Assembly: GCA_019058365.1 (NCBI GenBank)
Contig: JAHPZE010000024.1
Location: 1-64,000 of the forward strand
Source of the DNA: Promethearchaeota archaeon
Lineage (GTDB): Archaea; Asgardarchaeota; Lokiarchaeia; Sigyniarchaeales; SOKP01
DNA: 64,000 bases
Direction of reading: 5' to 3'
Shown here: piece after piece, positions 1 to 64,000 of the stretch
How positions within the stretch are numbered: the first letter of the stretch is position 1
Layout: the number at the start of each line of letters is the position of its first letter
Made by a program: the position numbers and the translations under genes
Notes under the pieces: model-generated
What the model saw: the letters and a program-made list of their open reading frames with translations, nothing else
What the model was told of the DNA's origin: nothing
Databases searched by the model: none

Positions 1-168
1 CAAAACCCACAAGCTATAAATATTTTTGTCGATGAAGGGAAATTAAAAATTATCATTTTAACTAAAAAATTATTTATTAAAGAAGATTAAGTTGTAAATG
101 TATCAGTCTTCTGTTTTAGAATTTGGTCTTTCTATAATAAAACTCTCAAAATATATCTAAAAGAAAGA

Positions 169-2511
169 TTATCTATTAATAAAAGACATTGAAAGGCTTT
201 CATTGAGTTTATCAAGATTTATTTTTAAATCTTTAATAAGGGGATTAACATCTTGAGCTAGATTTGGATCCATCTTAATAGCTTTTTCTAGGTATTGAAT
301 CGCATTGTTATAATCTTTTTTATCGAAATAAGCACATCCCATAAAAAACCATGCTTTTGCGAATTCTGGGTTTATTTCAGTTGCTTTAGTATAATTAGAA
401 ATCGAGTTATCAAATTCTTTTTTTAGTTTATACACATTCCCGAGATTATACCAACCATCTGCAAAACTAGAATTAATTTCCACTGCTTTACTTAAATTTA
501 TGAGGGCATTTTCATAATCTTCCTTTGCTTCATACGCTAATCCCATTGAATTCCAAGAATTTTTATGATTTTTATCAAAATCAACGGCTCTTTGAAAATT
601 TTCGATTGCCACATCATATTTTTTCTTATGACTATAAGCGAGTCCTATATGATAATATGCCTCAACAAATATCTCATCAAGGTCTAAAGCTCTTTTACAA
701 TTTTCAATGGCATTATCATAATTCTTATTTTCAATTTCTAATTTCGCTCTATTAATAAGTTCATTTTTATAAGACCTTTTTATTAAATCTTTATTTTTAA
801 CATCTGCTGATTCCATCAATTCATTGACTTTTAACGCTTTTTCATAGAATTTGAAGGCATCATCGTATTTTTTTAAATCGGCGAGCTGATTTCCCTGTTC
901 GATTAACAACTTGATTTCTTCAGAATGAACATCATCAATTAATTTTTTAATTTTACTCATTTCTGCAGCTCTTCGACCCGGATCGTCAATAGATTGAGCA
1001 TAATCTAAACGTTTTTTGAGTTTTTCGATCTCTTTTTCTTTTAGTTTTTGCTCTTCTGTTAGTTCCCCCTTTCCAACTAACTGTTTTACTTCGGTCTCAT
1101 ATATTAAACTTTTTATCAAAGCTACTTCTTTTTCCATTTCATTTGTCAAGTACATTTTATTGGTCATCGTTAATGCGTCATTGTAAGCCTTTATTGCTTT
1201 TTCATAATCTTTTTGTTCTACTAATTTACTTCCTTTATTTACAACTTCTGTGACTTCAGCAGAATAAACCTTGTTGACTAAATTTTTAAGATTTTCCAAC
1301 TCTGGATTTTCTTCTTCAGGATATACCATTCTTTTAGCTAGACTTAAAGCAATATATAAATCACTTATTGCTTCATCATATTTCTTTTGAACAATAAATT
1401 GAATAGAATTATTTTTGATTACGTTTATTCCAGAAGTACAAGCATTATTGATTAGATTGCTGATTTCCTTGATTTTTATTTCTTTTCTTTCTGAAGATAC
1501 CATAGTATGAGCAATATCAAGAGCTTGTTGGAATAAATCAACCGCTTCATTAATGGAATTTACTGACTCTTCAAATTTTTGTTGTTGTGTTATATATCTT
1601 CCTTTTTCTACTAATGGCTTAATGCGTTCAAGATAAATTGGATTTAAAACTTCGGCAATTAAACTAATTTCAAGGTTTTTAAGATCTGAATCATACATTT
1701 TGGTTATTAAAGACACAGCATTCTGAAGTTCAGAATTAGCTTGTTCAGTTAAGTTTTGGTTTATTAAATCTTTACCTTTCTCTACTAAAGGCTTAATTTG
1801 ATTAGAATATATTTCATTAATCAAATTTTTAATAGTAATAATTTGTGATTTCTTTTCTCCTGGATCAGAGAATGTTTCAATAGTTTGCAATGCAGTTTCA
1901 AATTTTTTAATGGCATCATCAATATAACCGTCTTGTTTGAACTTTTTGCCTTGTTCAACAATTTCATCGATTTGAGAATCATAAATTATCGTAATCTCTT
2001 TTTTAATTCTGGATAAAGCTTCAGGTTTAAAATCTGAATCATATGTATTCTCTGCAATTTCAAGTCCCTTTTTAAATATTTCAACAGCTTCATCTAGATT
2101 ATTCTGATTCTTTAATTCAAGTCCTCTTACTAATAACTTTTCAATTTCATTTTCACCAATTAGTTTATTAATTTCATCTTTTTCGGCTTTTTGAAGATCA
2201 AGATCATCTATATTATCACAAACTTGAAGAGCATTTTGAAACTCATCTTTCGCTTTATCAAATTTTTTTTGTGCTGTCAAATGTATCGCTTGTGTGACTA
2301 TACCATCAACTTGAACAGAATAAGTTTGATTAATCGCATCTTTTATATTTTCAATTTCTGTATTTTTATCTTCTGGGTCTTTAACTTTATCACTAATAAA
2401 ATATAATGCTTCTTGAAACTTTTGAATTGCTTTCTGGAATTTATTTTGATCTTTTAAAGCATTAGCTTCTTCAATTATTAGATTTAATTTTTTCAAAAGT
2501 GATGCTTTCAT
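169..2511 (-). CDS. Tetratricopeptide-repeat (TPR) protein
   Basis: 780-aa ORF; canonical TPRs at C-terminus (AYYHIGLAY, SWNSMGLAY, GWYNLGNVY, AWFFMGCAY) and long helical TPR-like repeats N-terminally. Confidence 0.9.
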   Translation of the reverse strand: MKASLLKKLNLIIEEANALKDQNKFQKAIQKFQEALYFISDKVKDPEDKNTEIENIKDAINQTYSVQVDGIVTQAIHLTAQKKFDKAKDEFQNALQVCDNIDDLDLQKAEKDEINKLIGENEIEKLLVRGLELKNQNNLDEAVEIFKKGLEIAENTYDSDFKPEALSRIKKEITIIYDSQIDEIVEQGKKFKQDGYIDDAIKKFETALQTIETFSDPGEKKSQIITIKNLINEIYSNQIKPLVEKGKDLINQNLTEQANSELQNAVSLITKMYDSDLKNLEISLIAEVLNPIYLERIKPLVEKGRYITQQQKFEESVNSINEAVDLFQQALDIAHTMVSSERKEIKIKEISNLINNACTSGINVIKNNSIQFIVQKKYDEAISDLYIALSLAKRMVYPEEENPELENLKNLVNKVYSAEVTEVVNKGSKLVEQKDYEKAIKAYNDALTMTNKMYLTNEMEKEVALIKSLIYETEVKQLVGKGELTEEQKLKEKEIEKLKKRLDYAQSIDDPGRRAAEMSKIKKLIDDVHSEEIKLLIEQGNQLADLKKYDDAFKFYEKALKVNELMESADVKNKDLIKRSYKNELINRAKLEIENKNYDNAIENCKRALDLDEIFVEAYYHIGLAYSHKKKYDVAIENFQRAVDFDKNHKNSWNSMGLAYEAKEDYENALINLSKAVEINSSFADGWYNLGNVYKLKKEFDNSISNYTKATEINPEFAKAWFFMGCAYFDKKDYNNAIQYLEKAIKMDPNLAQDVNPLIKDLKINLDKLNESLSMSFINR

Positions 2512-2763
2512 TTTTAAATTTCACGTTTTTCCCTATTGATTAATCCTAAGAATTATTTCATATTTTTAATATTTTTCTTATAATATTTTTATTTTTTAAA
2601 ATGCTTGCAAATAATATCATACTAAAATAATAAAAGCTTCTAAAATAAGGAAATTGCTAAGAACAAAACTATAGAATTGAAACTTAGAAGAAAATAAAAA
2701 AATTTTATTTATTTTACAATTTTAGAAGTTATAATCTTCTTGAAAAAAGAGAGTTAATGTCAA

Positions 2764-4374
2764 ATGAGTATTTTTTATGGTGGGCCGATAATAACCATGA
2801 ATGATAAACACCCCCTAGTGAGTGCTGTTGGTGTTGAGGGTGAAAGAATTGTTGCTGTAGGCACTTTAGAAGTAGTTCAACAAAAAATAAATAATGTTCA
2901 GAATTTAATTGATTTAAAAGGAAAATCTCTCCTTCCAGGTTTTATCGATTGTCATATGCACCCTATGTCATTAGTTTTTTTTTCAATAAATCTAGATCTT
3001 TTTTCTGTTGAAAGCTTAAAACAATTACAAGAAATTTTAAGAGAAACGGCAAAAAGGAAAGGTAAAGGAGAATTTATACTTGGTTTGCGTTTAAATGAAG
3101 AGAATTTTAAAAATCCAGTGTTGCCATCAAGATGGGATTTGGATGATGCATGTCCTGAGAATCCTGTATTCCTTTTAAGATATGATTCTCATATTGGCGT
3201 TGCTAATTCAAAAGCATTGAAATTAGTCGAGATTGACATTAATACAAAAATATCAGAAGGAGGGGAAATCCGAATTAATGAAAAAGGAGAATTAACAGGT
3301 ATAATCTCTGAAAATGCTTTAACTTTAGTTTATTCTAAGATTGACAAGTATGTCATTCCTGAATTAAAACTTTTTCAAGAAAGTACTGAAAAAGCCTTTA
3401 AAATATTAGCTGAAAAAGGTATTACTTCTATTCATGGAATTATTCAGTTTGGTAAAACTCGTGAAAGTGGAAGTCTTGGACCTATTGAGACTCCTCTTTT
3501 TAGATCTGTCCAAGAGAAAATATTCCAGAACTGGTATGGTCTTATAGCCACTGATAAGCCAAAAAAAATAATCAAAATTAAACAACCCCCTTTAGACGGA
3601 GGTAAAGAAGATAGCAAATTCAAAGTTGGATGCCTAAAATTATTCCTCGATGGTACATTTGGAGCTAAAACTGCTTGTATGTGGGAACCTTTTTCAGACG
3701 CACCTGATATGTGCGGATTTTGCGTAATAGATGAAGATGAAATCTATGAAAAGATGAGAGATGCTCATAACAATGGATTGCAAATAGCTATTCATGTAAT
3801 TGGAGATAAAGGTAATAGAGTCTGTGTAAACCTATATAAAAAACTTTTAGACGAATTTCCGAGAAAAGATCATAGACATAGAATTGAACATGCCTCGATG
3901 TTAACTGATGATGTTATAGAAGATATGAATAGGTATGAAATTATCGCATCATGTCAACCTCCTTTCATAAATTCAGAATATAAATGGCTTGAGAAAAGAT
4001 TGGGAAAAGAAAGATGTAAGTATACATATCCTATGAAATCAATAATAGAAGGTGGAGTTGTTCTTATATCCGGAAGTGACGCGCCAATCGAAGATCCTAA
4101 CCCTATTTTAGGGCTCCACGCATTAGTAAACAGAAATGGATTTGTTCCTGAGCAGTGTATCTCCATGAAAGAGGCGTTAAAGACATATACAATCAATGCT
4201 GCTTATGGGGCATTCGAAGAAAAAGTTAAAGGAAGTATTGAAGTTGGAAAATTAGCAGATTTTGTTATTTTGGATAGAAATCCTCTTGAAGTACCAAAAG
4301 ATAAAATTAAGGATATTCAAATTCTCGAAACAATAATAAGGGGAAAGACAGTTTATAAGAAAAATTATGAATAG
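2764..4374 (+). CDS. YtcJ-like amidohydrolase (Amidohydro_3)
   Basis: LPGFIDCHMH, KLFLDG, IAIHVIGD, HRIEHAS, GSDAP, GSIEVGKLADFVILD motifs. Confidence 0.92.
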   Translation: MSIFYGGPIITMNDKHPLVSAVGVEGERIVAVGTLEVVQQKINNVQNLIDLKGKSLLPGFIDCHMHPMSLVFFSINLDLFSVESLKQLQEILRETAKRKGKGEFILGLRLNEENFKNPVLPSRWDLDDACPENPVFLLRYDSHIGVANSKALKLVEIDINTKISEGGEIRINEKGELTGIISENALTLVYSKIDKYVIPELKLFQESTEKAFKILAEKGITSIHGIIQFGKTRESGSLGPIETPLFRSVQEKIFQNWYGLIATDKPKKIIKIKQPPLDGGKEDSKFKVGCLKLFLDGTFGAKTACMWEPFSDAPDMCGFCVIDEDEIYEKMRDAHNNGLQIAIHVIGDKGNRVCVNLYKKLLDEFPRKDHRHRIEHASMLTDDVIEDMNRYEIIASCQPPFINSEYKWLEKRLGKERCKYTYPMKSIIEGGVVLISGSDAPIEDPNPILGLHALVNRNGFVPEQCISMKEALKTYTINAAYGAFEEKVKGSIEVGKLADFVILDRNPLEVPKDKIKDIQILETIIRGKTVYKKNYE

Positions 4375-4415
4375 AATTTATTATCCTAAAATTATGTTAT
4401 AGAAAATATCTAATT

Positions 4416-5579
4416 TTAGTCGGTAAAATAAAGATGTTCATCAAAACCAGTCTCAGCTACCAAGTCTGTAGCTAGTTTTTGAATTGCATTCTTAGAGGGA
4501 TTTTGTAATAATCGTCTAGAGATATTTATTACTTGTGTTAATTTAACATCTGGAAATTCTCGTATAATATTATCATAACGAGAGAAATCTATTCCCGCGG
4601 TATAAACTCCAGCTTGATCATGACCAGCCTGTGATGATACTTGCCAATGTTCTACTTTCAGTTCAATTTTGGACAAGAGATTTGAGCAGAAGAACCATTC
4701 TAGATAAAGATTCATTCTTTTTGATTTTCTTTTTGTATCTTTTAACATTTTGTAAGCTTTATTTAACCTATCCGGATGGATTTGGCGAAAAACTCTTTCA
4801 TAACTATCATTCATATTTTCTTTAACATGTGCTTTTATAAGTTCCATTATTTCATCGACTTTTTTTGCTCTTTCTCCCGTAATTTCATGTTCAATTGATG
4901 TTACATGTTGATCGATGGCATTTTGAGTTTGTTGGCTTCTATCAATAGAAGTAGATTGTGTTGTTGAAGCTTGTTGAACCCTTGATGGAGGAGTGTCCCT
5001 TGTTTGGATTTCTGTAGGTACACTTATAATTTCTTGAGGTGGTAATGTAAATAAGGTATCCAATTTGGAAGGATCTTGTCTTACTTCATTGAATTTCTCC
5101 TCTATCTCTTGAATATTATAACCAATTGATTGTAAATAAAATGCAGCACTAGCAAGCTGCTGTTCTAATGCAGATGATCCGCTGTAGGTGGGTCTAAATT
5201 CTTTTTCTATTTGTTCATCCGCAATTTGGCTAATATTTTCCTCTTTTATTTCGCTTGCTTTGAGCGAACCTAATTTAGTGAGGATATATTGGATTTGATT
5301 AGGAGTGAGATAACTTAAATTTCCCGTTGGTCCGATCATATGAGAAATTTTTTCCATTTTTCTAAGTATTTCCGCAATATCTTCTTGACTTCTTCCTTTT
5401 GATATTATTAAGAAGTGTTCTAAGAAATTTTTATCGAATCCCGCAATTATACTAAGATATTTTTCGTCATAGCTATTAAGATGCTCATGTAATTGATTTC
5501 CGCGAAAATCGGTGGGTAAATTAATCTGATATACCATAATATTATCAGTTATCATATAAATGTAGTCTGATTTTTGCAT
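4416..5579 (-). CDS. Hypothetical protein with central Q/S/T-rich linker
   Basis: 387-aa ORF, no recognisable motif. Confidence 0.75.
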   Translation of the reverse strand: MQKSDYIYMITDNIMVYQINLPTDFRGNQLHEHLNSYDEKYLSIIAGFDKNFLEHFLIISKGRSQEDIAEILRKMEKISHMIGPTGNLSYLTPNQIQYILTKLGSLKASEIKEENISQIADEQIEKEFRPTYSGSSALEQQLASAAFYLQSIGYNIQEIEEKFNEVRQDPSKLDTLFTLPPQEIISVPTEIQTRDTPPSRVQQASTTQSTSIDRSQQTQNAIDQHVTSIEHEITGERAKKVDEIMELIKAHVKENMNDSYERVFRQIHPDRLNKAYKMLKDTKRKSKRMNLYLEWFFCSNLLSKIELKVEHWQVSSQAGHDQAGVYTAGIDFSRYDNIIREFPDVKLTQVINISRRLLQNPSKNAIQKLATDLVAETGFDEHLYFTD

Positions 5580-5662
5580 AAGTATCTAATAATAAATACG
5601 ATATGGCAATTAAAAATTATAATCTTAATAATAAAATAAATTCTATTCTTATATACTTTACA

Positions 5663-6154
5663 TTAATGACACTTTCGATACTTTTTAGCTATTTTTCGCG
5701 CTAATTCCATTTGTTCCTTTGTTTCTAAGGAACACGGTCTTAGTTTTCGAATCCATTTTACTGGATCTAATCCATTTGGAATATAACCATTAAAAGCAGC
5801 CCATGCTACGATCATTATACCTGTTCTTCCACAACCTGCTACGCAATGTACAACAATTGGATCTCTGTTCGCTCCACACTTACGTGTAATCTCGAGGAAT
5901 TTTTCTAATTGAGGATCTGTTGGAGTTCCAAAATCAGGTATGTTTATGTGAAAATAATGAAACGTATTTGGGAGATCTTTTCGATAGTCGAATTCCGAAC
6001 AATTTATAATAGCTTTTATACCCTCCCTTTTATATTGCTCAAATAAGAGTGTATCTGGCCACCATGATGCGGCAATTTTTCCCTTCACAATCCAAGTAAA
6101 TGGTACAGTTTTTTCGGGCATTCCTTCTTTTGGCCAATACCAAGGATGAACCAT
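5663..6154 (-). CDS. Dual-specificity protein phosphatase (PTP/DSP, CX5R)
   Basis: VVHCVAGCGRTG signature, IPDFGTP general-acid loop, IRKLRP...ETKEQ. Confidence 0.92.
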   Translation of the reverse strand: MVHPWYWPKEGMPEKTVPFTWIVKGKIAASWWPDTLLFEQYKREGIKAIINCSEFDYRKDLPNTFHYFHINIPDFGTPTDPQLEKFLEITRKCGANRDPIVVHCVAGCGRTGIMIVAWAAFNGYIPNGLDPVKWIRKLRPCSLETKEQMELARKIAKKYRKCH

Positions 6155-6235
6155 AGATGAACTTATATTAATATTTATAATTATGTTAGCAATTAAGAAG
6201 TAACATTTTAAAAATTTATTTAGATTTAGATATGT

Positions 6236-6766
6236 ATGAATCTTTGGAAAGATGTTCCCTCTGGAGATAATCCGCCAATTACTCTAAATGCAGTTATCGA
6301 AGTTATTAGTGGTTCAAGAGATAAATATGAGTATAACTCTGAATGGGAAGTTTTTGTATTAGATCGAGTTATTCCCTCCTCTGTTATTTTTCCTGTTGAG
6401 TATGGTTTTATCCCTCAGACTTGGTCAGATGATGGTGATCCTTTAGATATAATGGTATTGAGTTATGAACCGCTCGAAGTGGGGTGTGTTGTAAAAGTGC
6501 GAGTTATTGGTGCGTTAATTATCGAAGATGAACATGGAGATGACCCAAAAATTCTTTCTGTTATAGTTAATGATCCGAGATTTAGTGGATATAATGATAT
6601 TCAAGATATACATGGCCACAAACTTAAAGAAATTCAAGAATTCTATGAGACATATAAAAGATTAGAGCCACATAAATGGGTTAAATTTAAGGAATGGAAA
6701 GGAGCCAATGATGCCCAAAAAATTGTTGATTATTCTCTCAACCTATTTAAAAATAAAAGATTTTAG
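6236..6766 (+). CDS. ppa: Family I inorganic pyrophosphatase
   Basis: KYEY, YGFIPQT, DGDPLD motifs. Confidence 0.96.
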   Translation: MNLWKDVPSGDNPPITLNAVIEVISGSRDKYEYNSEWEVFVLDRVIPSSVIFPVEYGFIPQTWSDDGDPLDIMVLSYEPLEVGCVVKVRVIGALIIEDEHGDDPKILSVIVNDPRFSGYNDIQDIHGHKLKEIQEFYETYKRLEPHKWVKFKEWKGANDAQKIVDYSLNLFKNKRF

Positions 6767-6808
6767 CTAAAACTGATTAAATAAAAAAAAAGTAATAACT
6801 AAATATAA

Positions 6809-8356
6809 TTATTTTGTTATAAGTATTGTTTTCCATTTTTTAAGCATTACAATAGAAATGCTTAATCCCGCTAATATTATAAAGAATATACTATATCCTG
6901 GGATCTCTCCTCCTCCTGCTGATGGAATGTCTACAATAATCTTAATACAGTTAGACAGAGTTAAACCATAATCATTTTTTGCAGCAGCAATAAAATAATA
7001 TTCTCCCGAAGTATATCCACTTAGCTGCTTGGTCATATTTGTGGTTTCTAATGCAATGGGTGTTAAACTACCATTAATTTCAGTAATGTAGCTTGAGTAT
7101 TCATAGATAGAATAATTATCTGCTCCCGAAGAGTCTGTCCATAGAAGATCAAAAATACCATCAGTATCCGGATTAGTTGCGTTTGTTGATAGAGTAAAAG
7201 AATATGGAAGCAGATATCCAAATACAGCATTAGTATCTTGCAACATTAAAGAATAATTTCCCATTCCAGACCCCCAAAAAAATGTCCCATTTAATAAAAT
7301 TCCTGAATACTTTTCATACCACACTAATCCCCCGAAACCATCCAGATCTTCAAGTTCCCAAATGCTAATAGGTCCAAATCCGGGAAACTCTGAATTAATG
7401 CTCTTTTTAACCTCGAAAATATGATCTCCTTCTCCATCAACAGCAATAGGCACATTAGATCCTAATGACACGTTAGTAAATATCCAAAATGGAGTATATA
7501 AACCTGGAAAGAAACTCATTCCAGTACCTGCGTCATTACTCATAATTCTAGTTGTGGCATCATCAGTCCAGTTATCAACACCTATCGAAGTTAAATCTGA
7601 AGTGCAATTGTATATATTAACTGAATATCCTGTATACTGAATTTTTAAAGGGAGACTTGTAGTCCCTCCAGACACTATATAATCCATATATAATCCATCC
7701 AATAATCCCGATAGAGGTGCCACATTGCTAAAAACAACATTGGTATTAAAAAATTCAAATATATAATAGCCAATCCCATAGATAAAGTATCCTTTAATTA
7801 AAATTCCAGTACTCTTTTCATACCATGCAATTCCTCCGGGTAAAGTCAAGTCTTCCACCTGCCAGACTTCAACAGATCCAAATCCAGGAATATTAAAAAT
7901 TTTTTGTTTTGTTATATTAAATATATGGTCTCCCTCGCCATCTACTACAATTGGTATAAGGTCGTAAAGAGTAACATTTGTAAAAATCCAAATTGGGGCA
8001 TGTGATCCATCAGTAAAGGTAATTGGTCCACTTGACATACTAATTTGGCGAGTTGTTTCATCCTCAACCCATCTACTAAGTCCCACACCGCTAAACCAAC
8101 TCAATACATTAAAATTGTTACCAGAATCGTATTCATAGCTGAATCCTGAATTATATTGTGTACCCGAAGCATAAAATGTATAATTTACGACCATACCATC
8201 AAATATTTCTGCTTGAGAACTTTTTACGTTTTTTGGTACTTCTATAATAATTCGAGGATTACACTTCAGAATAGTGAAACTTGAAATCAACGGAAGGAAA
8301 AAAAGAACGATTATTAGCCCTAAAGCTAATTTAGCTTTCAAATTAATTTTTTTCAT
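6809..8356 (-). CDS. Secreted surface protein with duplicated domain, FN3-like domain and C-terminal PGY-TM-basic (Loki-CTERM-like) anchor
   Basis: N-terminal signal/TM; two copies of a domain (WIFTNV...DGEGDH...WYEK..GIL); C-terminus GGGEIPGY + hydrophobic helix + KKWK. Confidence 0.85.
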   Translation of the reverse strand: MKKINLKAKLALGLIIVLFFLPLISSFTILKCNPRIIIEVPKNVKSSQAEIFDGMVVNYTFYASGTQYNSGFSYEYDSGNNFNVLSWFSGVGLSRWVEDETTRQISMSSGPITFTDGSHAPIWIFTNVTLYDLIPIVVDGEGDHIFNITKQKIFNIPGFGSVEVWQVEDLTLPGGIAWYEKSTGILIKGYFIYGIGYYIFEFFNTNVVFSNVAPLSGLLDGLYMDYIVSGGTTSLPLKIQYTGYSVNIYNCTSDLTSIGVDNWTDDATTRIMSNDAGTGMSFFPGLYTPFWIFTNVSLGSNVPIAVDGEGDHIFEVKKSINSEFPGFGPISIWELEDLDGFGGLVWYEKYSGILLNGTFFWGSGMGNYSLMLQDTNAVFGYLLPYSFTLSTNATNPDTDGIFDLLWTDSSGADNYSIYEYSSYITEINGSLTPIALETTNMTKQLSGYTSGEYYFIAAAKNDYGLTLSNCIKIIVDIPSAGGGEIPGYSIFFIILAGLSISIVMLKKWKTILITK

Positions 8357-8497
8357 GATATTATAACTTTATTTTATTGTGATTTCTTTTTTGTAGAAAT
8401 TTGTTAATATTAGAATTAAAGGAGACTTCATTATATAATATCTTGTTTACATAAAAGTCAAATTTCACAAAAATGGACGTGAATAGGCAGCTTTTAT

Positions 8498-8581
8498 GAA
8501 TTTAAAGAATGGAAAAAGCTTAAGAATGCCAAAGAAATAGTTGATTATTCTCTAAACCTATTTAAAAATAAAATGTTGTAA
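8498..8581 (+). pseudogene. Orphan duplicate of the ppa 3' end
   Basis: Translates EFKEWKKLKNAKEIVDYSLNLFKNKML*, gapless against ppa KFKEWKGANDAQKIVDYSLNLFKNKRF* (6683-6766). Confidence 0.9.
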
Positions 8582-8593
8582 TATAAAAAATAT

Positions 8594-11500
8594 TTAATAA
8601 ATATTCTTTATTTTTTTGGATATTCTGTTCCTCAAGAGGATTATAGTTATCGCTAACGTTCCGATAATAAATAGTAGTTCATAGCCGGGTATTCCACCTC
8701 CTCCTCCATCGTATAGTATAACCACTGAAATGCAGTTTGAAAGCGTTTCTCCGAGATCATTATAAGCTACTACGATAAAATAATATCTTCCATTACTATA
8801 CCCACTCAAGAGAAGCTCTTGATCAGTAGTTTCTTCTACTACAAGTATTACACTTTCATTAATTACTGTTATATAATTGGTATGTATAAACAAACTATAA
8901 TTATTTGCTCCATTAGATTCAGTCCAAAAGAGATTAAATGCACCATCGCTGTCATATGGGATATCTGCATCAGAACTTAAATCAAATGGTTCAGGGGGGT
9001 GAGGTATATCTACCGTAACTTCTATACAATTTGATTTTGTGTCACCATAACTATTATGGGCAACAACTATGAAATAATAGATCCCATTAGAGTATCCGCT
9101 TAGAGGAACCAGCATATCAGTTGTTTCTTCTATTAGAAGAGTCACTTCTTCGTCAATCTCATAAATATAACTAGAATGCCTATATAAAGAATAATTAATT
9201 ACCCCTTGAGAATCACTCCACCATAAATTAAAGGATCCATCATCATCAGGGCTTTCAGCATCAGTTTGTAGCTCAAATTCACTTGGAAACTTATTTTCTT
9301 TAAATAATACATTCGTATCTAAGAGTGTAAATGCATAACTGTAATTACCTCCATAATAATGGAACGTCCCATTTAAGAGAATTCCAGTACTTTGCTCATA
9401 CCAAGCTACAGTCTTAGGGTTAGCAGCATCACGCAATTCCCATATTCTAATATTGCCAAAAGTTGAGAAATTATATCCAAACTCATCAGTAACTATAAAG
9501 TCATAATCCCCCTCCCCATCCACAGAAATTAGCATATGATCATTTACGTGTACATTGGTAAATATCCAAAAAGGAGTATGAGAGTTGGACATGAATCCCG
9601 GCGAAACTACATTTGTCATTAATCTAGTCTTCACATTAATATCCCAATGCCCTTGCATTCCCATTATATCCCATGTAGTTTTGAAAAAATTCCCTGAATT
9701 AAAAGCATAACTTATATTTGAATCAAAGTTATAGACACCTTGGGTGAATAAATAATTCATATACATTCCATCGAATAAACTACATGATTCTACTGAAGGG
9801 CCAGAATAAGGGCCATTATTGGCTGTATAAGTCCCATCTGAACATGAGAAGTTGTAGGTGTAGATACAAGAATCATTAAGGATTGTACTGTAAATATAAA
9901 CACATCCATCCATAAAATCTGAATCTAGATAATTATTTTTAATCATGGGAAAAATTTGTGAGTTTATTTCAACATTCAAATATTCAGGAGCATTATTATC
10001 GAAATCTATATAAGTTACCATAAACGTAAAAATAGTTGCATCTTGATAACCTGTCTCTGGACTAACCCCACCATTAATCAACGAAGGTCCTACACTATTT
10101 GTTTTAGAAACGTTCAAGTCATTACGAACATCAATTATATCTGAATATTTGCCATCATCGCATTTAAAATAATACGAATAATTTAATGTAGAGGATGGTA
10201 AATAGGTATAAAATTGATATAAACATCCATCTGTATAATTATTGTCATTAAAATCTACTTTTGACATTGAATATCTAATAGTATTTATTATAACATCCAT
10301 TTTTATAGGATTATTATCATCTTGGTCTGAATAGATCACACTAAAGTTATAAAGAGTATTTTGGTAGCCAATTTTAGGAATCACATTGCCAGCGCTTAAT
10401 TTTGGAGCAAAATCATTAGGTTTTGCATGAAATAATATCGAAAACTCATCAGTCGAATCAGTAAAGTTTTGATATGAATTGTAAAACCTAGTATCTAAGC
10501 CAAAATTTAATCCACATGTATAAGTCGGAATGTAATCAAGATAATCATAGTTAAAAATAATTTCTCCAGACTCAAATAAAATAACTTCAAAGGTACCAAC
10601 TAATGGACCATAAAGAGAATCAAAATTTAACCATTCTATTACAACACAAGAAGGGGTAGTAACATTACGTACATATATATTACAAGGGGAATCTGAGATT
10701 AAATCACTCCAAAATGGAGCTATCATATATTCAAACTGATCTGTAGGAAAAGGAACCGACCAATACGCGGTTTCATATTCAAAACTTATAAAACCATTGG
10801 TACATATGTAGATAAAATCAAAAGTTTCATTATAAAATTTAAAATTGAAGGGTAAATTAAACCTCTGAGCCGCATCATCACGTCCATCCATTGAGCATCT
10901 TACTCCGCTAGTAGCATCGATCCAACTATAAGAATTATGTGCTATCATTGTATAGTTTATCATTTCATAAACCTCTGGACCTAAATAAGGGCCTAAACTG
11001 TCAGTATATGTACCATCTGAGCATTCAAAGGCATAAGTATATGTTCCTATTTCACTAATAGTAGTTTCATACATGTATGTGCATCCATCCATATAATTAG
11101 AATCAATATAGTCTTTTTTAATCATTGAAAATATCCCAAAATTGGATGTAATATTAATATATTCTGGTTGGTTGTTATCAGCATCTGTATATGTTACCGA
11201 ATATTCAAAAATATCAAGATCTTTTATTCCTTTATTTGGAATGACTTGACTATCGCTTAAAATTGAGGAATTTTCATTTGTTTTTTCAGATACTATTGGT
11301 CCAAAACTAAGACTTGTGTTAACAGAAAATTTGTAATCTGCTCCTTCAAAGGAATAGATATAGTTACCAGGCTGAAGGTAAGTTAAAAATTGGTAAGTAC
11401 ATCCATCTATATAGGTATCATCTAATATGTCTTCCTTTTCCATAGGAAATGATGTTCCATTAATTATTACATCTAAATAAACAGGAGGGTTATTATCTGC

Positions 11501-13561
11501 ATCAGAGTAAGTTACATTGAACTTAAATTGGGTTGTTTGGTCTCCTGAGGTAGGTGTAAGATTACTATCATAGAGGTTAGGATAAAAATCATTAGGTTGA
11601 GGCGGTAATGTAGCCGCTGGATCTCCCATAAGATTTAACTGATAATAGACCCATCTCATAGCTTCTTGATTAATAAAGCCAATATTATCTTCCTTTGAAT
11701 CTTGATTGGCTTTTCCGATTTCTTCTATGCCCTCATCAAAGATAGCATCAAAAAATTGACGATCATAATATTGAGAAGCACCATTTGTCCCCCATGGATC
11801 ACCCCATCCAAAACGACTATTGCCAATAAAAGCAAATGCACCATGAGGAGTAGTAACAAAATGCTCAACAATAGAATCATTAGCATGTACCATCCCCCAA
11901 GGACCTATGTTATCAAAAGCGCCATTATAACAACCTTGACTATACCCAAAAAAATAATGAGTATTTGTTAAAGAATCTGCATCAAAATTGTTCATTTTCA
12001 TCGAATATTCAACGTCGCAATGCCCTAAATGATTGATAATATGAATTCCATCATTAATTAAAGGCATTAAATCATCCTTATCCCAACTTAGTGGATATAT
12101 GTCACGATCATATAATGTTTCAACAAAATATCCCGGGGAAAAACCAGCTGTTATATACCCATTGTTAGTAGAACCATCTTTTACCTCATCTTTATAATCT
12201 CCTCCCCAAACATACCACCCTAAGTCTTCTCCAACCATTAAAACATCAGAAAGATAAGGATGAATTTCCACTTCGTGTGTGAGAGTTTTATAGACAAAAT
12301 TAGATAATTCTTCTTCAGAATCAACAGGAGCTCTTCCAACATATACCTCAGCAAATAAATCATCCTCACCAGGTTCACCCCACATGAGATCCTCATCGTC
12401 ATTCCAATTTCCATCCAAACCCGCATAATATAAATCAGAGGTTATATTAAAGTCAACCTCTCCATAAGCGGATGCATATAATCCTCGAGCTGGTATAATA
12501 TTATCCCCACTTTCACCACCAAGATTGACTCTATCTCCATCTCCGCCAAGTAAAACGTATTCAATTCCCCAAGTTTGATACGCATCAATAATAAAATTAC
12601 GAATTTTTTCTTGTTCATCATTACCAGGATAATTAGGATAAATATATTCTACAGTAATAATCCTTGTCTGTAAACCAGACGCATTTTTGGCAGCAGCTAA
12701 ATCTTGAAAAGTATAAGCTCCTGCAGAATTTTTTAAAGCCTCATTTGTGATAATTAAATAATTGTAGGTAGCCGAGGGTAAATCTAATTTTGGATTAATT
12801 AGGTTTTTTTGAATATTATTATTTCGGTAACTACCTAAAACTTCTGGATTATCTATTGTTTTAGCTACAAGCTTCTCATCTGTAACTAGATTCCTATGGA
12901 AAGTATTAATATTATCGGAACCTACTAAATTGATAGATATTAACATTTCCTTTACATATGATATTTCACCAATAGCGGGGAAATATTTTATTGGATATAA
13001 GTTAACAATAAGAATTCTATATCCTCTCAACTCATAAACACCAACCACAGAATCTAGTTCGTTGGGAAATGGTTCTGATGTTTGATATAAGTCTTTATCT
13101 AAGTTGAATTCAACCTGTTTATTACTACCAATAGGCACTTGTTCCTGGGCGGGTTCAATTAAAAAATCTCCATTTAAACTGTACCATTCTCCACTAAATA
13201 CTTCTATATTTTTTAAGTCTTTTCCATATGGTAGTAAAATTCTCACTGTTTTAAATGGTATCCTGGGTTTTCCTGTTTCAGCTAAATGACCTCCTCCACG
13301 TAAGTTAAGTTGTTGATATTCATCACCGTTCGGGGAATAACTATTCTCAATTTCAATTTCAGGTATTGATATTTTAAAATCAATATGATCATTTTCAGAG
13401 GAAAATAGAGTAGAGCTATTTAAGTTATCTTTAGATGTTAAAGTCAAATTTATATTATTTAGCCCAGCAGAAGTAAAAAATACTAAAATAAGAATCATTA
13501 TCAGTAAAATCTTATATTTTATACAATTCAATCTTATATTTTTCATTTCCATTTTCGCCAT
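8594..13561 (-). CDS. Gingipain-like (peptidase C25) multidomain surface protease with propeptide, NIDO-like domain, repeats, FN3-like domains and PGY-TM-basic anchor
   Basis: Propeptide GKPRIP; YVLLGGD, SDLYYA, VYVGRAP, NHLGH and SQGCYNG catalytic-type motifs, NLMGDP; LPFNFKFY...TNGFISF...IAPFWSDL; C-terminal GGGGIPGY-TM-RNRISKK. Confidence 0.9.
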   Translation of the reverse strand: MAKMEMKNIRLNCIKYKILLIMILILVFFTSAGLNNINLTLTSKDNLNSSTLFSSENDHIDFKISIPEIEIENSYSPNGDEYQQLNLRGGGHLAETGKPRIPFKTVRILLPYGKDLKNIEVFSGEWYSLNGDFLIEPAQEQVPIGSNKQVEFNLDKDLYQTSEPFPNELDSVVGVYELRGYRILIVNLYPIKYFPAIGEISYVKEMLISINLVGSDNINTFHRNLVTDEKLVAKTIDNPEVLGSYRNNNIQKNLINPKLDLPSATYNYLIITNEALKNSAGAYTFQDLAAAKNASGLQTRIITVEYIYPNYPGNDEQEKIRNFIIDAYQTWGIEYVLLGGDGDRVNLGGESGDNIIPARGLYASAYGEVDFNITSDLYYAGLDGNWNDDEDLMWGEPGEDDLFAEVYVGRAPVDSEEELSNFVYKTLTHEVEIHPYLSDVLMVGEDLGWYVWGGDYKDEVKDGSTNNGYITAGFSPGYFVETLYDRDIYPLSWDKDDLMPLINDGIHIINHLGHCDVEYSMKMNNFDADSLTNTHYFFGYSQGCYNGAFDNIGPWGMVHANDSIVEHFVTTPHGAFAFIGNSRFGWGDPWGTNGASQYYDRQFFDAIFDEGIEEIGKANQDSKEDNIGFINQEAMRWVYYQLNLMGDPAATLPPQPNDFYPNLYDSNLTPTSGDQTTQFKFNVTYSDADNNPPVYLDVIINGTSFPMEKEDILDDTYIDGCTYQFLTYLQPGNYIYSFEGADYKFSVNTSLSFGPIVSEKTNENSSILSDSQVIPNKGIKDLDIFEYSVTYTDADNNQPEYINITSNFGIFSMIKKDYIDSNYMDGCTYMYETTISEIGTYTYAFECSDGTYTDSLGPYLGPEVYEMINYTMIAHNSYSWIDATSGVRCSMDGRDDAAQRFNLPFNFKFYNETFDFIYICTNGFISFEYETAYWSVPFPTDQFEYMIAPFWSDLISDSPCNIYVRNVTTPSCVVIEWLNFDSLYGPLVGTFEVILFESGEIIFNYDYLDYIPTYTCGLNFGLDTRFYNSYQNFTDSTDEFSILFHAKPNDFAPKLSAGNVIPKIGYQNTLYNFSVIYSDQDDNNPIKMDVIINTIRYSMSKVDFNDNNYTDGCLYQFYTYLPSSTLNYSYYFKCDDGKYSDIIDVRNDLNVSKTNSVGPSLINGGVSPETGYQDATIFTFMVTYIDFDNNAPEYLNVEINSQIFPMIKNNYLDSDFMDGCVYIYSTILNDSCIYTYNFSCSDGTYTANNGPYSGPSVESCSLFDGMYMNYLFTQGVYNFDSNISYAFNSGNFFKTTWDIMGMQGHWDINVKTRLMTNVVSPGFMSNSHTPFWIFTNVHVNDHMLISVDGEGDYDFIVTDEFGYNFSTFGNIRIWELRDAANPKTVAWYEQSTGILLNGTFHYYGGNYSYAFTLLDTNVLFKENKFPSEFELQTDAESPDDDGSFNLWWSDSQGVINYSLYRHSSYIYEIDEEVTLLIEETTDMLVPLSGYSNGIYYFIVVAHNSYGDTKSNCIEVTVDIPHPPEPFDLSSDADIPYDSDGAFNLFWTESNGANNYSLFIHTNYITVINESVILVVEETTDQELLLSGYSNGRYYFIVVAYNDLGETLSNCISVVILYDGGGGGIPGYELLFIIGTLAITIILLRNRISKKIKNIY

Positions 13562-13785
13562 ATTGTTTTTTAATTTGGAAAAATGATTATTCCCAACTTT
13601 GAGATATAACTAATCATTTTCTTATTTATATTTTACACTTGATGTAAATTATTTCTTGATTCTAAATTACTTTTAACTTTTTAGGAATATTCCTATCTCA
13701 AGTTTTCTATAAAAATGATTATTAATGAATCTTTATAATAGTTCTCTCGTTTTATAACCTAAAGTACACTATCAAATTTTGGATT

Positions 13786-14283
13786 ATGGTAGATAAAGAA
13801 AAATTAATAGCTTTTGATACACGAAAATATCCCGTAAGGCCACATATAGGAGTAGGGGTATTATTAACACGGAATAATCATTTATTATTAGTAAAAAGAA
13901 AATACGATCCTGATGCAGGTTATTGGAGCATTCCTGGGGGACATTTAGATCTTGGAGAAAAAGTGGAAGTAGCGGCAGAGAGAGAAACATTTGAGGAAAC
14001 CGGGTTTAAAGTTAAGGTTTCAAGATTAGCTGGTATAATAGATAAGATTATGCATGATAATAAAGGAAAAATAAAATATCATTATGTGCTGATCAATTAT
14101 TTTGTAGAGCAAATAGGAGGAACTCCAAATCAGCCTCCTAAAGCTGCAGATGATGCTCTGGATGCCAAATTTGTTCCGTTTGATGAATTAAAGGATTATA
14201 ATTTAACCGAATCTTTAATTGAACTTCTAAAACAATTAAAAATTGGATATAACAAAAAAATATCTGTAATAAATGATTATTAG
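13786..14283 (+). CDS. NUDIX hydrolase
   Basis: Nudix box PGGHLDLGEKVEVAAERETFEETG. Confidence 0.93.
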   Translation: MVDKEKLIAFDTRKYPVRPHIGVGVLLTRNNHLLLVKRKYDPDAGYWSIPGGHLDLGEKVEVAAERETFEETGFKVKVSRLAGIIDKIMHDNKGKIKYHYVLINYFVEQIGGTPNQPPKAADDALDAKFVPFDELKDYNLTESLIELLKQLKIGYNKKISVINDY

Positions 14284-14411
14284 GCTTTTAATTGCCTTTT
14301 AAGATACTTTTTATTAAATCTGACAGAAATGTAAACATTTAAATGTTAAACCTTCATATTTAGACTTGCAACGAAATCTAATTACTAGAAATCATTAAAA
14401 AGGTATCGAAA

Positions 14412-14744
14412 ATTACATTTCTTTTTAACAGAGTATGGTTTCCACCAGATCAAACAAATAAAATAGCTAAGAGTTTTGTAGATTGGCTTAAAGATAATCC
14501 TCCCGATAAAACCGTAGAGAAAAACTTATGTATCGCCATTTCTTCCGATGAGAATGGAGATATACTCACTTATGGTATCGGTGAAATAATGAAATGAAAA
14601 GAAAAAGAAACTTTACAAATCAATACCAAACAAAATTTGTTCTTAGCATCCAAAACTGATGGTTTAAGATATAAAACCGAAATATTTATGGATTTTACTG
14701 AAGCTTTTAAGATATTAGACATGGCACCACCACCAGAAATATAA
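14412..14744 (+). pseudogene. Probable pseudogene paralogous to the downstream small protein (in-frame TGA at 14595, ATT in place of ATG)
   Basis: Frame reads ITFLFNRVWFPPDQ...GEIMK*KEKETL...FTEAFKILDMAPPPEI*, colinear with 14770-15090 (WQIKEGKLEQAL...FEEAAGIAGIKVPE). Confidence 0.7.
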
Positions 14745-14769
14745 AATATAAATAAAAGAGGTATGTAAT

Positions 14770-15090
14770 ATGCCATATATAATTGCTACAATGAAGTATC
14801 CAAGCCATATGCAGAATGAGGTTGTAAAAAAATACCTTCAAATATCATCTAAATACTCTCCTGATGAAAATGTCGCAGAGCAACTTTGTGCACCTGTGAC
14901 GACAACTGAACATGGAGTAAAAGTTATGAGTATTTGGCAAATAAAAGAGGGAAAACTTGAACAAGCATTAGCTTATTATAGAAGATACTTTTATGAATTT
15001 ATTAATATTAAAAATTGTGAATATTCGGTAGATGTGTGGTATACATTTGAAGAAGCAGCTGGAATTGCTGGAATTAAAGTTCCTGAATAA
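14770..15090 (+). CDS. Small hypothetical protein
   Basis: 106-aa ORF preceded by SD-like GAGGT; has an upstream paralog. Confidence 0.8.
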   Translation: MPYIIATMKYPSHMQNEVVKKYLQISSKYSPDENVAEQLCAPVTTTEHGVKVMSIWQIKEGKLEQALAYYRRYFYEFINIKNCEYSVDVWYTFEEAAGIAGIKVPE

Positions 15091-15247
15091 TAAAATAATA
15101 ATTAACCTTTTTTTTCATTTATTGAGAGCTTAGTCTGTAAGAACTTTTAATTAATAAAACAAAAGAATATTATTTTATCATTCTTATTTTCTCATAGAGT
15201 AGAATTTAAAGAATTAAGAAAATTAAAATTGTAGAGGAGTCTCTATA

Positions 15248-16564
15248 ATGCCCACCTTGATGAAAATTGCTAAGAACGGGAATACTACCAGAGAAATGGA
15301 AATTGTTGCTAAAAATGAGCAAATTGAAATTGATCACATAAGACGGGGGATAGAAAAAGGAAGAATTGTTATACCTAAATCAAATAGAAGAGAATTAGAT
15401 CCACCTATTGGAATAGGAAAGGGATTATTAGTAAAGATTAACGCGAATGTTGGTTCTTCTAAAACTGTTTGCAATATCGATGAAGAAGTTGAAAAAGCTA
15501 AAATAGCTGTTAAATATGGTGCAGATACAGTTATGGATTTAAGTACTGGTATAACAGAATCAAATATTCAGACAATTAGAAAGCGTATACTTAATGAACT
15601 TAAGGTTCCTATAGGAACTGTACCTATATATCAGTCTGCTCTGAGAGCTATCGAAACTAAAGGAGCTATTATCCATATGGATGAAGATGATATGTTCGAT
15701 GTAATCGAAGAACAAGCAAAAGAAGGTGTTGATTTCTTTACCATCCATGTTGGAGTAACAAAAGAAATTATAAATTATTTAGTTGATCATCCTCGAACAA
15801 TGGGAGTAGTTTCACGGGGAGGTACTTTCTTAGCATCTTGGATTTTAGAAAATGAGATGGAAAATCCATTTAATCGCAGGTATGATTATTTACTTGAACT
15901 AGCTCAAGAATATGATTTCACATTATCATTAGGAGATGGTTTGAGGCCTGGTTGTATCTTTGATTCTACAGATTATGCCCAGATACAAGAATTACTGGAG
16001 ATTTCCAAATTAGTAAAGCGAGCATGGAAAGCAGATGTTCAAGTTATGGTTGAAGGTCCAGGTCATATTCCTGCTAATGAAATAGAGACAAATATCCAGT
16101 TACAAAAATCTCTTTGTGATAAGGCACCTTTTTATGTATTAGGACCGTTAGTTACCGATATAGCTCCTGGTTATGATGATCTTGTAAGTGCAATTGGAGG
16201 AACTATAGCAGGATTAGCAGGAGCTGATTATTTGTGCTATGTGACCCCATCAGAACATCTAGGTCTTCCTACAAAAGAGGAAGTCAAAAGGGGTGTTATT
16301 GCATCTAAAATTGCTGCTCATGCCGTAAATATTGCCAAATATGGTAAACGAGCTTCAAATTGGGATTATAAAATGGACATTGCCCGAAAGAATTTAGATT
16401 GGGAAGGTATGATTCAACAATCAATTGATCCTGAATTAGCAAGAGAAATTCATTACAGAAATGGAAATTCTATTGATAATGAAGTGTGTAGTATGTGCGG
16501 AGAATTCTGTGCTATAAAACTTTTAAAAGATACTTTAGAAAGCAAGAAAAAGTCTAAAAAGTAG
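15248..16564 (+). CDS. thiC: Phosphomethylpyrimidine synthase ThiC
   Basis: KINANVG, GADTVMDLS, SRGG, LSLGDGLRPG, EGPGH, C-terminal CSMCGEFC. Confidence 0.96.
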   Translation: MPTLMKIAKNGNTTREMEIVAKNEQIEIDHIRRGIEKGRIVIPKSNRRELDPPIGIGKGLLVKINANVGSSKTVCNIDEEVEKAKIAVKYGADTVMDLSTGITESNIQTIRKRILNELKVPIGTVPIYQSALRAIETKGAIIHMDEDDMFDVIEEQAKEGVDFFTIHVGVTKEIINYLVDHPRTMGVVSRGGTFLASWILENEMENPFNRRYDYLLELAQEYDFTLSLGDGLRPGCIFDSTDYAQIQELLEISKLVKRAWKADVQVMVEGPGHIPANEIETNIQLQKSLCDKAPFYVLGPLVTDIAPGYDDLVSAIGGTIAGLAGADYLCYVTPSEHLGLPTKEEVKRGVIASKIAAHAVNIAKYGKRASNWDYKMDIARKNLDWEGMIQQSIDPELAREIHYRNGNSIDNEVCSMCGEFCAIKLLKDTLESKKKSKK

Positions 16565-16578
16565 AAGTAAGCTCTTTT

Positions 16579-17259
16579 TTACTCTATACCTAAGGCATTA
16601 GGACACAATTTACGGCATAAATTACATCTTTTTAAAGTGTAACCTTTTTCTGTTTGATAAATAGATTGTTGTCTACACGCTTTTTGGTCAACTGTTATTC
16701 CATTTAATGCCCCTTGAGGGCATGAATCGAGACAAATTTGGCAATCTGGGATACATCCTTCATAATTTGCCAACTCATCACCTTTTAACTCAATATTTAA
16801 TAAGACTGCACCTAATTGGATCATATTTCCATATTTTTCATTCATTAATAATGTATTTTTTCCTAAGATACCCAATCCTGCAAAATAACCTGCGTGTCTT
16901 AATGATAAAATTGCTCTACCATAAGCGCGTTCAGATTCCCAATGTTCATAAGGATCGTCAGAAGGGATAGGAACGCAACCGATATCTATTTCTTCAAACA
17001 CCTTCATAATTTTTAATGTTAAAGCATCTACTTCATTAATAATTATAGAGTTAAAGTGGGAATAAGGTACATAATTCATTGCTAAAAGGGGTGAGTGAGG
17101 GACTTTTTTAGCAAAGACAATTACAGTTTTGCACTCTTTATATATATCTAAAGGGTTAAACCCAATAGGAGCTTCGTTAAATCTTTCAATAGGGGCAAAT
17201 CCACAAAGATCAGCCCCAAGTTCTTTAATTTGTTTTTTAATTATTAGTGGATCAATCAT
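16579..17259 (-). CDS. QueG/reductive-dehalogenase-like 4Fe-4S protein
   Basis: LGADLCG, SLRHAGYFAGLG.LGKN, CxxxCxxCxxxCP and CxxCxxxCP clusters. Confidence 0.85.
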   Translation of the reverse strand: MIDPLIIKKQIKELGADLCGFAPIERFNEAPIGFNPLDIYKECKTVIVFAKKVPHSPLLAMNYVPYSHFNSIIINEVDALTLKIMKVFEEIDIGCVPIPSDDPYEHWESERAYGRAILSLRHAGYFAGLGILGKNTLLMNEKYGNMIQLGAVLLNIELKGDELANYEGCIPDCQICLDSCPQGALNGITVDQKACRQQSIYQTEKGYTLKRCNLCRKLCPNALGIE

Positions 17260-17313
17260 GATATATATTTATTGATTTTAGATTCTTATAAAATAGAGAT
17301 CATTTAAGTTTAA

Positions 17314-18717
17314 TTAGTTGGAAATTGCGTCAACTATTATCTTAAGTTTAATTATCATATCTTTAGAATTTTTACCAAATAATCTCATCATAGGTTCCTT
17401 CCCAATAGCCCCTTTATCCCAAATTATATCGGGAATTTTACCAATTTTATCTATACTTTCTTTAATTAACCATTGCATCGTAGAAAACTCTTTCTTTTTA
17501 ATTTCTTCTGGTTGTTCCTCCCTAATAATTTCCTTTAATTCTAGATCTGTGTATTCTTCAATTAAAGTTATCCAATTTGGATCATATTTTAAATTCATTA
17601 CGAAATTAATAGAATTATCAAATTTTTTCGCAGAAAGAATTAATCTAGCAGTGTGATCAGATACTCCAAATTTAATCTCGCCTGAAGCTTTTGGAAACCC
17701 ATTTACAATAGTTATTCTTCCTTCTATACCTGCTATATCTTCTTTTGTAACAGCGTCTGTAAGTGAACCAGATATATTCATTCTTACTTCAGGAATTAAT
17801 AAGCTAAAATTTTTTGATTGGGAGATAATATTGTAGATCTCTTTTATCTGATTTATAACGGTAAAACGCTCATCGGTGATAGTTAAATCAATCAATTTTC
17901 CGTTATCTGGCAGTTCGATGAAAGATTGAAACTTATTATCAAAAAATTCTTCTGCTTTAATGATAGCATCATTTAAAGAACAATCCCTAGCTAAAAATGC
18001 TGCAATCGCAGAAGAAAATACACACCCCGTCCCATGAACATTACCTTTAAATATTACTTTTTTTTTTTTGAATATCTGAAATTCTCTCTGCATTAGACCA
18101 TTTGTCCTTTTATTCATCAGAGCTAAGTCTAAAATATTATCTCGATTATTTTTAATACCTTTAATAACTACTGCTTTTTCATTATGCTGTGACTCTTTAT
18201 TTATATACAATTTATTAAGTAAAATTTCAGCTACTTCCTTGATGCTTTCAATATCCTTTTCTTTATCATTGCTTAAATTTCTATTTGAATAGAATGCGGC
18301 TTCAACAATATTAGGTGTAATTACTTTTGCATACGGAAATAATATTCTTTCAATCTCTAATTCTAAACGCTCACTAGATAATCTTTCTCCAGCACTAGAA
18401 ACTGAAACAGTATCGAGTATAACATTCAAATTATATTTCTTAATAAAATCTACAATGATATCTAGTGCTTTAACATCTGGAATCATACCAATTTTTACAT
18501 ATTTTATAGGATAGGCGGTTAATACAGTATCTAATTGCTTATCTAATATATCTGAAAGAGATTTATATCCATAAAATTTAGTAGCTGTTTGATAAGTTAT
18601 CGCAGTAATAACAGAAAATGGGTGAACTCCACATCTGTCAAATGTTCTTATATCTGCTTGAAATCCAGCACCAGAAGTAGGATCTGCTCCTGCTATCGTT
18701 AGACAAATAGGTTTCAT
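17314..18717 (-). CDS. thiDN: Bifunctional HMP/HMP-P kinase - thiamine-phosphate synthase (ThiD-ThiN fusion)
   Basis: TIAGADPTSGAG, HGTGC (ThiD); LIPEVRMN, GRI, FGVSDHTAR, D.G..GKEPM (ThiN). Confidence 0.92.
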   Translation of the reverse strand: MKPICLTIAGADPTSGAGFQADIRTFDRCGVHPFSVITAITYQTATKFYGYKSLSDILDKQLDTVLTAYPIKYVKIGMIPDVKALDIIVDFIKKYNLNVILDTVSVSSAGERLSSERLELEIERILFPYAKVITPNIVEAAFYSNRNLSNDKEKDIESIKEVAEILLNKLYINKESQHNEKAVVIKGIKNNRDNILDLALMNKRTNGLMQREFQIFKKKKVIFKGNVHGTGCVFSSAIAAFLARDCSLNDAIIKAEEFFDNKFQSFIELPDNGKLIDLTITDERFTVINQIKEIYNIISQSKNFSLLIPEVRMNISGSLTDAVTKEDIAGIEGRITIVNGFPKASGEIKFGVSDHTARLILSAKKFDNSINFVMNLKYDPNWITLIEEYTDLELKEIIREEQPEEIKKKEFSTMQWLIKESIDKIGKIPDIIWDKGAIGKEPMMRLFGKNSKDMIIKLKIIVDAISN

Positions 18718-18800
18718 AATAATTGTAGGTTAAAAACCAATAAAATTGTTTGCTTTATTTCATAATAATACAATAGTTGAGATAATAAGCGATAAAAAAA

Positions 18801-19388
18801 CTAGTCTTGGGGGGATGAAATCCTATCATAAGCCCATTGGGCTTTATCTTTGAGACCAAGTTTTTCATACGATTTTCCTAAATATAAAAATCCATCAGGA
18901 TAATTATATCTAATTTTAACTAATTTAAAGAAAAAGTTGATTGCCATGTCATATCGTCCTTTTAGATAATTTGCTTTTCCTAATAGATAAAGAATATTTA
19001 AATCTCTCTCATCAGTAGAATTTTCATTATATATATCTAAAAGTTTTTCTATTGCCTCATCAAACTTTTCTACTTTAATCAAATGTTCAATAGATTCAAC
19101 TAATTTAAGATTTAGGATTTTATCTGCAACTTGTTGCATTTTTTTTCTTGATTCTTTTTGTAATTTTTTATTTAGTGCAGCCTGTTTTTCTTCTTCTTTC
19201 TTATCTTTATAATCCTTAAACTGATCAATTAAACTCTGAGGATATGGCTCACTACATAATGGACAATTTTGTGAGTGTAATAACCATTCAGCTAGACAGG
19301 TTTTGTGAACAAGATGTAAATTCTTACAAGATTTAAAAGAATCTGTGTTCTCATTTATATTTAAATGGCAAATTATACAAGAAGGCAT
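18801..19388 (-). CDS. RING-H2 finger + TPR protein (putative E3 ligase)
   Basis: CxxC-x13-C-x3-H-x2-H-x2-C-x3-WL-x5-CPLC followed by a coiled segment and TPRs. Confidence 0.85.
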   Translation of the reverse strand: MPSCIICHLNINENTDSFKSCKNLHLVHKTCLAEWLLHSQNCPLCSEPYPQSLIDQFKDYKDKKEEEKQAALNKKLQKESRKKMQQVADKILNLKLVESIEHLIKVEKFDEAIEKLLDIYNENSTDERDLNILYLLGKANYLKGRYDMAINFFFKLVKIRYNYPDGFLYLGKSYEKLGLKDKAQWAYDRISSPQD

Positions 19389-19576
19389 TATTTTTTATTT
19401 TATTTTTTTTGAAAATTTTCAGTACTCAAGGTAGAATATAATAAATTAAAAAAAATAGCAATTTATAAGAATATGTATTTCGAAACAACGATTTAATAAA
19501 TAATAAAAATAACTTTTTTTATAGGTATTATAAGGAAAACAATACCAATAAAAATATATAAGAGTAAAAAAAATTC

Positions 19577-21163
19577 ATGTCAATAAATAGGAATCAACTC
19601 TTTACTGAATTATTCAACCAATTCTTAGAAGTAAATAAAGAAGCAGAGGCTGTAATTGTAAGTGACCAACAGGGTTTAGTGATTGCAGGTGAAAAAAGAA
19701 GCGATGTAGATATAGAAATCGTCTCAGTTTTAACTTCTATCATAAATCCGATTGTTGAAAGAATTCGTGATGAATTTATGTTTAAAAAATTTGGTACCGC
19801 AAGCTTCGATACTGAATTCTACAGATTATTATTTATTTCTTTAGATGAGCATAGAACTCTTAGTGTGGTATTAAATAATTTAGCGTCGATCGATAAAGCT
19901 AGTCCATATGCATATCTCTTAGCAGAAAAATCTGTACAAATTCTTAACGCAGAAGAGGGTGATAAGATCCAACTTGCAGTACCAAATTTTGAATATGAAA
20001 CGGATGAGATATCACGTAATGATAGGGTTAAGAATCAAATCTATCAAATGAGATTAGATCAAGGAGGAAAATATAGGTTTAAATTTGTTATCATCGGAGA
20101 TCATGAAGTAGGTAAAACATCTTTAGTACGACGTTTTGTAGAAAATAGATTTTCTCATGATTATCGTGCTACAATAGGATTAAACATTTTATCACATTCT
20201 ATAGGATTTTTTGGGAATGAAATCATTTACAGTCTGTGGGACGTAGGAGCTCAAGTTTATTTCAAACGCTTTCGCCAAACTTATTATTTAGGTACCCAGG
20301 CAGCATTTATTGTATTTGATTTAACAAATAAAGAATCCTATGAGAATGTAAAACAATGGTATGCTGAATTGGAAGAATTTATTGGTGGTAGGGAAATTCC
20401 TATCATAATTATTGGAAATAAATGTGATTTGAAGGAACAACGAGTTGTAGAATATCAAGATGGTGTACAACTAGTAAATAGATTATCCCAAAAACCTAAC
20501 ATCAAAATTTCCTATATTGAGACTAGTGCTTTATCGGGGGAGAATGTGGAAGATGCCTTTACTTTAATAGCATTTCATTATATCTCTAAAAGTAAAGAAG
20601 AAGAAGAGGATATTGTTAAGCAAGATCTATTAGAAGAACTTAATTTGATTATAATGAAAAGAAAACAAGAAGTAAAAGATCAAAGCTCATTATTAACCTT
20701 AACAGTTATATCAGAAAATGAATTTTGGAGCCCTGGGCTTCAGATACTCTCTGAAATCAATATTTCAAACGAATGTGAGAAAATAAAGGATGAAAGGGAC
20801 GAGAAATTCTATAAATTTTCAAATGGAGTAATAGTAAAAAATTTTCTTTATAATAATTTTGATGTTACTAGTTCTGATGGAGTATTTTGTATTTTCGATG
20901 CGCGAGAAAAAGAACATATAATGCAAGATTGGAAAAATGTTGTTGCAAAAATTATAAACGAAATTGGAGAGAATAAAGTGGTATTGATAGGAATTAGGGT
21001 GTCAGATAAAAGCGACTGGTCAGTAATCATGGAAGACTTTAATGTTAACGAATTATTGGAAAAAAAGATGGTATCATTATTATTCTTCAAAATAGGACTT
21101 GAATATAGACTAGAAATTTACGATCAATTAAAGGTTATGTTAAACACAATTAAATATCTTTAA
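19577..21163 (+). CDS. Roadblock domain - Rab-like small GTPase - degenerate GTPase-like domain fusion
   Basis: AVIVSDQQGLVIA (roadblock); GDHEVGKT, YRATIG, WDVGAQ, GNKCD, ETSAL; C-terminal DGVFCIFDA...VLIGIR. Confidence 0.88.
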   Translation: MSINRNQLFTELFNQFLEVNKEAEAVIVSDQQGLVIAGEKRSDVDIEIVSVLTSIINPIVERIRDEFMFKKFGTASFDTEFYRLLFISLDEHRTLSVVLNNLASIDKASPYAYLLAEKSVQILNAEEGDKIQLAVPNFEYETDEISRNDRVKNQIYQMRLDQGGKYRFKFVIIGDHEVGKTSLVRRFVENRFSHDYRATIGLNILSHSIGFFGNEIIYSLWDVGAQVYFKRFRQTYYLGTQAAFIVFDLTNKESYENVKQWYAELEEFIGGREIPIIIIGNKCDLKEQRVVEYQDGVQLVNRLSQKPNIKISYIETSALSGENVEDAFTLIAFHYISKSKEEEEDIVKQDLLEELNLIIMKRKQEVKDQSSLLTLTVISENEFWSPGLQILSEINISNECEKIKDERDEKFYKFSNGVIVKNFLYNNFDVTSSDGVFCIFDAREKEHIMQDWKNVVAKIINEIGENKVVLIGIRVSDKSDWSVIMEDFNVNELLEKKMVSLLFFKIGLEYRLEIYDQLKVMLNTIKYL

Positions 21164-21316
21164 GCCTTGTTAATAATAAGTATCTTGAATTCATGCAATC
21201 AAAAGAATATCAGTGATTATTAATAATCAATAATAATAAAAATCCAAATGATAATTATTTATTATATAGATAAGAATAAGATTATTAAGTTATAATTTAA
21301 GAAGGGAAAGAAATTC

Positions 21317-22876
21317 TTGACGATACAGAAAAATAAGCTCTTTAAAGAATTATTTAATAAGTTTCTCGAATCTAATAGAGAAGTAGAATCTGTTATTGTT
21401 TCTGATTCTGAAGGATTAGTTATTGCGGGAGAAAAGAGAAAAGATATTGATATTGAACTCGTTTCAGTTTTAACGTCAATAATCAATCCGATATTAGAAA
21501 GAATGCGTAGTGAATTTGAATTTCAAAAATTTGGTACTGCAAGTTTCGATACCGAAGATCATCGTCTACTATTTATTTCTGTTGATGAAGAAAGAATTAT
21601 AAGTTTGGTTTTAGAAAGTATGGCTTCAATTGAAAAAATTTCTCCCTACGGATTTTTTCTTGCAGAAAAAACGGCTCAAATTCTCACAGCTGAAGAGGAC
21701 GATTTAATTCAAGTAGAAATTCCAAATTTTGAATATGAAGCAGGCAACGTCGAACGATTGAAAAATCAGTTATACCAGATGGAGTTAGGTCTAGATGGGG
21801 AATATCGTTTTAAATTCGTAATTTTGGGAGATCATGAAGTTGGAAAAACTTCAATCATCCGTAGATTTGTTGAAAAAAGATATACAACAGATTATAGAGC
21901 AACTATTGGCATTAATATCTTGTCTCATGAGTTTGAATTTTTTGGAAACAAAATAGGCGTAAGTTTGTATGATCTTGGTGCTCAGAAATATTTCAAAAGA
22001 TTTCGAAAAATCTACTATTTAGGCGCTCAAGCAGCTTTCATCGTATTTGATCTTGCTAATCGTGAATCTTTCGAAAATGTTAAAAGTTGGTATGAGGAAC
22101 TAAGGCTCTTTACATCAGGAGAAGACATACCCATTGTAATAGTTGGAAACAAGACTGATTTGCTTGAAGATAGAAAAGTCTATTATCAAGAAGGTGCTAA
22201 ATTAGCGAACAACCTTTCAGAAAGCGAAAAAATTAAATTGTCATATATTGAAACAAGTGCGTTAACTGGAAGTAATGTTGAGGATGCATTTAACTTAATT
22301 TCATATCACTATGTAATGAAGAGTAAAGAAATTGAAGATGAAAGGCGTAGTGAATTATTACTTAATATAATTAACTCTATACTGAAAAAAAAAATTGTTT
22401 TCACTTTATCATTTATATCTGAAAGCTCGGTTTGGAGTCCTGGGTTACAAATAATTACTAGTATAAGCAAATTAGGAGAAAAGTCATTGATAAGAGATTA
22501 TGATGATGAACAGGTTTACCAATATACGAATGGGATGATTTTAAAACAACATGAGTATTCTGCTCTTGATGATATTTCCAGTTCTGATGGAATCTTTTGT
22601 GTTTTTGATGTGCGTTCTAAAGAGCAAATTGATCCAAATTTTAGAGAAATGCTTCTAAAAATTGTTGAAAATGGGAAAAAGAATGCTGTAATTTTAATTG
22701 GAGTACGAGCTTCTGAGAGTATTAATTGGTCAGAAATAATTGATCATTTAAATATTGATGAACGTATTGATAAAAAAGTAGTAGATCTCTTATTCTTTAG
22801 AATAGGGCTTGACTTTCGTTTAGATATATTCGACCAATTAGAAGTTATGTTGTCTGCAATAGATGAAAAATATTAA
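21317..22876 (+). CDS. Tandem paralog: roadblock - Rab-like GTPase - degenerate GTPase-like domain
   Basis: SVIVSDSEGLVIA; GDHEVGKT, YDLGAQ, GNKTD, ETSAL; colinear with the upstream gene. Confidence 0.88.
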   Translation: MTIQKNKLFKELFNKFLESNREVESVIVSDSEGLVIAGEKRKDIDIELVSVLTSIINPILERMRSEFEFQKFGTASFDTEDHRLLFISVDEERIISLVLESMASIEKISPYGFFLAEKTAQILTAEEDDLIQVEIPNFEYEAGNVERLKNQLYQMELGLDGEYRFKFVILGDHEVGKTSIIRRFVEKRYTTDYRATIGINILSHEFEFFGNKIGVSLYDLGAQKYFKRFRKIYYLGAQAAFIVFDLANRESFENVKSWYEELRLFTSGEDIPIVIVGNKTDLLEDRKVYYQEGAKLANNLSESEKIKLSYIETSALTGSNVEDAFNLISYHYVMKSKEIEDERRSELLLNIINSILKKKIVFTLSFISESSVWSPGLQIITSISKLGEKSLIRDYDDEQVYQYTNGMILKQHEYSALDDISSSDGIFCVFDVRSKEQIDPNFREMLLKIVENGKKNAVILIGVRASESINWSEIIDHLNIDERIDKKVVDLLFFRIGLDFRLDIFDQLEVMLSAIDEKY

Positions 22877-22903
22877 TCTTCAATCTTTATTTCTATACTT
22901 GAG

Positions 22904-23476
22904 GTGACTACAAAATTGGATATTCAGATAAAGGCTTTAACTCCTGATCTTCTTGAAGATTTTCTATATTTTTTTGATAAAGTTGCATTTTCTGATAATC
23001 CTGATTGGGCTATTTGTTACTGTCATTTTTATCATTTTGCTGGAACCAATAAACAATTTAATAAAAGAACTGCAGAACAAAATAGAGAAGCTTCAAAAAA
23101 GCTTATCCTTTCTGGAAAGATGAATGGATATATGGCATATTTAGATGGAAAACCAATTGGATGGTGTAACATTAATATTAAGGAAAATTATGCTAAAATC
23201 CCTTATGAAGAAGAATCAAAGGCTAAAATCGCTTCACTTATTTGCTTTGTAGTCGCTCCTTCACATAGAAAACGAGGAGTAGCCAAACAACTTCTGGAGT
23301 ATGCTTGCTCCGGTTCGAAGGATAAAGGTTATGATTTAATTGAAGTATACCCAAGGAAAGGAGAAGAATTATCAGACGCTCATAGTTATCGAGGACCATT
23401 TTCATTATACGCATCTGCGGGATTTTCTATTTATAAAGAATTTAAAGATTATTACATAATGCGTAAAAGACTCTGA
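22904..23476 (+). CDS. GNAT family N-acetyltransferase
   Basis: WAICYCHF, PIGWC, CFVVAPSHRKRGVA acetyl-CoA binding motif. Confidence 0.88.
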   Translation: MTTKLDIQIKALTPDLLEDFLYFFDKVAFSDNPDWAICYCHFYHFAGTNKQFNKRTAEQNREASKKLILSGKMNGYMAYLDGKPIGWCNINIKENYAKIPYEEESKAKIASLICFVVAPSHRKRGVAKQLLEYACSGSKDKGYDLIEVYPRKGEELSDAHSYRGPFSLYASAGFSIYKEFKDYYIMRKRL

Positions 23477-23683
23477 AAACTAAAAATAAGTAATTCAAAT
23501 TATAGAATGGGTAATTAGTCTCAACTAGTTTACCTTCTCTAATTAAAAAATTTAAAATCAAAAAAAATCTTAGATCTTACAGCTCAGATCCGTATCCAGC
23601 AGCGTGCATTTCAGACATCGCAATTTTGTCGATCAGATAAAATTATTAACCGAAACATACTCTACCGAAAATTTTACGGAAGC

Positions 23684-23691
23684 TTTAAATA
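23684..23691 (+). promoter_or_regulatory. Putative TATA box of the histone gene
   Basis: TTTAAATA about 100 nt upstream of the histone ATG, followed about 25 nt later by a hairpin and then SD GGAGGA. Confidence 0.45.
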
Positions 23692-23785
23692 TTTGAAAGA
23701 AATATTATAATATAATAAAGTTCATGTTAAAAAATGTGAACTTTAAGAAACTATTAATAAAATTAGAAAGTGGAGGAATAATAAG

Positions 23786-23998
23786 ATGGCCAAAAAAGTA
23801 TTTGCCTGGTCGCCTGTTCGAAAGTTAATGAAAGATAATGGCGCTGAAATGGTTGCTCGAGATGCTGTTGATGCCTTAATTGATTATTTACAAAAATTAG
23901 CTAAAGGCATGACAAATAAAGCTCTTGAAATGACTCGACATGCAGGAAGGAAGAAACTAACTCTTCAGGACATGGACTTGGCAATGAAAATTATCTAA
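23786..23998 (+). CDS. Archaeal histone (HMf-like, tailless)
   Basis: SPVRKLMK..GAEMVARDA...HAGRKKLTLQDM histone-fold signature; SD GGAGGA. Confidence 0.95.
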   Translation: MAKKVFAWSPVRKLMKDNGAEMVARDAVDALIDYLQKLAKGMTNKALEMTRHAGRKKLTLQDMDLAMKII

Positions 23999-24033
23999 TC
24001 TATATTAAATATTTACAACTTATAAAAAATATT

Positions 24034-24054
24034 ATTTTTTTTTTCTCTATTTTT
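24034..24054 (+). terminator. Oligo-T terminator after histone gene
   Basis: T-rich run shortly after the stop codon. Confidence 0.45.
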
Positions 24055-24146
24055 AGCTTTTGTTGTATTATAATAAGAATATTAAAATGTAAAAGAACTA
24101 TTAACAGATCTTAATTTTAAATTATTCAAATAGGTGTAAAAAGAGC

Positions 24147-25232
24147 ATGCCAATATTAGATAGGTCAAAAATTCGTCCTGAAATTCTTAAAGCTATTGAT
24201 GAGAATCAAAAGCTTCAAATGAAGGGTGCATTAGAATTTCTTAAATTTAAAGAAAACAAAGGATTTAATCTCCAAGCATATATGCAAAAAGTCGAAGAAG
24301 GAAATAAAAAACTCTTTCAGTTGTTATCTGAAAATAAAGGAAGTATAGAAGATTTATATGGATTCTTTAGTGATGAGGAAATGCTTTTACTAGCAAAATT
24401 TTTTCGATTTGTTGTTGAATATTATACAAAAGCCGAATTAGAACAATTTCCACTTCCAGAAGATGTACAAATTGAAGAAATTAATGCTGGAGGAGTTCTT
24501 GCTGAATGGCAAATAGTACCCGGTGCGCAAAAGGATGAAGTCATTTTATATTTTCACGGAGGAGGTTTCGTTTTGATGTCACCAAAGACTCATAGAGCCT
24601 TAACTATAGAAATTGCTCAACGTACTAAATTGCGTGTGTTAAGTGTTGATTATCGTCTCGCACCTGAACATCCTTTCCCAGCTCCTTTAGAAGATTGTGT
24701 TAAAGCTTATAAATGGCTTCTTTCACAAGGTTTTAGAGCTGAAAATATAATTATTGCTGGAGATTCTGCAGGTGGTAGTTTAACATTAAGTACTTTAATT
24801 AAATTAAGAGATGAAAAGATAATCTTACCTGCTGGAGCAGTAGCATTATCACCAGCGACCGATTTTACAGCAGAGAGTAAAACTTTTTATGAAAATGCTG
24901 AAACAGATCCGATTTTAGCAGATATTGGGATTTTTTGGTGGATACCAGCATATTTAGCGGGAGCGGATCCGAATAATCCATTGATTTCACCTTTATTTGC
25001 AGATTTAAAAGGATTACCTCCAATTCTCCTTCAAGTAAGTACTAGTGAAATGTTATATGATCATTCTACTCGTTTCATTGAACGAGCTAAAGCAGCGGGG
25101 GTTGATGCTACACTACAGGAATGGAAAGATACAATTCATGTATTTCAAGGGTTTGGGTTACATAATCTGCCAGAAGCAAAAGATGCTATAATTAAGATTG
25201 GGGAATTTATACAAAAAATTATTTTCAGGTAG
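24147..25232 (+). CDS. HSL-family alpha/beta hydrolase (esterase/lipase)
   Basis: YFHGGGF, DYRLAPEHPFPA, GDSAGG, HVFQ. Confidence 0.93.
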   Translation: MPILDRSKIRPEILKAIDENQKLQMKGALEFLKFKENKGFNLQAYMQKVEEGNKKLFQLLSENKGSIEDLYGFFSDEEMLLLAKFFRFVVEYYTKAELEQFPLPEDVQIEEINAGGVLAEWQIVPGAQKDEVILYFHGGGFVLMSPKTHRALTIEIAQRTKLRVLSVDYRLAPEHPFPAPLEDCVKAYKWLLSQGFRAENIIIAGDSAGGSLTLSTLIKLRDEKIILPAGAVALSPATDFTAESKTFYENAETDPILADIGIFWWIPAYLAGADPNNPLISPLFADLKGLPPILLQVSTSEMLYDHSTRFIERAKAAGVDATLQEWKDTIHVFQGFGLHNLPEAKDAIIKIGEFIQKIIFR

Positions 25233-25486
25233 GTTTTTCTATAATCTAAATTAAGATATAATTAAATTATAAAATCTTCTCAATTTTTTCCTTTTACTAA
25301 TAAAGGGCTTAAAAATTTCAGACTCGATGCCTAACAATGCCATAAAGTACATTTAATTTTTGATTTGGGTATTTTAATAAAATATCTCTTAAAATAAACT
25401 GCAACTTATTTCCACACTTCTTATATTTAATATATTATGGCTCATTTTAGAACTATAACAATAAAAAGTATAAATTTTTTTGAAAT

Positions 25487-26044
25487 ATGTCAGAACTAAA
25501 AGAAAAAATTGTGTTACCATTTGTTGAAGGAGAAACTGTCTCTCTTTGTGTAGCAAATGCAGATCATGTTAACCTATATGCTGGTTGGATGAATCATCCA
25601 GAAACTAGGAAATTTACAAGATTTAATATGCCTCAAACAATTGATGAGGTAAAGAAAATGTTTGAAACAAAGAAAGAGGCTGTAAAAGAGGATATCTTCT
25701 TCGAGATATGGCATAAAAAAGATAAAAAACCAATAGGTTTGGCAAATTTATTTAGAATTCAATGGTTTACTCGCAATGCCCATATATCTTATATAATTGA
25801 TCCAAAATATTGGAAACAACACATTGGAACTGAAGTAGGAAAGTTGGTTTTAGATTATGCTTATAAAGAGTTAAACTTACACAAAATCACGGCACGTTTG
25901 TTTGCACTAAATAAAGCTTCGATACAACTAGCAGAGAAATTAGGTTTTAAGCTTGAAATTACACTAAAGAAAGAAGTTTATATTGATGGAGAGCATATGG
26001 ATGTACTCGAATATTCAATATTTAAAGATGATTGGATGAAATAA
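25487..26044 (+). CDS. RimJ/RimL-family GNAT acetyltransferase (1 of 6)
   Basis: KPIG, YW..HIGTE, ELNLHKI, EKLGF. Confidence 0.9.
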   Translation: MSELKEKIVLPFVEGETVSLCVANADHVNLYAGWMNHPETRKFTRFNMPQTIDEVKKMFETKKEAVKEDIFFEIWHKKDKKPIGLANLFRIQWFTRNAHISYIIDPKYWKQHIGTEVGKLVLDYAYKELNLHKITARLFALNKASIQLAEKLGFKLEITLKKEVYIDGEHMDVLEYSIFKDDWMK

Positions 26045-26080
26045 TGTTTCCCTAATTTTTAAAATTAAGAGGCTAATTTA

Positions 26081-26683
26081 GTGACGAAGAAAGAAGAAAA
26101 ATCTACACAAAATGAGGAAACGGAAGAATTTCCATTTATTCGAGGATCGAGAATAGATCTTTGCCCTCGGAACTCCAAATATGCGAATTTATATGTAAAA
26201 TGGAAGAATCATCCTAAAGTTCGTAAATATGCTCGTAATATAATACCAAGGACAATAGATGAACAGAAAAAAAGGTCAGAAAGTAGAAGTGAAGAATTTA
26301 GCGATTTTGTATTATTAGACGTTTGGCATAAAGAAGATAAGAAACCAATAGGTCAAATTGGATTAAACCATATAGATTGGATAAATGGGTGGGCAAATGC
26401 CTTTCTTCAAATTGGAGAACCAAATTATTGGAATAAAGATATTGGGACGGAAGCTACTGAATTGCTCATGGAATATGCATTTAATGAGTTGAAATTAAAT
26501 AAAATACACGGAGGAGTTGCTGTTGATAATATTGGCTCATGGTCTGTAGCAGGGAAGATTGGATTTGTTCTTGATGGAATAAGAAAGCATGAAATGTATG
26601 TTGATGGAAAATATGTTGATGCAAAAGTATTTCGGTTGTCAAAAGAAGATTGGATAAAATCTAGAGAATTGAAAGAGGATTAA
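26081..26683 (+). CDS. RimJ/RimL-family GNAT (2 of 6)
   Basis: IGEPNYWNKDIGTEA, NIGSW, YVDGKYVD. Confidence 0.9.
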   Translation: MTKKEEKSTQNEETEEFPFIRGSRIDLCPRNSKYANLYVKWKNHPKVRKYARNIIPRTIDEQKKRSESRSEEFSDFVLLDVWHKEDKKPIGQIGLNHIDWINGWANAFLQIGEPNYWNKDIGTEATELLMEYAFNELKLNKIHGGVAVDNIGSWSVAGKIGFVLDGIRKHEMYVDGKYVDAKVFRLSKEDWIKSRELKED

Positions 26684-26702
26684 ATAATAATTTCATTAAA
26701 TT

Positions 26703-27275
26703 GTGATAAACAACATGGAAAAACAAGATATTCCTTTGTTTATTGAAGGGCAAAATGTCTATTTAATACCTCAGAGCTTAGAACGAGTAAATTTATATGT
26801 AAAATGGATAAATGACCCAAAAGTCCGTAAATATTCTCGAAATATTTTACCCGTAACAGTAGATGACGCGAAAGGATGGTTTGAACCTCAAGAAGGAAGA
26901 GTTCGGAAATTTATTGTACTTGAAATTTGGTATAAAAAGGATAATAAGCCAGTTGGTCATACTTTCTTAACTGGTATAGATTGGAAAAATGGTTGGGCAA
27001 ATGTAGGGATGACTATTGGCGAACCTGATTATTGGAATAAAAATATTGCCACTGAAGTTACAGATCTAATCATTGAATATGCTTTTAGTGAACTAAATCT
27101 ACATAAATTACATGCTGGTGCGATAGTTGCTAATATTGGGTCTTGGACAGTAGCTGAAAAAAAAGGATTTACTTTTGAAGGAATCAGAAAGGATGAGCTT
27201 TTTGTAGATGGAGAATATGTTGATGTTAAAACATACTATCTATTAAAAGATGAGTGGAGAGAAAGAAAATTATGA
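26703..27275 (+). CDS. RimJ/RimL-family GNAT (3 of 6)
   Basis: IGEPDYWNKNIATE, ELNLHKL, GFTFEG. Confidence 0.9.
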   Translation: MINNMEKQDIPLFIEGQNVYLIPQSLERVNLYVKWINDPKVRKYSRNILPVTVDDAKGWFEPQEGRVRKFIVLEIWYKKDNKPVGHTFLTGIDWKNGWANVGMTIGEPDYWNKNIATEVTDLIIEYAFSELNLHKLHAGAIVANIGSWTVAEKKGFTFEGIRKDELFVDGEYVDVKTYYLLKDEWRERKL

Positions 27276-27850
27276 GAGAGAAAGAAGTAAAAGAAGATAA
27301 AGAAGTTCCAGTTTTTATCGATGGAAAAATCATTAGTCTTATTCCTCCAAATTCAGAGGATATCAATTTATATTTAAAATGGTTAAATCACCCAAAAGTT
27401 AGAAAATTTGCTCGATGGGTAATACCAGTTACTAGTGACGATATTAAAAAATGGTTTGAACCCCAAGAGGGGAGAATCCCTAGGAATATTGCTTTTGAAC
27501 TTTGGCATAAAAAAGATAAAAGACCAATAGGTGAAGTAGGCTTGTCAGGGATTGACTGGGTTAATGGATGGGCAAATATATTTCTTTTCATTGGAGAACC
27601 AGAATATTGGGGAAAAGATATAGCTACAGAAGGTGCAAGAATGATTATAGAATATGCATTCAATGAATTGAATCTTAATATATTACAAGCAGGAGCAGCT
27701 GTTGAAAACATAAGTTCATGGAGCGTTGCTGAGAAAATTGGATTTAAGTATCGGGGATTAGAGAAAAATGATTTATTTATTGATGGAAAATATATTGATG
27801 GAAAATTGTATCGTTTATCAAAGGAAGATTGGTTAAATTCAAAGAAATAA
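27272..27850 (+). CDS. RimJ/RimL-family GNAT (4 of 6)
   Basis: Same motifs; likely ATG at 27272 overlaps the previous stop (ATGA); ORF track start is 27254. Confidence 0.9.
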   Translation: MREKEVKEDKEVPVFIDGKIISLIPPNSEDINLYLKWLNHPKVRKFARWVIPVTSDDIKKWFEPQEGRIPRNIAFELWHKKDKRPIGEVGLSGIDWVNGWANIFLFIGEPEYWGKDIATEGARMIIEYAFNELNLNILQAGAAVENISSWSVAEKIGFKYRGLEKNDLFIDGKYIDGKLYRLSKEDWLNSKK

Positions 27851-27901
27851 ATTAATTAAAATTAAATATAAAACCAAAAAAATTACAATTTAACAATAAT
27901 A

Positions 27902-28483
27902 ATGGAAGAAAAGGAAAATAAAGAGGTTCCTGTCTTTATTGAAGGAGAAACCATAAGTTTTATACCTCAAAATTTAGAAAACATAAATTTATATGTTAAA
28001 TGGCTCAATAATCCTGAAGTACGTAAATATGCGAGGAATATTGTACCAAGTAGAGTAGAAGATATTAAAAAGTGGTTTGAACCACGAGATTGGGAAATGC
28101 CTTATTTTGTATCTTTCGAAATCTGGCATAATAAGGATAAAAAGCCTATTGGTCATGTAGGCGTGGGTTGGATAGATTGGATTAATGGATGGGCAAATGC
28201 TTTTATACGAATTGGAGAACCTGATTATTGGGGCAAAAAAATTGCTACAGAAGCTACAGAATTACTTAATGAATGCGCTTTCAATGAATTAAATCTCAAT
28301 AAATTACACGGTGGAGTTTGTGTGGAAAACATTGGGTCTTGGAGTGTTGCTGAAAAATGTGGCTTTCAGTTTGAAGGCATAAGGGAAGATGAATTCTATC
28401 TTGACGGTAAACACCTTGGAGTAAAAACTTATAGTTTATTAAAAGAAGATTGGATAAAAAGAAAAGAAAAATCAAATGATTAA
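27902..28483 (+). CDS. RimJ/RimL-family GNAT (5 of 6)
   Basis: IGEPDYWGKKIATEA, ELNLNKL, GFQFEG. Confidence 0.9.
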   Translation: MEEKENKEVPVFIEGETISFIPQNLENINLYVKWLNNPEVRKYARNIVPSRVEDIKKWFEPRDWEMPYFVSFEIWHNKDKKPIGHVGVGWIDWINGWANAFIRIGEPDYWGKKIATEATELLNECAFNELNLNKLHGGVCVENIGSWSVAEKCGFQFEGIREDEFYLDGKHLGVKTYSLLKEDWIKRKEKSND

Positions 28484-28580
28484 AACTAATCAAATTTAAT
28501 TAATAAGAGTTTAATCTATTCAATCTCTTAGACATATATATTAATTATATTAATTTCTAAAAATATTCTAGTAGTTTTAA

Positions 28581-29174
28581 ATGACGGAAGAAGAAAAAGA
28601 AGAGAAAGAAGAGATCCAAATTTTCCCTTTTATTGAGGGAGAGAGAATAGATTTATTAGCCCCAAATTCTAAATGGATTACTTTATATTGTAAATGGTAT
28701 AATGATCCAGAAGTGCGTCATTTTGCTCGCCACGTTATGCCGAGAACTCCTGAAGAAGTTAAAGGATGGTTCGAACCTCCATCGGAACGTGGTGTAAAAG
28801 AGGGAGTATATTTTACGATATACCATAAAAAAGATAAACGTCCTATAGGTAGTATTGGGTTTGATCATATCAATTGGACAAATCGTAATACCTATATAGG
28901 TGCTTTAATCGGAGAGCCAGATTATTGGGGAAAAGGTCTCATAGGTGAAGCTGCCAAAATGTTAATTAATTATGGATTTACAGAATTAAATTTCCATAAG
29001 ATAAAGGCAACTATTATCAATCCAAATAAAAGATCACTTAGGGCAGCTGAAAAATTAGGTTTTCAACAAGAAGGACTTTTAAAAGAAGATATGTATGTCG
29101 ATGGAAACTATGTCGATTTCCACCAATTCGGGTTGTTTAGAAGAGATTGGATTAAAAGAGAAGAATTAGTTTGA
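28581..29174 (+). CDS. RimJ/RimL-family GNAT (6 of 6)
   Basis: IGEPDYWGKGL, ELNFHKI, N.RS.RAAEKLGFQQEG. Confidence 0.9.
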   Translation: MTEEEKEEKEEIQIFPFIEGERIDLLAPNSKWITLYCKWYNDPEVRHFARHVMPRTPEEVKGWFEPPSERGVKEGVYFTIYHKKDKRPIGSIGFDHINWTNRNTYIGALIGEPDYWGKGLIGEAAKMLINYGFTELNFHKIKATIINPNKRSLRAAEKLGFQQEGLLKEDMYVDGNYVDFHQFGLFRRDWIKREELV

Positions 29175-29340
29175 AATCCTCTTTATTTCTTTACTCTAAA
29201 TAAAAATTAAGAGATATTAATTATATTATATGAGCTTTTTTAAAAAACCAAATAAATCTATAAATAGTTTTAAGTTGAAAAATAAAATTAACTAAAATTT
29301 ATAATCAAATAAAAGTAGACATAAAAAATATTCTAAAATT

Positions 29341-30732
29341 GTGAGAAAAATGTCAGAACCTCAAAAAGCTAAATATTTTGAGATTTTAACTAACAAAAGG
29401 ATAGTACTTTTCACATTACAAGGGGTTAGTACTGGATTCTTGTTTGCAATGTGGGGTCAAATTCAATTTTTTGCTGCAAATATTCTTTTAATTCCTCAAA
29501 CATTTATAGCTTTGATCTATCTTGTGTACTCCATTTTAGAAGCTATAAATGATCCCGTAATAGGTTATTTAGCAGATAGATCAAAAAGATTTACATTTCG
29601 ATTTGGAAAAAGGTATCCGTGGATCATGGTTGGGTTTATTTTTGGACCAGTTATTCTGATATTTAGTTTTATTCAAATTTCATCGAATATAACTATATTA
29701 GTGATTTGGCTAATTTTTACTATGATTTTGCATGATACATTTATGACTAGTGTTGAGATAAATCATAATGCTTTATTTCCTGATTTATTTAGGGGATCTT
29801 CTCACAGGGGTAAGGTAATTTGGATTGGCTCTATTCTTGGTGGTATTATTTCTATTGTAGCTAATGGCTTGGTTCCAGGTTTAATAGAGGGGCTAGGTTA
29901 TTTAGTTACGGTTATAATTATAGTTGTTATTGCATATCTTTTTGTTATACCATATAGTTATGGGATAAGAGAGCCAGAGGAGATGAAAATATTTCGCGCA
30001 GAATTAGATGCAACCAATAGAGCAACTTCTCCAGTAAAGGAAATTATTAATCGAATTTTTAAAGATAAAAATTGGATGGGAATTGTTATCGCAGGTTTTA
30101 CATGGGCTGTTGGCGGAGCTTGTTTCTTATATGGACTTAATTTTTTCGTAGTAGATAGTCTAGAATTGAAAATTGGTGCTACAGTAATACCGCTGGTTAT
30201 GCTATACTTTATTGGATTTGTTTTAGCTCCTTTATGGGTATGGATATCAAAAAAAATAGGTAACAAAAAAGCCTATATACTAGGAATGGGATTAAATATA
30301 ATTGGGTTCTTCCTTTTATTCTTTATAATCAGTTTGCCAGGGCTCATTCTTATGTTTACATTTCAGGGTGTCGGATTTAGCGCAACTTCTGGAGCAATTT
30401 ATGGTTTATTAAGAGCAGAAGGAATTGATAATGCTTCAGTTACCTCAGGGAAACGAGAAGAAGGAAGTTATACAAGTGTGTGGAAGTTTTTCACAGCATT
30501 CTCTTACTTCTTCCAAACAATAATATTTGCAATAGTCTCTGGAATAACTGGTTATGATGCTGCTCTTGGAACAGGAAATAGTAATACTGCTAAATTCGGT
30601 TTAATCTTTCAAATGTCAATAATACCGATGATTATATTTATAATAGGGACAATTGCTTTTGCATTTATGTATAAAATATCCAAAGAGGATGCGTGGCACA
30701 ACAAACTAAAATTAGAGGAAATGAATCTTTAA
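29341..30732 (+). CDS. MFS transporter, GPH/MelB-like family
   Basis: About 12 hydrophobic segments; AINDPVIGYLADR...RFGKRYPW; GKREEG. Confidence 0.9.
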   Translation: MRKMSEPQKAKYFEILTNKRIVLFTLQGVSTGFLFAMWGQIQFFAANILLIPQTFIALIYLVYSILEAINDPVIGYLADRSKRFTFRFGKRYPWIMVGFIFGPVILIFSFIQISSNITILVIWLIFTMILHDTFMTSVEINHNALFPDLFRGSSHRGKVIWIGSILGGIISIVANGLVPGLIEGLGYLVTVIIIVVIAYLFVIPYSYGIREPEEMKIFRAELDATNRATSPVKEIINRIFKDKNWMGIVIAGFTWAVGGACFLYGLNFFVVDSLELKIGATVIPLVMLYFIGFVLAPLWVWISKKIGNKKAYILGMGLNIIGFFLLFFIISLPGLILMFTFQGVGFSATSGAIYGLLRAEGIDNASVTSGKREEGSYTSVWKFFTAFSYFFQTIIFAIVSGITGYDAALGTGNSNTAKFGLIFQMSIIPMIIFIIGTIAFAFMYKISKEDAWHNKLKLEEMNL

Positions 30733-30773
30733 TAATATTAATTATCTTTTTTTTTTTATACTGCTTAGAATTT

Positions 30774-33700
30774 CTATTTTGGCAATAATATAATAAAATT
30801 ACTCCCTTTGGTATAATCTCCTTCTATTCTATCTTCAACCCAAATTTTACCATTGAAAATTTGAATTATTTTGCTTACGAGAGAAAGACCAATTCCCATC
30901 CCCTTAGAACCATTGAAGGCTCCCTTACCTCGCTGAAATATTACTTTTTTCCTTTTATCAATAATACCGATACCATTATCAAGAAACTCGATTTTAATAT
31001 ATGTTTTCTGATCTAACTTTTGTTTCGAAATCTTAACAGAGATGTCTACAATTGCATTTTCATTATAATTTATTCCATTAATTAAGATATTTTCAAATAC
31101 TTCTTGAAGAAGTTCATTAGCATTAACATAGTAATTTTCATCAAGATTATCAGTGGAAATGTTTACATTTCTTTCACTAAACGCTTTTTTAACAAAATCT
31201 ATTGAAGTTTTCAAATAACTACAAATATTAATTTGATGTGTAGAAATTTTCTCTTCCTCAAGCTCAGAAAGAGTGCGAACATTAAAAACTAATTTTGAAC
31301 CTCTTTTGACTTGATTTTTTATCATCAGCGCCAGTTTTTGTATGGATTTAGATTTTTCAGAATCCCCAAGCTGGAAAATAATTAGTTCTGCCGAAGAATT
31401 TATTATTTGAAGTAAGTTATTTATATCGTGAGTAAATAGATCTTTATAGAAATTTGCCTTGTTATAGGCTTCCTTATAATTTTTTTCTGATAATCTTAAA
31501 GCTTCCTCAGCTGCCTTACGATCAGTAATATCTAACACAATTCCTTGAAAATGGGATATATTACCTTCCATGTCCCTTCTGATCCATGTTCTATCATCTA
31601 ACCATTTAATTTTTCCAGATTTAGTTATTATCCTATATTCTTGTTCAAATTCATTGATGTCCTTATTACTATTATTGTTTACTTCTTCGACAACTCGATT
31701 TAAATCATCAGGATGCACAATTTGCTCATAGATGACCTTTCCAGAATAGAAATCCTCTTGAGTATACCCAAATTGTTTAATATTTTCAGAAACAAATTCC
31801 ACAGGCCACCCTTTGGAATTTCGCCATAGAAATAACACTCCCGGGCTACTATTTATAATCTTTTCCAATTCTTTGAGTTTTTCATAAGATTTTTGAAGTT
31901 CTTCTTGAACACGTTTTCTCTTTTTTTCTTCTTCTTTTAATTCCGTAATATCACGAGATATAGCACCTATTATATATTTTTTTTCAGTTTTAATTAGAAA
32001 AGATACTTGTTGTATGATATGATGGTTACCTTGACTATCTCTCAGTTCCATTTCTTGCAGAATATTAAACCATGGGGCATTTCCTGTCTTGATAGCTTGA
32101 TTTATAGACAACTTTAATTGTTCAAGTCTTTCTTGACATTTTAATTCCTCTGGAAGTACTTGATATTGAATATCCCAAAGTTTTCTCCCTAAAACCTCTT
32201 TTTTTTTTATTCCAATAATTTTCTCTTGACCTTTATTCCATTCGATTATTATCCCATTTTCATCAGCCAGAACCACTCCATCCTGGGATTGTTCTACGAA
32301 CTTTCGGTATTTTTCTTCTGACTCTTTTAACTTCTGTGTTGATTCTATTCTTTCAGTTATGTCTATTACTACTTCTGCAGCTTTTTCTATAGGTCCGGTT
32401 GGATTTGGCAACGGAGCAGATATTATTTCGTAAGTACGATTATTAGGAGCAATAATAATTGCCTTTTCAACTTTTCTGTTTTGAATGGCTTTCATCATAG
32501 GACATTCTTCGCAACAGGTTTCTCTTTTTAAATAAAATTCAAAGCATTTTCTATTTTCGTGTTTACCAAATTGATCTTTTAAAAATTGATTTTGATAAAT
32601 TATATTAAAATTAGAATCTACAATATCAATTCCTATTCCTGTCAGGGATAATCCTTCTGTTAGAGAACGATACAATTCTTCAGATTCACGTAAGGCTTCT
32701 TCTGTTTTTTTCCGTTCTGAGATGTCTCGATTAGTTGCCACAGCTCCTACAGGAGTTCCCCTATTATCCTTAATCAAAGAGACTGACGCTAATATATTAA
32801 GAAATCTACCATCCTTATGTTTTTGGAGAACTTCTCCTCTCCAAAATCCATCTTCGAAAAATTTTTTTAGTACTTCCTCGCTTTCATCATAGGGGTATTC
32901 AGTAGGAATAATTTCCTCTATACTGATTCCAATTGCTTCATCTGCTCTCCAGCCATAGATAACCTCTGCAGCTTTATTCCAACTGACAATTTTAAATTCC
33001 ATATCTGTAGAAATAATTGCATCTGAAACATCTTCAACAAGCTTGGCTTGATATTGAATTTCTTGGTCTGCTTTCTTACGTTCTGTAATATCTCTTCCAA
33101 CTATAATACCTTTTAATTCATTTTTTTTATCAATAAAAACCTTTCCTTTAACTTCAAACCAGATATATTTTCCATTTTTATGTTTTACCCTTACTTCAAC
33201 AAGTCCTTCTTTTTTCTTTAATCCCGTCAAAAGAGCATTAAGTCCTCTTTCCTTATCTAAAGGATGAACAAAGTCTAAAACATTTTTTCCTAATAATTCA
33301 TCAGATTTATAACCTAAATGGTTATAACTCTCTTGTTCATTTACAAATTCCATTACATACTTTCTATTTATTACAATTATCAAATCATTAACATTTTGTG
33401 TAATGATTCTATGTTTTTCCTCTGATTCTTTTAACTGTACTTCCATTAATTTCTTCTCAGTTATATTTCTCGAAATTAATAAACCATTCCAATTTCCTTT
33501 AGAATCTTCAAAAAGTTTTCCTTGTATATCAAACCATATCCAATATCCGTCCTTATGTTTTAATCTCCCTTCACGTTTTGATTCTCCCTTTCTAATTATA
33601 TCTCTTAAAAATTTATTAACTTGTTTTTTCTCATCGGGGTGAATTATGGTATTTGCAGATTTACCGATTAATTCATCTTTAGTATATCCTAAAACTCTAG

Positions 33701-33836
33701 AATGTGTTCCTTCGTTAATATATTGAATTTTAAATTTATTATCTAAAATTCGAATTAGGTCATTCGTATTTTCTGAAATCAATCGATATCTTTCTTCAGA
33801 AATGTCTAAATTTAATTTTTTTTTAGAAGAAGTCAT
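30774..33836 (-). CDS. Multi-PAS sensor histidine kinase
   Basis: Several PAS/PAC repeats (IHPDE, VHPLD, RDITERK); H-box FTHDINN, N-box NILING, DNGIG, GMGIGL. Confidence 0.93.
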   Translation of the reverse strand: MTSSKKKLNLDISEERYRLISENTNDLIRILDNKFKIQYINEGTHSRVLGYTKDELIGKSANTIIHPDEKKQVNKFLRDIIRKGESKREGRLKHKDGYWIWFDIQGKLFEDSKGNWNGLLISRNITEKKLMEVQLKESEEKHRIITQNVNDLIIVINRKYVMEFVNEQESYNHLGYKSDELLGKNVLDFVHPLDKERGLNALLTGLKKKEGLVEVRVKHKNGKYIWFEVKGKVFIDKKNELKGIIVGRDITERKKADQEIQYQAKLVEDVSDAIISTDMEFKIVSWNKAAEVIYGWRADEAIGISIEEIIPTEYPYDESEEVLKKFFEDGFWRGEVLQKHKDGRFLNILASVSLIKDNRGTPVGAVATNRDISERKKTEEALRESEELYRSLTEGLSLTGIGIDIVDSNFNIIYQNQFLKDQFGKHENRKCFEFYLKRETCCEECPMMKAIQNRKVEKAIIIAPNNRTYEIISAPLPNPTGPIEKAAEVVIDITERIESTQKLKESEEKYRKFVEQSQDGVVLADENGIIIEWNKGQEKIIGIKKKEVLGRKLWDIQYQVLPEELKCQERLEQLKLSINQAIKTGNAPWFNILQEMELRDSQGNHHIIQQVSFLIKTEKKYIIGAISRDITELKEEEKKRKRVQEELQKSYEKLKELEKIINSSPGVLFLWRNSKGWPVEFVSENIKQFGYTQEDFYSGKVIYEQIVHPDDLNRVVEEVNNNSNKDINEFEQEYRIITKSGKIKWLDDRTWIRRDMEGNISHFQGIVLDITDRKAAEEALRLSEKNYKEAYNKANFYKDLFTHDINNLLQIINSSAELIIFQLGDSEKSKSIQKLALMIKNQVKRGSKLVFNVRTLSELEEEKISTHQINICSYLKTSIDFVKKAFSERNVNISTDNLDENYYVNANELLQEVFENILINGINYNENAIVDISVKISKQKLDQKTYIKIEFLDNGIGIIDKRKKVIFQRGKGAFNGSKGMGIGLSLVSKIIQIFNGKIWVEDRIEGDYTKGSNFIILLPK

Positions 33837-34170
33837 AATTAGTAATTCTCTTTGTTAGATTTAATCCTAAAAGTGTTCTATAAATGAATACTTAATTTAT
33901 TAAGTAATATCTTAATCTAAATTTTATTTTTAATTTAATATCTTATAAAATAGACTTATATGTTTATGATGTTAGAACGATTAAATAATATTACTTTAGA
34001 TTTATAAACTATTTCTAGTCGAATGAATTGAATAAGCAAGGTGGCTAGTTTATTATCTAAAAATTAGCATTTCTGTAAGAAAATTAAATTTAAACTAAAG
34101 AAATTGTAAAGAAATTCATATTTTCTAAAAAAAGAATATAAAAAAAAGAAATTTAGTTTTTGGGGTGGAT

Positions 34171-34416
34171 TCAACCACCACCTATGGGAGGAAAGATTGA
34201 AATTAAATCTCCATCTTTTAGAACAGTTTTGAGATCTTTATGTGGACAACCATTAACCAAAATTATTGTTCTTCTCTCATCATCTGGAATATTATATTTA
34301 TTGAATAGCAGTTTAATCTGACTGTTTTCTGGAATTGATAATACTTCTTTTTCTGGGCCATATTGCCTTAGAGTTGCAAAGAATTTAACAGTAACTGTAA
34401 TACTCTTACTATTCAT
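34171..34416 (-). CDS. MoaD/ThiS sulfur-carrier (SAMP-like) protein
   Basis: VKFFATLR...LVNG...LKDGDLISIFPPIGGG with C-terminal GG; likely ATG at 34416 overlapping the upstream stop. Confidence 0.9.
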   Translation of the reverse strand: MNSKSITVTVKFFATLRQYGPEKEVLSIPENSQIKLLFNKYNIPDDERRTIILVNGCPHKDLKTVLKDGDLISIFPPIGGG

Positions 34417-34693
34417 CCTCTTCTCGTTTAAAATACCATTTATATAATAGACCCATATTTCGGGGAAATAGTGAAACCTTATCACCGGATTTAACAGTCT
34501 TCTTAAGTCCCGCATATATTCCATTCACAAAAATATGGCTAACTTCATTATCTTCAATCATATATTTTCTAAGTATGTCTGCAACCCAAGTTACTTCAGG
34601 ATCATTGATTTTTAATCGTAATGGTAAGGTTCCTGATACTTTTGGATCTGCTTTTTTTCTTAAGTCTCCGAATAATTTTAAATCAATTGGCAT
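34409..34693 (-). CDS. MoaD-like beta-grasp protein without C-terminal GG
   Basis: LKLFGDLRK...IFVNG...KSGDKVSLFP followed by RNMGLLYKWYFKREEDE. Confidence 0.8.
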   Translation of the reverse strand: MPIDLKLFGDLRKKADPKVSGTLPLRLKINDPEVTWVADILRKYMIEDNEVSHIFVNGIYAGLKKTVKSGDKVSLFPRNMGLLYKWYFKREEDE

Positions 34694-34712
34694 TTTTCCC
34701 CCATCTTGCTAA

Positions 34713-36470
34713 TTAAAACACACTATCTAAGTCTGAATCTGGTACATCGAATACAGTATTATGTGGTGGGAGTTTTTCTTCCATAATGAACTCTGGAAGT
34801 CTGTCATCTATCGCTGTAAATCCTGCTTTTTTATTAAATTCAAGTTCTGTATCAATAATTGACTTTCCAATTGGTCCAACATCATCAACAGTTAAATTGG
34901 CTCCTAATACACCGTTCAAAGACTCAACAACACCTTGTAAGCCTTCAGGAATATCGAGTATCGCAAATGCAATGAAAAGACAGTATCCTGAGGCATCAAC
35001 AGCTGCAGTAGCTAATTGTAAATTACGTGAAACTTCAGCTTTCTTTGGATCCAATGGGTCTAACGTTCCTCCAACTCCTAGAATTTCTGGAGCAATTGCG
35101 TAACCTGCTGTGTGGTCGGCGCCCATAGGAGTCGTTGCATAGGTTACTCCAATACCCTTTATCGCGCGTGGATCATAAGCTGGAAATGATTGACCTTTTA
35201 CAGTGGGTATTCTTGTTACTCCTAGAACCTTACCTGTAATTTCCGTACCTTGAGCTAATATTCTTCCTGTAGGTGTTTTATTACGAATCTCTTCAAAGAG
35301 TTTTAAAGCTCCTTTAGCATCTCCAAAATTGACTAATCCACCTTCCATTGCCACTCCTAATGTACCTCCTGCTTCAATTGTATCACACCCTAAATCATTA
35401 CAAGCTCGATTTAGTTCACCAATATCATCTAAATTGTAGATACCACTATTAGGTCCAAGAGCCCAAACACTTTCATATTCAAGAACACCGACTGGGTCTT
35501 TTCCATTTGGTTTTACCCATACTTCTGAACATTGTATAATACAACCTGGGTTACAGAAATGAGGGCGTGTTCCTCCTCTTTTCTTTATTTCCTCAGCTTT
35601 AGCTTCACCAGAGACTTTCTCAGCTCGCTCATCTTGTCCACTAGAGAAGTTTCGTTGAGGTAGACCTCCTGCTTCATTAATAATATTCACTAATACTGCC
35701 GTACCATATGAATTGAGTGCTCCTCCTGGTTTAGTAACATCATGAGATGTCAGTGCATCTCTTAATTTTGCGATACCCGCCTTGAATACTTCTTGGTTCG
35801 CAATCTCTACTCCTGGGGCACCTGTTTCATCAACAACTATAAATTTTAAACCTTTAGATGCCATAACAGCCCCCAAACCACCTCTTCCGGCGTATCTACT
35901 AGGTAATCCTCCGGGATCACTAAAACAGACTCCTGACATAGCCCCTAATAATTCAGCGGCTATTCCTACGCCACATATTCCCACTTTACCACCAAATTCT
36001 TTGAAAAGATCTTTATAAACGCCATATAGTCCTTTTCCAACCCATTTGTTTGCTTTGATAAATTCTCCACCATCCATAGTAACTTTTAGGAGGTAATAAT
36101 CATTACCGTTATGTTTCCCTTCTACTATTATGGCTCCTATACGCATCCTTGCTAACATCTGAGCAAATGGTGTCCCTGCATTAGCTTCCTTTATACCTCC
36201 TGTTAAAGGAGACTTCCCTCCTACTGAAATTCTTCCACTTGAGGGTGCAGCAGTACCAGTAACTATGCCTGGAGCAAGTACTAGCTTATTATGAATTCCT
36301 AATGGATTACAAGTTGGTGGGACTTCTTTAGCAACTATGGTTGAAGTCATACCACGACCACCTAAAGCAGCATAATCTCCGGGTAGATCTTCAAATTTAG
36401 CTTCTAGATTATTCATATTAACTCTTAATATTCTTTTTGGCAAAATTTTCACCTCTTTTTTTTTAGGCAA
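34713..36470 (-). CDS. aor: Tungsten-dependent aldehyde:ferredoxin oxidoreductase
   Basis: KSPLTGGIKEANAG, AGRGGLGAVM.SK.LK, CxxxCxxxC, EYES, YDPR, GADH, DDRLP; probable TTG start at 36443 after GAGGTGA. Confidence 0.93.
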   Translation of the reverse strand: MPKKKEVKILPKRILRVNMNNLEAKFEDLPGDYAALGGRGMTSTIVAKEVPPTCNPLGIHNKLVLAPGIVTGTAAPSSGRISVGGKSPLTGGIKEANAGTPFAQMLARMRIGAIIVEGKHNGNDYYLLKVTMDGGEFIKANKWVGKGLYGVYKDLFKEFGGKVGICGVGIAAELLGAMSGVCFSDPGGLPSRYAGRGGLGAVMASKGLKFIVVDETGAPGVEIANQEVFKAGIAKLRDALTSHDVTKPGGALNSYGTAVLVNIINEAGGLPQRNFSSGQDERAEKVSGEAKAEEIKKRGGTRPHFCNPGCIIQCSEVWVKPNGKDPVGVLEYESVWALGPNSGIYNLDDIGELNRACNDLGCDTIEAGGTLGVAMEGGLVNFGDAKGALKLFEEIRNKTPTGRILAQGTEITGKVLGVTRIPTVKGQSFPAYDPRAIKGIGVTYATTPMGADHTAGYAIAPEILGVGGTLDPLDPKKAEVSRNLQLATAAVDASGYCLFIAFAILDIPEGLQGVVESLNGVLGANLTVDDVGPIGKSIIDTELEFNKKAGFTAIDDRLPEFIMEEKLPPHNTVFDVPDSDLDSVF

Positions 36471-36631
36471 ATAATAATAGTGTTTTAGTGCTATTTAAAC
36501 GACTCGTTATGTACTAACTGTAATAACGACAAATTTGATTTCTTTTCGTTCTTAACAATTACGTCGAATTTGTAAATTAATTAAATATAAGATAAATAGT
36601 AGATTTAATACAAATCTAAGTTTATTCCTTT

Positions 36632-36919
36632 TTGAGAGATATGGATGATAAAAATGATCATACTAATGAGTTTATATCTTTCAAGATAATTCAGAGTGGG
36701 GAAATTATAAAAGTTTCCTTATCTCGATCGAATTTGGGGAAAAAATTTGATGAGATATACGGTTTGTTATTAAAAAATTTAAAATTTAAACCAAAAGATA
36801 CTTATCTAAGTAATGAAAATGGAAAGATGATAGGAGATTTTGATTTAGAATTGTCTTTACAAGAAATTATAAAGAAATTTGGTAATAAATTAAAGGTATA
36901 TTATGAGAAAATATTTTAG
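36632..36919 (+). CDS. Hypothetical protein, possible ubiquitin-like fold
   Basis: 95-aa ORF with beta-beta-alpha-beta pattern. Confidence 0.65.
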   Translation: MRDMDDKNDHTNEFISFKIIQSGEIIKVSLSRSNLGKKFDEIYGLLLKNLKFKPKDTYLSNENGKMIGDFDLELSLQEIIKKFGNKLKVYYEKIF

Positions 36920-36940
36920 ATGATCTTATTCAATAATCTG

Positions 36941-38887
36941 CTATTTTAAAACAGGAATTAGAAGATGACTTGGAAATTCTCGTGTATGATAGATTTTCTG
37001 TTCAGCTATGATATAATCTCCTGGTTGACCTTCTCCTCCTAAATTTGAATTTATATCAAATCGCGGAAAATTACTTGAGGTTATTTCTATTCGTATTTGA
37101 TGTCCTTTCCTAAAATAATTAGATGTATTTCCCAATTCTATCTCATACTCATAGACTTTCCTTGGCTCAATAAGGGAAGGAATATCTTCATTATTTCTAA
37201 ATCTTGCCCTGATTCCAGCATCTAAAATATTTATCGCTTTTCCTCGAGGATAAACGTCTACTAATTTGATCATGAAATCAGTATCTTTCACCGATGAGGA
37301 AGCAAAAAGTATCATTCTTACAGCGCCAGTTATTTCTAAACCTTCTTTTAAAGGTTTAGTTGAGTAGATTAAGACATCTTTTCGTTTTTCGGCATCTTTT
37401 TGATTTTGAGCTCCTTTTAAAATACCTAAGTTCCTTCCTCCTTTTGTGATAACAGGATCCATAGGATTAAAAGTATATGTATCCTCTGATTCATTAATTG
37501 GTTCTTTGAAATCTAATACACCATCTCCTTTTAGACTATTGGCTCCTCTTACAGAATGAATATACAATTTTTGATAATCAATATTTTCAGGGGGCCACAT
37601 CTCTGTGTATCTCCAAATATTTTTCCCTATAACCCAATACTTTATAGAAGGTTTATTTATATCAGGAAAAGCATTCATATCTCCCATCAACCAATGACGG
37701 TTCCAAGCAAGATTTAAAAATTCTTTATAAAATCTTAACATTCCAGCATTACTAATGCGGCTTTCAGGATGACCACTCGCACCATGTGCCCACGACCCTA
37801 TAAGCAGTTTCGAATATTTTCTAGCATCACCAGTAGCGTTATTTTTAATTTCGATAAAGTCCTCTAATTCTTTTTCAAAAAACATATCTTGCCATCCAGC
37901 TAGCATAAAAGCAGGTTGTGAGAACTTTTTACTATCCATTTCTAAAAATCCAGACATTTTGTATGTGTCCTTATCTAAACCTCGTGTAATTAAGAAATCA
38001 TTTAAAAATTTAAAATAAATCTTGAGATTACGTTTTGAATGTTCAAAGTTGTTAACATTATAATATGATACTAAAAGATCTTGAACTTCTTGAACAGATT
38101 TCCCTTTTAGATGAGATAAACTAATCCCGCTTTTCTTTTTAATGGGATCGTTATATAATGCGTATTGAGGATTTAAATATCTCTCATACATTAAATTTGT
38201 TAAAGTATCTACCTCAGGAGCCTCTCTGTGTGACGAAATATTAACCATTATTCTATAAATAGAAGTTGTAAGAGCATGGATTTCAAGACCTCCATTGTTT
38301 TTCCATAAATTTAAGGTTGATGTAATGCCTGGCGTAATACAAGTTAAATAATTATTATCCCACGATAATGCAAGTTGAGTTATACCAAAATAACTTGCTC
38401 CTGCCATACCTATTTTCCCATTGTACCAATATTGTTTAGAAATCCATTTTAAAGTATCTATTCCGTCATCTCTTTCTGTGAATAAATAATAATTGAATCC
38501 ATTTGAGTGTCCTGTTCCTCGTATATCTTGAATTATCGTTACGAATCCAAAAGCGGCATATGCATAACCTAAAATACTCATACTATCCTTCCAATATGGT
38601 AATCGTACTAATATTGTGGGACATTTGTCTTTTTTCTTATATACCTTTTTTGGAACATAGACATCTGTTGCTAATCTTATTCCATCTTTCAATTTTACAA
38701 TACATTCAGGATACCTTTTAACACCGTTCTTAGCGTACCCTAAACCTAAAATTATCCCTAAAATCTTCACTAATGGAATAGAACCATGTCTCATTATAAT
38801 TTTGTTTAATGAACGTAAGAGCTTTGGAAGTCGTGGCTTCACTATTACTTTTAAATAAGATAGGTTAGTAACATAATTTTTTTTCAT
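36941..38887 (-). CDS. CocE/NonD family hydrolase
   Basis: DGIRLATDVY, QDIRGTG.S.G, GASYFG, GWQD, WAHG, SSNFPRFD.N. Confidence 0.93.
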   Translation of the reverse strand: MKKNYVTNLSYLKVIVKPRLPKLLRSLNKIIMRHGSIPLVKILGIILGLGYAKNGVKRYPECIVKLKDGIRLATDVYVPKKVYKKKDKCPTILVRLPYWKDSMSILGYAYAAFGFVTIIQDIRGTGHSNGFNYYLFTERDDGIDTLKWISKQYWYNGKIGMAGASYFGITQLALSWDNNYLTCITPGITSTLNLWKNNGGLEIHALTTSIYRIMVNISSHREAPEVDTLTNLMYERYLNPQYALYNDPIKKKSGISLSHLKGKSVQEVQDLLVSYYNVNNFEHSKRNLKIYFKFLNDFLITRGLDKDTYKMSGFLEMDSKKFSQPAFMLAGWQDMFFEKELEDFIEIKNNATGDARKYSKLLIGSWAHGASGHPESRISNAGMLRFYKEFLNLAWNRHWLMGDMNAFPDINKPSIKYWVIGKNIWRYTEMWPPENIDYQKLYIHSVRGANSLKGDGVLDFKEPINESEDTYTFNPMDPVITKGGRNLGILKGAQNQKDAEKRKDVLIYSTKPLKEGLEITGAVRMILFASSSVKDTDFMIKLVDVYPRGKAINILDAGIRARFRNNEDIPSLIEPRKVYEYEIELGNTSNYFRKGHQIRIEITSSNFPRFDINSNLGGEGQPGDYIIAEQKIYHTREFPSHLLIPVLK

Positions 38888-38934
38888 TAATCTGAAAAAA
38901 TAACTATCATTTAAAAAGTTTCAAAAATGAAAAA

Positions 38935-39012
38935 TGGCAGGCCCGGGGGGATTTGAACCCCCGATCGTCAGCTTAGGAGGCTGCCGCGATATCCATGCTT
39001 CGCCACGAGCCT
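38935..39012 (-). tRNA. tRNA-Arg(CCT), intron-less, CCA encoded
   Basis: Cloverleaf AGGCTCG...GCAGC CTCCTAA GCTGA...GGGGG TTCAAAT CCCCC CGGGCCT G CCA. Confidence 0.95.
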
Positions 39013-39074
39013 TTAGCTAAAATCTTGAGATATATTCATATAAAAGTATGGTAAAATAAAAATTTAGATATTAC

Positions 39075-39197
39075 TCAAATATTCAATTTGCTTCTGTTGT
39101 ATACTACACTGCAAATAGGACGGAAGTATTGACCCTCGATTATTATTGCTTTTTCAATTGGTATTTCTGCTTGGCAATTCATAATACAGCAAGACAC
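39075..39197 (-). pseudogene. Small, probably decayed Zn-finger ORF
   Basis: VSCCIMNCQAEIPIEKAIIIEGQYFRPICSV...; second Cys pair appears degenerate (FRPIC). Confidence 0.35.
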
Positions 39198-39365
39198 TTA
39201 TTGTTTCTTCTCTTTTTTTCATTAGACAATTTTATTATTGATTTTTATATGAATATTTAAGTATGAACCTATAAAAATAATCAAAAGGTTTTAATTTTAA
39301 TTTATTCATAAAGTAATTATAAATATTTTTTTATGAATAATTGCTTTTTCAGAGTTTAATTAATA

Positions 39366-39638
39366 ATGTCACGTGAAACTTATTCGAGATCAAATCGTCC
39401 AATTGATTATTTGAAGTCATCTATTAATGAAATAATCCTCATTAAAGTTAAACGTAACCGTTTATTCCGAGGACGTCTTGGTGGATTCGATGAACACTTA
39501 AATCTCTATCTTGAAGAGACCAGTCAGATTTTCGAATATCAAGATGATGAGGGTAACATTCGAGAAGAACATGAAAACCTCGGTTCAATTGTAGTTCGAG
39601 GAGATAATGTGATATTCGTGAATCTTGCGCAGGTATAA
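39366..39638 (+). CDS. Sm-like archaeal protein (LSm/SmAP)
   Basis: RPIDYL, FRGRLGGFDEHLNLYL (Sm1), VVRGDNVIFV (Sm2). Confidence 0.95.
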   Translation: MSRETYSRSNRPIDYLKSSINEIILIKVKRNRLFRGRLGGFDEHLNLYLEETSQIFEYQDDEGNIREEHENLGSIVVRGDNVIFVNLAQV

Positions 39639-39849
39639 GAGACTTATATTTTAGTTTTTTAATTTAAGATGATATTAGCAGATAAAAGAAGCATCTATAA
39701 AAATTTTAGAAATATTTGTATGCTATTAACCATTGTTAAATAATAGAGACTTAATCATATTTTTAACGCGAAATTGTTTAGTATATATTAGTATAAAAGT
39801 TTGAAATAAATTCATTTATTAGCCTTGATAATGAAGTAGTTGTTGAAAA

Positions 39850-41901
39850 TTGACTGTGCCAGAACTAGAAGAAATAGGAAAATCAAATTTAATAAGTCCA
39901 AATTTGGGACATCCATCAATTTTAAAAATTGATAATAAATTAAAAAATAAAAACTTTCAAGCTCATTTACTGTTTATTGCTGAAAATTATGATTTAGAGA
40001 TTTTTACTAAATCCATTCAAAGTCAGATATCTTTAATTCCGTTATATGATTATAAATGGTCTTATAAATTAATTTTCGTGAAAAAACCAAAAGGATTGTT
40101 CTCAAAATGGAGAGAGAAAAGAGCTAGGAAAAAAAACAAAAAATTTATTGAAGATATTTTAAAAACTGGAAAAAAGTTAGATCTAAATTTAGAACGACTG
40201 AAAGAATTAAAATCGCGATTACATAGAGGGGATCCTATTTTTCCCAAAGTAATAAATGTTGAAGATTCTCCCATAATCCCAATTCAAAATATCTCTACGA
40301 CAGATGATTTGAATCCACAAGAAATTTTAATAAAAAATCAAGTATTTGGCGAATTAAATAAATTTTATAAGGTGACTGTCGAATTTACTTTAAATAAAGA
40401 AATCCTGAAAATTTTAAAGGAACGAAATTTTGTTATGTTTGATATACATAATGCTAATCACCAAATAAATTATCATTCCCTTGTGGTTTCCAAGCAAAAA
40501 TGGGAAGATTTTACCTTTGTTCATGCTACAGATCTACACTTAGCAGAAAGAAATGACAAAATTTATGGAATTGTTAAAAAATGGACAGAATCTTCAATTA
40601 AAGAGAATGTAGAAGATTTTTTTGAAACTATAAAAAAAAAGTTGAAAATTAAAAAGAGAGTAAAGGATGAAGAAAATATACTCTCAGAATTGAAAATTCC
40701 CTTAAGAAAGCGTATAATTAATCCAAATAATCAATTTAGAAGATTTATAAAACTGATGAATAAGAAAGTGCTTAAGAATGAATTAGATTTCATTGTATTA
40801 ACGGGAGATATTGTTGATTATACAGTTTTAAGTAGTTTATCTAAGAAAATTCGTAAATTGAATGAATTTAAATACGAAGATAGTAATTGGTTAACTTTCA
40901 AAAATATACTCTTGAATATACCACCTAAAGAGAAATTTAAAGGAGTAATTAGAGGTGAAGAATTAAATTGTCCAATTTTTACGACCTTAGGAAATCATGA
41001 TTATCGACCTTTTCATTATGATCTCACATGGGCAGAGATGTACAAGAAGATTGGGCTAAACGCATCTGAAGCAATTGCATTGAATGAATTATTTTCTGCA
41101 TCCCCTATTACAGCTTTAACAAAAACCTCCCTAGCTTTAAAAGGGTATTTAGCAGAAATTAATTCTTCTTTTGACTTTTCTATCATGCTTGGAAATAACT
41201 TGTTTATTATATTGAATACAGGGTCTGATTCTTTTAAAAATCTAAGAGATTTAATAACTGGTCATCCTTCTGTTACTGGAATTTCATTCAAACAAATAAA
41301 ATATTTAGAAAATCTGATAAACAACGTAATTAAAAATGATACAAACACTTTTCTATTTTTACACGGGCCACCATTAAACACTGGAGGTAAAAAGTATAGT
41401 ATTAATATATTTGAAAAAAAAGGAAGTCGATTTATTACACAAAAGATGATTGAGTTTAAAGAATCGTTAATTACAAAATTGGGAAAACCAATTTCAGCAG
41501 CACGTATTGATGGAGTATTTAATATGAAATATGGAACAATTTCATCAAATTGGGAAAAAATAGTTAAATTTTGTAAAGATTATTGTATTTTAACTCTTGC
41601 TGGTCATACTCATGATTCATTGGAATTTAGATTAGAAAACCCCGAGAAAAAAACTAGTGTGTATGATGCGCCTCCATTTAGGTTACATAAAATTGAAAAT
41701 CCCGCAGCAATATATTATGATGAATATTCTGAAATATATACCGATGCGAAAAGTATAAGGGAGAATGGACCTTTTGTAGTGCAAACCCCCGCTTTAGGAT
41801 TAGGTAGCTATCGAAATCCTGATACAGCTGGGGGGTATAGAGAAATAATTGTTAAGGATAGCAAATTAAGTTCTTTTAAAATAAAATATATCACTCGTTA
41901 A
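39850..41901 (+). CDS. Calcineurin-like metallophosphoesterase
   Basis: TDLH, TGDIVD, LGNHD, LHGPP, AGHTH. Confidence 0.88.
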   Translation: MTVPELEEIGKSNLISPNLGHPSILKIDNKLKNKNFQAHLLFIAENYDLEIFTKSIQSQISLIPLYDYKWSYKLIFVKKPKGLFSKWREKRARKKNKKFIEDILKTGKKLDLNLERLKELKSRLHRGDPIFPKVINVEDSPIIPIQNISTTDDLNPQEILIKNQVFGELNKFYKVTVEFTLNKEILKILKERNFVMFDIHNANHQINYHSLVVSKQKWEDFTFVHATDLHLAERNDKIYGIVKKWTESSIKENVEDFFETIKKKLKIKKRVKDEENILSELKIPLRKRIINPNNQFRRFIKLMNKKVLKNELDFIVLTGDIVDYTVLSSLSKKIRKLNEFKYEDSNWLTFKNILLNIPPKEKFKGVIRGEELNCPIFTTLGNHDYRPFHYDLTWAEMYKKIGLNASEAIALNELFSASPITALTKTSLALKGYLAEINSSFDFSIMLGNNLFIILNTGSDSFKNLRDLITGHPSVTGISFKQIKYLENLINNVIKNDTNTFLFLHGPPLNTGGKKYSINIFEKKGSRFITQKMIEFKESLITKLGKPISAARIDGVFNMKYGTISSNWEKIVKFCKDYCILTLAGHTHDSLEFRLENPEKKTSVYDAPPFRLHKIENPAAIYYDEYSEIYTDAKSIRENGPFVVQTPALGLGSYRNPDTAGGYREIIVKDSKLSSFKIKYITR

Positions 41902-42044
41902 ATTGAAGATTTAAAATCTTAGGTTTCCTTCTATAATACATTTTATACAAATAAATTATTAAATTGGAAAGGATTATTTATTAGAAATTCCCTCGCTTAA
42001 TTAATAAATCCTCTATATAATACAAAAAATATCCGAATAACGAA

Positions 42045-43475
42045 GTGTTCTTAGTGTATATTAAAAACATTTCTCATTTACTTTCAGATAATCTAGATAG
42101 GAATCTGTTAAATTTAAGAGAAATTGGACTTCAAGCACTTGAAAGATCAATTTATGCTGTAAAACCAAAAATTCTGATGGAAAGATCAATTAAAATCCAA
42201 AATAGCAAATTATTCATTCAAAACGATGAATATGATTTATCAAAATTTAAAAAAATATACATTATAGGTGGTGGAAAAGCAACTGCTGAAATGGCAGTGT
42301 CGCTTGAAAGATTAATGATAAGTTTGAAAGATATTGAATATAAAGGTATTATTAACATACCAAAAAATACAGAAAAAAAAGGATTGTTTGAAAAAAGTAA
42401 AATTGTCATTAATTATGCTTCTCATCCCCTTCCAGACGTGCATGGGTTAAAAGGTACTAGATCCATGATGGAAATTATAGAACATTCCACTAAAAATGAT
42501 CTCATTTTCTGCTTAATTTCTGGAGGAGGCTCTGCTTTGCTTCCATTACCAAAACATGGTATAAGTCTTAAAGATTTAAAAGAAATCAATTCTTTACTCT
42601 TAAATTCTGGGGCATCTATACATGAAATTAATACAATTCGAAAACACATATCAGACTTCAAAGGCGGAAACCTTGCTAAAAAAGTTTATAATTCAAGTAG
42701 AGCTATCTTAATTTCATTGATCATTTCAGATGTAATCGGAGATGAATTAGATTCTATTGCTTCTGGACCTACGGTACCTGATAAAACTACTTTTAAGGAG
42801 AGTCTTGAAATTGTTAAAAAATATGGACTTTTAGATGAAATTCCTAACTCAATCAAGGATTATTTAGAAAAAGGGTTATTAAATAAAAAGTTCGAGAATC
42901 CAAAGCCCAATGATTTGTGCTTTACTAATGTTCATAATTATTTAATTGGAAGTGTAGATTTTGCTGTAAAGGATATTAGATCTTTGTTAAATAGTAAAGG
43001 ATTTGAGGTCAATTATTTTTCTAATAGTTTGATGGGCGAAGCTCGAGAATTTGGAAAAACTCTTCATGATATTATTTCACATCATATAGAAGAATATAAA
43101 ATTCAAACCAAAACTGAAAAACTGTCGTTAATTGGAACTGGTGAATTGACAGTTACCATTGCTGGAAAGGGTATTGGTGGAAGAAATCAAGAGATGCTAC
43201 TAAGCTACCTAAATAATATACAAAATAGGAAATTTAATTATAATTTTTTGATTATTGGCGCTAATCTTGATGGGATTGAGGGAAACAGCGACGCATGTGG
43301 TGCTCTAGTTGATAATATAGTTGTAAAGAATATTAAAGAAGGAGTTATTGATACTAAAAGCTATTTGGATAATAATGATTCTAATAGTTTTTTTAAAAAA
43401 ATTGGAACTGAGATTATTACAGGCCCAACTGGATGTAATGTAAATGATTTAGTATTAATTCTAATCTCCAGATAA
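42045..43475 (+). CDS. Glycerate 2-kinase (MOFRL/GckA family)
   Basis: GGGKA, SHPLPD, ISGGGSAL, KGG.LA, SDVIGD, IASGPT, GGRNQE, TGPTGCNVND. Confidence 0.93.
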   Translation: MFLVYIKNISHLLSDNLDRNLLNLREIGLQALERSIYAVKPKILMERSIKIQNSKLFIQNDEYDLSKFKKIYIIGGGKATAEMAVSLERLMISLKDIEYKGIINIPKNTEKKGLFEKSKIVINYASHPLPDVHGLKGTRSMMEIIEHSTKNDLIFCLISGGGSALLPLPKHGISLKDLKEINSLLLNSGASIHEINTIRKHISDFKGGNLAKKVYNSSRAILISLIISDVIGDELDSIASGPTVPDKTTFKESLEIVKKYGLLDEIPNSIKDYLEKGLLNKKFENPKPNDLCFTNVHNYLIGSVDFAVKDIRSLLNSKGFEVNYFSNSLMGEAREFGKTLHDIISHHIEEYKIQTKTEKLSLIGTGELTVTIAGKGIGGRNQEMLLSYLNNIQNRKFNYNFLIIGANLDGIEGNSDACGALVDNIVVKNIKEGVIDTKSYLDNNDSNSFFKKIGTEIITGPTGCNVNDLVLILISR

Positions 43476-43506
43476 ATTTAAACAAAAAAAAGCAAAAGTA
43501 AATAAA

Positions 43507-43656
43507 ATGGTTGGAGTAATTATTTGCCCCGTTTGTGGTTTTAGCTTCAGAGATTTAAGCACAAAAAATAAAAAAGACAAGATTGTATGTCCAATGTGTG
43601 GTCATGAATTTAACGATCCTAACATAAGCTTTCCTGTAAAAGAAGATGATAAATAA
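43507..43656 (+). CDS. Small zinc-ribbon protein (49 aa, absent from ORF track)
   Basis: MVGVIICPVCGFSF...IVCPMCGHEF. Confidence 0.8.
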   Translation: MVGVIICPVCGFSFRDLSTKNKKDKIVCPMCGHEFNDPNISFPVKEDDK

Positions 43657-43819
43657 TTTTGGCAATATAGGATAAAATTTCATTTCTGTTACACACAACT
43701 CTCTTACTTTATATTGATAAATTTTTTATAGTTTGGCGATGAAATTAATTTATCGATTAATTTATATTAATTGGTAAATAGTTTTCTATTTGATAAAAAC
43801 AAATTCTTGGTAAAAAACA

Positions 43820-46000
43820 ATGGCTAAAAAAGATAGAGATAAAAAAAAGAAAGAAACAAGACCAACGGCGCGAATGGGTTGGGGTAAGGAAGAAGCTGAA
43901 GAAGAAATCGTTGCTGAGGGATTGAAAAGAAAAGATATGGACACTGGTCGTGTCGAATTAATCGATCGAGACAGTTCGACTCCGGTTATTGAGACTTACG
44001 ATCAAAACACAGGAAAACTTGAAGGAAGCATCTTATTGAAAAATAGAAATAGAGAAGGCTTATTAGCATTGGTTAAAATTATTGAAGAAGTAGACGTAAA
44101 ACAAGACCATGATGCTAACATTAAGACATTTACGCATAAAGGAAAATTAAACATTGAAAATCCTAGTACTATTGATAGATTATGGGATATTGATGTTTCA
44201 CTTGATAATATTGGTAGCACTGATTTGAAATCAAAAGATATTTCAATACAAGAATTAGGTACAGAGGAACCAGATAATATTAACTCAAGAGAATTTCGAA
44301 TAACAAAGGATATAAAAAATTTATTACTTGTTAAAGAGTTTATTTGTACTCTTCCTAATGCGGATGATGTATTGAATATTAACGATATTGAGAAAGAGTT
44401 AGTAAAATTAAAGGATAAAAAAAGCGGAGTTCCCTCTAAACCATCTAAAAAAGAACCTGAAACCAAAAAGGAGGAAGAAGAGGAAGAAGATAAGGAAGAA
44501 GATAAGGAAGAAGATGAAGTAGGTGATACATGGGGGGATGGTGGAACTCTAGTTGAAACAGGATTAGAGTCTTTTGGAATCTCGATTGATAGAGAAAATG
44601 TTGTTCACTTCGCAATTGCTCTTAGAAGTTTGTTTGATAAACCTGTATCCAATATTAAAGTCGTAAAAAATATTCCAGATGATTTTAAAAATCCCGTAAT
44701 TGTAGATACTACTGATGGAAAAGCTAATATTGAAGGAAAGCAAATAGTCTGGACAATGGATAAATTAGCTCCAGAACATACAGTGATGTTGAAATTCACA
44801 TGCAACATTATGGTTACCGATATTATTAAAAGACGAACAGGAACAATTGAGGTTACTTATCAAAGTGCATCTTCTTTTGCTGAAGGATTAAATATAGGTA
44901 AATTTGATGCTTATACTAGAAATAAGTTCTATGTCGATACGGTCGAAAGAGATGAAGAACCAGGTATTTTTGATTGCAAGCTTGTATTTGATAATTCTTC
45001 GGAGTTTATCATACAACTCTTCAATGCGGATGTGTATTCCCCAGAGGATGAGTCAAAAAAATTTGTTGATATTGACCCAAATGATGTACCTTTATTGCCA
45101 AGTGGCGCTCAATGGCACTCAATAAAGTGGGAGTTTCAGAGTGAGGAGTATCCTACGTTTAGGAAGAAATTGGAATTTCGAGTAATGCCGGATTTTCAAA
45201 CAATCGTAAATGGAACCGCTTCTCTTTCAGATGTTATATTAGAAATTGGAAGTATCACTGGAGTAATGTCATACAACTTAACTGAAGTTCCGACTTACCG
45301 TCCTAAAGATGTTATCGCCACAATTAAAGTAGTTAATAATGGTTCAGCTCCTCTAAATGAGATAGCTATTCTACAGCATACTTTCTCAGACGAATATCAA
45401 CCCCCAAAAGCAAATGAGGTAAAGTTATTATGGGACGGGGAAGAAGTTGAAGTATCTGCGGCTGCAGTAAGTTTTGAAGATAAAGAATTTAAGATTAATC
45501 TTAAAAATCTAAAAGACAGTAGCACTGGTATGTTTAAACCAGAATCAACAATGGAATTTGAATATCCTATTCATTGTGTAAATCCTGCACGTGAATCCAC
45601 TTTTGAAACTGAAATCATATATCTCGCTAATACTTTTCCAATAAGTCAAGAGTTAGAATTCAAACCGGAAGTTCCTGTAATTAAAGCAATGCACATCAGA
45701 AGGAAATTTCGTGTTGGAAAAGAGATTGCCACAATTGGAGACCTTGGACATTACAGAATTATATTAACGCTTGAAAACATTGGTGAGTCTAAATTACATC
45801 ATTTAGTGCTTTTAGATAAAGTTCCTGATTCGTTTGAATATGGTACTTATTCTATGACACCAGAAATAACAGATGAAGTAGGAGAAGATACCTTAAAATG
45901 GGATATTGAAACTTTAGAAGTCGGCGAAAAATTAGAAATCACATATGAAATAACGGGTACAGGTAAATATAGCCCATCTGATGCCCAATTAGCGCTTTAA
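43820..46000 (+). CDS. Cytoplasmic beta-sandwich protein with mu-adaptin/DUF11-like modules
   Basis: 726 aa, no signal peptide; segments LRSLF...NIKVVKNIP...GKA...IVWTM and LENIG...LLDKVPDSF...LKWDI..L..GEK.EITY. Confidence 0.75.
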   Translation: MAKKDRDKKKKETRPTARMGWGKEEAEEEIVAEGLKRKDMDTGRVELIDRDSSTPVIETYDQNTGKLEGSILLKNRNREGLLALVKIIEEVDVKQDHDANIKTFTHKGKLNIENPSTIDRLWDIDVSLDNIGSTDLKSKDISIQELGTEEPDNINSREFRITKDIKNLLLVKEFICTLPNADDVLNINDIEKELVKLKDKKSGVPSKPSKKEPETKKEEEEEEDKEEDKEEDEVGDTWGDGGTLVETGLESFGISIDRENVVHFAIALRSLFDKPVSNIKVVKNIPDDFKNPVIVDTTDGKANIEGKQIVWTMDKLAPEHTVMLKFTCNIMVTDIIKRRTGTIEVTYQSASSFAEGLNIGKFDAYTRNKFYVDTVERDEEPGIFDCKLVFDNSSEFIIQLFNADVYSPEDESKKFVDIDPNDVPLLPSGAQWHSIKWEFQSEEYPTFRKKLEFRVMPDFQTIVNGTASLSDVILEIGSITGVMSYNLTEVPTYRPKDVIATIKVVNNGSAPLNEIAILQHTFSDEYQPPKANEVKLLWDGEEVEVSAAAVSFEDKEFKINLKNLKDSSTGMFKPESTMEFEYPIHCVNPARESTFETEIIYLANTFPISQELEFKPEVPVIKAMHIRRKFRVGKEIATIGDLGHYRIILTLENIGESKLHHLVLLDKVPDSFEYGTYSMTPEITDEVGEDTLKWDIETLEVGEKLEITYEITGTGKYSPSDAQLAL
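44481..44516 (+). repeat. 12-bp tandem repeat x3 encoding an acidic linker (EEDK)n
   Basis: aggaagaagata aggaagaagata aggaagaagatg. Confidence 0.8.
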
Positions 46001-46145
46001 TATAAAATTAATATTTTTTATTTTTTTATTTTTTTTTTTTACAATAATAGTTTAATAATCTTACAGATAAGTATTAAATGAATAAACAATGAAATTTAAT
46101 TTAATTACTATTAATTTCTATAATCATAAATAGTTCTGAAAACCT

Positions 46146-47816
46146 ATGTTAAGAAAACGTTATCAGCTAAATTGGATGTTTGAATGTCCAGATGCAGTAT
46201 TAACATGTTCTATTTTGAAATGTAAAGACAAAGATTTTCTTGTATTTGGTGGACATGATAAAACTCTTTATCTAATGGATGAGGAAAATAATATACTTGA
46301 TGAACGGGTTTTTGATGGATGGTGTCGCTGCACTTATCCAATTGATATAGATGGAGATGGATGTGATGAGCTATTAGTAGGAGCTGGCGATGGAAATTTT
46401 ATGGTTATGAAATTAAATATAGAAAAAACCAAACTGACTGGATTGATGCGGTACAAAGCCTCCAAGAGGATAAATTGCTGTATCGCGGGAGACTTCACTC
46501 AAGATGGGAATATTGAAATGATTTTTGGGAGTGAAGATAAAACACTTAAAATTTTCGATGATATTAAAGCAAAAGAACCAAAATATACATTTTATTATGA
46601 TTCTTGGGTTACAGCTTGTACATTAGGATATTTAAAATTACCAGATCTCGATGAACCTATTAACGCATTATTAGTTGGAACTAAAAATGGGTTGGTTCAA
46701 TTAATTCAATTTAAAGAAAACATGCCAGATATTACTTGGCAGAACAATTTTAATACTCAGATTAATGATATCAAAGTTGGAGATGTTATTAATGATGGGT
46801 TTAATGAGATCGTATTAGCTACTGATGATTCATTTATTAGGATTTTAAATTGTAAAGGTGAACTTATTAAAGAGATTGAAATAGATGAGGGACGTCCAGT
46901 TTCATTATTAATTGAAGATATTGACGGCGATAATGCAAAGGAAATTGTTGCTGGATGTGCAGATGGTTCTTTAAAAGTCTTTCATAATCAATCGTTAAAT
47001 TCTCAAGATTTTGAGTTAAAATGGAAGACTAAGGTTGCGTCATCGATTAAAAATGTATGCTATATTTCAGGAAAAGAACAAAATTTAAAGCATATTATAT
47101 TTGGAGGTTATGATCGTAGAATCAGAAATGTAACTGATTTTGAATGGGGGCAAAAAGAAATACTTGATATTCCTCAAAACATTCAAATCCCCAAAACACA
47201 AACAAGTAAAAAAGAGGATTTAATTGAGCAAATAGCTCAAATAAAAGATGTTCCAACAAATTTAAGAGAATATATTTTTAACAGCTTGCAAGAAAAGGGG
47301 CATTTAAAAGATTTAATGGATGAATTATCAGAATTAGGGTATTCAGAGGATGAGATATTAGAAGAATTCACACTATTAAAAACACAGAAGTCAACCGTTT
47401 ATGAAAAGATTACATTTCCAGTTTGGAGTTTACCTGAAGAAGAAACGCAGAAAGAAATTCCTGAAGAAATTAAAGCAGAAATTGTAGTTAAGGTACAACC
47501 AAAACCTAAAGTACAACCATTAGTTATTGAAAAACCAGTAGAACCTATAAAGGAAAAATTACGAGCTGCTCTTGAACCTGAGATTACAAAGCCTGTTTCT
47601 AAAGAAATAGTAAGTATTAGTGGGTCTTTAGAAGATACAATTATAGCTTATCTAAGGGAAGAAAAAGTTGTTGAAACAAAGGCTCAATTTATTAATGATA
47701 TCCAAGAGAAAGGATTCTCTAACACTCAAATTGAAAAGGAAATTACTTTATTAAAGGACCAAGGTAAAATTCAATACTCTCGGGCTAAACCGAAGGGTTG
47801 GAGTTTAGCTAAATAA
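46146..47816 (+). CDS. FG-GAP/VCBS-type beta-propeller protein with C-terminal winged-helix-like domain
   Basis: Repeats DIDGDGCDELLVG, DFTQDGNIEMIFGSED, DVINDGFNEIVL, DIDGDNAKEIVAG; no signal peptide. Confidence 0.82.
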   Translation: MLRKRYQLNWMFECPDAVLTCSILKCKDKDFLVFGGHDKTLYLMDEENNILDERVFDGWCRCTYPIDIDGDGCDELLVGAGDGNFMVMKLNIEKTKLTGLMRYKASKRINCCIAGDFTQDGNIEMIFGSEDKTLKIFDDIKAKEPKYTFYYDSWVTACTLGYLKLPDLDEPINALLVGTKNGLVQLIQFKENMPDITWQNNFNTQINDIKVGDVINDGFNEIVLATDDSFIRILNCKGELIKEIEIDEGRPVSLLIEDIDGDNAKEIVAGCADGSLKVFHNQSLNSQDFELKWKTKVASSIKNVCYISGKEQNLKHIIFGGYDRRIRNVTDFEWGQKEILDIPQNIQIPKTQTSKKEDLIEQIAQIKDVPTNLREYIFNSLQEKGHLKDLMDELSELGYSEDEILEEFTLLKTQKSTVYEKITFPVWSLPEEETQKEIPEEIKAEIVVKVQPKPKVQPLVIEKPVEPIKEKLRAALEPEITKPVSKEIVSISGSLEDTIIAYLREEKVVETKAQFINDIQEKGFSNTQIEKEITLLKDQGKIQYSRAKPKGWSLAK

Positions 47817-48263
47817 TTATTCTTGAGTTTTTTTTATAAAAAAATTTAGTAGTGTGTCATTAAAATACTCAAATTGATTTAATTGTGTGAAATCTACTCC
47901 ATTATATTTTTGAATAAACAATTGAATCACGGGATCAACTTTTTCAAAAAACTTCCTAACGAGTTTATCAGATTTCTTTTTACTCTTATCAACTAGCCCA
48001 TATAATATAATTGGTTCTTTATCATGATTATCTTCTGATTGGATTTCAGATATTTTAAAGATAAATAGGGTATTCCCTGATTCTAAATATTCTAAAGAGC
48101 TTTTATTAAATGCAGTGTTCACGAAAGCATTAATTGCAGAAATAAATGCCCCTCTCAGATCTTTATTCACTCCGCTTTCTTTTTGAGCAGGTAATTCTTT
48201 AAAAATTTGATTTACAAGTACAAATCCCCGGAATACAAAACCAATTTCGTAAAGTTCCTTCAA
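47817..48263 (-). CDS. Longin-like small protein
   Basis: Pattern ELYEIGFV.RG.VL...DL.GAFISAINAF......LEYLE.GN..FIF matches longin topology as recalled. Confidence 0.6.
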   Translation of the reverse strand: MKELYEIGFVFRGFVLVNQIFKELPAQKESGVNKDLRGAFISAINAFVNTAFNKSSLEYLESGNTLFIFKISEIQSEDNHDKEPIILYGLVDKSKKKSDKLVRKFFEKVDPVIQLFIQKYNGVDFTQLNQFEYFNDTLLNFFIKKTQE

Positions 48264-48377
48264 TTTAGAACCAGATAATTATAATTTATAACTTAACTAC
48301 TTAATATTTTTGTTAAGAATTTAATAGTTGTTTTCATATTTAACTTTAAACAATATATATTTACTGTTAAAAAGAAC

Positions 48378-48914
48378 GTGTTAAAACAAGTCATTATCAT
48401 GAAAGAAAATTTTGATAAAAGATTTAATGAAAAACTTAAGGAACTAAATGTTTTATTACCTAATCTTAAAGAAGGAGTTAATTGCGCTGAACTAACATTA
48501 ACAAGCGTGCTAGATATTCTAGAACTCGACAAATACATCTTTCATAATTTGGCAATTCCTTTAGCTGGAAGTTTCGGGGGTTATAAATCAAAAAACGGAT
48601 GGCAGGGAGCATGTGGGGCTGTCTGTGGAGGTTGTTCAGCAATAGGAGTAATATTGGGCGGTCATGAAAGAATGGATAATGAAACTATGTTGAAGGCATA
48701 TTTAAAAGCAGCAAAATTTGCTAGTGAATTTGAAAAAGAATTCGGCTCTGTAGTATGCCCTGAACTCTGTGGCTATGATTTCAGTGAACCTGAAGGTATG
48801 ACAGAATATCGAAATAGTGGAACTTGGGCAAAAATTTGCTATCATTATGTAGTATGGGCTATAGATCAAGTAGGAAAGCTTACGCGTGAAGAATTAAAAA
48901 AAAGCTGGGAATAA
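48378..48914 (+). CDS. C_GCAxxG_C_C family redox protein
   Basis: NCAE, ACGAVCGG, FGSVVCPEL, terminal Cys. Confidence 0.88.
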   Translation: MLKQVIIMKENFDKRFNEKLKELNVLLPNLKEGVNCAELTLTSVLDILELDKYIFHNLAIPLAGSFGGYKSKNGWQGACGAVCGGCSAIGVILGGHERMDNETMLKAYLKAAKFASEFEKEFGSVVCPELCGYDFSEPEGMTEYRNSGTWAKICYHYVVWAIDQVGKLTREELKKSWE

Positions 48915-49045
48915 AGTATTTAAAAAAAAACTCTAAATACGAAATTTTTAACTTTTTGAAATTATAAGTTTTTTATATAAACATTGGTTTATTACAATTA
49001 TTCAGAAAAAAAATAAACTAAATATAAAGTTAAGGGACTAATTTT

Positions 49046-49288
49046 ATGAGCGAAGAAGAGTCTAGATTTTGCCCGTATTGCGGCATTGAGTTGGAACATC
49101 CTTATTGGCAACACATTCAGACAGATCATCCAAATAAATATACCCAAAAAGAAACTTGGATAAAACTATATAAAGATTATGTAGGTTTAGGCATGGATCA
49201 AGCGACGTCGTTAATGGTAATATCCGAATTGTTCAATGCAACTCAAGAAGAGATTAAATCTTTCCTAAAAAATGCGAAGGTCTTATAG
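49046..49288 (+). CDS. Small C2H2-type zinc-binding protein
   Basis: CPYCG...HIQTDH. Confidence 0.8.
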   Translation: MSEEESRFCPYCGIELEHPYWQHIQTDHPNKYTQKETWIKLYKDYVGLGMDQATSLMVISELFNATQEEIKSFLKNAKVL

Positions 49289-49368
49289 TTTCTATTTAAA
49301 AACTAATTTGTATAATTAAAATAAATAAAGATATAATAAAATTTAAATCCTAATTTCTAAAATTTGCA

Positions 49369-49668
49369 TTAAAACTCCTCTTCTTCCTCGTCTTCTTTTA
49401 GGAGTCCTGCTTGCTTTAGCATATCTTCTACACTATCACGAGCTTTAATTACTTGCTCATTTTCATTTAAGTTAAGTTTTTCAATTACATCATCGCTAAA
49501 TTCCATAAATTTTTCGATAGCACCAGAACTGAACTCTTTTATTTTTTCAGAAGTTTCTTCTATGAAGTCTTTTCCAGATTCACCAAACACTGAACCAACA
49601 AATGAAGTAAATTGTTCATTCAGCTTTTCTATGAAGTTTTTTTCTTTTTTTTCTCCTTCTTTACTCAT
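49369..49668 (-). CDS. Small acidic helical hypothetical protein
   Basis: 99-aa ORF with acidic tail. Confidence 0.75.
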   Translation of the reverse strand: MSKEGEKKEKNFIEKLNEQFTSFVGSVFGESGKDFIEETSEKIKEFSSGAIEKFMEFSDDVIEKLNLNENEQVIKARDSVEDMLKQAGLLKEDEEEEEF

Positions 49669-49863
49669 TTACATATAAACCTTTTTAAATTAAATTATTT
49701 TAAATAATTTTTTAAAATATTAAAATTCATATGCTATATTATATTAACTTTTATTGTTTCCAACTTTTAAGGTCATCTTTGTTATAACCGAATAAATCAC
49801 AGCAGATTTCTTTATTATTCCTACCGAATTCAGATCCAGATAACATTTTATTAATTTTAAAAA

Positions 49864-50790
49864 TCAAGCGAAACTTAATTTGTAGAGTTTTTGATTTGAA
49901 CTCATATCAGTTTTTACATCTTTTACTACTTTAAAAAAATCCTCTGAAAGCCTTTTCATTTCATTTTTTGCAGCATTTGCATGTCCTGATAATGCAATTC
50001 TCCCAAACTCAGAATTGATAAGTTTAAGAAGCTTTTTTCTTATTAAAGATAAAGGAATCCAAGCAAGTAGCTTAAATTTTTTTGGAAGAATAGGGATACC
50101 AAGCTCTTTTAATGCGTGAATATTTTCTCGAAATCCTTGGAGGGCTAATTTAGCGAGTTCAATATCTGTTCCGAGTGTCTTATTTTGCTTTTTTGCTGCC
50201 TCACTCCCCATGGCTAATGGACTTATAAATGCCATATGGGTTTTTAACCAGGCATCAATATCTTCACTAATATCAACTTTGATTCCTGAATTTGTAAAAA
50301 CATGTTCAATATTTATTAATCGATCACTTTTTTTTCCATCAAGTTCCCCTACATATAAAATAGCATTATCTACATAAGCTGCAATTATTTTATAATCTTC
50401 TCTGTATCCTCCAGGACCTCCAAACCCAAGTAAAATTCTACTTTTTTCAATACTACTTAAATATTCAGTCGCCCCTGTGGGATTATTTCCTGTAAAAATT
50501 ATGATAGGACTAATATTCTCCTTTAAAACAGGTAAAATTTGACTAACTTGTTGTCGTTGCATAATCACCATAACAATATCATAGAGATCTTCCTTATTTA
50601 ATCGCTCTACAACATTGATATCTGTTTTGTACATTTTATGAAAAATGTCATCTTGAACAATAAGTCCGTGTTTTTTTAAATCTTCTAAACGTTTTCCTCT
50701 CGCAAGGATGGAAACATCATTTCCACCACTTTTAAGTTTATAAGCAAAAATGCTACCTATTACTCCTGCTCCATAAATTAATATTTTAAT
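49864..50790 (-). CDS. Ketopantoate reductase (ApbA/PanE)-like oxidoreductase, ATT start
   Basis: Frame extends 52 codons upstream of the ORF-track ATG to give (M)KILIYGAGVIGS...LARG Rossmann motif; only ATT codons are available after in-frame stops. Confidence 0.85.
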   Translation of the reverse strand: MKILIYGAGVIGSIFAYKLKSGGNDVSILARGKRLEDLKKHGLIVQDDIFHKMYKTDINVVERLNKEDLYDIVMVIMQRQQVSQILPVLKENISPIIIFTGNNPTGATEYLSSIEKSRILLGFGGPGGYREDYKIIAAYVDNAILYVGELDGKKSDRLINIEHVFTNSGIKVDISEDIDAWLKTHMAFISPLAMGSEAAKKQNKTLGTDIELAKLALQGFRENIHALKELGIPILPKKFKLLAWIPLSLIRKKLLKLINSEFGRIALSGHANAAKNEMKRLSEDFFKVVKDVKTDMSSNQKLYKLSFA

Positions 50791-51092
50791 AATTTTTCAC
50801 TATAAAAATAGATTTTATTTATCTAAATTACTAATATATAAAATCATATTTAAATTTAGCTATGCCTAAATTGCTATAAAAAAAGATTCAAAATGAACTC
50901 CAATATTTGTAATTCACCAATAATAAAGAATATTTACCAAACTTTTAACAAAGAATTGAATTCATTTTAAATATTGGATAATATTGAGAAAGATATAAAA
51001 AATAAAATAAGTTGAATTTATCATAGATAATGTTTGTTTCAAAAATTTAGGTTTTAAAATCATGAAATATTTCTTAAAATAAGGGAATATAT

Positions 51093-52574
51093 ATGAATGA
51101 ATCTCATTTCTTACATGGATTTTTACATCCGAAAAGCATTGCCATTTATGGTGCTAATAATAAAGGTAGTTCTTTAGCTGGCCTTCAGATTATGAATTTA
51201 ATTAAGTCTAACTATGATGGTAAAGTGTACCCTATCCATCTAAAATTAGGTTCAGTTATGGGATTTAGGGCTTACAAATCAATTAGCGAAGTTCCAGAAA
51301 TTCCTGATTTAGTAGTGATAGTCCTCCCTGCAAATGTTGTACCTCAAATTTTTAGGGAATGCGGAAAAAAAGGTGTGAAAAGAATAGTTTTAATATCAGG
51401 AGGTTTTCGTGAATTAATTGGTGAAAGGAAAAATACTCTCACTGAAGAAATTAACAATATTGCGAAAGAATTTGGAATAAGATTTATTGGTCCTAATTGT
51501 TTAGGTGTCTATAACAATTGGTATGGACTAAATGAAGAAAATAAATCATTTAATATTTTTATCTGGGAAAATCTGAAAAGAAGTAAATTCTCTATTGCTT
51601 CTCAATCAGGTACTCTTTCCTGTCATATTTGGTATGATCCTGAGAATTTGGATTTAGGTTTGAGTAGATCTTTATCTGTTGGAAATGAAGCAAATGTTGA
51701 TATTGTAGATTGCTTAGAATACTATAAAGATGATGATTATACTGAAATAATAGGGTTATATATTGAAGAAATAAAAAGAGGTAAACAATTTTTGGAATTA
51801 GCAAAAATAATAACTCCAAGAAAGCCAATTATCGCAATTTATGTAGGGGGTTCAAAGGCAGGTAATCGTGCATTACAAAGTCATACAGGATCTTTAGCAG
51901 GACATTCCAAAATATATGACGGTCTTTTTAAAGAGACGGGTATCATTAAAACTGATTATGTTCAAGAATTTTTAGACATTGCTCTTATTTTTTCAAAAGG
52001 AATAATACCCAAAGGAAAAAGACTTGGTATCATAACAAATTCGGGCGGTCCGGGAGCGATGGTGGCCAACAATGCAGAAAAGCATGGCTTGATTGTCCCT
52101 GAATTTTCAGAGGCTCTTCAAAAAGAATTAAAGAATGCTTTACCTCCGACAGCGAGTTTTAAAAATCCTGTAGATTGTACTTTTGATATGGATCTCCCTT
52201 ATTTTTATATTACTTTACCTGAAATATTAATGAAATCTGGAGAAATTGATGCTATAATTCAATATGGCGTAGTGGGATTCCAAGAAGTTTTGGATGAATA
52301 TCTTAAATATGATCAAATAGCGAAACATGCTGAATTTCAGCATCAACCTGATGAACTTGTTGATAAATTAGCCCAAAAATTACTACAACCAACTATGAAA
52401 AATTCTCAAAAATACTCAATACCAATATTATATATTAATCCAATGAGTTTTAACGCACCTTGGTCAAAAAGACTTAGATTAAATGGGGCAATCCTATTTA
52501 AATTATGGGATCGTCCTGTAAATGCCCTAGCCAAAGTTTGCGAATATGTCGAATATAAGCAAAAAAGATCTTGA
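51093..52574 (+). CDS. NDP-forming acyl-CoA synthetase alpha subunit
   Basis: PKSIAIYGA, IGPNCLG, SQSG, SVGNEA, SHTGSLAG phospho-His, TNSGGPG, NPVD. Confidence 0.92.
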   Translation: MNESHFLHGFLHPKSIAIYGANNKGSSLAGLQIMNLIKSNYDGKVYPIHLKLGSVMGFRAYKSISEVPEIPDLVVIVLPANVVPQIFRECGKKGVKRIVLISGGFRELIGERKNTLTEEINNIAKEFGIRFIGPNCLGVYNNWYGLNEENKSFNIFIWENLKRSKFSIASQSGTLSCHIWYDPENLDLGLSRSLSVGNEANVDIVDCLEYYKDDDYTEIIGLYIEEIKRGKQFLELAKIITPRKPIIAIYVGGSKAGNRALQSHTGSLAGHSKIYDGLFKETGIIKTDYVQEFLDIALIFSKGIIPKGKRLGIITNSGGPGAMVANNAEKHGLIVPEFSEALQKELKNALPPTASFKNPVDCTFDMDLPYFYITLPEILMKSGEIDAIIQYGVVGFQEVLDEYLKYDQIAKHAEFQHQPDELVDKLAQKLLQPTMKNSQKYSIPILYINPMSFNAPWSKRLRLNGAILFKLWDRPVNALAKVCEYVEYKQKRS

Positions 52575-52596
52575 AATCTTAAATTTATCTTATTTA

Positions 52597-52797
52597 CTAT
52601 TTTTCGTTATTTTGCCTTTCCTTTAATTTCTTTAAGGCCTCATCTCTTGCTTTTTGTAGTCTCTCTTCTTTTTCTGCCCAAAAATTAGGATTAGCCATAT
52701 TTACTTTCATGTTTTCAACCATTATCTCTGCTATCTCTTTAGCAGTTTGACTTTTTTTCTCAGTTTTACGTTCATCTTTTTCGTCTATAAGTATCAC
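52597..52797 (-). CDS. Small hypothetical protein
   Basis: 66-aa charged helical ORF. Confidence 0.55.
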   Translation of the reverse strand: MILIDEKDERKTEKKSQTAKEIAEIMVENMKVNMANPNFWAEKEERLQKARDEALKKLKERQNNEK

Positions 52798-52897
52798 CTA
52801 ATTATTCTTATTTTAATGATTATTATATAAATACATTAATACAATTTATTATTATAAGCATTAATTAAAATACCTTTAGATATGAGTTGTAAAATTT

Positions 52898-54916
52898 ATG
52901 AGTTACAAGCGAAAGAAACTATGGGAACCCTCAAACGAATGGATTAAAAATGCAGAAGCAACCCGTTTTATTGAATTTATCAATAAGGAATACAATCTTA
53001 ATATAAAAGGAGGGAAAGACCTATATAGATGGTCAGTTGAAAAAATTCCTGACTTTTGGGAAGCCATGTGGAAATTTTCAGGGATTATAGCATCCAAACC
53101 GTATTATAAGGCAGTAGAAGACTTAAGTGTTTTTCCAGGTACTAAATGGTTTCCTGGGGCAAAATTAAATTTTGCAGAGAATCTTCTGAAGTATAAGGAT
53201 GATCAACTAGCATTTATATTTCAAGGCGAAACTAAAGTATCCAAGCAAATAACCTATGCTGAATTAAATAAAACTGTATCTCGCTTAGCTAAATCTCTCA
53301 AGGAGGTTGGTGTTAAAGTTGGCGATAGAGTCGTTTCATACATCCCTAACTTAATTGAAACTCCCGTTGCCATGCTTGCCGGAGCAGCTATCGGTGCAAC
53401 TTGGGCTTCGTGTGGTGCTGAACTCCAACCTAGTGCCGTTATCGACCGATTTAGTCAAATTAAACCTAAAATTCTCTTTACCGTAGACGGTTATTATTAT
53501 CGAGACCAAGTATTTGATATCCGAGAGAATGCAAAGGTGGTGGTTGATGCCATTCCTTCCATAGAAAAAGTAATTGTGGTAACTTATGCCAGCGAAGGAA
53601 AGTGCGATGTGAGTGAAATTCCAAAAGCAGTCAATTGGGAAGATTTTATCTCTAAAGAGGAGGATCCACCACTTGAATTTGAACAACTTCCTTTTGATCA
53701 CCCCATTTATATAATGTTTTCAAGTGGTACTACGGGAAAGCCCAAATGTATGGTTCAAAGCGCAGGCGGGGTGTTGATTAACCATCTTAAAGAATTGATT
53801 CTCTCTACTGATTGCAAACGAAGTGATGTGCTTAATTATATTACCGCGCCCTCATGGATGATGGTGTAAGTATTCCTTATACCAGCCAAAATGTGGAACT
53901 GGCTTATCAGTGCCTTAGGCGTGGGCGCAACAATATTCTTATATGATGGAAATCCACTATACCCAGATCCATTAAGCTTTTTTGAATTGATTGAAAAGCA
54001 TAAAATCTCGATATTTGGTACTAGTGCTGCATATATCCACTATTTAATGGGACTTGGTGTTAAACCAGGTGAGAAATATGATCTGAGTGGTTTAAGGGAA
54101 ATATCACAAACAGCATCAACTCTTTCTCCAGAAGGTTTTGAATACGTTTATCGTGAAATTAAGAAAGATCTCTTTTTCAATTCTATTAGTGGTGGAACAG
54201 ATATTAATGGATGCTTTGCAGGAGCAATTCCAATTCTTCCTGTTTATTCTGGTGAATTGCAAGGGCGTGCATTAGGAATGAAAGTAGAAGCGTACAATGA
54301 TAATGCAAAACCTGTTGAAGATGAACAAGCAGAACTTGTATGTGAAGCACCAGCTCCTTCTATGCCCGTGTATTTCTGGGGAGATGATGATAATTTGACA
54401 AAATATAAAGCAGCTTATTTTGATCACTTTAAAGATACAGGAAAGAATGTATGGAGACACGGAGATTATATAGTAATTCATAGTGACACAGATGGAATTA
54501 CTTTTTGGGGACGCTCTGATGCTGTTTTAAAGCCCTCAGGAGTAAGAATTGGTACTGCTGAAATATATAATGTAGTCGAACAACTTCCTGAAGTTTCAGA
54601 CTCATTGGTAATTGGTCAACAATGGGAAGGTGATATCCGCATTGTTATGTTCGTTCTATTAAATAAGGGCTATGAATTAACAAATGAATTAAAAACAAAA
54701 ATACAACAGACTATTCGAGAAAAAACAAGTCCAAGACATGTGCCAAAGTTAATATATGCTGCACCATCTGATGGGATTCCTTACACTTTTAGTAATAAGA
54801 AAGTTGAAATTGCAGTAACTAAAATTATACATGGTATGGAAGTAGCTAATCGTGGAGCCCTCCGAAACCCAGAATCCTTGGACTTCTATATGCAAATGAA
54901 AGATAAACTTAAATAA
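52898..54916 (+). CDS. aacs: Acetoacetate--CoA ligase (AACS), interrupted by a 30-nt putative BHB intron; spliced product 662 aa
   Basis: Two ORFs (52898-53869, 53891-54916) in the same frame; WFPGAKLNFAENLL, MFSSGTTGKPKC, WMM|WNWL, SISGGTD, WRHGD, GRSDAVL...GVRIGTAEIY. Confidence 0.92.
53861..53890 (+). other. Putative bulge-helix-bulge mRNA mini-intron (30 nt)
   Basis: atggtgtaagtattccttataccagccaaa contains an in-frame TAA and a 9-bp internal stem; BHB bulges UGA (53859-61) and AAA (53889-91); excision restores SWMMWNW. Confidence 0.8.
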
Positions 54917-54924
54917 ACAAAATT

Positions 54925-56034
54925 TTAATTCTTTTTTTTTAATTTAAAACATTTTTTTTTTCTATATAAGCTATCTTCATAATTAGTAAGCATTTCTCGC
55001 ATAAGATCCATCCCAAGATAGATATTATAACCAATTCCTTCCCATTCACTATTAGTTTGCCAAATTTTATAGGGTATTTTAAAATAACATTTAACTTGTT
55101 GGATAAAATTGATGCTTCCAGATGTGATTACAGTTGATCCTACCTTACCATCACCATCATAGTATCCTAAAATAAAAGCTAAATACAATTCTCTCGAGGC
55201 TAATCTTGGCAATTCAATAAATCTAGATTTTTGATTTCCAACTATAAAACCATGTCTAATTAAAGTATTTGCAAATTCATCATTAACAAACCGAATCCTC
55301 ACATAATCAGTTAATTCTCCTTCTCTTCTAATTTCGATTTCTTTATGCTCAAGATTAAAACCTATGACATTAGCAAATTTATCTAATAAATCTTTTTCAT
55401 CATCTTTATGCAATTCAACTCCAAATCTGATATTATTTCCATGTTCAGAAAGCCAGGCTTCTGCGAATAACCATCCTAACCAATAAGCTTTTTCTTTAGT
55501 ATCGATATATTCGAAATAATCAATTTTTAAGCATGGATGCCATTTATATATACCATATATCGATTTCTTTGGATTATTTAAACTCATATATTTATTAAAT
55601 AACTCAGAGATTTCTCTGGGGACTCTGCATAAATTTTTATCGATCTGAGATTTATACTCTTTAAGTGTTTCGATGGAGATTATGTAATTTGGATTTTGCT
55701 TTATCTGATCTTTCTTTTTTTTAATATGAAACCTTGTTTGCCCTAGAACAATACTTAATTGTTCATCTGTTAATTTATCATTCAATAATTTTTTTTCTGG
55801 AATATAATTAACAATTAATCTCTTTAAATCATTTATGAAGCTTAATGTATCATAAATGTTAGAGTTTTTTGAAAATACATTAAGATTATTATCAAAATTT
55901 TCATTAATATAATATGAATTAATTCCTTTTTTAAAATAGGCAAATTGTTTACTGTTAGAACAATTTCTTTTAATCATATGCTTTTTAGAGCAATATATGT
56001 CATTAGTTCTTATAGTGGATTTATTTTTAACCAT
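54925..56034 (-). CDS. Free-standing two-motif LAGLIDADG homing-endonuclease-like protein
   Basis: YFEYIDTKEKAYWLGWLFAEA (motif 1) and LAFILGYYDGDG (motif 2) with an N-terminal extension. Confidence 0.85.
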   Translation of the reverse strand: MVKNKSTIRTNDIYCSKKHMIKRNCSNSKQFAYFKKGINSYYINENFDNNLNVFSKNSNIYDTLSFINDLKRLIVNYIPEKKLLNDKLTDEQLSIVLGQTRFHIKKKKDQIKQNPNYIISIETLKEYKSQIDKNLCRVPREISELFNKYMSLNNPKKSIYGIYKWHPCLKIDYFEYIDTKEKAYWLGWLFAEAWLSEHGNNIRFGVELHKDDEKDLLDKFANVIGFNLEHKEIEIRREGELTDYVRIRFVNDEFANTLIRHGFIVGNQKSRFIELPRLASRELYLAFILGYYDGDGKVGSTVITSGSINFIQQVKCYFKIPYKIWQTNSEWEGIGYNIYLGMDLMREMLTNYEDSLYRKKKCFKLKKKN

Positions 56035-56268
56035 AACTGAAATCTTAGAGAATTTTTAGTTAATCTTTTAAAATTGCTATATGTAAAACGAATATATTTT
56101 TATCTTTATATATCTTAATAGAGTAAGGATTTTGTCTTTATATATGATTTAAAATTATAAGAGAATCATATTTAATAATAATAGACAAACACAAAAAAGG
56201 AGAAATTAATCCAATTAGCTTTGAAAAACTGAAAGTAATATATTTGAGTAATAGTTTATCTTTCTTTC

Positions 56269-59200
56269 TCAAATTTTTTCATTATATTCAATAATAACAA
56301 CACTACCTTCAATTTCTAATAAAGAAATTCTTTCTTCTTTTATACCAGCACATAAAAGGGCATAAACTATTCTATAATTAGTAAAAAAGTCGCGTTCAAT
56401 TTCTCTGGGTGAAGATAAATCAATTTTAGTTTTATTCTCAGAGAAGATTTTAAAGGAGTTGATAACCTTTTCAGCAAGTACCTTATTTATTTCAATTTTA
56501 TTTAATTTATGTTTATCTTTAAATTGATTAAAACTCAAGTATATTTGAAACTTGTCTCCTATTAGGATTTCTTCATTAAAACATTCAGCATTGAACAATT
56601 TATGGTATGCAGAATTTATATTTTTTAAAATTTGAAAGCCGTTTATTATTAAATTCCTAATCTCTTCTTTTTTTTCTCGAAAAAATTCTTGAGTATTATT
56701 ATGACGTTCAGGATTAGCAATTGTTACTAAATCATTTAAAAAAGAAATACAAAGATCCTTTTTGCTTTTTCCAAAAATGAATTGAAAAATATTATCCCAA
56801 TTATAAGCATTATTAATGATATATTTATAATGATATCTTTGACTTAGATATAGTATATTTTTGTTGGAATAGCTTATTGGAAGGCCCTTTCTGACATATT
56901 TTTCTTCCTCCTTATCCAAGTCCGACTGAATTTTAGGTGGCAGTTTTGATTTCCAGATATCTCCATATAATAAGTAAAAAATATTGTAAATGAAAATTCG
57001 TAATTTTGTCTCGAAAAATGTCCAAAGTTCACCAACGCATTCCTTGTAAAGATGTAACCAGTAAAATGCTCTAATTCTATTAAACTTCTTTTTATCTTCA
57101 TTAGTCAAACCTTGTGTTCCTATTATGATAATTCCATTGTATCTTATCCACTTTTCTATTTTTTTTATCAATGCTATTATACCACTAACAAATGCAGCTA
57201 TAAAAATAGTTTTATCTTCATTTGAAAGATTTAGGCTCTCTTCACAAAATTGTAACTGGTGAATATACCTCCTAAATACTTCATTATCTTTCCAAGTGTA
57301 TAAAAATTCATCAAATAGTTCTTTCTGAGAAGAGATCTTTTTTTCTTCCCCAGATAGTTCATATAAATAGTTTAAAACGAATTGAAATACGACTTTTGAT
57401 TTCTCTATTATTTCTCCAAATGAGATTTTTGAATTTGCATATTCAATAACTTGAGAGAAAGGATTCGCTATATTTTTCTTTAACTTGTTTAGATTTTTTT
57501 GCTCTGTTGGATTACCTCTTGCGATCCCATCTAATCTTGACAAGGTATTTCTTGAATAATCAATAAAATTTAAACCTTTTGGCTCATCTCCACTCAGAAT
57601 CTGATTAATATAATATTTAAGAGTAAACTTGAAAGTATTTACCACATCTAAACAAAAATTTCTTAAATCATTAGAAAGTCCCCAAATGAAATCATCTTTT
57701 ATCTTATTTCTGGCAATTAATTTGTACTGATTAAGGATTGTAAAGAGTTCAATATTATTTTCAAAAAGATCTTCCCCTTCCTTTACTATTTTTTTTTCTT
57801 GTATTATACATAATAGTTCCGCTATATTATTTATAACATCTTTTGAAACACTTAATTCTTTCTTTAATGCATTCAATTTTGCGTGCAAATCTTTCCGTTC
57901 CGTTAATTTCTGATAAATTGGCTCGAATGAGTCTTGATCTAAATCGTAATTAATGGATAATAAACCAATATTTTGACTAGTACTTGATATTCTGTCCTGA
58001 AATTCTTCTATGAAGGTTCTAAAGGGAATTTCACGAGGATAACTTCTTTGTATAATATTCATTAAATGCTCAATATCTGTATAAGAAATATATTTTGTAA
58101 AATCATAGGGTTCTTCATTTGAAAAGGCTTCTAACCTTCTTCTAATTAGTTCGAAAGCATCTAAAGGGCCAATAGAGTCAAACGGTTCTTTTTGGAAGAT
58201 TGTACCTTCATAAGCAGAATTTTCTCTAAGTTCTTTTATCCATAATTTTGAACCTGCAATAAATAAGCTTACTTTTATATTTTCTCTAAGGATCTCTTCG
58301 AAAAAGTTTTGGAGTCCCTTTAAAAAATCAAGAGCTAAATTAGCTTGATTATCATATTTATGTAACCCATCCAAATATACAACAAATCCTTTGGATGAAG
58401 AATTATCCAAAAAAATTTTAAAAAGCTGTATTATCTCATCTGAAGAATTCCCTGAAATATAGCTCCTGGGATCGATACTAGTCCATCTGATTAACGCTTT
58501 ATATAATGCAACATATAATTTTTTAAAAAAGAGATTTCTTATTTGAAATATTGATTGAGAGGCATCTAACATAATTTGCAGAGGTATTATTTTTGAATTA
58601 ATAAAAAAAGGATAAAGATAATCAAATAATGTTGTTTTCCCACATCCAAACTCCCCATAAAATAAATAAGACTTTCCTAACAATTCATCTGGATATTCTC
58701 TAACTAGCTGAGTATATTTCCTAAATATAGGTAGCATAACTACTATCTTTTCATAGTATTCTTCCTCGATGTATGTTAGACCATAAGCAGTTGGAAAAGG
58801 ATTCCGTTCCAATCCAATAATGCGCCACCAAGGTTGGACATCTCTTAATTTTCCTAATTTTCGCTTCTCTATATATTTATTAGATAACACTAATGGACTT
58901 ACGCTTAATTCTTCATCAATTCTCGAACGAAATTCATCTAATTTTTTTTTTTCCCTTAAAATTTTCTCTTCAATCCTCTCTTGAACTTCTATGATAACCT
59001 CTTCTTTTGCTTTTTTAAGCATAGCAATGTTCTCAATCTCTCCACTACTTAATTTTTCTTTGATTTCTTGGAAAAAACTCTGAGAATCTGGATCATTCGA
59101 TTCTATTATCTCGTTTTGGTAATGAACAAATTCTCGAATTACAGTTTTTTCAGATAAAAAAGGGATTTTGTTAATTATAATTTCAAGATCTTCTTGATTC

Positions 59201-59403
59201 GAGATCTGATTGGAATCTACTAAATATTGAATAATTTCGTGAGCTAAATTCGCCCAGTTAGGATTGCCATATTTTTTCTTATGTTTGTCTATAAAAAATT
59301 TTGTTTTCCGTTTCTTTAAATCATCTAAATTTACTTTATTTGTAATTATCCTAGAATAGTTTTTTTTAATAAATTCACGAATAATTTCTCTTGTATCTGT
59401 CAT
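56269..59403 (-). CDS. Large P-loop NTPase with C-terminal Swt1/HEPN-like domain (possible defence protein)
   Basis: GLERNPF, Walker A YGEFGCGKTT, Walker B FVVYLDGLH; C-terminal FETKLR.FI...YG..W...NWD.IF..IFG...NPERH. Confidence 0.75.
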   Translation of the reverse strand: MTDTREIIREFIKKNYSRIITNKVNLDDLKKRKTKFFIDKHKKKYGNPNWANLAHEIIQYLVDSNQISNQEDLEIIINKIPFLSEKTVIREFVHYQNEIIESNDPDSQSFFQEIKEKLSSGEIENIAMLKKAKEEVIIEVQERIEEKILREKKKLDEFRSRIDEELSVSPLVLSNKYIEKRKLGKLRDVQPWWRIIGLERNPFPTAYGLTYIEEEYYEKIVVMLPIFRKYTQLVREYPDELLGKSYLFYGEFGCGKTTLFDYLYPFFINSKIIPLQIMLDASQSIFQIRNLFFKKLYVALYKALIRWTSIDPRSYISGNSSDEIIQLFKIFLDNSSSKGFVVYLDGLHKYDNQANLALDFLKGLQNFFEEILRENIKVSLFIAGSKLWIKELRENSAYEGTIFQKEPFDSIGPLDAFELIRRRLEAFSNEEPYDFTKYISYTDIEHLMNIIQRSYPREIPFRTFIEEFQDRISSTSQNIGLLSINYDLDQDSFEPIYQKLTERKDLHAKLNALKKELSVSKDVINNIAELLCIIQEKKIVKEGEDLFENNIELFTILNQYKLIARNKIKDDFIWGLSNDLRNFCLDVVNTFKFTLKYYINQILSGDEPKGLNFIDYSRNTLSRLDGIARGNPTEQKNLNKLKKNIANPFSQVIEYANSKISFGEIIEKSKVVFQFVLNYLYELSGEEKKISSQKELFDEFLYTWKDNEVFRRYIHQLQFCEESLNLSNEDKTIFIAAFVSGIIALIKKIEKWIRYNGIIIIGTQGLTNEDKKKFNRIRAFYWLHLYKECVGELWTFFETKLRIFIYNIFYLLYGDIWKSKLPPKIQSDLDKEEEKYVRKGLPISYSNKNILYLSQRYHYKYIINNAYNWDNIFQFIFGKSKKDLCISFLNDLVTIANPERHNNTQEFFREKKEEIRNLIINGFQILKNINSAYHKLFNAECFNEEILIGDKFQIYLSFNQFKDKHKLNKIEINKVLAEKVINSFKIFSENKTKIDLSSPREIERDFFTNYRIVYALLCAGIKEERISLLEIEGSVVIIEYNEKI

Positions 59404-59591
59404 TGTATTTAATTTTTCAAATTAACTTCTATAAATTCTTTTGGTAAAGAACAATTATGTATAAAAGTTAATTATTTTTTTCTCGATTTAATATTAACTA
59501 TCAGTTTATAATTAATTTCATGCCATTATTTTAAATTTTTTTTAGCATATCTTTATCATTCAAATATTAAAAAAAAAAACTTCATAATTTT

Positions 59592-59771
59592 CACGTATTA
59601 AGGCTTGTAGTTCAAGCACCTCCAGATGGTATTCCCTATACATTTAGTAATAAAAAGGTTGAAATAGCAGTGACCAAAATCATCCACGGCATGGAAGTAG
59701 CCAATCGTGGAGCTCTTAGAAATCCTGAATCCCTGGATTACTACATGGAAATGAAGGATAAGCTACAATAA
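59592..59771 (+). pseudogene. Orphan duplicate of the AACS 3' end (copy 2)
   Basis: HVLRLVVQAPPDGIPYTFSNKKVEIAVTKIIHGMEVANRGALRNPESLDYYMEMKDKLQ*, 50/59 aa identical to 54737-54916 with many synonymous differences. Confidence 0.95.
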
Positions 59772-59845
59772 TTAAATAATTTCTTCTTGATTTCTCCGTA
59801 GAATATAAAGAAAGAACAAAAAATTTAATTGGATTATGTTTTAGA

Positions 59846-60172
59846 TTAGTTAATCTGAATGCTAAATCTTTTTTTTAATTGTTTGATTCCTTCAATAGAT
59901 ATGAAATATTTTGGATTTTTTCCCTTTTTTTGAATTATCCAATTCTGTTTTATGCAGTAATCTAAAAAACCGCCCCCAACTATAAATGGATTAATAGGTT
60001 TTAATTTTTCAGTCCTTAATATCTCATCAGTGATATTTTCTTTATGCCATTTTTCATCTTCTTCCTTAGATATTCTCATTTTCTTCATAAATTCTTCATG
60101 TTCCTTATCTGTCATATCTCTAGGTTCCATATGCCATTTATCATGCTCTTCAGAATTTATATCCATTCCCAT
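59846..60172 (-). CDS. Small His/Glu/Met-rich hypothetical protein
   Basis: Repeats EEHDKWH / KEHEEF / EEDEKWH. Confidence 0.75.
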   Translation of the reverse strand: MGMDINSEEHDKWHMEPRDMTDKEHEEFMKKMRISKEEDEKWHKENITDEILRTEKLKPINPFIVGGGFLDYCIKQNWIIQKKGKNPKYFISIEGIKQLKKRFSIQIN

Positions 60173-60241
60173 ATGTTTGATTTTTTTTGCCAGTGAAACA
60201 TCACCATGAATTTTAAATCAAATTAGTATTTTTGAAAATAT

Positions 60242-60267
60242 AAATATTTCGGAAAACCGAAACATTT
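60242..60267. promoter_or_regulatory. Palindromic operator between divergent genes (likely MarR site)
   Basis: aaatatttcgg-aaaa-ccgaaacattt, 11-bp arms with one mismatch. Confidence 0.6.
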
Positions 60268-60305
60268 TTAGATTGTGATTTATACTAATCATTAAAAACT
60301 AATAG

Positions 60306-60728
60306 ATGAAAATGAAATTAGATAATTCTTTTGATAAATTTTTTAAAATTATTAGTATAATTTTTGAAAAATATTATTATCCACCTATAAAACAAGTAGA
60401 AAGGAAAGATTTAACTAAGGTTGGATTTGCTTTTATAAATTTCATTGGTTTCCGAAAACAATGTTTTATTAAAGAATTTGTTAAAATGTTTAGCATCTCT
60501 CCTAGTACTGCCTCTGAACATATAGAACGATTATACAATACAAATTATATTTATAAACACCCTCATAGAACCGATAAACGAAAAGTAATGGTATCATTAA
60601 CAGATAAAGGATTAGAACTTTTACAACAGTTTAACAAAAGGAAATACCGCTTATTAAGAGAAAGATTTTTAAAGCTAGATGAAAAAAATGTCAAAAATCT
60701 TATTGAGCTTTTATCAGAATTCTTATAA
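60306..60728 (+). CDS. MarR-family transcriptional regulator
   Basis: ISPSTAS..IERL....YI......DKRKVMVSLTDKG. Confidence 0.9.
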   Translation: MKMKLDNSFDKFFKIISIIFEKYYYPPIKQVERKDLTKVGFAFINFIGFRKQCFIKEFVKMFSISPSTASEHIERLYNTNYIYKHPHRTDKRKVMVSLTDKGLELLQQFNKRKYRLLRERFLKLDEKNVKNLIELLSEFL

Positions 60729-61057
60729 ATAAATTTTTCATTACAATTGAAATATCAACTATAATAATATTTTTTGAAGAAGAATCCATCTTATACAAAG
60801 AAAAATTCTCATATTCTGCTGGAGAAACACCAATGTTTCTAAAAAAATTTTTCCTATAGCTGATAAACAACAATTTATAAAAGAAGAAAAAAAAGTTACT
60901 ATAATTACCATGCTTTTTGAATAAAATAATATCAGCAATAGCTAATCAACACTAAATAGTAAAAGGAACTCAATTAATTTTATCATAATAGGTTTAGTTA
61001 AAAATTCTATCCAAAAGTTTTAAATTAAATAATAAGAATGTATCTAATTGAAGAAAT

Positions 61058-61891
61058 ATGGGAATTGTAGGAGCATTTATTCTTCCTCATGGATCCATGA
61101 TTTTAGATCCTAATAAGAATGGAATATCAAATCAAGCAATTAAGTTACACTTTGAAATGAAAAAAATTGGGAAAATTATTAGTCAATTATCTCCTGATGT
61201 AATTTTTCTAACAACTCCTCATAGTATCGCATTGTCTTATGATTATGGGATATACTTAAACAAGATTGCGAGTGGGACAGCAGAGTGGAATGGTGAATAT
61301 GGAGAATTTAGTATAGATATAAGATTATCTCAAGAGTTATCTACTAAACTTTTGAATTTTCTACAAGATAAAAAGAGTGCAGTCCAAGGAATTTCAGCAT
61401 ATTCATCAAGTGTAAGTGTTCCTTTGCAATGGGGTGAAGTGGTACCTCTCTGGTTTTTAAAAGCCTTACAATTAAATTTGGATTATATCATTCTCTCTCA
61501 ACCACTGAGAAGGTTGGAACGTGCAAAGAGTATGATAACAGAATCAATATCTTTGGGAACTCATTTGAAAAAGTTTTTTGAATCAATTGATAAACGAGTA
61601 GCTCTAATAGTAAGTGCTGATCTTAGTCATACACATGAAAAGGAAGGGCCATATGGGTTTTCGGAAGAAGCGGAAATATTTGATAAGATGATTCAAGATT
61701 GGGCAGCCAGTTTGAATAACCAAATTCTAACTGAAAAAATCGTCCCAATTTTAGATAAAGCAATGTGTTGTGGATTAATCGGATTCGCTATTCTCCAAGG
61801 AATGATAGGAAATGACAACTTTAAACCAAATGTATTAATTCGAGAATCACCCTCCTATTATGGAATGATGGTCGCTTCATATCTCAAATAA
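61058..61891 (+). CDS. Class III extradiol dioxygenase subunit B (LigB/MEMO)-like protein
   Basis: ILPHG, TPH, WGEVVPL, SADLSH, GPYG, CG, YYGM. Confidence 0.85.
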   Translation: MGIVGAFILPHGSMILDPNKNGISNQAIKLHFEMKKIGKIISQLSPDVIFLTTPHSIALSYDYGIYLNKIASGTAEWNGEYGEFSIDIRLSQELSTKLLNFLQDKKSAVQGISAYSSSVSVPLQWGEVVPLWFLKALQLNLDYIILSQPLRRLERAKSMITESISLGTHLKKFFESIDKRVALIVSADLSHTHEKEGPYGFSEEAEIFDKMIQDWAASLNNQILTEKIVPILDKAMCCGLIGFAILQGMIGNDNFKPNVLIRESPSYYGMMVASYLK

Positions 61892-61929
61892 TTATAAAAA
61901 GTTGAAAAATAAATTAGAGATAAATTGTA

Positions 61930-62025
61930 AAAATTATACATAATAATGAGTCTACTGACCAAAATGTTCTCAATATCCCGGAAACTCTAAACTTCTCTAT
62001 AGAAATGAAAGATAAGTTTCAATAA
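61930..62025 (+). pseudogene. Older, decayed duplicate of the AACS 3' end (copy 3)
   Basis: KIIHNNESTDQNVLNIPETLNFSIEMKDKFQ* is gapless against KIIHGMEVANRGALRNPESLD(F/Y)YM(Q/E)MKDKL(K/Q)*, 14-15 of 31 aa identical with the same stop position. Confidence 0.8.
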
Positions 62026-62124
62026 TTTTTATTTTTTTTTTCCTTATTTAGGATTAAACAAAAATATAAAGTTTATTCAATAATAGTTAAAATAGAACAA
62101 AAAAACAAAAAAATTAACAGGCGA

Positions 62125-62601
62125 TTGATTATAACAAAAGTTTGGATGATTTATCATACTAAAAGTGGTAATTGCAGAAAAATATGTGAGGATATAACAG
62201 AAAAATTAAAGGATAAATATGAAATCAGAACTGATGAAGTAAAAAGAATTAAACCAGAAGATATAAGTAATCATCCTCCAGATGTATTAATAGTGGGATC
62301 AAGGATTACATTTGGTAAACCTGATAAAACTATAACAGGTTTTATTAAAAAGTTAGGTAAAAAGTTGGAGGCTCCAATACCAAAAGCAGCAACTTTTTAT
62401 ACACATATGTCTCCTTGGCAAAGTGATTTCGCTAAAATGAAAAGTACTCTTAAAGAAAACAACGTGGCAAAGGAAATTCTTCTTGATTTTCTTGAATTCA
62501 AAATACAAGACACAGGAAAAATGAGTGGTCCTCCAGAGCTAGGTCAGGAACCAAAAATTGACGATTTTGTGGGTAAAGTTCGAGAATTTATAGGAATTTG
62601 A
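62125..62601 (+). CDS. Flavodoxin-like protein
   Basis: IYHTKSGNC..I, LIVGS, ATFYT. Confidence 0.8.
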   Translation: MIITKVWMIYHTKSGNCRKICEDITEKLKDKYEIRTDEVKRIKPEDISNHPPDVLIVGSRITFGKPDKTITGFIKKLGKKLEAPIPKAATFYTHMSPWQSDFAKMKSTLKENNVAKEILLDFLEFKIQDTGKMSGPPELGQEPKIDDFVGKVREFIGI

Positions 62602-62650
62602 AAATAACTTATTATTTATTTTTTTTAATTCATTATTTTTTCATTTTTAA

Positions 62651-63075
62651 TTAGATGATTTTACAAGAAGTTTCAATAGTAAGAAAAGCTAAATTATACG
62701 CTCTTATGCATTTTAATCGTTTTCTAACGGTTTTAAGAGATAATCCAATATAATCAGCTATATCTATTATAGGTTTCCTTGCATCTCTATTTAAAGTCTT
62801 TAATATCTTATAATCAATGCTTGTAAGTGGTTCTGGGGATGTTATATAAGGCGTTTTAACTATCCCTATATCTGGGGTATTATATTTAGCGGTTCTTATA
62901 ACATAGCTACTGTAATCCTGAAGTAAAGAGATATCTCTCAATTGCCCAACAACCATCAGAAATTTACCGCTTGCTATTACAATGGCATTGATATTTCATG
63001 TTGTCCTAACTCCTTACTAACCGCATCTAATGACTTTGCTTGAAAAATACTAAAAATCACGACCACTAGATACTT
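62651..63075 (-). pseudogene. Fragmented Lrp/AsnC-type regulator
   Basis: IDYKILKTLNRDARKPIIDIA..IGLS.KTVRKRL HTH; upstream coding-like sequence appears frameshifted; truncated C-terminus. Confidence 0.6.
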
Positions 63076-63398
63076 CAATACAATAAGACTTGGTCGAGCA
63101 ATAAAAGATTCAATAATTTTATCATTGCTGTCATACACAAAGGACAAGGTTCATGTGTAGATAGTAAAATACAATTTTCTAACTCCTTACCAATTATTTT
63201 TGTTACTTTTTTTGTACAATTAATTTCAGCATAAGTAGTTGGATCGTTATCAGTTATCTCAGTATCATGTGATTGGGCTAATAACTTATCATTTTTTACT
63301 ATGACTACACCAAAACCTTTATTACCCTCTTTAAAAGAAATTTTTACTTCTTGGAATGCGATTTCCATAAATCCTTCATAATATTCTTTTGAACGCAT
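63075..63398 (-). pseudogene. Truncated nucleoside (guanine/tRNA adenosine-type) deaminase
   Basis: FGVVIVK, HEPCPLC present but HAE mutated to YAE; frame degenerates after the Cys pair. Confidence 0.7.
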
Positions 63399-63680
63399 AG
63401 AAATTACATTAAGAATATATTTCTGAAAAATTAAAATTAATTAAGATGGTATTATGTAATAAGTTGCTTCTATTAAAAATAAATACACAAAATTTTATTC
63501 TAAAGGCAAATTGCAATATGCTTTAACATCAGAGTCAACTATATAAAAGCTGACTTTATAAGATAAAATCATAATATTTTTTAAAAACTAAATCTAACTA
63601 ATAATTGTTATTATTTAGGAATCTATCTGAGAATTGAATTTAGATTCCATACAAATTTGAATTACTTACCTATTTAATAA

Positions 63681-64000
<320 letters not shown>

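Follow-up and report, generated by a model that had tools for sequence, protein, structure and literature searches.

A putative tRNA-type mini-intron in the acetoacetate-CoA ligase mRNA of a Lokiarchaeon and its possible spread with a LAGLIDADG endonuclease gene

Introduction

In the genome of a Lokiarchaeon, the gene for acetoacetate-CoA ligase (AACS) is broken into two open reading frames, 52898–53869 and 53891–54916, which lie in one frame around a 30-nt insert with a stop codon. This locus raises two questions: how a complete enzyme could be made from it, and how the insert came to be there. Coordinates without a contig name refer to the window, which is the whole 64,000-nt stretch of DNA that was analyzed; the nearest relatives of the source genome are Promethearchaeota (Lokiarchaeia) genomes. 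The answer to the first question is very probably that the insert is an mRNA intron, which would be cut by the tRNA-splicing endonuclease EndA and ligated by RtcB to give full-length AACS.

The interrupted gene

The AACS gene consists of three parts:

52898–53860, forward strand: AACS exon 1, 321 codons ending in PSWM, with a match to TIGR01217
53861–53890, forward strand: putative bulge-helix-bulge (BHB) intron of 30 nt, with an in-frame TAA at 53867–53869
53891–54916, forward strand: AACS exon 2, 341 codons starting with MWNW, with a match to TIGR01217

In a profile search the two halves abut on TIGR01217/PRK03584, covering profile positions 4–320 and 320–653 (4–319 and 319–650 for the exons on TIGR01217). 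The coordinates and sequences given in an earlier sequence-only reading proved correct: an in-frame insert with a stop lies between the two methionines of the AACS motif WMMWNW, and excision of 53861–53890 leaves a 662-aa open reading frame with SWMMWNW, as in intron-less orthologs and the solved enzyme 4wd1. The same host product is restored by the BHB cut rule, which places cleavage after the second nucleotide of each bulge. Because ATG is repeated at the junction, alignment alone cannot fix the cut: four alternative removals (starting at 53861 to 53864) yield an identical spliced sequence, leaving an ambiguity of 0–3 nt, and it is the BHB rule that selects one register among them. The interrupted gene is the only close AACS copy in the genome. 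No other genomic site resembles the insert at 8 or fewer mismatches apart from one chance match, and thus no tRNA donor was found.

Fold and covariation

The predicted elements of the BHB fold are as follows:

53855–53861, forward strand: 5′ strand of the central helix (UGGA) and 5′ bulge (UGA), with a predicted cut after 53860
53862–53884, forward strand: intron stem of 9 bp with a variable 5-nt loop, showing covariation
53885–53891, forward strand: 3′ strand of the central helix (GCCA) and 3′ bulge (AAA), with a predicted cut after 53890

These elements agree with those first described from the sequence, namely an exon stem (53850–53854/53892–53896) with one U-U, a central helix UGGA/GCCA with one A-G, bulges UGA and AAA, and a 9-bp intron stem closed by a 5-nt loop. 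The part to be revised is the exon stem, which in most carriers is probably 2 bp rather than 5 and set inside a larger junction built from exon sequence. The fold of the single sequence is not above chance (z = -1.45 and -1.27), and the BHB conformer, at -13.3 kcal/mol, lies 2.3 kcal/mol above the minimum of -15.6; the case therefore rests on comparison.

Across 19 variants, the intron stem is 94% paired, compared with 29–46% in slid controls, and four of its nine pairs show two-sided changes. Stem covariation is 0.123 versus 0.066 in shuffles (reached in 0 of 500) and 0.010–0.066 in slid controls, with the shuffle test inflated by kinship among the AACS copies. The loop varies freely, most of its positions being only 32–59% identical among carriers. 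Three pairs of the central helix are invariant, and its fourth position is paired in only 1 of the 19 variants. BHB spacing is exact in all copies; 24 of 25 have a central helix of three pairs with A-G or A-A in the fourth position, and in one copy the helix is perfect. The exon pairs C-G and A-U are retained in 24 of the 25 carriers, giving flanking helices of at least 2 bp. As judged from these sequences, the junction fits a relaxed BHB only. The intron ends in CCAAA in every carrier. The second codon of the intron encodes Val or Ile in all copies, with an invariant middle T (53865) whose pairing partner varies in 7 of 25.

Distribution and selection

A 30-nt insert was found at the same AACS site in 33 fetched loci (26 distinct), and WMMWNW is read directly, with the insert exactly absent, in 91 loci (about 56 distinct); no other insert length occurs among the fetched AACS loci. 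By pattern search, the insert is present in 20 of the 154 genomes of the order, in six genera of one family, which excludes an assembly error. The ortholog survey that had been proposed from the sequence thus yielded both precise presence or absence and compensatory changes in the stem.

Every copy of the insert contains an in-frame stop. Both AACS halves are nevertheless open in nearly all carriers, and dN/dS is 0.035–0.14 in carrier pairs, like that of intron-less pairs. By this measure both halves are under purifying selection, and a functional AACS means that the insert is removed or skipped, or that the enzyme is made in two chains. That the insert instead inactivates the gene, the carriers being pseudogenes marked by, for example, the footprints of small palindromic elements, is extremely unlikely. 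Its hairpin shape and universal stop would suit such an origin, but the halves are intact in nearly all copies with dN/dS of at most 0.14, the length is constant, changes are compensatory, the genome holds no similar sequence, and the gene is its only close AACS copy. The selection data already largely refute this explanation.

Splicing machinery and further inserts

The source genome encodes an EndA alpha subunit with the catalytic Tyr/His/Lys on contig C26, an EndA beta subunit on contig C12, and RtcB. The EndA alpha loop aligns without gaps to that of PDB 3p1z, an Aeropyrum enzyme. Asgard EndA is reported to carry a broad-specificity L1 loop that permits relaxed motifs (PMC5829648). ARAGORN called introns in 19 of the 30 tRNAs of the source genome. 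Within the window, a tRNA-Arg(CCT) without an intron lies at 38935–39012 on the reverse strand.

Seven further inserts were found in the same genome:

C52:2085–2114, forward strand: 30-nt insert in rpoA' (locus L291), with a stop inside the zinc-site motif
C52:30988–31019, forward strand: 32-nt insert in EF-1alpha, within the P-loop
C46:48704–48733, forward strand: 30-nt insert in an acyl-CoA dehydrogenase gene, BHB-shaped
C36:26637, reverse strand: 31-nt insert in mevalonate kinase, BHB-shaped
C6:17691, reverse strand: 26-nt insert in a mutase gene, BHB-shaped
C9:585, reverse strand: 32-nt insert in lsrF, BHB-shaped
C9:32935, forward strand: 30-nt insert in AMP phosphorylase, BHB-shaped

These inserts are 26–32 nt long and occur in all three phases. 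At each of them, cutting by the BHB rule gives back a motif of the protein family. In several the exon stem is weak or a bulge base is not A. The interrupted rpoA' and EF-1alpha genes are the genome's only copies, and the splice register is unique for rpoA' and mevalonate kinase. Of the 29 relatives with a match, 28 have an uninterrupted rpoA'; genome G017 (locus L292) carries a 30-nt insert, diverged in sequence, at this rpoA' site.

Motif-only genome scans with reading-frame rescue gave equal numbers of hits for real and mirror geometry (1860 versus 1715; 57 versus 54). The genome-wide BHB search suggested by the sequence-only reading therefore does no better than its mirror control and does not yield an intron number per genome. 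In one motif-only scan, the AACS intron had the top rank for stem energy per base. A candidate at C44:3042 was rejected as two adjacent ABC-transporter-like genes, and a sigma-70 promoter scan was uninformative for an archaeal host. A 1224-aa open reading frame at C35:55929–59603 (forward strand) has an internal endonuclease-like segment that is probably an intein.

The further inserts bear on two other ways of obtaining the enzyme. In ribosomal bypass, the ribosome would take off at ATG 53861–53863, skip the hairpin and land at ATG 53891–53893 on uncut RNA. The matched codons would give the correct AACS protein, the hairpin and in-frame stop are kept in every copy, and the T4 gene 60 bypass insert with its MobA neighbor is a precedent (10.1101/2022.08.31.505936). 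Bypass is improbable all the same: six of the other inserts were tested and none has a matched codon pair that gives the family sequence, which makes it less likely for AACS; EndA geometry accounts for the invariant CCAAA end and for bulges spaced at 3 nt; and a Val or Ile codon separates the ATG from the stop, whereas bypass of the gene 60 type calls for a stop or slow codon directly after take-off. Still less probable is a split enzyme, with termination at the TAA, restart at ATG 53891 and assembly of two chains. An ATG does open exon 2 and both halves are under selection, but the break would fall inside a motif conserved with 4wd1, the sequence before 53891 has no purine-rich ribosome-binding site, the scheme is inapplicable to inserts that lie 15–26 codons into a frame or within P-loop or zinc motifs, and it leaves the BHB geometry unaccounted for.

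The EndA/RtcB intron is thus favored by the precision of presence and absence, the covariation, the selected halves, the encoded EndA and RtcB, and seven similar inserts, two of them in essential genes. The AACS pre-mRNA would fold as a relaxed BHB (three pairs plus A-G), probably held in place by exon-built helices. The two-subunit EndA would then cut after 53860 and 53890, and RtcB would join the exons into an mRNA for 662-aa AACS.

Predicted exon scaffold

The candidate scaffold has three exon-encoded elements:

53846–53851, forward strand: 5′ strand of the closing helix P1, pairing with 53923–53928
53923–53928, forward strand: 3′ strand of P1, with two-sided changes at one wobble pair
53895–53914, forward strand: side hairpin P3 of a predicted three-way junction, in exon 2, from the consensus fold

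All six P1 pairs are Watson-Crick in 17 of 25 carriers versus 2 of 56 intron-less copies, and the wobble pair has changed from G-C to A-U (two copies) and U-A (one copy). For P3, which shows no two-sided change, the corresponding counts are 18 of 25 and 3 of 56. Between codon -6 and about codon +11, carriers show stronger conservation at synonymous sites than intron-less copies do, and the consensus fold energy is -15.4 kcal/mol in carriers versus -0.6 in intron-less copies, where there is in effect no consensus fold. Co-conversion may account for part of this conservation of the exon flanks. Carrier L010 has no such scaffold, which shows that it is not essential. Carrier L249 (around positions 1955–2070 of that locus) has a 5′ flank of the intron-less type and keeps the closing helix by another pair (U-A). 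A reading of the exon junction as a tRNA mimic was dropped because there is no equivalent of the T-arm.

Probable spread of the intron

The question of how the insert arrived directs attention to the following neighboring features:

54925–56034, reverse strand: free-standing, two-motif LAGLIDADG-type endonuclease gene, 369 aa, phrog_4645 match (E 4e-20)
59571–59768, forward strand: second, displaced copy of the 3′ tail of AACS, some 60 codons long, 78–85% identical
C52:29216–30709, forward strand: phrog_4645 endonuclease-like gene directly upstream of EF-1alpha
C46:49077–50567, forward strand: endonuclease-like gene that follows the acyl-CoA dehydrogenase gene

The 369-aa endonuclease gene is convergent with AACS and lies 8 nt from the AACS stop. 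Its product matches LAGLIDADG clusters (0.95) and has invariant acidic residues E192 and D295; no PDB sequence match was found for it, and an AlphaFold model made without an alignment (pLDDT 33) was set aside. Where 1.2 kb or more of sequence downstream of AACS was available, a member of this subfamily adjoins 9 of 19 carriers and, as a remnant, 1 of 49 intron-less copies; because the copies are related, the counts do not amount to a formal test, and we attach no P value to them. The nine comprise six long copies downstream, one upstream and two remnants, and 10 carriers have no endonuclease nearby in the sequence examined. The upstream gene, in carrier L195 (positions 1–723 of the locus; genome G012, C53:5632–6570), has internal stops, and the 3′ exon flank of L195 is of the intron-less type. 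Three of the four free-standing phrog_4645 genes of the source genome abut insert-bearing genes (AACS, EF-1alpha and acyl-CoA dehydrogenase), and the phrog_4645 search found no such neighbor at the five other inserts.

Carriers are scattered on the gene tree, with 14–20 label changes away from the junction versus about 22 for shuffled labels, whereas the junction segment requires only four changes between carrier and non-carrier. Common tracts in carrier pairs begin 16–58 nt upstream of the intron and run 3′ toward the endonuclease. Divergence falls from 0.27 of sites upstream to 0.03 downstream between L001 and L036, and from 0.27 to 0.06 between L016 and L104. Downstream-close pairs number 17, of which 16 involve a carrier, against one upstream-close pair. 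The displaced AACS tail at 59571–59768 is a probable scar at the far end of an incoming block. Between it and the endonuclease gene lies a 1044-aa open reading frame (56269–59403, reverse strand); it contains a P-loop-like motif, matches neither Pfam nor PHROG families, and is probably cargo. In loci L171–L249, nearly every relative has a different gene following AACS, and several genomes contain partial duplicates of the AACS tail; the 3′ end of AACS is a general hot spot of recombination. Genome G062 has two divergent AACS copies (L171 and L191), each with an intron and an endonuclease gene; bin contamination (9%) is possible there.

The scattered distribution, the adjacent LAGLIDADG gene and the polarized tracts point to selfish spread. 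A reasonably likely account is collaborative homing, in which the endonuclease drives the spread of the intron and the intron confers immunity. Alleles without the intron would be cleaved by the endonuclease at or close to the WMMWNW codons. Donor-templated repair would then bring in the intron together with a tract running 3′ toward the endonuclease gene, and the presence of the intron would shield the converted allele from further cutting. Cleavage, ligation and translation, and the cutting of DNA and its site, are steps that we infer.

A vertical history competes only with this homing step and accepts that splicing is real. It posits one old gain and many precise losses, through cDNA or deletion between the ATG repeats, with the exon flanks conserved for structure only and the endonuclease a bystander at a hot spot. 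Losses do occur: in L208 the junction was replaced by an intron-less allele, and L201, which cleanly lacks the intron, differs from carrier L242 only at background level. Flank conservation also persists in distant carrier pairs, in which the intron loop is nearly saturated, and the downstream cargo is variable in intron-less copies too. What makes a vertical history rather unlikely is that breakpoints cluster just upstream of the intron with tracts running toward the endonuclease, and that close endonuclease homologues (at least 63% identity) occur in the genus only beside AACS.

The intron is dispensable and probably selfish. The sequence-only reading had proposed an EndA/RtcB intron with a possible regulatory role. 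Comparison upholds the intron, as a putative one, but lends no support to regulation: most AACS orthologs have no intron, and the pattern points to selfish spread. The wider proposal, for which the balance tilts slightly in favor, is that Lokiarchaeia splice many coding mRNAs, essential ones included, with the tRNA endonuclease, and that mini-introns without a reading frame invade conserved codons and pass from species to species through collaborative homing with free-standing LAGLIDADG genes. On this view mRNA introns would have proliferated a second time, by a non-spliceosomal route, in the archaeal group closest to eukaryotes.

Comparison with known systems

If these inserts are spliced, mRNA splicing would be routine in Lokiarchaeia, and standard annotation would truncate or lose genes such as rpoA', EF-1alpha and AACS, with effects on metabolic reconstructions. 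The link to an endonuclease suggests a route, open to test, by which BHB introns could arrive and spread. There is no direct bearing on the origin of spliceosomal introns because the chemistry is different.

A BHB intron in the cbf5 pre-mRNA of Crenarchaeota was reportedly described by Watanabe in 2002. Such introns are treated in a later study (Yokobori 2009, PMC2738675), and as of 2020 cbf5 was the sole reported archaeal case in a coding region (PMC7714728). No Asgard mRNA BHB intron was found in the literature within reach of the search, outside which most subscription papers lay. Like the cbf5 intron, the AACS insert is short, has no reading frame of its own, sits in a conserved coding motif, forms a relaxed BHB, is accompanied by a hetero-oligomeric EndA and is patchily present. 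Unlike cbf5, it occurs in an Asgard host and a metabolic gene, as one of at least eight such inserts in a single genome, next to an endonuclease gene and with indications of horizontal spread. Splicing of cbf5 was shown by cDNA, whereas that of AACS we infer from sequence.

A BHB site in HVO_1309 of Haloferax volcanii (PMC7714728) likewise involves EndA acting on an mRNA, but it lies in the 5′ untranslated region, while the AACS insert interrupts a reading frame. BHB introns of Asgard tRNAs (bioRxiv 10.64898/2026.10.13.758758) share the host group, motif, machinery and repeated gains; that study concerns tRNA genes only and gives no general route of arrival, for which a candidate is proposed here.

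Collaborative or trans homing in phages (PMC2988022) likewise pairs a free-standing endonuclease with an adjacent insert that has no reading frame and occupies a conserved site. Phage homing, including that of MobA and gene 60, also resembles the present case in the co-conversion of flanks and in an endonuclease that is often decayed or lost while the insert stays. In contrast to the phage systems, a cellular archaeal chromosome and a LAGLIDADG enzyme are involved here, and removal of the AACS insert is predicted to depend on the tRNA-splicing enzyme of the host, not on self-splicing or ribosome hopping. The gene 60 bypass insert protects against the neighboring homing endonuclease MobA (10.1101/2022.08.31.505936), and this cassette is the closest precedent for an endonuclease that travels with a protective insert.

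Follow-up and report, generated by a model that had tools for sequence, protein, structure and literature searches.

In the collaborative homing described for phages, a free-standing nuclease gene adjoins a gene whose conserved motif is interrupted by an ORF-less intron; nuclease and intron travel together, and self-cleavage should be prevented by the intron. The pair formed by F-CphI and the psbA group I intron of cyanophage S-PM2 is one such case (Zeng et al. 2009, as summarized in PMC6083498), and further cases come from T3/T7-like phages and the ICP1 terminase (PMC10448857). Intronless homing by the phage enzymes SegF and SegG and trans homing by MobE involve an optional gene between conserved genes and co-conversion across the neighbour (PMC2988022, PMC2790892). 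Archaeal rRNA BHB introns can encode monomeric LAGLIDADG enzymes such as I-DmoI and I-Tsp061I. In coding regions, the cbf5 pre-mRNA BHB intron of Crenarchaeota (16-44 nt; PMC2738675) is the only example of its kind according to PMC7714728; most cbf5 introns have a relaxed BHB motif, which is reportedly cleaved by hetero-oligomeric EndA (PMC2738675). Asgard tRNA introns were the subject of a 2026 preprint, which identified no general arrival route and called the question open (10.64898/2026.10.13.758758). Our search for literature on Asgard mRNA introns and archaeal free-standing LAGLIDADG pairs, whose scope took in few subscription papers, retrieved nothing relevant.

Here we analysed a 64,000-nt stretch (the window) of a Loki-type Asgard genome of the Promethearchaeota (G000; 4.7 Mb, 29.5% GC), in which the acetoacetate-CoA ligase (AACS) gene carries a 30-nt insert and faces a LAGLIDADG gene. 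The arrangement resembles the phage pairs, including an intron that would block self-cleavage. It differs from known collaborative homing in host, nuclease family and intron class: the pair lies on a cellular archaeal chromosome, the nuclease is of the LAGLIDADG rather than the DHHRN or T5orf172 type, and the intron would need host proteins instead of being a self-splicing ribozyme. The pairing is also repeated at many host genes. Cleavage by the AACS-linked nuclease is predicted from sequence comparison, and membership in collaborative homing is what we propose. Like the cbf5 intron, the insert is a short, relaxed-BHB element in a coding region, where cuts after the second bulge base restore the frame; unlike it, the AACS element is found in Asgard archaea, sits in a metabolic gene, is patchy, laterally spread and linked to an external nuclease, and its splicing is predicted. 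The combination of a BHB intron with a monomeric LAGLIDADG fold recalls the rRNA introns, except that the nuclease gene lies outside the intron, 1 kb off, and the host is an mRNA. The SegF, SegG and MobE model fits those members of the nuclease family without intron neighbours, whereas in the AACS-linked clade protection appears to derive from the intron and not from point changes.

Architecture of the AACS locus and its mini-intron

The AACS gene occupies 52898-54916 of the plus strand and is interrupted by an in-frame, TAA-bearing insert of 30 nt at 53861-53890. Deletion of the insert yields one continuous frame of 662 aa, and the TIGR01217 profile matches the two halves consecutively (4-318, then 319-650). 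Exon 1 (52898-53860) has its best matches mostly among intron-less alleles, varying along the exon, and exon 2 (53891-54916) is 96-99% identical to the allele on contig C17 of genome G094 over the first 120 codons and 83-93% identical thereafter. The sequence-only reading had placed a two-motif LAGLIDADG gene convergent with AACS, and this was confirmed: the 369-aa ORF (54925-56034, minus strand) terminates 8 nt away from the stop codon of AACS, and 1035 nt separate it from the intron. Its upstream region (56035-56154, minus strand), a probable promoter, is followed by the gene of a 1044-aa AAA-type ATPase (56269-59403, minus strand), which is absent from other nuclease-bearing loci and separates the nuclease from a relic second AACS 3' end (codons 604-662; 59592-59768, plus strand; 80% DNA identity to the working end). 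Elsewhere in the window, positions 43820-48263 hold a DUF11 protein, a BBS2/BBS7-like beta-propeller and a small protein without assigned family.

The insert folds into a 9-bp hairpin stem flanked by the 3-nt bulges UGA and AAA, and the borders that restore the frame are exactly those produced by cutting behind the second bulge base on either side. The central helix (53855-58 with 53885-88) has three Watson-Crick pairs, invariant across intron-plus alleles, and a fourth position that is A.G here, as in 20 of 22 alleles; against the strict 4-bp central helix of a BHB, the motif is relaxed. Among 135 genomes of the host family, the intron was found at 23 loci in 8 genera and 75 loci are intron-less; the insert always measures 30 nt, within a search pattern that admitted gaps of 18-46 nt only. 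The stem is 96% paired (190/198 stem cells) with double changes at five of the nine pairs, and the in-frame TAA is retained in all 23 inserts. The host encodes two EndA-domain genes and RtcB. On the basis of fold, frame and conservation, we infer that the insert is an mRNA intron cut by EndA and rejoined by RtcB. Intron-plus alleles also retain two extra exon helices within window positions 53845-53930, one a long-range helix of 7 bp and the other a hairpin of 4 bp; they might form a tRNA-like scaffold for EndA.

The neighbouring gene encodes a predicted homing endonuclease

The two LAGLIDADG helices of the 369-aa protein read WLGWLFAEA (E192) and ILGYYDGDG (D295), with both acids kept. The match to Pfam PF14528 is weak (18.7 bits, under the cut-off). 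In the AlphaFold model (pLDDT 76.5), low-confidence residues 1-57 precede a helical domain at about 60-155 and a nuclease domain at about 175-360. Foldseek aligned this model with bI3, I-AniI, I-Tsp061I, I-DmoI and I-SceI at probability 1.0 and E about 1e-5, with modest TM-scores of 0.4-0.55 by target. The first motif (LFAEA) had earlier been considered atypical and the activity uncertain, a doubt that the family alignment removes: LFAEG is the consensus, the acid position holds D or E in 19/19 aligned members, and the AEA form occurs in most AACS-linked orthologues, so that a defective motif 1 was rejected. Motif 1 of I-SceI likewise ends in Ala. All five full-length orthologues have open frames with dN/dS values of 0.10-0.28, and the stops flagged in the orthologues G094b, G042 and G012 proved to be natural ORF ends and were rejected as breaks. 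By these measures the gene is intact and under purifying selection, and its product is predicted to be a site-specific monomeric LAGLIDADG homing endonuclease. A maturase or regulator that aids splicing or expression of the intron-bearing gene would fit the top fold matches, which include the bI3 maturase and I-AniI, and the extra helical domain. Such a role is nevertheless extremely improbable: the catalytic acid is conserved in each motif, the majority of intron-plus alleles are maintained in the absence of the nuclease, and the nuclease is patchily present together with its decay products.

Co-occurrence of the intron and the nuclease

All close orthologues of the nuclease adjoin AACS, and none of them was found elsewhere in the genomes or the metagenome set. 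Among AACS loci with enough flank, an intact nuclease stands beside 5 of 18 intron-plus and 0 of 62 intron-less alleles (Fisher p=4e-4; because the genomes are kin, p-values here and below overstate the significance). With remnants included, the counts are 7/18 and 2/62, and the other 11 of the 18 intron-plus loci bear no nuclease trace. In a metagenome set of previously unused sequences, where only loci that include the intron site were scored, 10 of 11 distinct scorable nuclease-linked loci were intron-plus against a background of 23%. Some of these ten have broken frames, and one (L480) is of the same type as G012, with the nuclease on the opposite side of AACS. The single exception (L472) is an intron-less allele beside a nuclease that is missing residues 1-118 and keeps both motifs. 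The pairing of intron and nuclease holds across 56-92% nuclease protein identity and on either side of AACS.

As a linkage control, we examined 775 AACS alleles of similar frequency. One of them is common to all five intact-nuclease loci, and none is common to seven of the nine loci with any nuclease trace; because of this control, the pattern is not simple linkage. The co-occurrence across genomes, which had been suggested as a check on the sequence-only reading, was borne out in both sets. The near restriction of the full-length nuclease to intron-plus alleles, as read from these sequences, points to joint spread.

Movement of the intron, its flank and the nuclease

The intron is scattered over the tree of the AACS 5' region, where 19 changes are needed for 22 tips. 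Synonymous identity among intron-plus alleles of different genera reaches 0.61 near the site versus a null value of 0.44, and equals the null far 5' (0.50 vs 0.50). The flank haplotype common to these alleles covers codons about -3 to +19 (53845-53935, plus strand) and is a candidate target region with possible exon helices; part of the sharing may reflect selected RNA structure or exon pairing, not co-conversion.

Joint transfer is clearest between this genome and G094a: upstream of the intron their identity is 0.64-0.84, immediately downstream it rises to 0.96-0.99, and the two nucleases are 91% identical. The shared block begins within about 16 nt of the intron, the last upstream difference lies about 17 nt before the splice site, and the block ends near 56154, just past the nuclease and short of the AAA-ATPase gene. 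The earlier proposal that intron and nuclease spread together is thus supported by lateral spread of the intron and by this transfer of the intron together with the 3' exon and the nuclease. Apart from G000 and G094a, nuclease-bearing loci are not united in 3'-exon trees; in older nuclease-bearing pairs, the exon between intron and nuclease is not grouped by nuclease, and the tract is clear only in G000/G094a. In G012, where the nuclease lies upstream of AACS, the 3' flank of the intron is of the intron-less type. Nuclease remnants of the same clade occupy the same slot in distant genera. Loss can be read as well: G118 combines a nuclease remnant with a gene that resembles the intron-plus gene of G104 except for a patch of 30 codons derived from an intron-less allele, as expected if the intron was lost following nuclease decay. 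Three intron-less alleles (L221, L222 and L226, in G112, G113 and G123) retain the intron-plus 3' flank haplotype, which suggests precise intron loss.

Break repair had also been thought to drag in a new AACS 3' end and cargo. The 3' exon was indeed co-transferred in G000/G094a, but nuclease-dragged cargo was rejected, since the block stops before the AAA-ATPase gene and 3' relics also occur without the nuclease. Duplicated AACS 3' ends are present at 8 of 15 intron-plus and 10 of 55 intron-less loci, nearly all of the latter without a nuclease, so the nuclease is not required for relics. Up to three relic 3' ends are stacked at one AACS locus, and 5' relics occur in G001.

The main rival explanation is ordinary intronless homing, in which the enzyme has its target at another place, either the AACS 3' end or the junction taken up by the nuclease gene, and the founding haplotype merely carried the intron along. 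Many intron-free host genes are linked to members of the nuclease family, often with gene-end duplications left behind, and the AACS relics begin around codons 570-634 and not at the intron. However, markers nearer the nuclease than the intron show no linkage to the nuclease, the block shared with G094a begins at the intron, and the pairing persists with the nuclease on the opposite side and across the range of protein identities given above. We consider this explanation improbable.

Another account reverses the order: the intron would be a shrunken nuclease-bearing BHB intron, or have spread otherwise, and free-standing nucleases would have been recruited later to the safe intron-plus site without being its spreader. 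Turnover of this kind has been proposed for phage loci (PMC10448857). Most intron-plus loci are without a nuclease, and at G104 the AACS slot holds a different, chimeric LAGLIDADG of 637 aa (L185:586-2499, contig C78), whose upstream region and first ~50 codons are like the nuclease studied here and whose remainder is of the type found on contig C46 of G000; the intron-plus AACS contig of G104 overlaps C78 at 97.5%. On the other side stand the same-clade remnants at one slot in distant genera and the uniform length of the insert, exactly 30 nt wherever it was found, though within the gap range the pattern allowed. Cutting at the intron site would still be required, so this account, which we regard as unlikely, differs mainly in the order of events.

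Nuclease-intron pairs at other genes

A paralogous LAGLIDADG gene lies directly upstream of EF-1alpha in the same genome (G000:C52:29216-32263; L253, L342). A 32-nt BHB insert interrupts the GTP-binding motif GHIDHGKST of EF-1alpha. Three of 135 genomes (G000, G001 and G005) have this intron, and the nuclease is found in the same three, in one of them as a remnant. At a third locus (G000:C46:47619-50567; L356), an acyl-CoA dehydrogenase (acd) gene with a 30-nt BHB-like insert precedes the gene of a 482-aa LAGLIDADG that belongs to another subfamily. The acd intron is present in 5/135 genomes, and no such nuclease was found within 1.5 kb of it in the other four. Thus, of the four free-standing LAGLIDADG genes found in this genome, three lie next to a gene with a mini-intron (AACS, EF-1alpha or acyl-CoA dehydrogenase). 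Around 80 other loci of the family, inserts were found in 10 of 128 nuclease-adjacent and 2 of 179 non-adjacent genes (p=0.005); insert-bearing genes there include PFK, alpha-mannosidase, thiolase-like and aldolase-like genes, and a further insert lies in the CobA P-loop. Most family members have no intron-bearing neighbour, and several introns have no nuclease nearby (CoA-transferase, cold-shock protein).

Further inserts and paralogues were noted on the way. About ten genomes have, near AACS, a family III CoA-transferase-like gene with inserts of 30-34 nt at two sites (L063, L067, L068, L170, L184, L200, L217, L231, L233 and L243), and L244 and L215 have one insert each, in the cold-shock gene and one other gene, mostly with no nuclease nearby. 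Ab initio BHB scans of the genome gave 153-348 candidates, mostly false; from this noisy output, five likely mini-introns in conserved motifs were picked by eye (G000 C9:32934, C6:17691, C36:26637, C9:585 and C27:12823), with hosts that comprise AMP phosphorylase, a mutase B12 subunit, a GHMP kinase, an aldolase-like gene and one unassigned gene. A third paralogue of 613 aa with an N-terminal cysteine-rich motif follows a protease-like gene (G000:C32:11964-15627); the in-frame stop beside it was rejected as an intron, being a single point nonsense codon.

These pairings also bear on neutral coincidence, according to which the AACS flanks are recombination-driven accretion hotspots, mini-introns are common, and chance and descent produced the association. 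Flanking genes do differ in almost every genome, which makes both sides of AACS an accretion hotspot, relics are present without the nuclease, and the region holds other introns. Against this stand the out-of-sample result, the linkage control and the three of four LAGLIDADG genes beside intron genes; coincidence is strongly disfavoured and, in our estimate, very unlikely.

Discussion

Collaborative homing on an archaeal chromosome is probably the best explanation, at the level of sequence, of the AACS pair, whose anatomy, conservation, restricted co-occurrence, tracts and repeated pairings were directly observed. In the proposed mechanism, the free-standing LAGLIDADG enzyme would recognise a long site that spans the WMM|WNW codons of intron-less AACS, and the 30-nt insert would split this site and protect the carrier allele. 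Removal of the insert from the mRNA by EndA and joining of the ends by RtcB would keep the AACS enzyme in production. When a carrier meets an intron-less allele, the break would be repaired from the carrier, by which the intron and a short flank are copied, and sometimes the whole stretch from the intron through the nuclease gene; the tracts themselves are seen, and cleavage is their putative cause. The nuclease would later decay or be lost, a stage recorded in the remnants, leaving solitary introns that could then be lost too.

The AACS locus offers a defined and testable route for an mRNA intron: a single enzyme of 369 aa is involved, the candidate target is short, and alleles with and without the intron supply natural substrates. 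Within the literature searched, one coding-region BHB intron, that of cbf5, has been reported for archaea (PMC7714728). If the proposal is true, collaborative homing would extend from phages to a cellular genome and to non-self-splicing introns, and genes that appear split in Asgard annotations might have spliced transcripts instead of being pseudogenes. We also lean, with somewhat less assurance, towards a chromosome-wide system in Loki-type Asgard archaea, in which LAGLIDADG clades, each with one host gene, spread protein-spliced mini-introns into conserved mRNA motifs. Such a system would give the closest prokaryotic relatives of eukaryotes a DNA-level route by which to acquire mRNA introns that do not splice themselves.

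Follow-up and report, generated by a model that had tools for sequence, protein, structure and literature searches.

Displaced tails of acetoacetate-CoA ligase and integrase-free gene-end relics in a Lokiarchaeial genome

The window considered here (the whole stretch of DNA that was analysed) comprises 64,000 nt of contig JAHPZE010000024.1 of a Promethearchaeota archaeon. It includes the gene for acetoacetate-CoA ligase (AACS), two further copies of the 3′ end of this gene with cargo genes before each, and a second locus, ppa, with a displaced gene end of its own. The features are as follows.

6236–8578, plus strand: ppa locus, with ppa (6236–6766), a cargo ORF of 515 aa (6809–8356, minus strand) and a ppa tail relic (8501–8578)
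52898–53863, plus strand: N-terminal half of AACS, ending ...SWMM (NCBIfam acetoacetate-CoA ligase, E 1.7e-108)
53864–53893, plus strand: hairpin mini-intron within the motif WMM/WNW, an in-frame insert of 30 nt that carries TAA
53891–54916, plus strand: C-terminal half of AACS, including the live tail 54737–54916 (NCBIfam, E 1.5e-134)
54925–56034, minus strand: free-standing LAGLIDADG homing-endonuclease gene (c15; weak Pfam LAGLIDADG_3 match, two motifs in the translation)
56269–59403, minus strand: cargo gene of 1044 aa, probably a STAND-type P-loop NTPase (protein-atlas lead only)
59592–59793, plus strand: copy 2, a displaced AACS tail (C-half codons 283–341, stop and ~22 nt of post-stop sequence)
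59846–60728: block 2a, with a 108-aa gene (59846–60172, minus strand) and a MarR-family regulator (60306–60728, plus strand; Pfam MarR)
61003–62048, plus strand: LigB-like dioxygenase gene (61058–61891; Pfam LigB) and copy 3 (61924–62025), one block
62125–62956: flavodoxin-like gene (plus strand) and AsnC-type HTH gene (minus strand), both from Pfam
63075–63398, minus strand: truncated deaminase gene (107 aa versus 292 aa in the related genome G035)

The "live" AACS gene is interrupted in frame by the 30-nt, TAA-bearing insert, which corrects the original prediction on this point. The insert forms a hairpin of 9–11 bp with compensatory changes, and its site is occupied in eight alleles of the genus and 12 metagenome alleles. 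An ATG repeat leaves an uncertainty of 3 nt in its boundary. Identity to relatives changes along the gene. The first ~250 nt are 90–94% identical to G035 and the remainder ~80%, while identity to G040:C17 is ~77% before the insert and 96–99% after it, the switch falling exactly at the insert. Identity to G033 reaches 93–99% over about nt 1350–1700, and that to G012 is 89–93% in the tail only. AACS is a mosaic of tracts from different species.

Pfam identified the LAGLIDADG_3 (weakly), MarR and LigB genes that had been predicted for the cargo. The LAGLIDADG mobile unit extends to about 56154–56159. The predicted NTPase-HEPN protein of 1044 aa has no Pfam, NCBIfam or PADLOC match; its atlas lead is to AAA_22/AAA_16/NPHP3_N/KAP clusters, with HEPN_Swt1 in a minority, and homologues occur in three of 135 family genomes at only 29–30% identity. 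The label "His-rich" does not suit the 108-aa protein, which has only five histidines. A copy of the gene pair that this protein forms with MarR is found at 73% identity on another G035 contig. The LigB gene and copy 3 move together as a single block, which is 92% identical to G040:C57 and 93% to G031:C65. Homologues of the flavodoxin-like and AsnC-type genes lie 1–4.5 kb downstream of AACS in L202, L193, L146 and L155. In the deaminase gene, 93% identity to G035 begins abruptly at 63120, and the zinc motif HAE is changed to YAE. On its right the variable region ends in an illegitimate junction at 63119/63120, which truncates the resident deaminase gene.

The three AACS 3′ ends are co-oriented, as originally predicted, by alignment for copy 2 and by genome-wide tblastn for copy 3. 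Copy 2 (59592–59771) matches the live tail at 136 of 180 nt and 50 of 59 aa, without gaps and with a shared stop. From codon 9 on, 26 codons carry synonymous differences only and four are non-synonymous, whereas 20,000 simulated runs of random mutation gave a mean of 20.2 non-synonymous codons and a minimum of 11. This bias excludes divergence in place and agrees with the proposal that copy 2 evolved as a functional gene end in a separate lineage. It is a young displaced AACS tail, for which the best live-tail match anywhere is 84–87%. Copy 3 is also real and has the same stop, although tblastn places its start at 61924 rather than 61930 (span 61924–62022). It matches at 14–15 of 33 aa without gaps, with E-values against the whole 4.74-Mb genome of 4e-4 (live tail as query) and 1.1e-4 (copy 2 as query). 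It ranks third genome-wide, and the following match is noise (E ~1.1, 23.9 bits); the similarity is therefore significant, at an E of about 1e-4 versus ~1. Four synonymous versus 17 non-synonymous codon differences indicate that copy 3, a decayed AACS tail, is old. No pre-insertion allele was found for either copy, and the joints at 59592 and 61924 are therefore illegible at the nucleotide level.

Relics of AACS recur among relatives. They lie downstream of the gene, and always in its orientation, in at least nine of 21 loci of the genus, in further genomes besides and in 14 of 80 metagenome loci. Nearly every species has a cargo of its own. Relic boundaries are scattered over C-half codons 240–320, with none before codon 240. 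In G049, the relic is 91% identical to the live tail of G001 and is followed by 21 nt identical to the G001 post-stop sequence; a homologue of the G001 neighbour gene lies behind it, and the flank becomes sister-species-like (G006-like, 92%) at ~1977. A relic, here of foreign, G001-like type, can retain the native post-stop flank and neighbour gene of the AACS tail. In G048, a donor-type segment (tail, neighbour gene and ~75 nt) is joined straight to a relic at codon 285. L165 and L176 have a common tract (96.8% identity) that terminates inside the relic, which implies that the relic acts as a homology arm. Right boundaries are conserved for both the c22-c23 cassette and the endonuclease unit, in some species without a relic directly behind; that of the endonuclease unit is common to G040, L155, L203, L169 and L171. 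The array need not be strictly chronological or built in place, as had been envisaged: the LigB and copy 3 block occurs at 92–93% identity in two other species, and a 91% relic lies outside a 69% relic in G040:C57.

Displaced ends are specific neither to AACS nor to tails. A genome-wide search identified 30 genes with downstream tail relics and 19 with upstream head relics (~50 genes); six relics are on the other side, none is on the opposite strand and only two are mid-gene fragments. The inorganic pyrophosphatase gene ppa (Pfam Pyrophosphatase, E 5e-52) carries the predicted signature, a co-oriented C-terminal relic (E 6e-6). Cargo is heterogeneous and shares no mobility gene. In most relics synonymous-only changes equal or exceed replacements. 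Only one relic was found in G012, of the same genus, and the 400-kb control samples are too small. No block at the AACS locus contains an integrase or recombinase identifiable by Pfam. Genome-wide there are two Phage_integrase (tyrosine recombinase) matches, both on other contigs, and no serine recombinase or resolvase. No integrase is involved in relic formation, and the original prediction was correct in this respect.

Homology-facilitated illegitimate recombination (HFIR) is described for naturally transformable bacteria and for E. coli conjugation (de Vries & Wackernagel, 2002, and Prudhomme, 2002, both as cited in PMC5361080; PMC3240628). Like the event reconstructed here, it anchors one end by homology and joins the other at microhomology without a site-specific recombinase, and it causes loss or duplication of resident DNA close to the anchor. 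The reconstructed junction is at C7:148499-155499, where G048 and G015 retain the empty site. Our genome is 97–100% identical to G048 over the first ~600 nt of the query, which reach ~400 nt into gene A. Beyond that point identity is ~89%, over a stretch that takes in the new tail, an ORF of 154 aa and 164 nt from the tail of a convergent gene; the joint has a 2-nt microhomology (AC), and the relic and all DNA past it are again 93% identical to G048. The donor-type tract starts ~850 nt upstream of the relic boundary. With its distant homologous crossover and its microhomology joint, C7 is an HFIR-type locus, and the truncated deaminase at 63119/63120 fits the same pattern. At C12, a mirror-image head relic is 96% identical to the live head of G015, whereas the live gene is only 87% identical.

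With relics of foreign origin recurring across loci, formed without an integrase, and one full junction of HFIR type reconstructed at C7, we consider HFIR with the DNA of relatives, followed by spread through ordinary homologous recombination, the best explanation for the extra AACS tails (probability roughly 0.6). The AACS gene of a related Lokiarchaeial species, with its own downstream genes, would recombine into the chromosome. One side would be a homologous crossover within conserved AACS coding sequence, and the other an illegitimate, microhomology-level joint within the last 30–90 codons of the resident gene. The donor would bring a complete new tail and cargo, and the truncated resident tail would stay behind the cargo as the relic. 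The block of tail, cargo and relic could then move between species by double homologous recombination, with gene body and relic as arms, and a block arriving at an occupied locus would displace older cargo outward, giving a serial array. We infer that the joints at 59592 and 61924 have this origin and that stacking is mediated by the arms. Repeated entry of relatives' DNA beside AACS, the core of the original prediction, is well founded in the mosaic gene and variable cargo. The anchor is the gene body rather than the 3′ end as such, and the crossovers precede the relic by hundreds of bases. The analogy to integrons is loose, since variable boundaries and a microhomology joint do not indicate site-specific recombination.

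The uneven distribution of relic boundaries along the gene requires an extra assumption under HFIR, either that joints form near the end of homology or that long repeats are lost. The conserved right boundaries that lack an adjoining relic in some species (c22-c23 cassette and endonuclease unit) also count against it. HFIR is known from bacterial laboratory crosses, whereas here it is deduced from natural genomes of an uncultivated Asgard archaeon, and the literature searched contained no demonstration of it in an archaeon. Unlike laboratory HFIR, ~50 loci and both gene ends are affected, and the joint falls systematically within the anchor gene's own end, which is why a relic is left.

A rather unlikely alternative is a Campbell-type insertion-duplication, in which a linear fragment from a relative (gene end plus neighbours) circularised and a single homologous crossover in the short end fragment duplicated that fragment on both sides of the cargo. 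This would explain co-orientation and why only end fragments survive, with no need for an integrase, and the C48 locus speaks for it. There, a 766-nt segment (the heads of two divergent neighbouring genes and the intergenic region between them) lies on both sides of a 4.26-kb cargo, and the site is empty in G048. Circle integration or a long staggered break fits this duplication better than one-ended recombination. However, circle integration predicts the opposite of the C7 donor tract, which starts far upstream of the relic boundary; donor tracts at AACS also start far upstream, at the intron, and single crossovers in 80–290 nt at 75–90% identity would be inefficient.

The head parts of the C48 repeats, which share 92–98% identity and resemble each other more than they resemble G048, are also compatible with local duplication. 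Here a long staggered break or tandem duplication captures cargo, the tail is copied in place, and synonymous divergence follows when the live copy is overwritten by homologous recombination with relatives' alleles. Homologous exchange is rampant in AACS, and short-read assembly could lose identical young repeats, hiding the expected near-100% pairs. We regard this as distinctly improbable, given that no long relic among the ~50 loci exceeds 90% nt identity to its own live end. At C7, moreover, the donor tract is unbroken from gene body through cargo, and the cargo terminates in a piece of another gene's tail, natural only in donor gene order.

Elements such as prophage e14 are classically recognised by a replaced 3′ end and a displaced pseudo-copy of that end with synonymous divergence. 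Prophage e14 and phage 21 replace the 3′ end of E. coli icd; the gene stays functional because the incoming DNA supplies a synonymously diverged end, and the original end persists as a pseudogene behind the insert. AACS likewise works on with an incoming end of this kind and has its old end behind the cargo, and islands that target tRNA genes are known to form tandem arrays at a single attachment site. A site-specific element that brings a replacement tail and has its attachment site in the AACS 3′ end, its integrase lost or acting in trans, is nevertheless very unlikely. e14 depends on a tyrosine integrase and a fixed attachment core; neither was found at the AACS locus, and the only two tyrosine recombinases are off this contig. 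Relic boundaries spread across 80 codons, head relics are about two-thirds as frequent as tail relics (19 versus 30 genes), the reconstructed joint has only 2 nt of microhomology, and the cargo consists of ordinary metabolic and regulatory genes. A chimeric join of strain variants is barely credible, despite a metagenome-assembled genome of 54 contigs with 6.6% contamination and a copy 2 joint found in this assembly alone, as AACS with the endonuclease unit recurs in G040, LigB with copy 3 in G040 and G031, and cargo plus relic at 96.8% in the independent assemblies L165 and L176, while 80%-identical repeats do not confuse assemblers and a strict orientation rule over ~50 loci is unlike random misjoins.

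Under HFIR, the frequency of events at AACS may involve the LAGLIDADG gene, which is multi-copy and present in 77 of 135 family genomes. It occurs only with intron-bearing AACS alleles (5/7 versus 0/41), and is thus probably a selfish, mobile, predicted homing endonuclease tied to the mini-intron rather than mere cargo. AACS relics are found at 4/7 endonuclease-positive versus 7/47 negative loci (p = 0.025, from small counts of related sequences), and thus at endonuclease-free loci also. AACS is struck unusually often, probably because the predicted endonuclease and mini-intron make breaks and drive inter-species gene conversion in it. Free-standing homing endonucleases can work together with an intron that lacks an ORF ("collaborative homing") and are found at phage recombination boundaries (PMC2790892; PMC10055350). 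As in those systems, the endonuclease gene accompanies the intron-bearing allele of the adjoining gene, the gene-conversion boundary at the intron site is sharp, and intron-less alleles have endonuclease remnants. Unlike them, the AACS locus is on an archaeal chromosome and has a hairpin insert of 30 nt rather than a group I intron, and displaced target-gene tails accompany the predicted endonuclease unit.

The closest parallel to the array is in Rhs, CDI and T6SS effector-immunity loci, which undergo C-terminal displacement and form orphan arrays (Jackson, 2009, PMC2935791; Kirchberger, 2017, PMC5361080). They also have a co-oriented series of 3′ fragments from a single gene, in which each arrival displaces the older modules downstream; they too are integrase-free, and their arrays are later moved whole by homologous recombination. 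This displacement has been explicitly likened to integrons and ascribed to HFIR (PMC2935791; PMC5361080). There, the displaced ends are functionally different toxin domains kept with immunity genes and under selection, whereas AACS is a housekeeping enzyme whose tails are functionally equivalent; its cargo genes are unrelated, and heads as well as tails leave relics in this genome. The AACS case is an archaeal, housekeeping-gene form of C-terminal displacement, and this form is new. The same integrase-free process would have marked ~50 genes in this organism, at either end.

The AACS (acetoacetate-CoA ligase) gene of the window, which is part of a 68-kb contig in a short-read assembly of 54 contigs (4.74 Mb, ~30% GC), is followed by two further copies of its own 3' end. 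We refer to such displaced extra gene ends as relics and to the genes between live end and relic as cargo. Block 1 holds a LAGLIDADG gene and a gene for a 1044-aa protein; block 2 holds genes for a 108-aa protein, MarR and LigB. G000 is the genome under study, other G numbers are genomes of relatives, C numbers are contigs and L numbers are fetched loci or metagenome contigs. The features are as follows (window coordinates unless a contig is named).

6236-6766: ppa, with a relic at 8501-8578
52898-53869 and 53891-54916: the two ORFs that make up the AACS reading
53864-53893: in-frame insert of 30 nt
54737-54916: live AACS tail
59592-59771: copy 2 of the tail
61924-62022 plus stop: copy 3 of the tail, with the orientation and stop of the live gene
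63075-63398: truncated deaminase gene, with the right-hand junction at 63119/63120 (comparison with G035)
G000:C7:148707-155162 (L084): two convergent genes with one tail relic each

Copy 2 repeats the final 60 AACS codons without gaps (136/180 nt and 50/59 aa identical) and shares the stop. From codon 9 on, 26 codons differ from the live tail by synonymous changes only and 4 by replacements; in 20,000 trials that introduced equally many random mutations into the live tail, replacement codons averaged 20.2 and never numbered below 11. Given so few replacements, copy 2 and the live tail diverged while each was a functional gene end, in separate lineages. This match, its mostly synonymous divergence and an origin elsewhere rather than by local duplication were central to the original prediction, and the alignment and simulation bear them out. 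Copy 3 matches the AACS tail at 14-15 of 33 residues, and its similarity proved significant, as the prediction needed it to be (E = 4e-4 to 1e-4 with the whole genome searched, against ~1 for the best unrelated match). Its changes are mostly replacements (17 non-synonymous vs 4 synonymous codons), and it is an old relic. An empty allele of block 1, with copy 2 as the live tail, was found neither in a DNA search of the genus (best match 87%), nor among 80 metagenome AACS loci searched for a live tail of the copy 2 type (best match just 84%), nor in a metagenome search with the MarR protein.

AACS itself is a recombination mosaic with a breakpoint at the 30-nt insert. Compared with G035, it is 90-94% identical over the first ~250 nt only, and the right flank is ~93% identical. 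Compared with G040:C17, identity is ~77% in the N-terminal half, jumps to 96-99% exactly from the insert, and beyond the jump is ~90% across the tail and LAGLIDADG gene to ~56154. Identity to G033 is 93-99% across about nt 1350-1700 of the gene, and G012 matches in the tail alone (89-93%). On the right, G035 identity comes back abruptly at 63120, within the deaminase gene. The deaminase has 292 aa in G035 and is cut to 107 aa in G000, where it ends in 15 new codons and its zinc-ligand motif reads YAE instead of HAE; the gene is a pseudogene that arose through the right-hand joint of the variable region. Since it lies between the AACS breakpoints and this abrupt return of identity, ~10 kb of the window is foreign relative to the closest relative, with homologous crossovers in AACS as its left limit and, on the right, what appears to be an illegitimate joint at the cost of a resident gene. 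Pfam searches of the blocks and flank identified a weak LAGLIDADG match, MarR, LigB, a flavodoxin-like gene, an AsnC-type HTH gene and the deaminase, in agreement with the predicted gene content. Family searches with the 1044-aa protein gave no match; the sole lead is atlas clusters of STAND/AAA NTPases, and a search for its donor context found homologues at 29-30% identity only.

AACS is present in 39 of 54 genus genomes, and 20 loci with flanks were compared. As anticipated for cargo among relatives, the gene content 3' of AACS differs among nearly all species, up to a conserved far flank, and includes katG, a Fur-family regulator, an LRR protein and others. Co-oriented tail relics occur downstream of AACS in G000 and G049 (two each), in G040 (two on C17, three on C57) and in G048, G035, G003, G042 and G006, with further tail relics in G045, G051 and G034. 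In an independent metagenome set, 14/80 contigs hold one to three relics, every one downstream and on the same strand; L176 holds three in series. The 5' boundaries of 35 relics fall at codons 240, 246, 253, 281-289, 292-303 and 309-320 of the part of AACS 3' of the insert (the C-half), and AACS tails are near-identical at the protein level over 21 species. One L176 relic is interrupted at 3727-4323 by a 597-nt insert with one ~125-aa ORF, bordered by an imperfect 15-nt repeat (AAGAAAGTYGAAATY) that could be a target duplication or an overlap of two relic alleles.

The G049 relic is 91% identical to the live tail of G001, and behind it are 21 nt identical to the G001 post-stop sequence and then a homologue of the G001 neighbour gene; the flank becomes that of the sister species (G006-like, 92%) from about 1977. 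The relic therefore retains an AACS tail with its native post-stop flank and neighbour gene and, as it is G001-like and not sister-like, the block probably reached G049 via homologous recombination. At the G048 locus, the tail, the neighbour gene and ~75 nt form a donor-type segment that runs straight into a relic with its start at codon 285.

Relics are found well beyond AACS. We searched G000 by tblastn with 60 residues from the end, the start and the middle of each of 3,592 ORFs, and kept matches in short open frames on the same contig and at most 10 kb away. Tail fragments were identified for 34 genes (30 co-oriented downstream, 4 co-oriented upstream), head fragments for 21 (19 co-oriented upstream, 2 downstream) and middle fragments for 2; no match was on the opposite strand. 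The genome-wide search of C-termini that had been proposed as a check thus yielded 30 genes with co-oriented downstream tail relics, and ppa, named earlier as carrying the same signature, is on the list. Live end and relic are 0.4-7 kb apart, with one to six unrelated genes inside. All-against-all BLAST of ~25 relic loci found no cargo gene and no mobility gene in common; the endonuclease is confined to AACS among the loci compared, and the cargo on C48, for example, encodes a methyltransferase, a corrinoid protein, TetR and TauE. Relics are mostly 75-90% identical to the live end, and in most, synonymous-only changes at least equal replacements. Head and tail relics are of roughly equal frequency, which speaks against elements directed at 3' ends and for a general recombination route in which selection retains only products with one intact gene copy. 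Control samples of 400 kb, which are too small to gauge how unusual the relic density is, held one relic in G012, none in G154, no directional pattern in G150, and 6 and 1 relics in two samples of G000.

After AACS, the second multi-relic locus of G000 is a 143-aa gene on C16 (427157-427588, minus strand; locus 424780-433991, L088) with two serial downstream tail relics and an upstream head relic. Beside a head relic on C17 (8579-8937; 2079-2437 of L086) is a ~360-nt sequence with many copies at 67-73% identity in all genus genomes searched (7 in G040), which may be a small repeated gene or a MITE-like element. The C10 and C17 loci were dropped as before-and-after cases on account of tandem paralogues and this multi-copy element.

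The cleanest reconstructed event is on C7 (148499-155499), where G048 and G015 keep the empty state of gene A, two genes and the convergent gene B. The query begins 208 nt before gene A; over its first ~600 nt, which reach ~400 nt into gene A, G000 and G048 share 97-100% identity, which then drops to ~89%. The ~89% tract spans the rest of gene A with its tail, then a 154-aa ORF, which adjoins gene B in other species, and then a 164-nt fragment of the gene B tail. This fragment and the gene A tail relic are back-to-back at 150955/150956, where the parental overlap is 2 nt (AC), and identity to G048 is back at 93% in the relic and beyond. The arrangement combines a single homologous crossover, located ~850 nt upstream of the relic boundary, with a single microhomology joint, and is a textbook product of homology-facilitated illegitimate recombination (HFIR), a process known in bacteria (PMC3240628). 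The C7 event is not site-specific, nor is it a single crossover inside the duplicated piece. AACS, as a conserved anchor gene, has a breakpoint at the insert, and the joint at 63119/63120 truncates a resident gene. C12 (88000-95000, L087) shows the mirror image of the tail relic case: a 255-aa gene has two head relics in series, located upstream of a 3.1-kb cargo; the outer is 96% identical to the live head of G015, the live G000 gene just 87%, and the second relic is shorter.

On C48 (16098-23394, L083), a 4.26-kb cargo is bordered on either side by a copy of a 766-nt segment that comprises two divergent gene heads with the intergenic region between them, which looks like insertion-duplication; because C48 differs from C7 in this, we keep integration of circles and long staggered breaks as rivals to HFIR. 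Besides HFIR in bacteria, one of the closest known cases is the 'C-terminal displacement' described for Rhs and T6SS effector loci, whose orphan arrays were proposed to arise by sequential displacement, with an integron-like look, no integrase and later transfer by homologous recombination (PMC5361080; see also Jackson 2009, as cited there). Serial orphan 3' fragments downstream of an intact gene occur at AACS (two in G000, three each in G040:C57 and L176); a polymorphic toxin with immunity does not, as AACS is a metabolic ligase. The likeness to an integron array that had been suggested extends to the serial tails and their outward ageing in G000, and not to an integrase, co-oriented cassettes or fixed repeat starts: cargo genes are on both strands and the repeats are gene tails of 30-90 codons with variable starts. 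Elements of the e14/icd type also replace the end of a housekeeping gene, by means of an integrase. The AACS tail is likewise replaced and remains intact, but relic starts are scattered rather than at a fixed crossover core, and no integrase is in or beside the block. Pfam searches of all ORFs in 52898-63398 found no integrase, transposase or resolvase domains, so that the predicted lack of a visible recombinase holds; in the whole genome (100% complete by marker genes), resolvase PF00239 is absent and Phage_integrase PF00589 has two matches, on other contigs (C7:157048 and C46:204041). Tandem in-place duplication of the tail is rejected on account of the synonymous bias of copy 2.

The 369-aa LAGLIDADG protein matches LAGLIDADG_3 below the Pfam cut-off (E = 0.0022) and I-CreI in the PDB at E = 0.27, and two LAGLIDADG motif-like stretches are visible in its translation. 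The family is mobile, sporadic and multi-copy: 77 of the 135 family genomes have it, with as many as 9 copies in one, and many copies are decayed by stops or lie within long ORFs. Directly past the AACS stop (17-74 nt), the gene is found solely in insert-bearing alleles (5/7 vs 0/41 in the metagenome set), and the right boundary of the endonuclease unit is conserved at about 56150-56159. Together with the conversion tract that begins at the insert, the tie to insert-bearing alleles is indirect evidence for a putative cleavage of alleles without the endonuclease gene. Remnants 3' of AACS occur in G038, L131, L169, L171 and L200; intron-less alleles have remnants behind them. A copy in G003 (C53:5632-6570; 73% identical, two in-frame stops) is upstream of AACS rather than downstream.

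The 30-nt insert carries a TAA and interrupts the WMM/WNW motif of AACS. It is flanked by identical AUG codons, and its stop, two codons in, is inside a 9-11-bp hairpin with covariation, bordered in folds by a 6x6 internal loop and a short outer helix. A canonical bulge-helix-bulge could not be drawn in these folds, as the four bases past either candidate cut site are unpaired with each other. Take-off and landing codons, a stop and a hairpin are features of programmed translational bypassing (T4 gene 60 and the yeast mitochondrial 'byps'), which the insert resembles and may represent. Relics occur at 4/7 endonuclease-positive and 7/47 other loci (p = 0.025), an association that is weak evidence because the sequences are related. 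We infer that breaks made by the putative endonuclease may raise the event rate at AACS. Relics at endonuclease-free loci and at ~50 other genes show that it is not required for relic formation.

Blocks may also spread once formed. AACS, its cargo and the relic as far as nt 71 are 96.8% identical in L165 and L176, which differ past that point; because the identity stops there, a recombination tract can apparently end within a relic. In G049 the block changes from G001-like to sister-like DNA just past the relic, and LigB with copy 3 travels as one block, 92-93% identical in G040:C57 and G031:C65 in different surroundings. Given such tract ends and such blocks, we infer a scheme in which a tail-cargo-relic block would bring both homology arms for transfer to any AACS allele. 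On entry into an occupied locus, the resident live tail would become the next relic, and stacking would yield a series that ages outward. The predicted rise of decay with distance holds for G000, with its young copy 2 and old copy 3, and for G040:C17, but not for G040:C57, where relic identities run 69%, 91% and 72%; blocks can also arrive as pre-built units. At ~72-73.3 kb of G040:C57 (positions 4315-5461 of the oriented locus), pieces of AACS directly flank the LigB block: upstream is an internal fragment of C-half codons 250-279 with 91% identity to a live gene, and downstream a copy-3-type tail (codons 309-341), an arrangement that looks like a past insertion of LigB into an AACS tail.

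Published work has centered on viruses, integrases and a few large elements (PMC8813620, PMC11529989). New here are the Asgard archaeal host, the functionally equivalent housekeeping-gene tails, the symmetry of heads and tails, the number of loci and the link to an endonuclease and intron. The boldest reading, to which we give a probability of about 0.35, is that Lokiarchaeial genomes may acquire much of their accessory gene content by an integrase-free route, through homology-anchored illegitimate recombination with DNA of related species. Gene-end-flanked blocks would then spread as portable cassettes by plain homologous recombination, displaced tails and heads would form a readable fossil record of acquisition order and age, and homing endonuclease-intron pairs would make housekeeping genes such as AACS super-hotspots.

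For annotation, relic fragments should not be called small genes. A co-oriented displaced gene end is a practical marker that pinpoints recently acquired cargo, orders acquisitions and flags candidate defence genes, such as that for the 1044-aa putative NTPase. The relics also suggest how a free-standing homing endonuclease might invade alleles with a different downstream neighbourhood, as the duplicated tail of the target gene could act as its second homology arm. For these archaea, the relics are direct sequence-level evidence of frequent homologous recombination between species and of an integrase-free route of gene gain.
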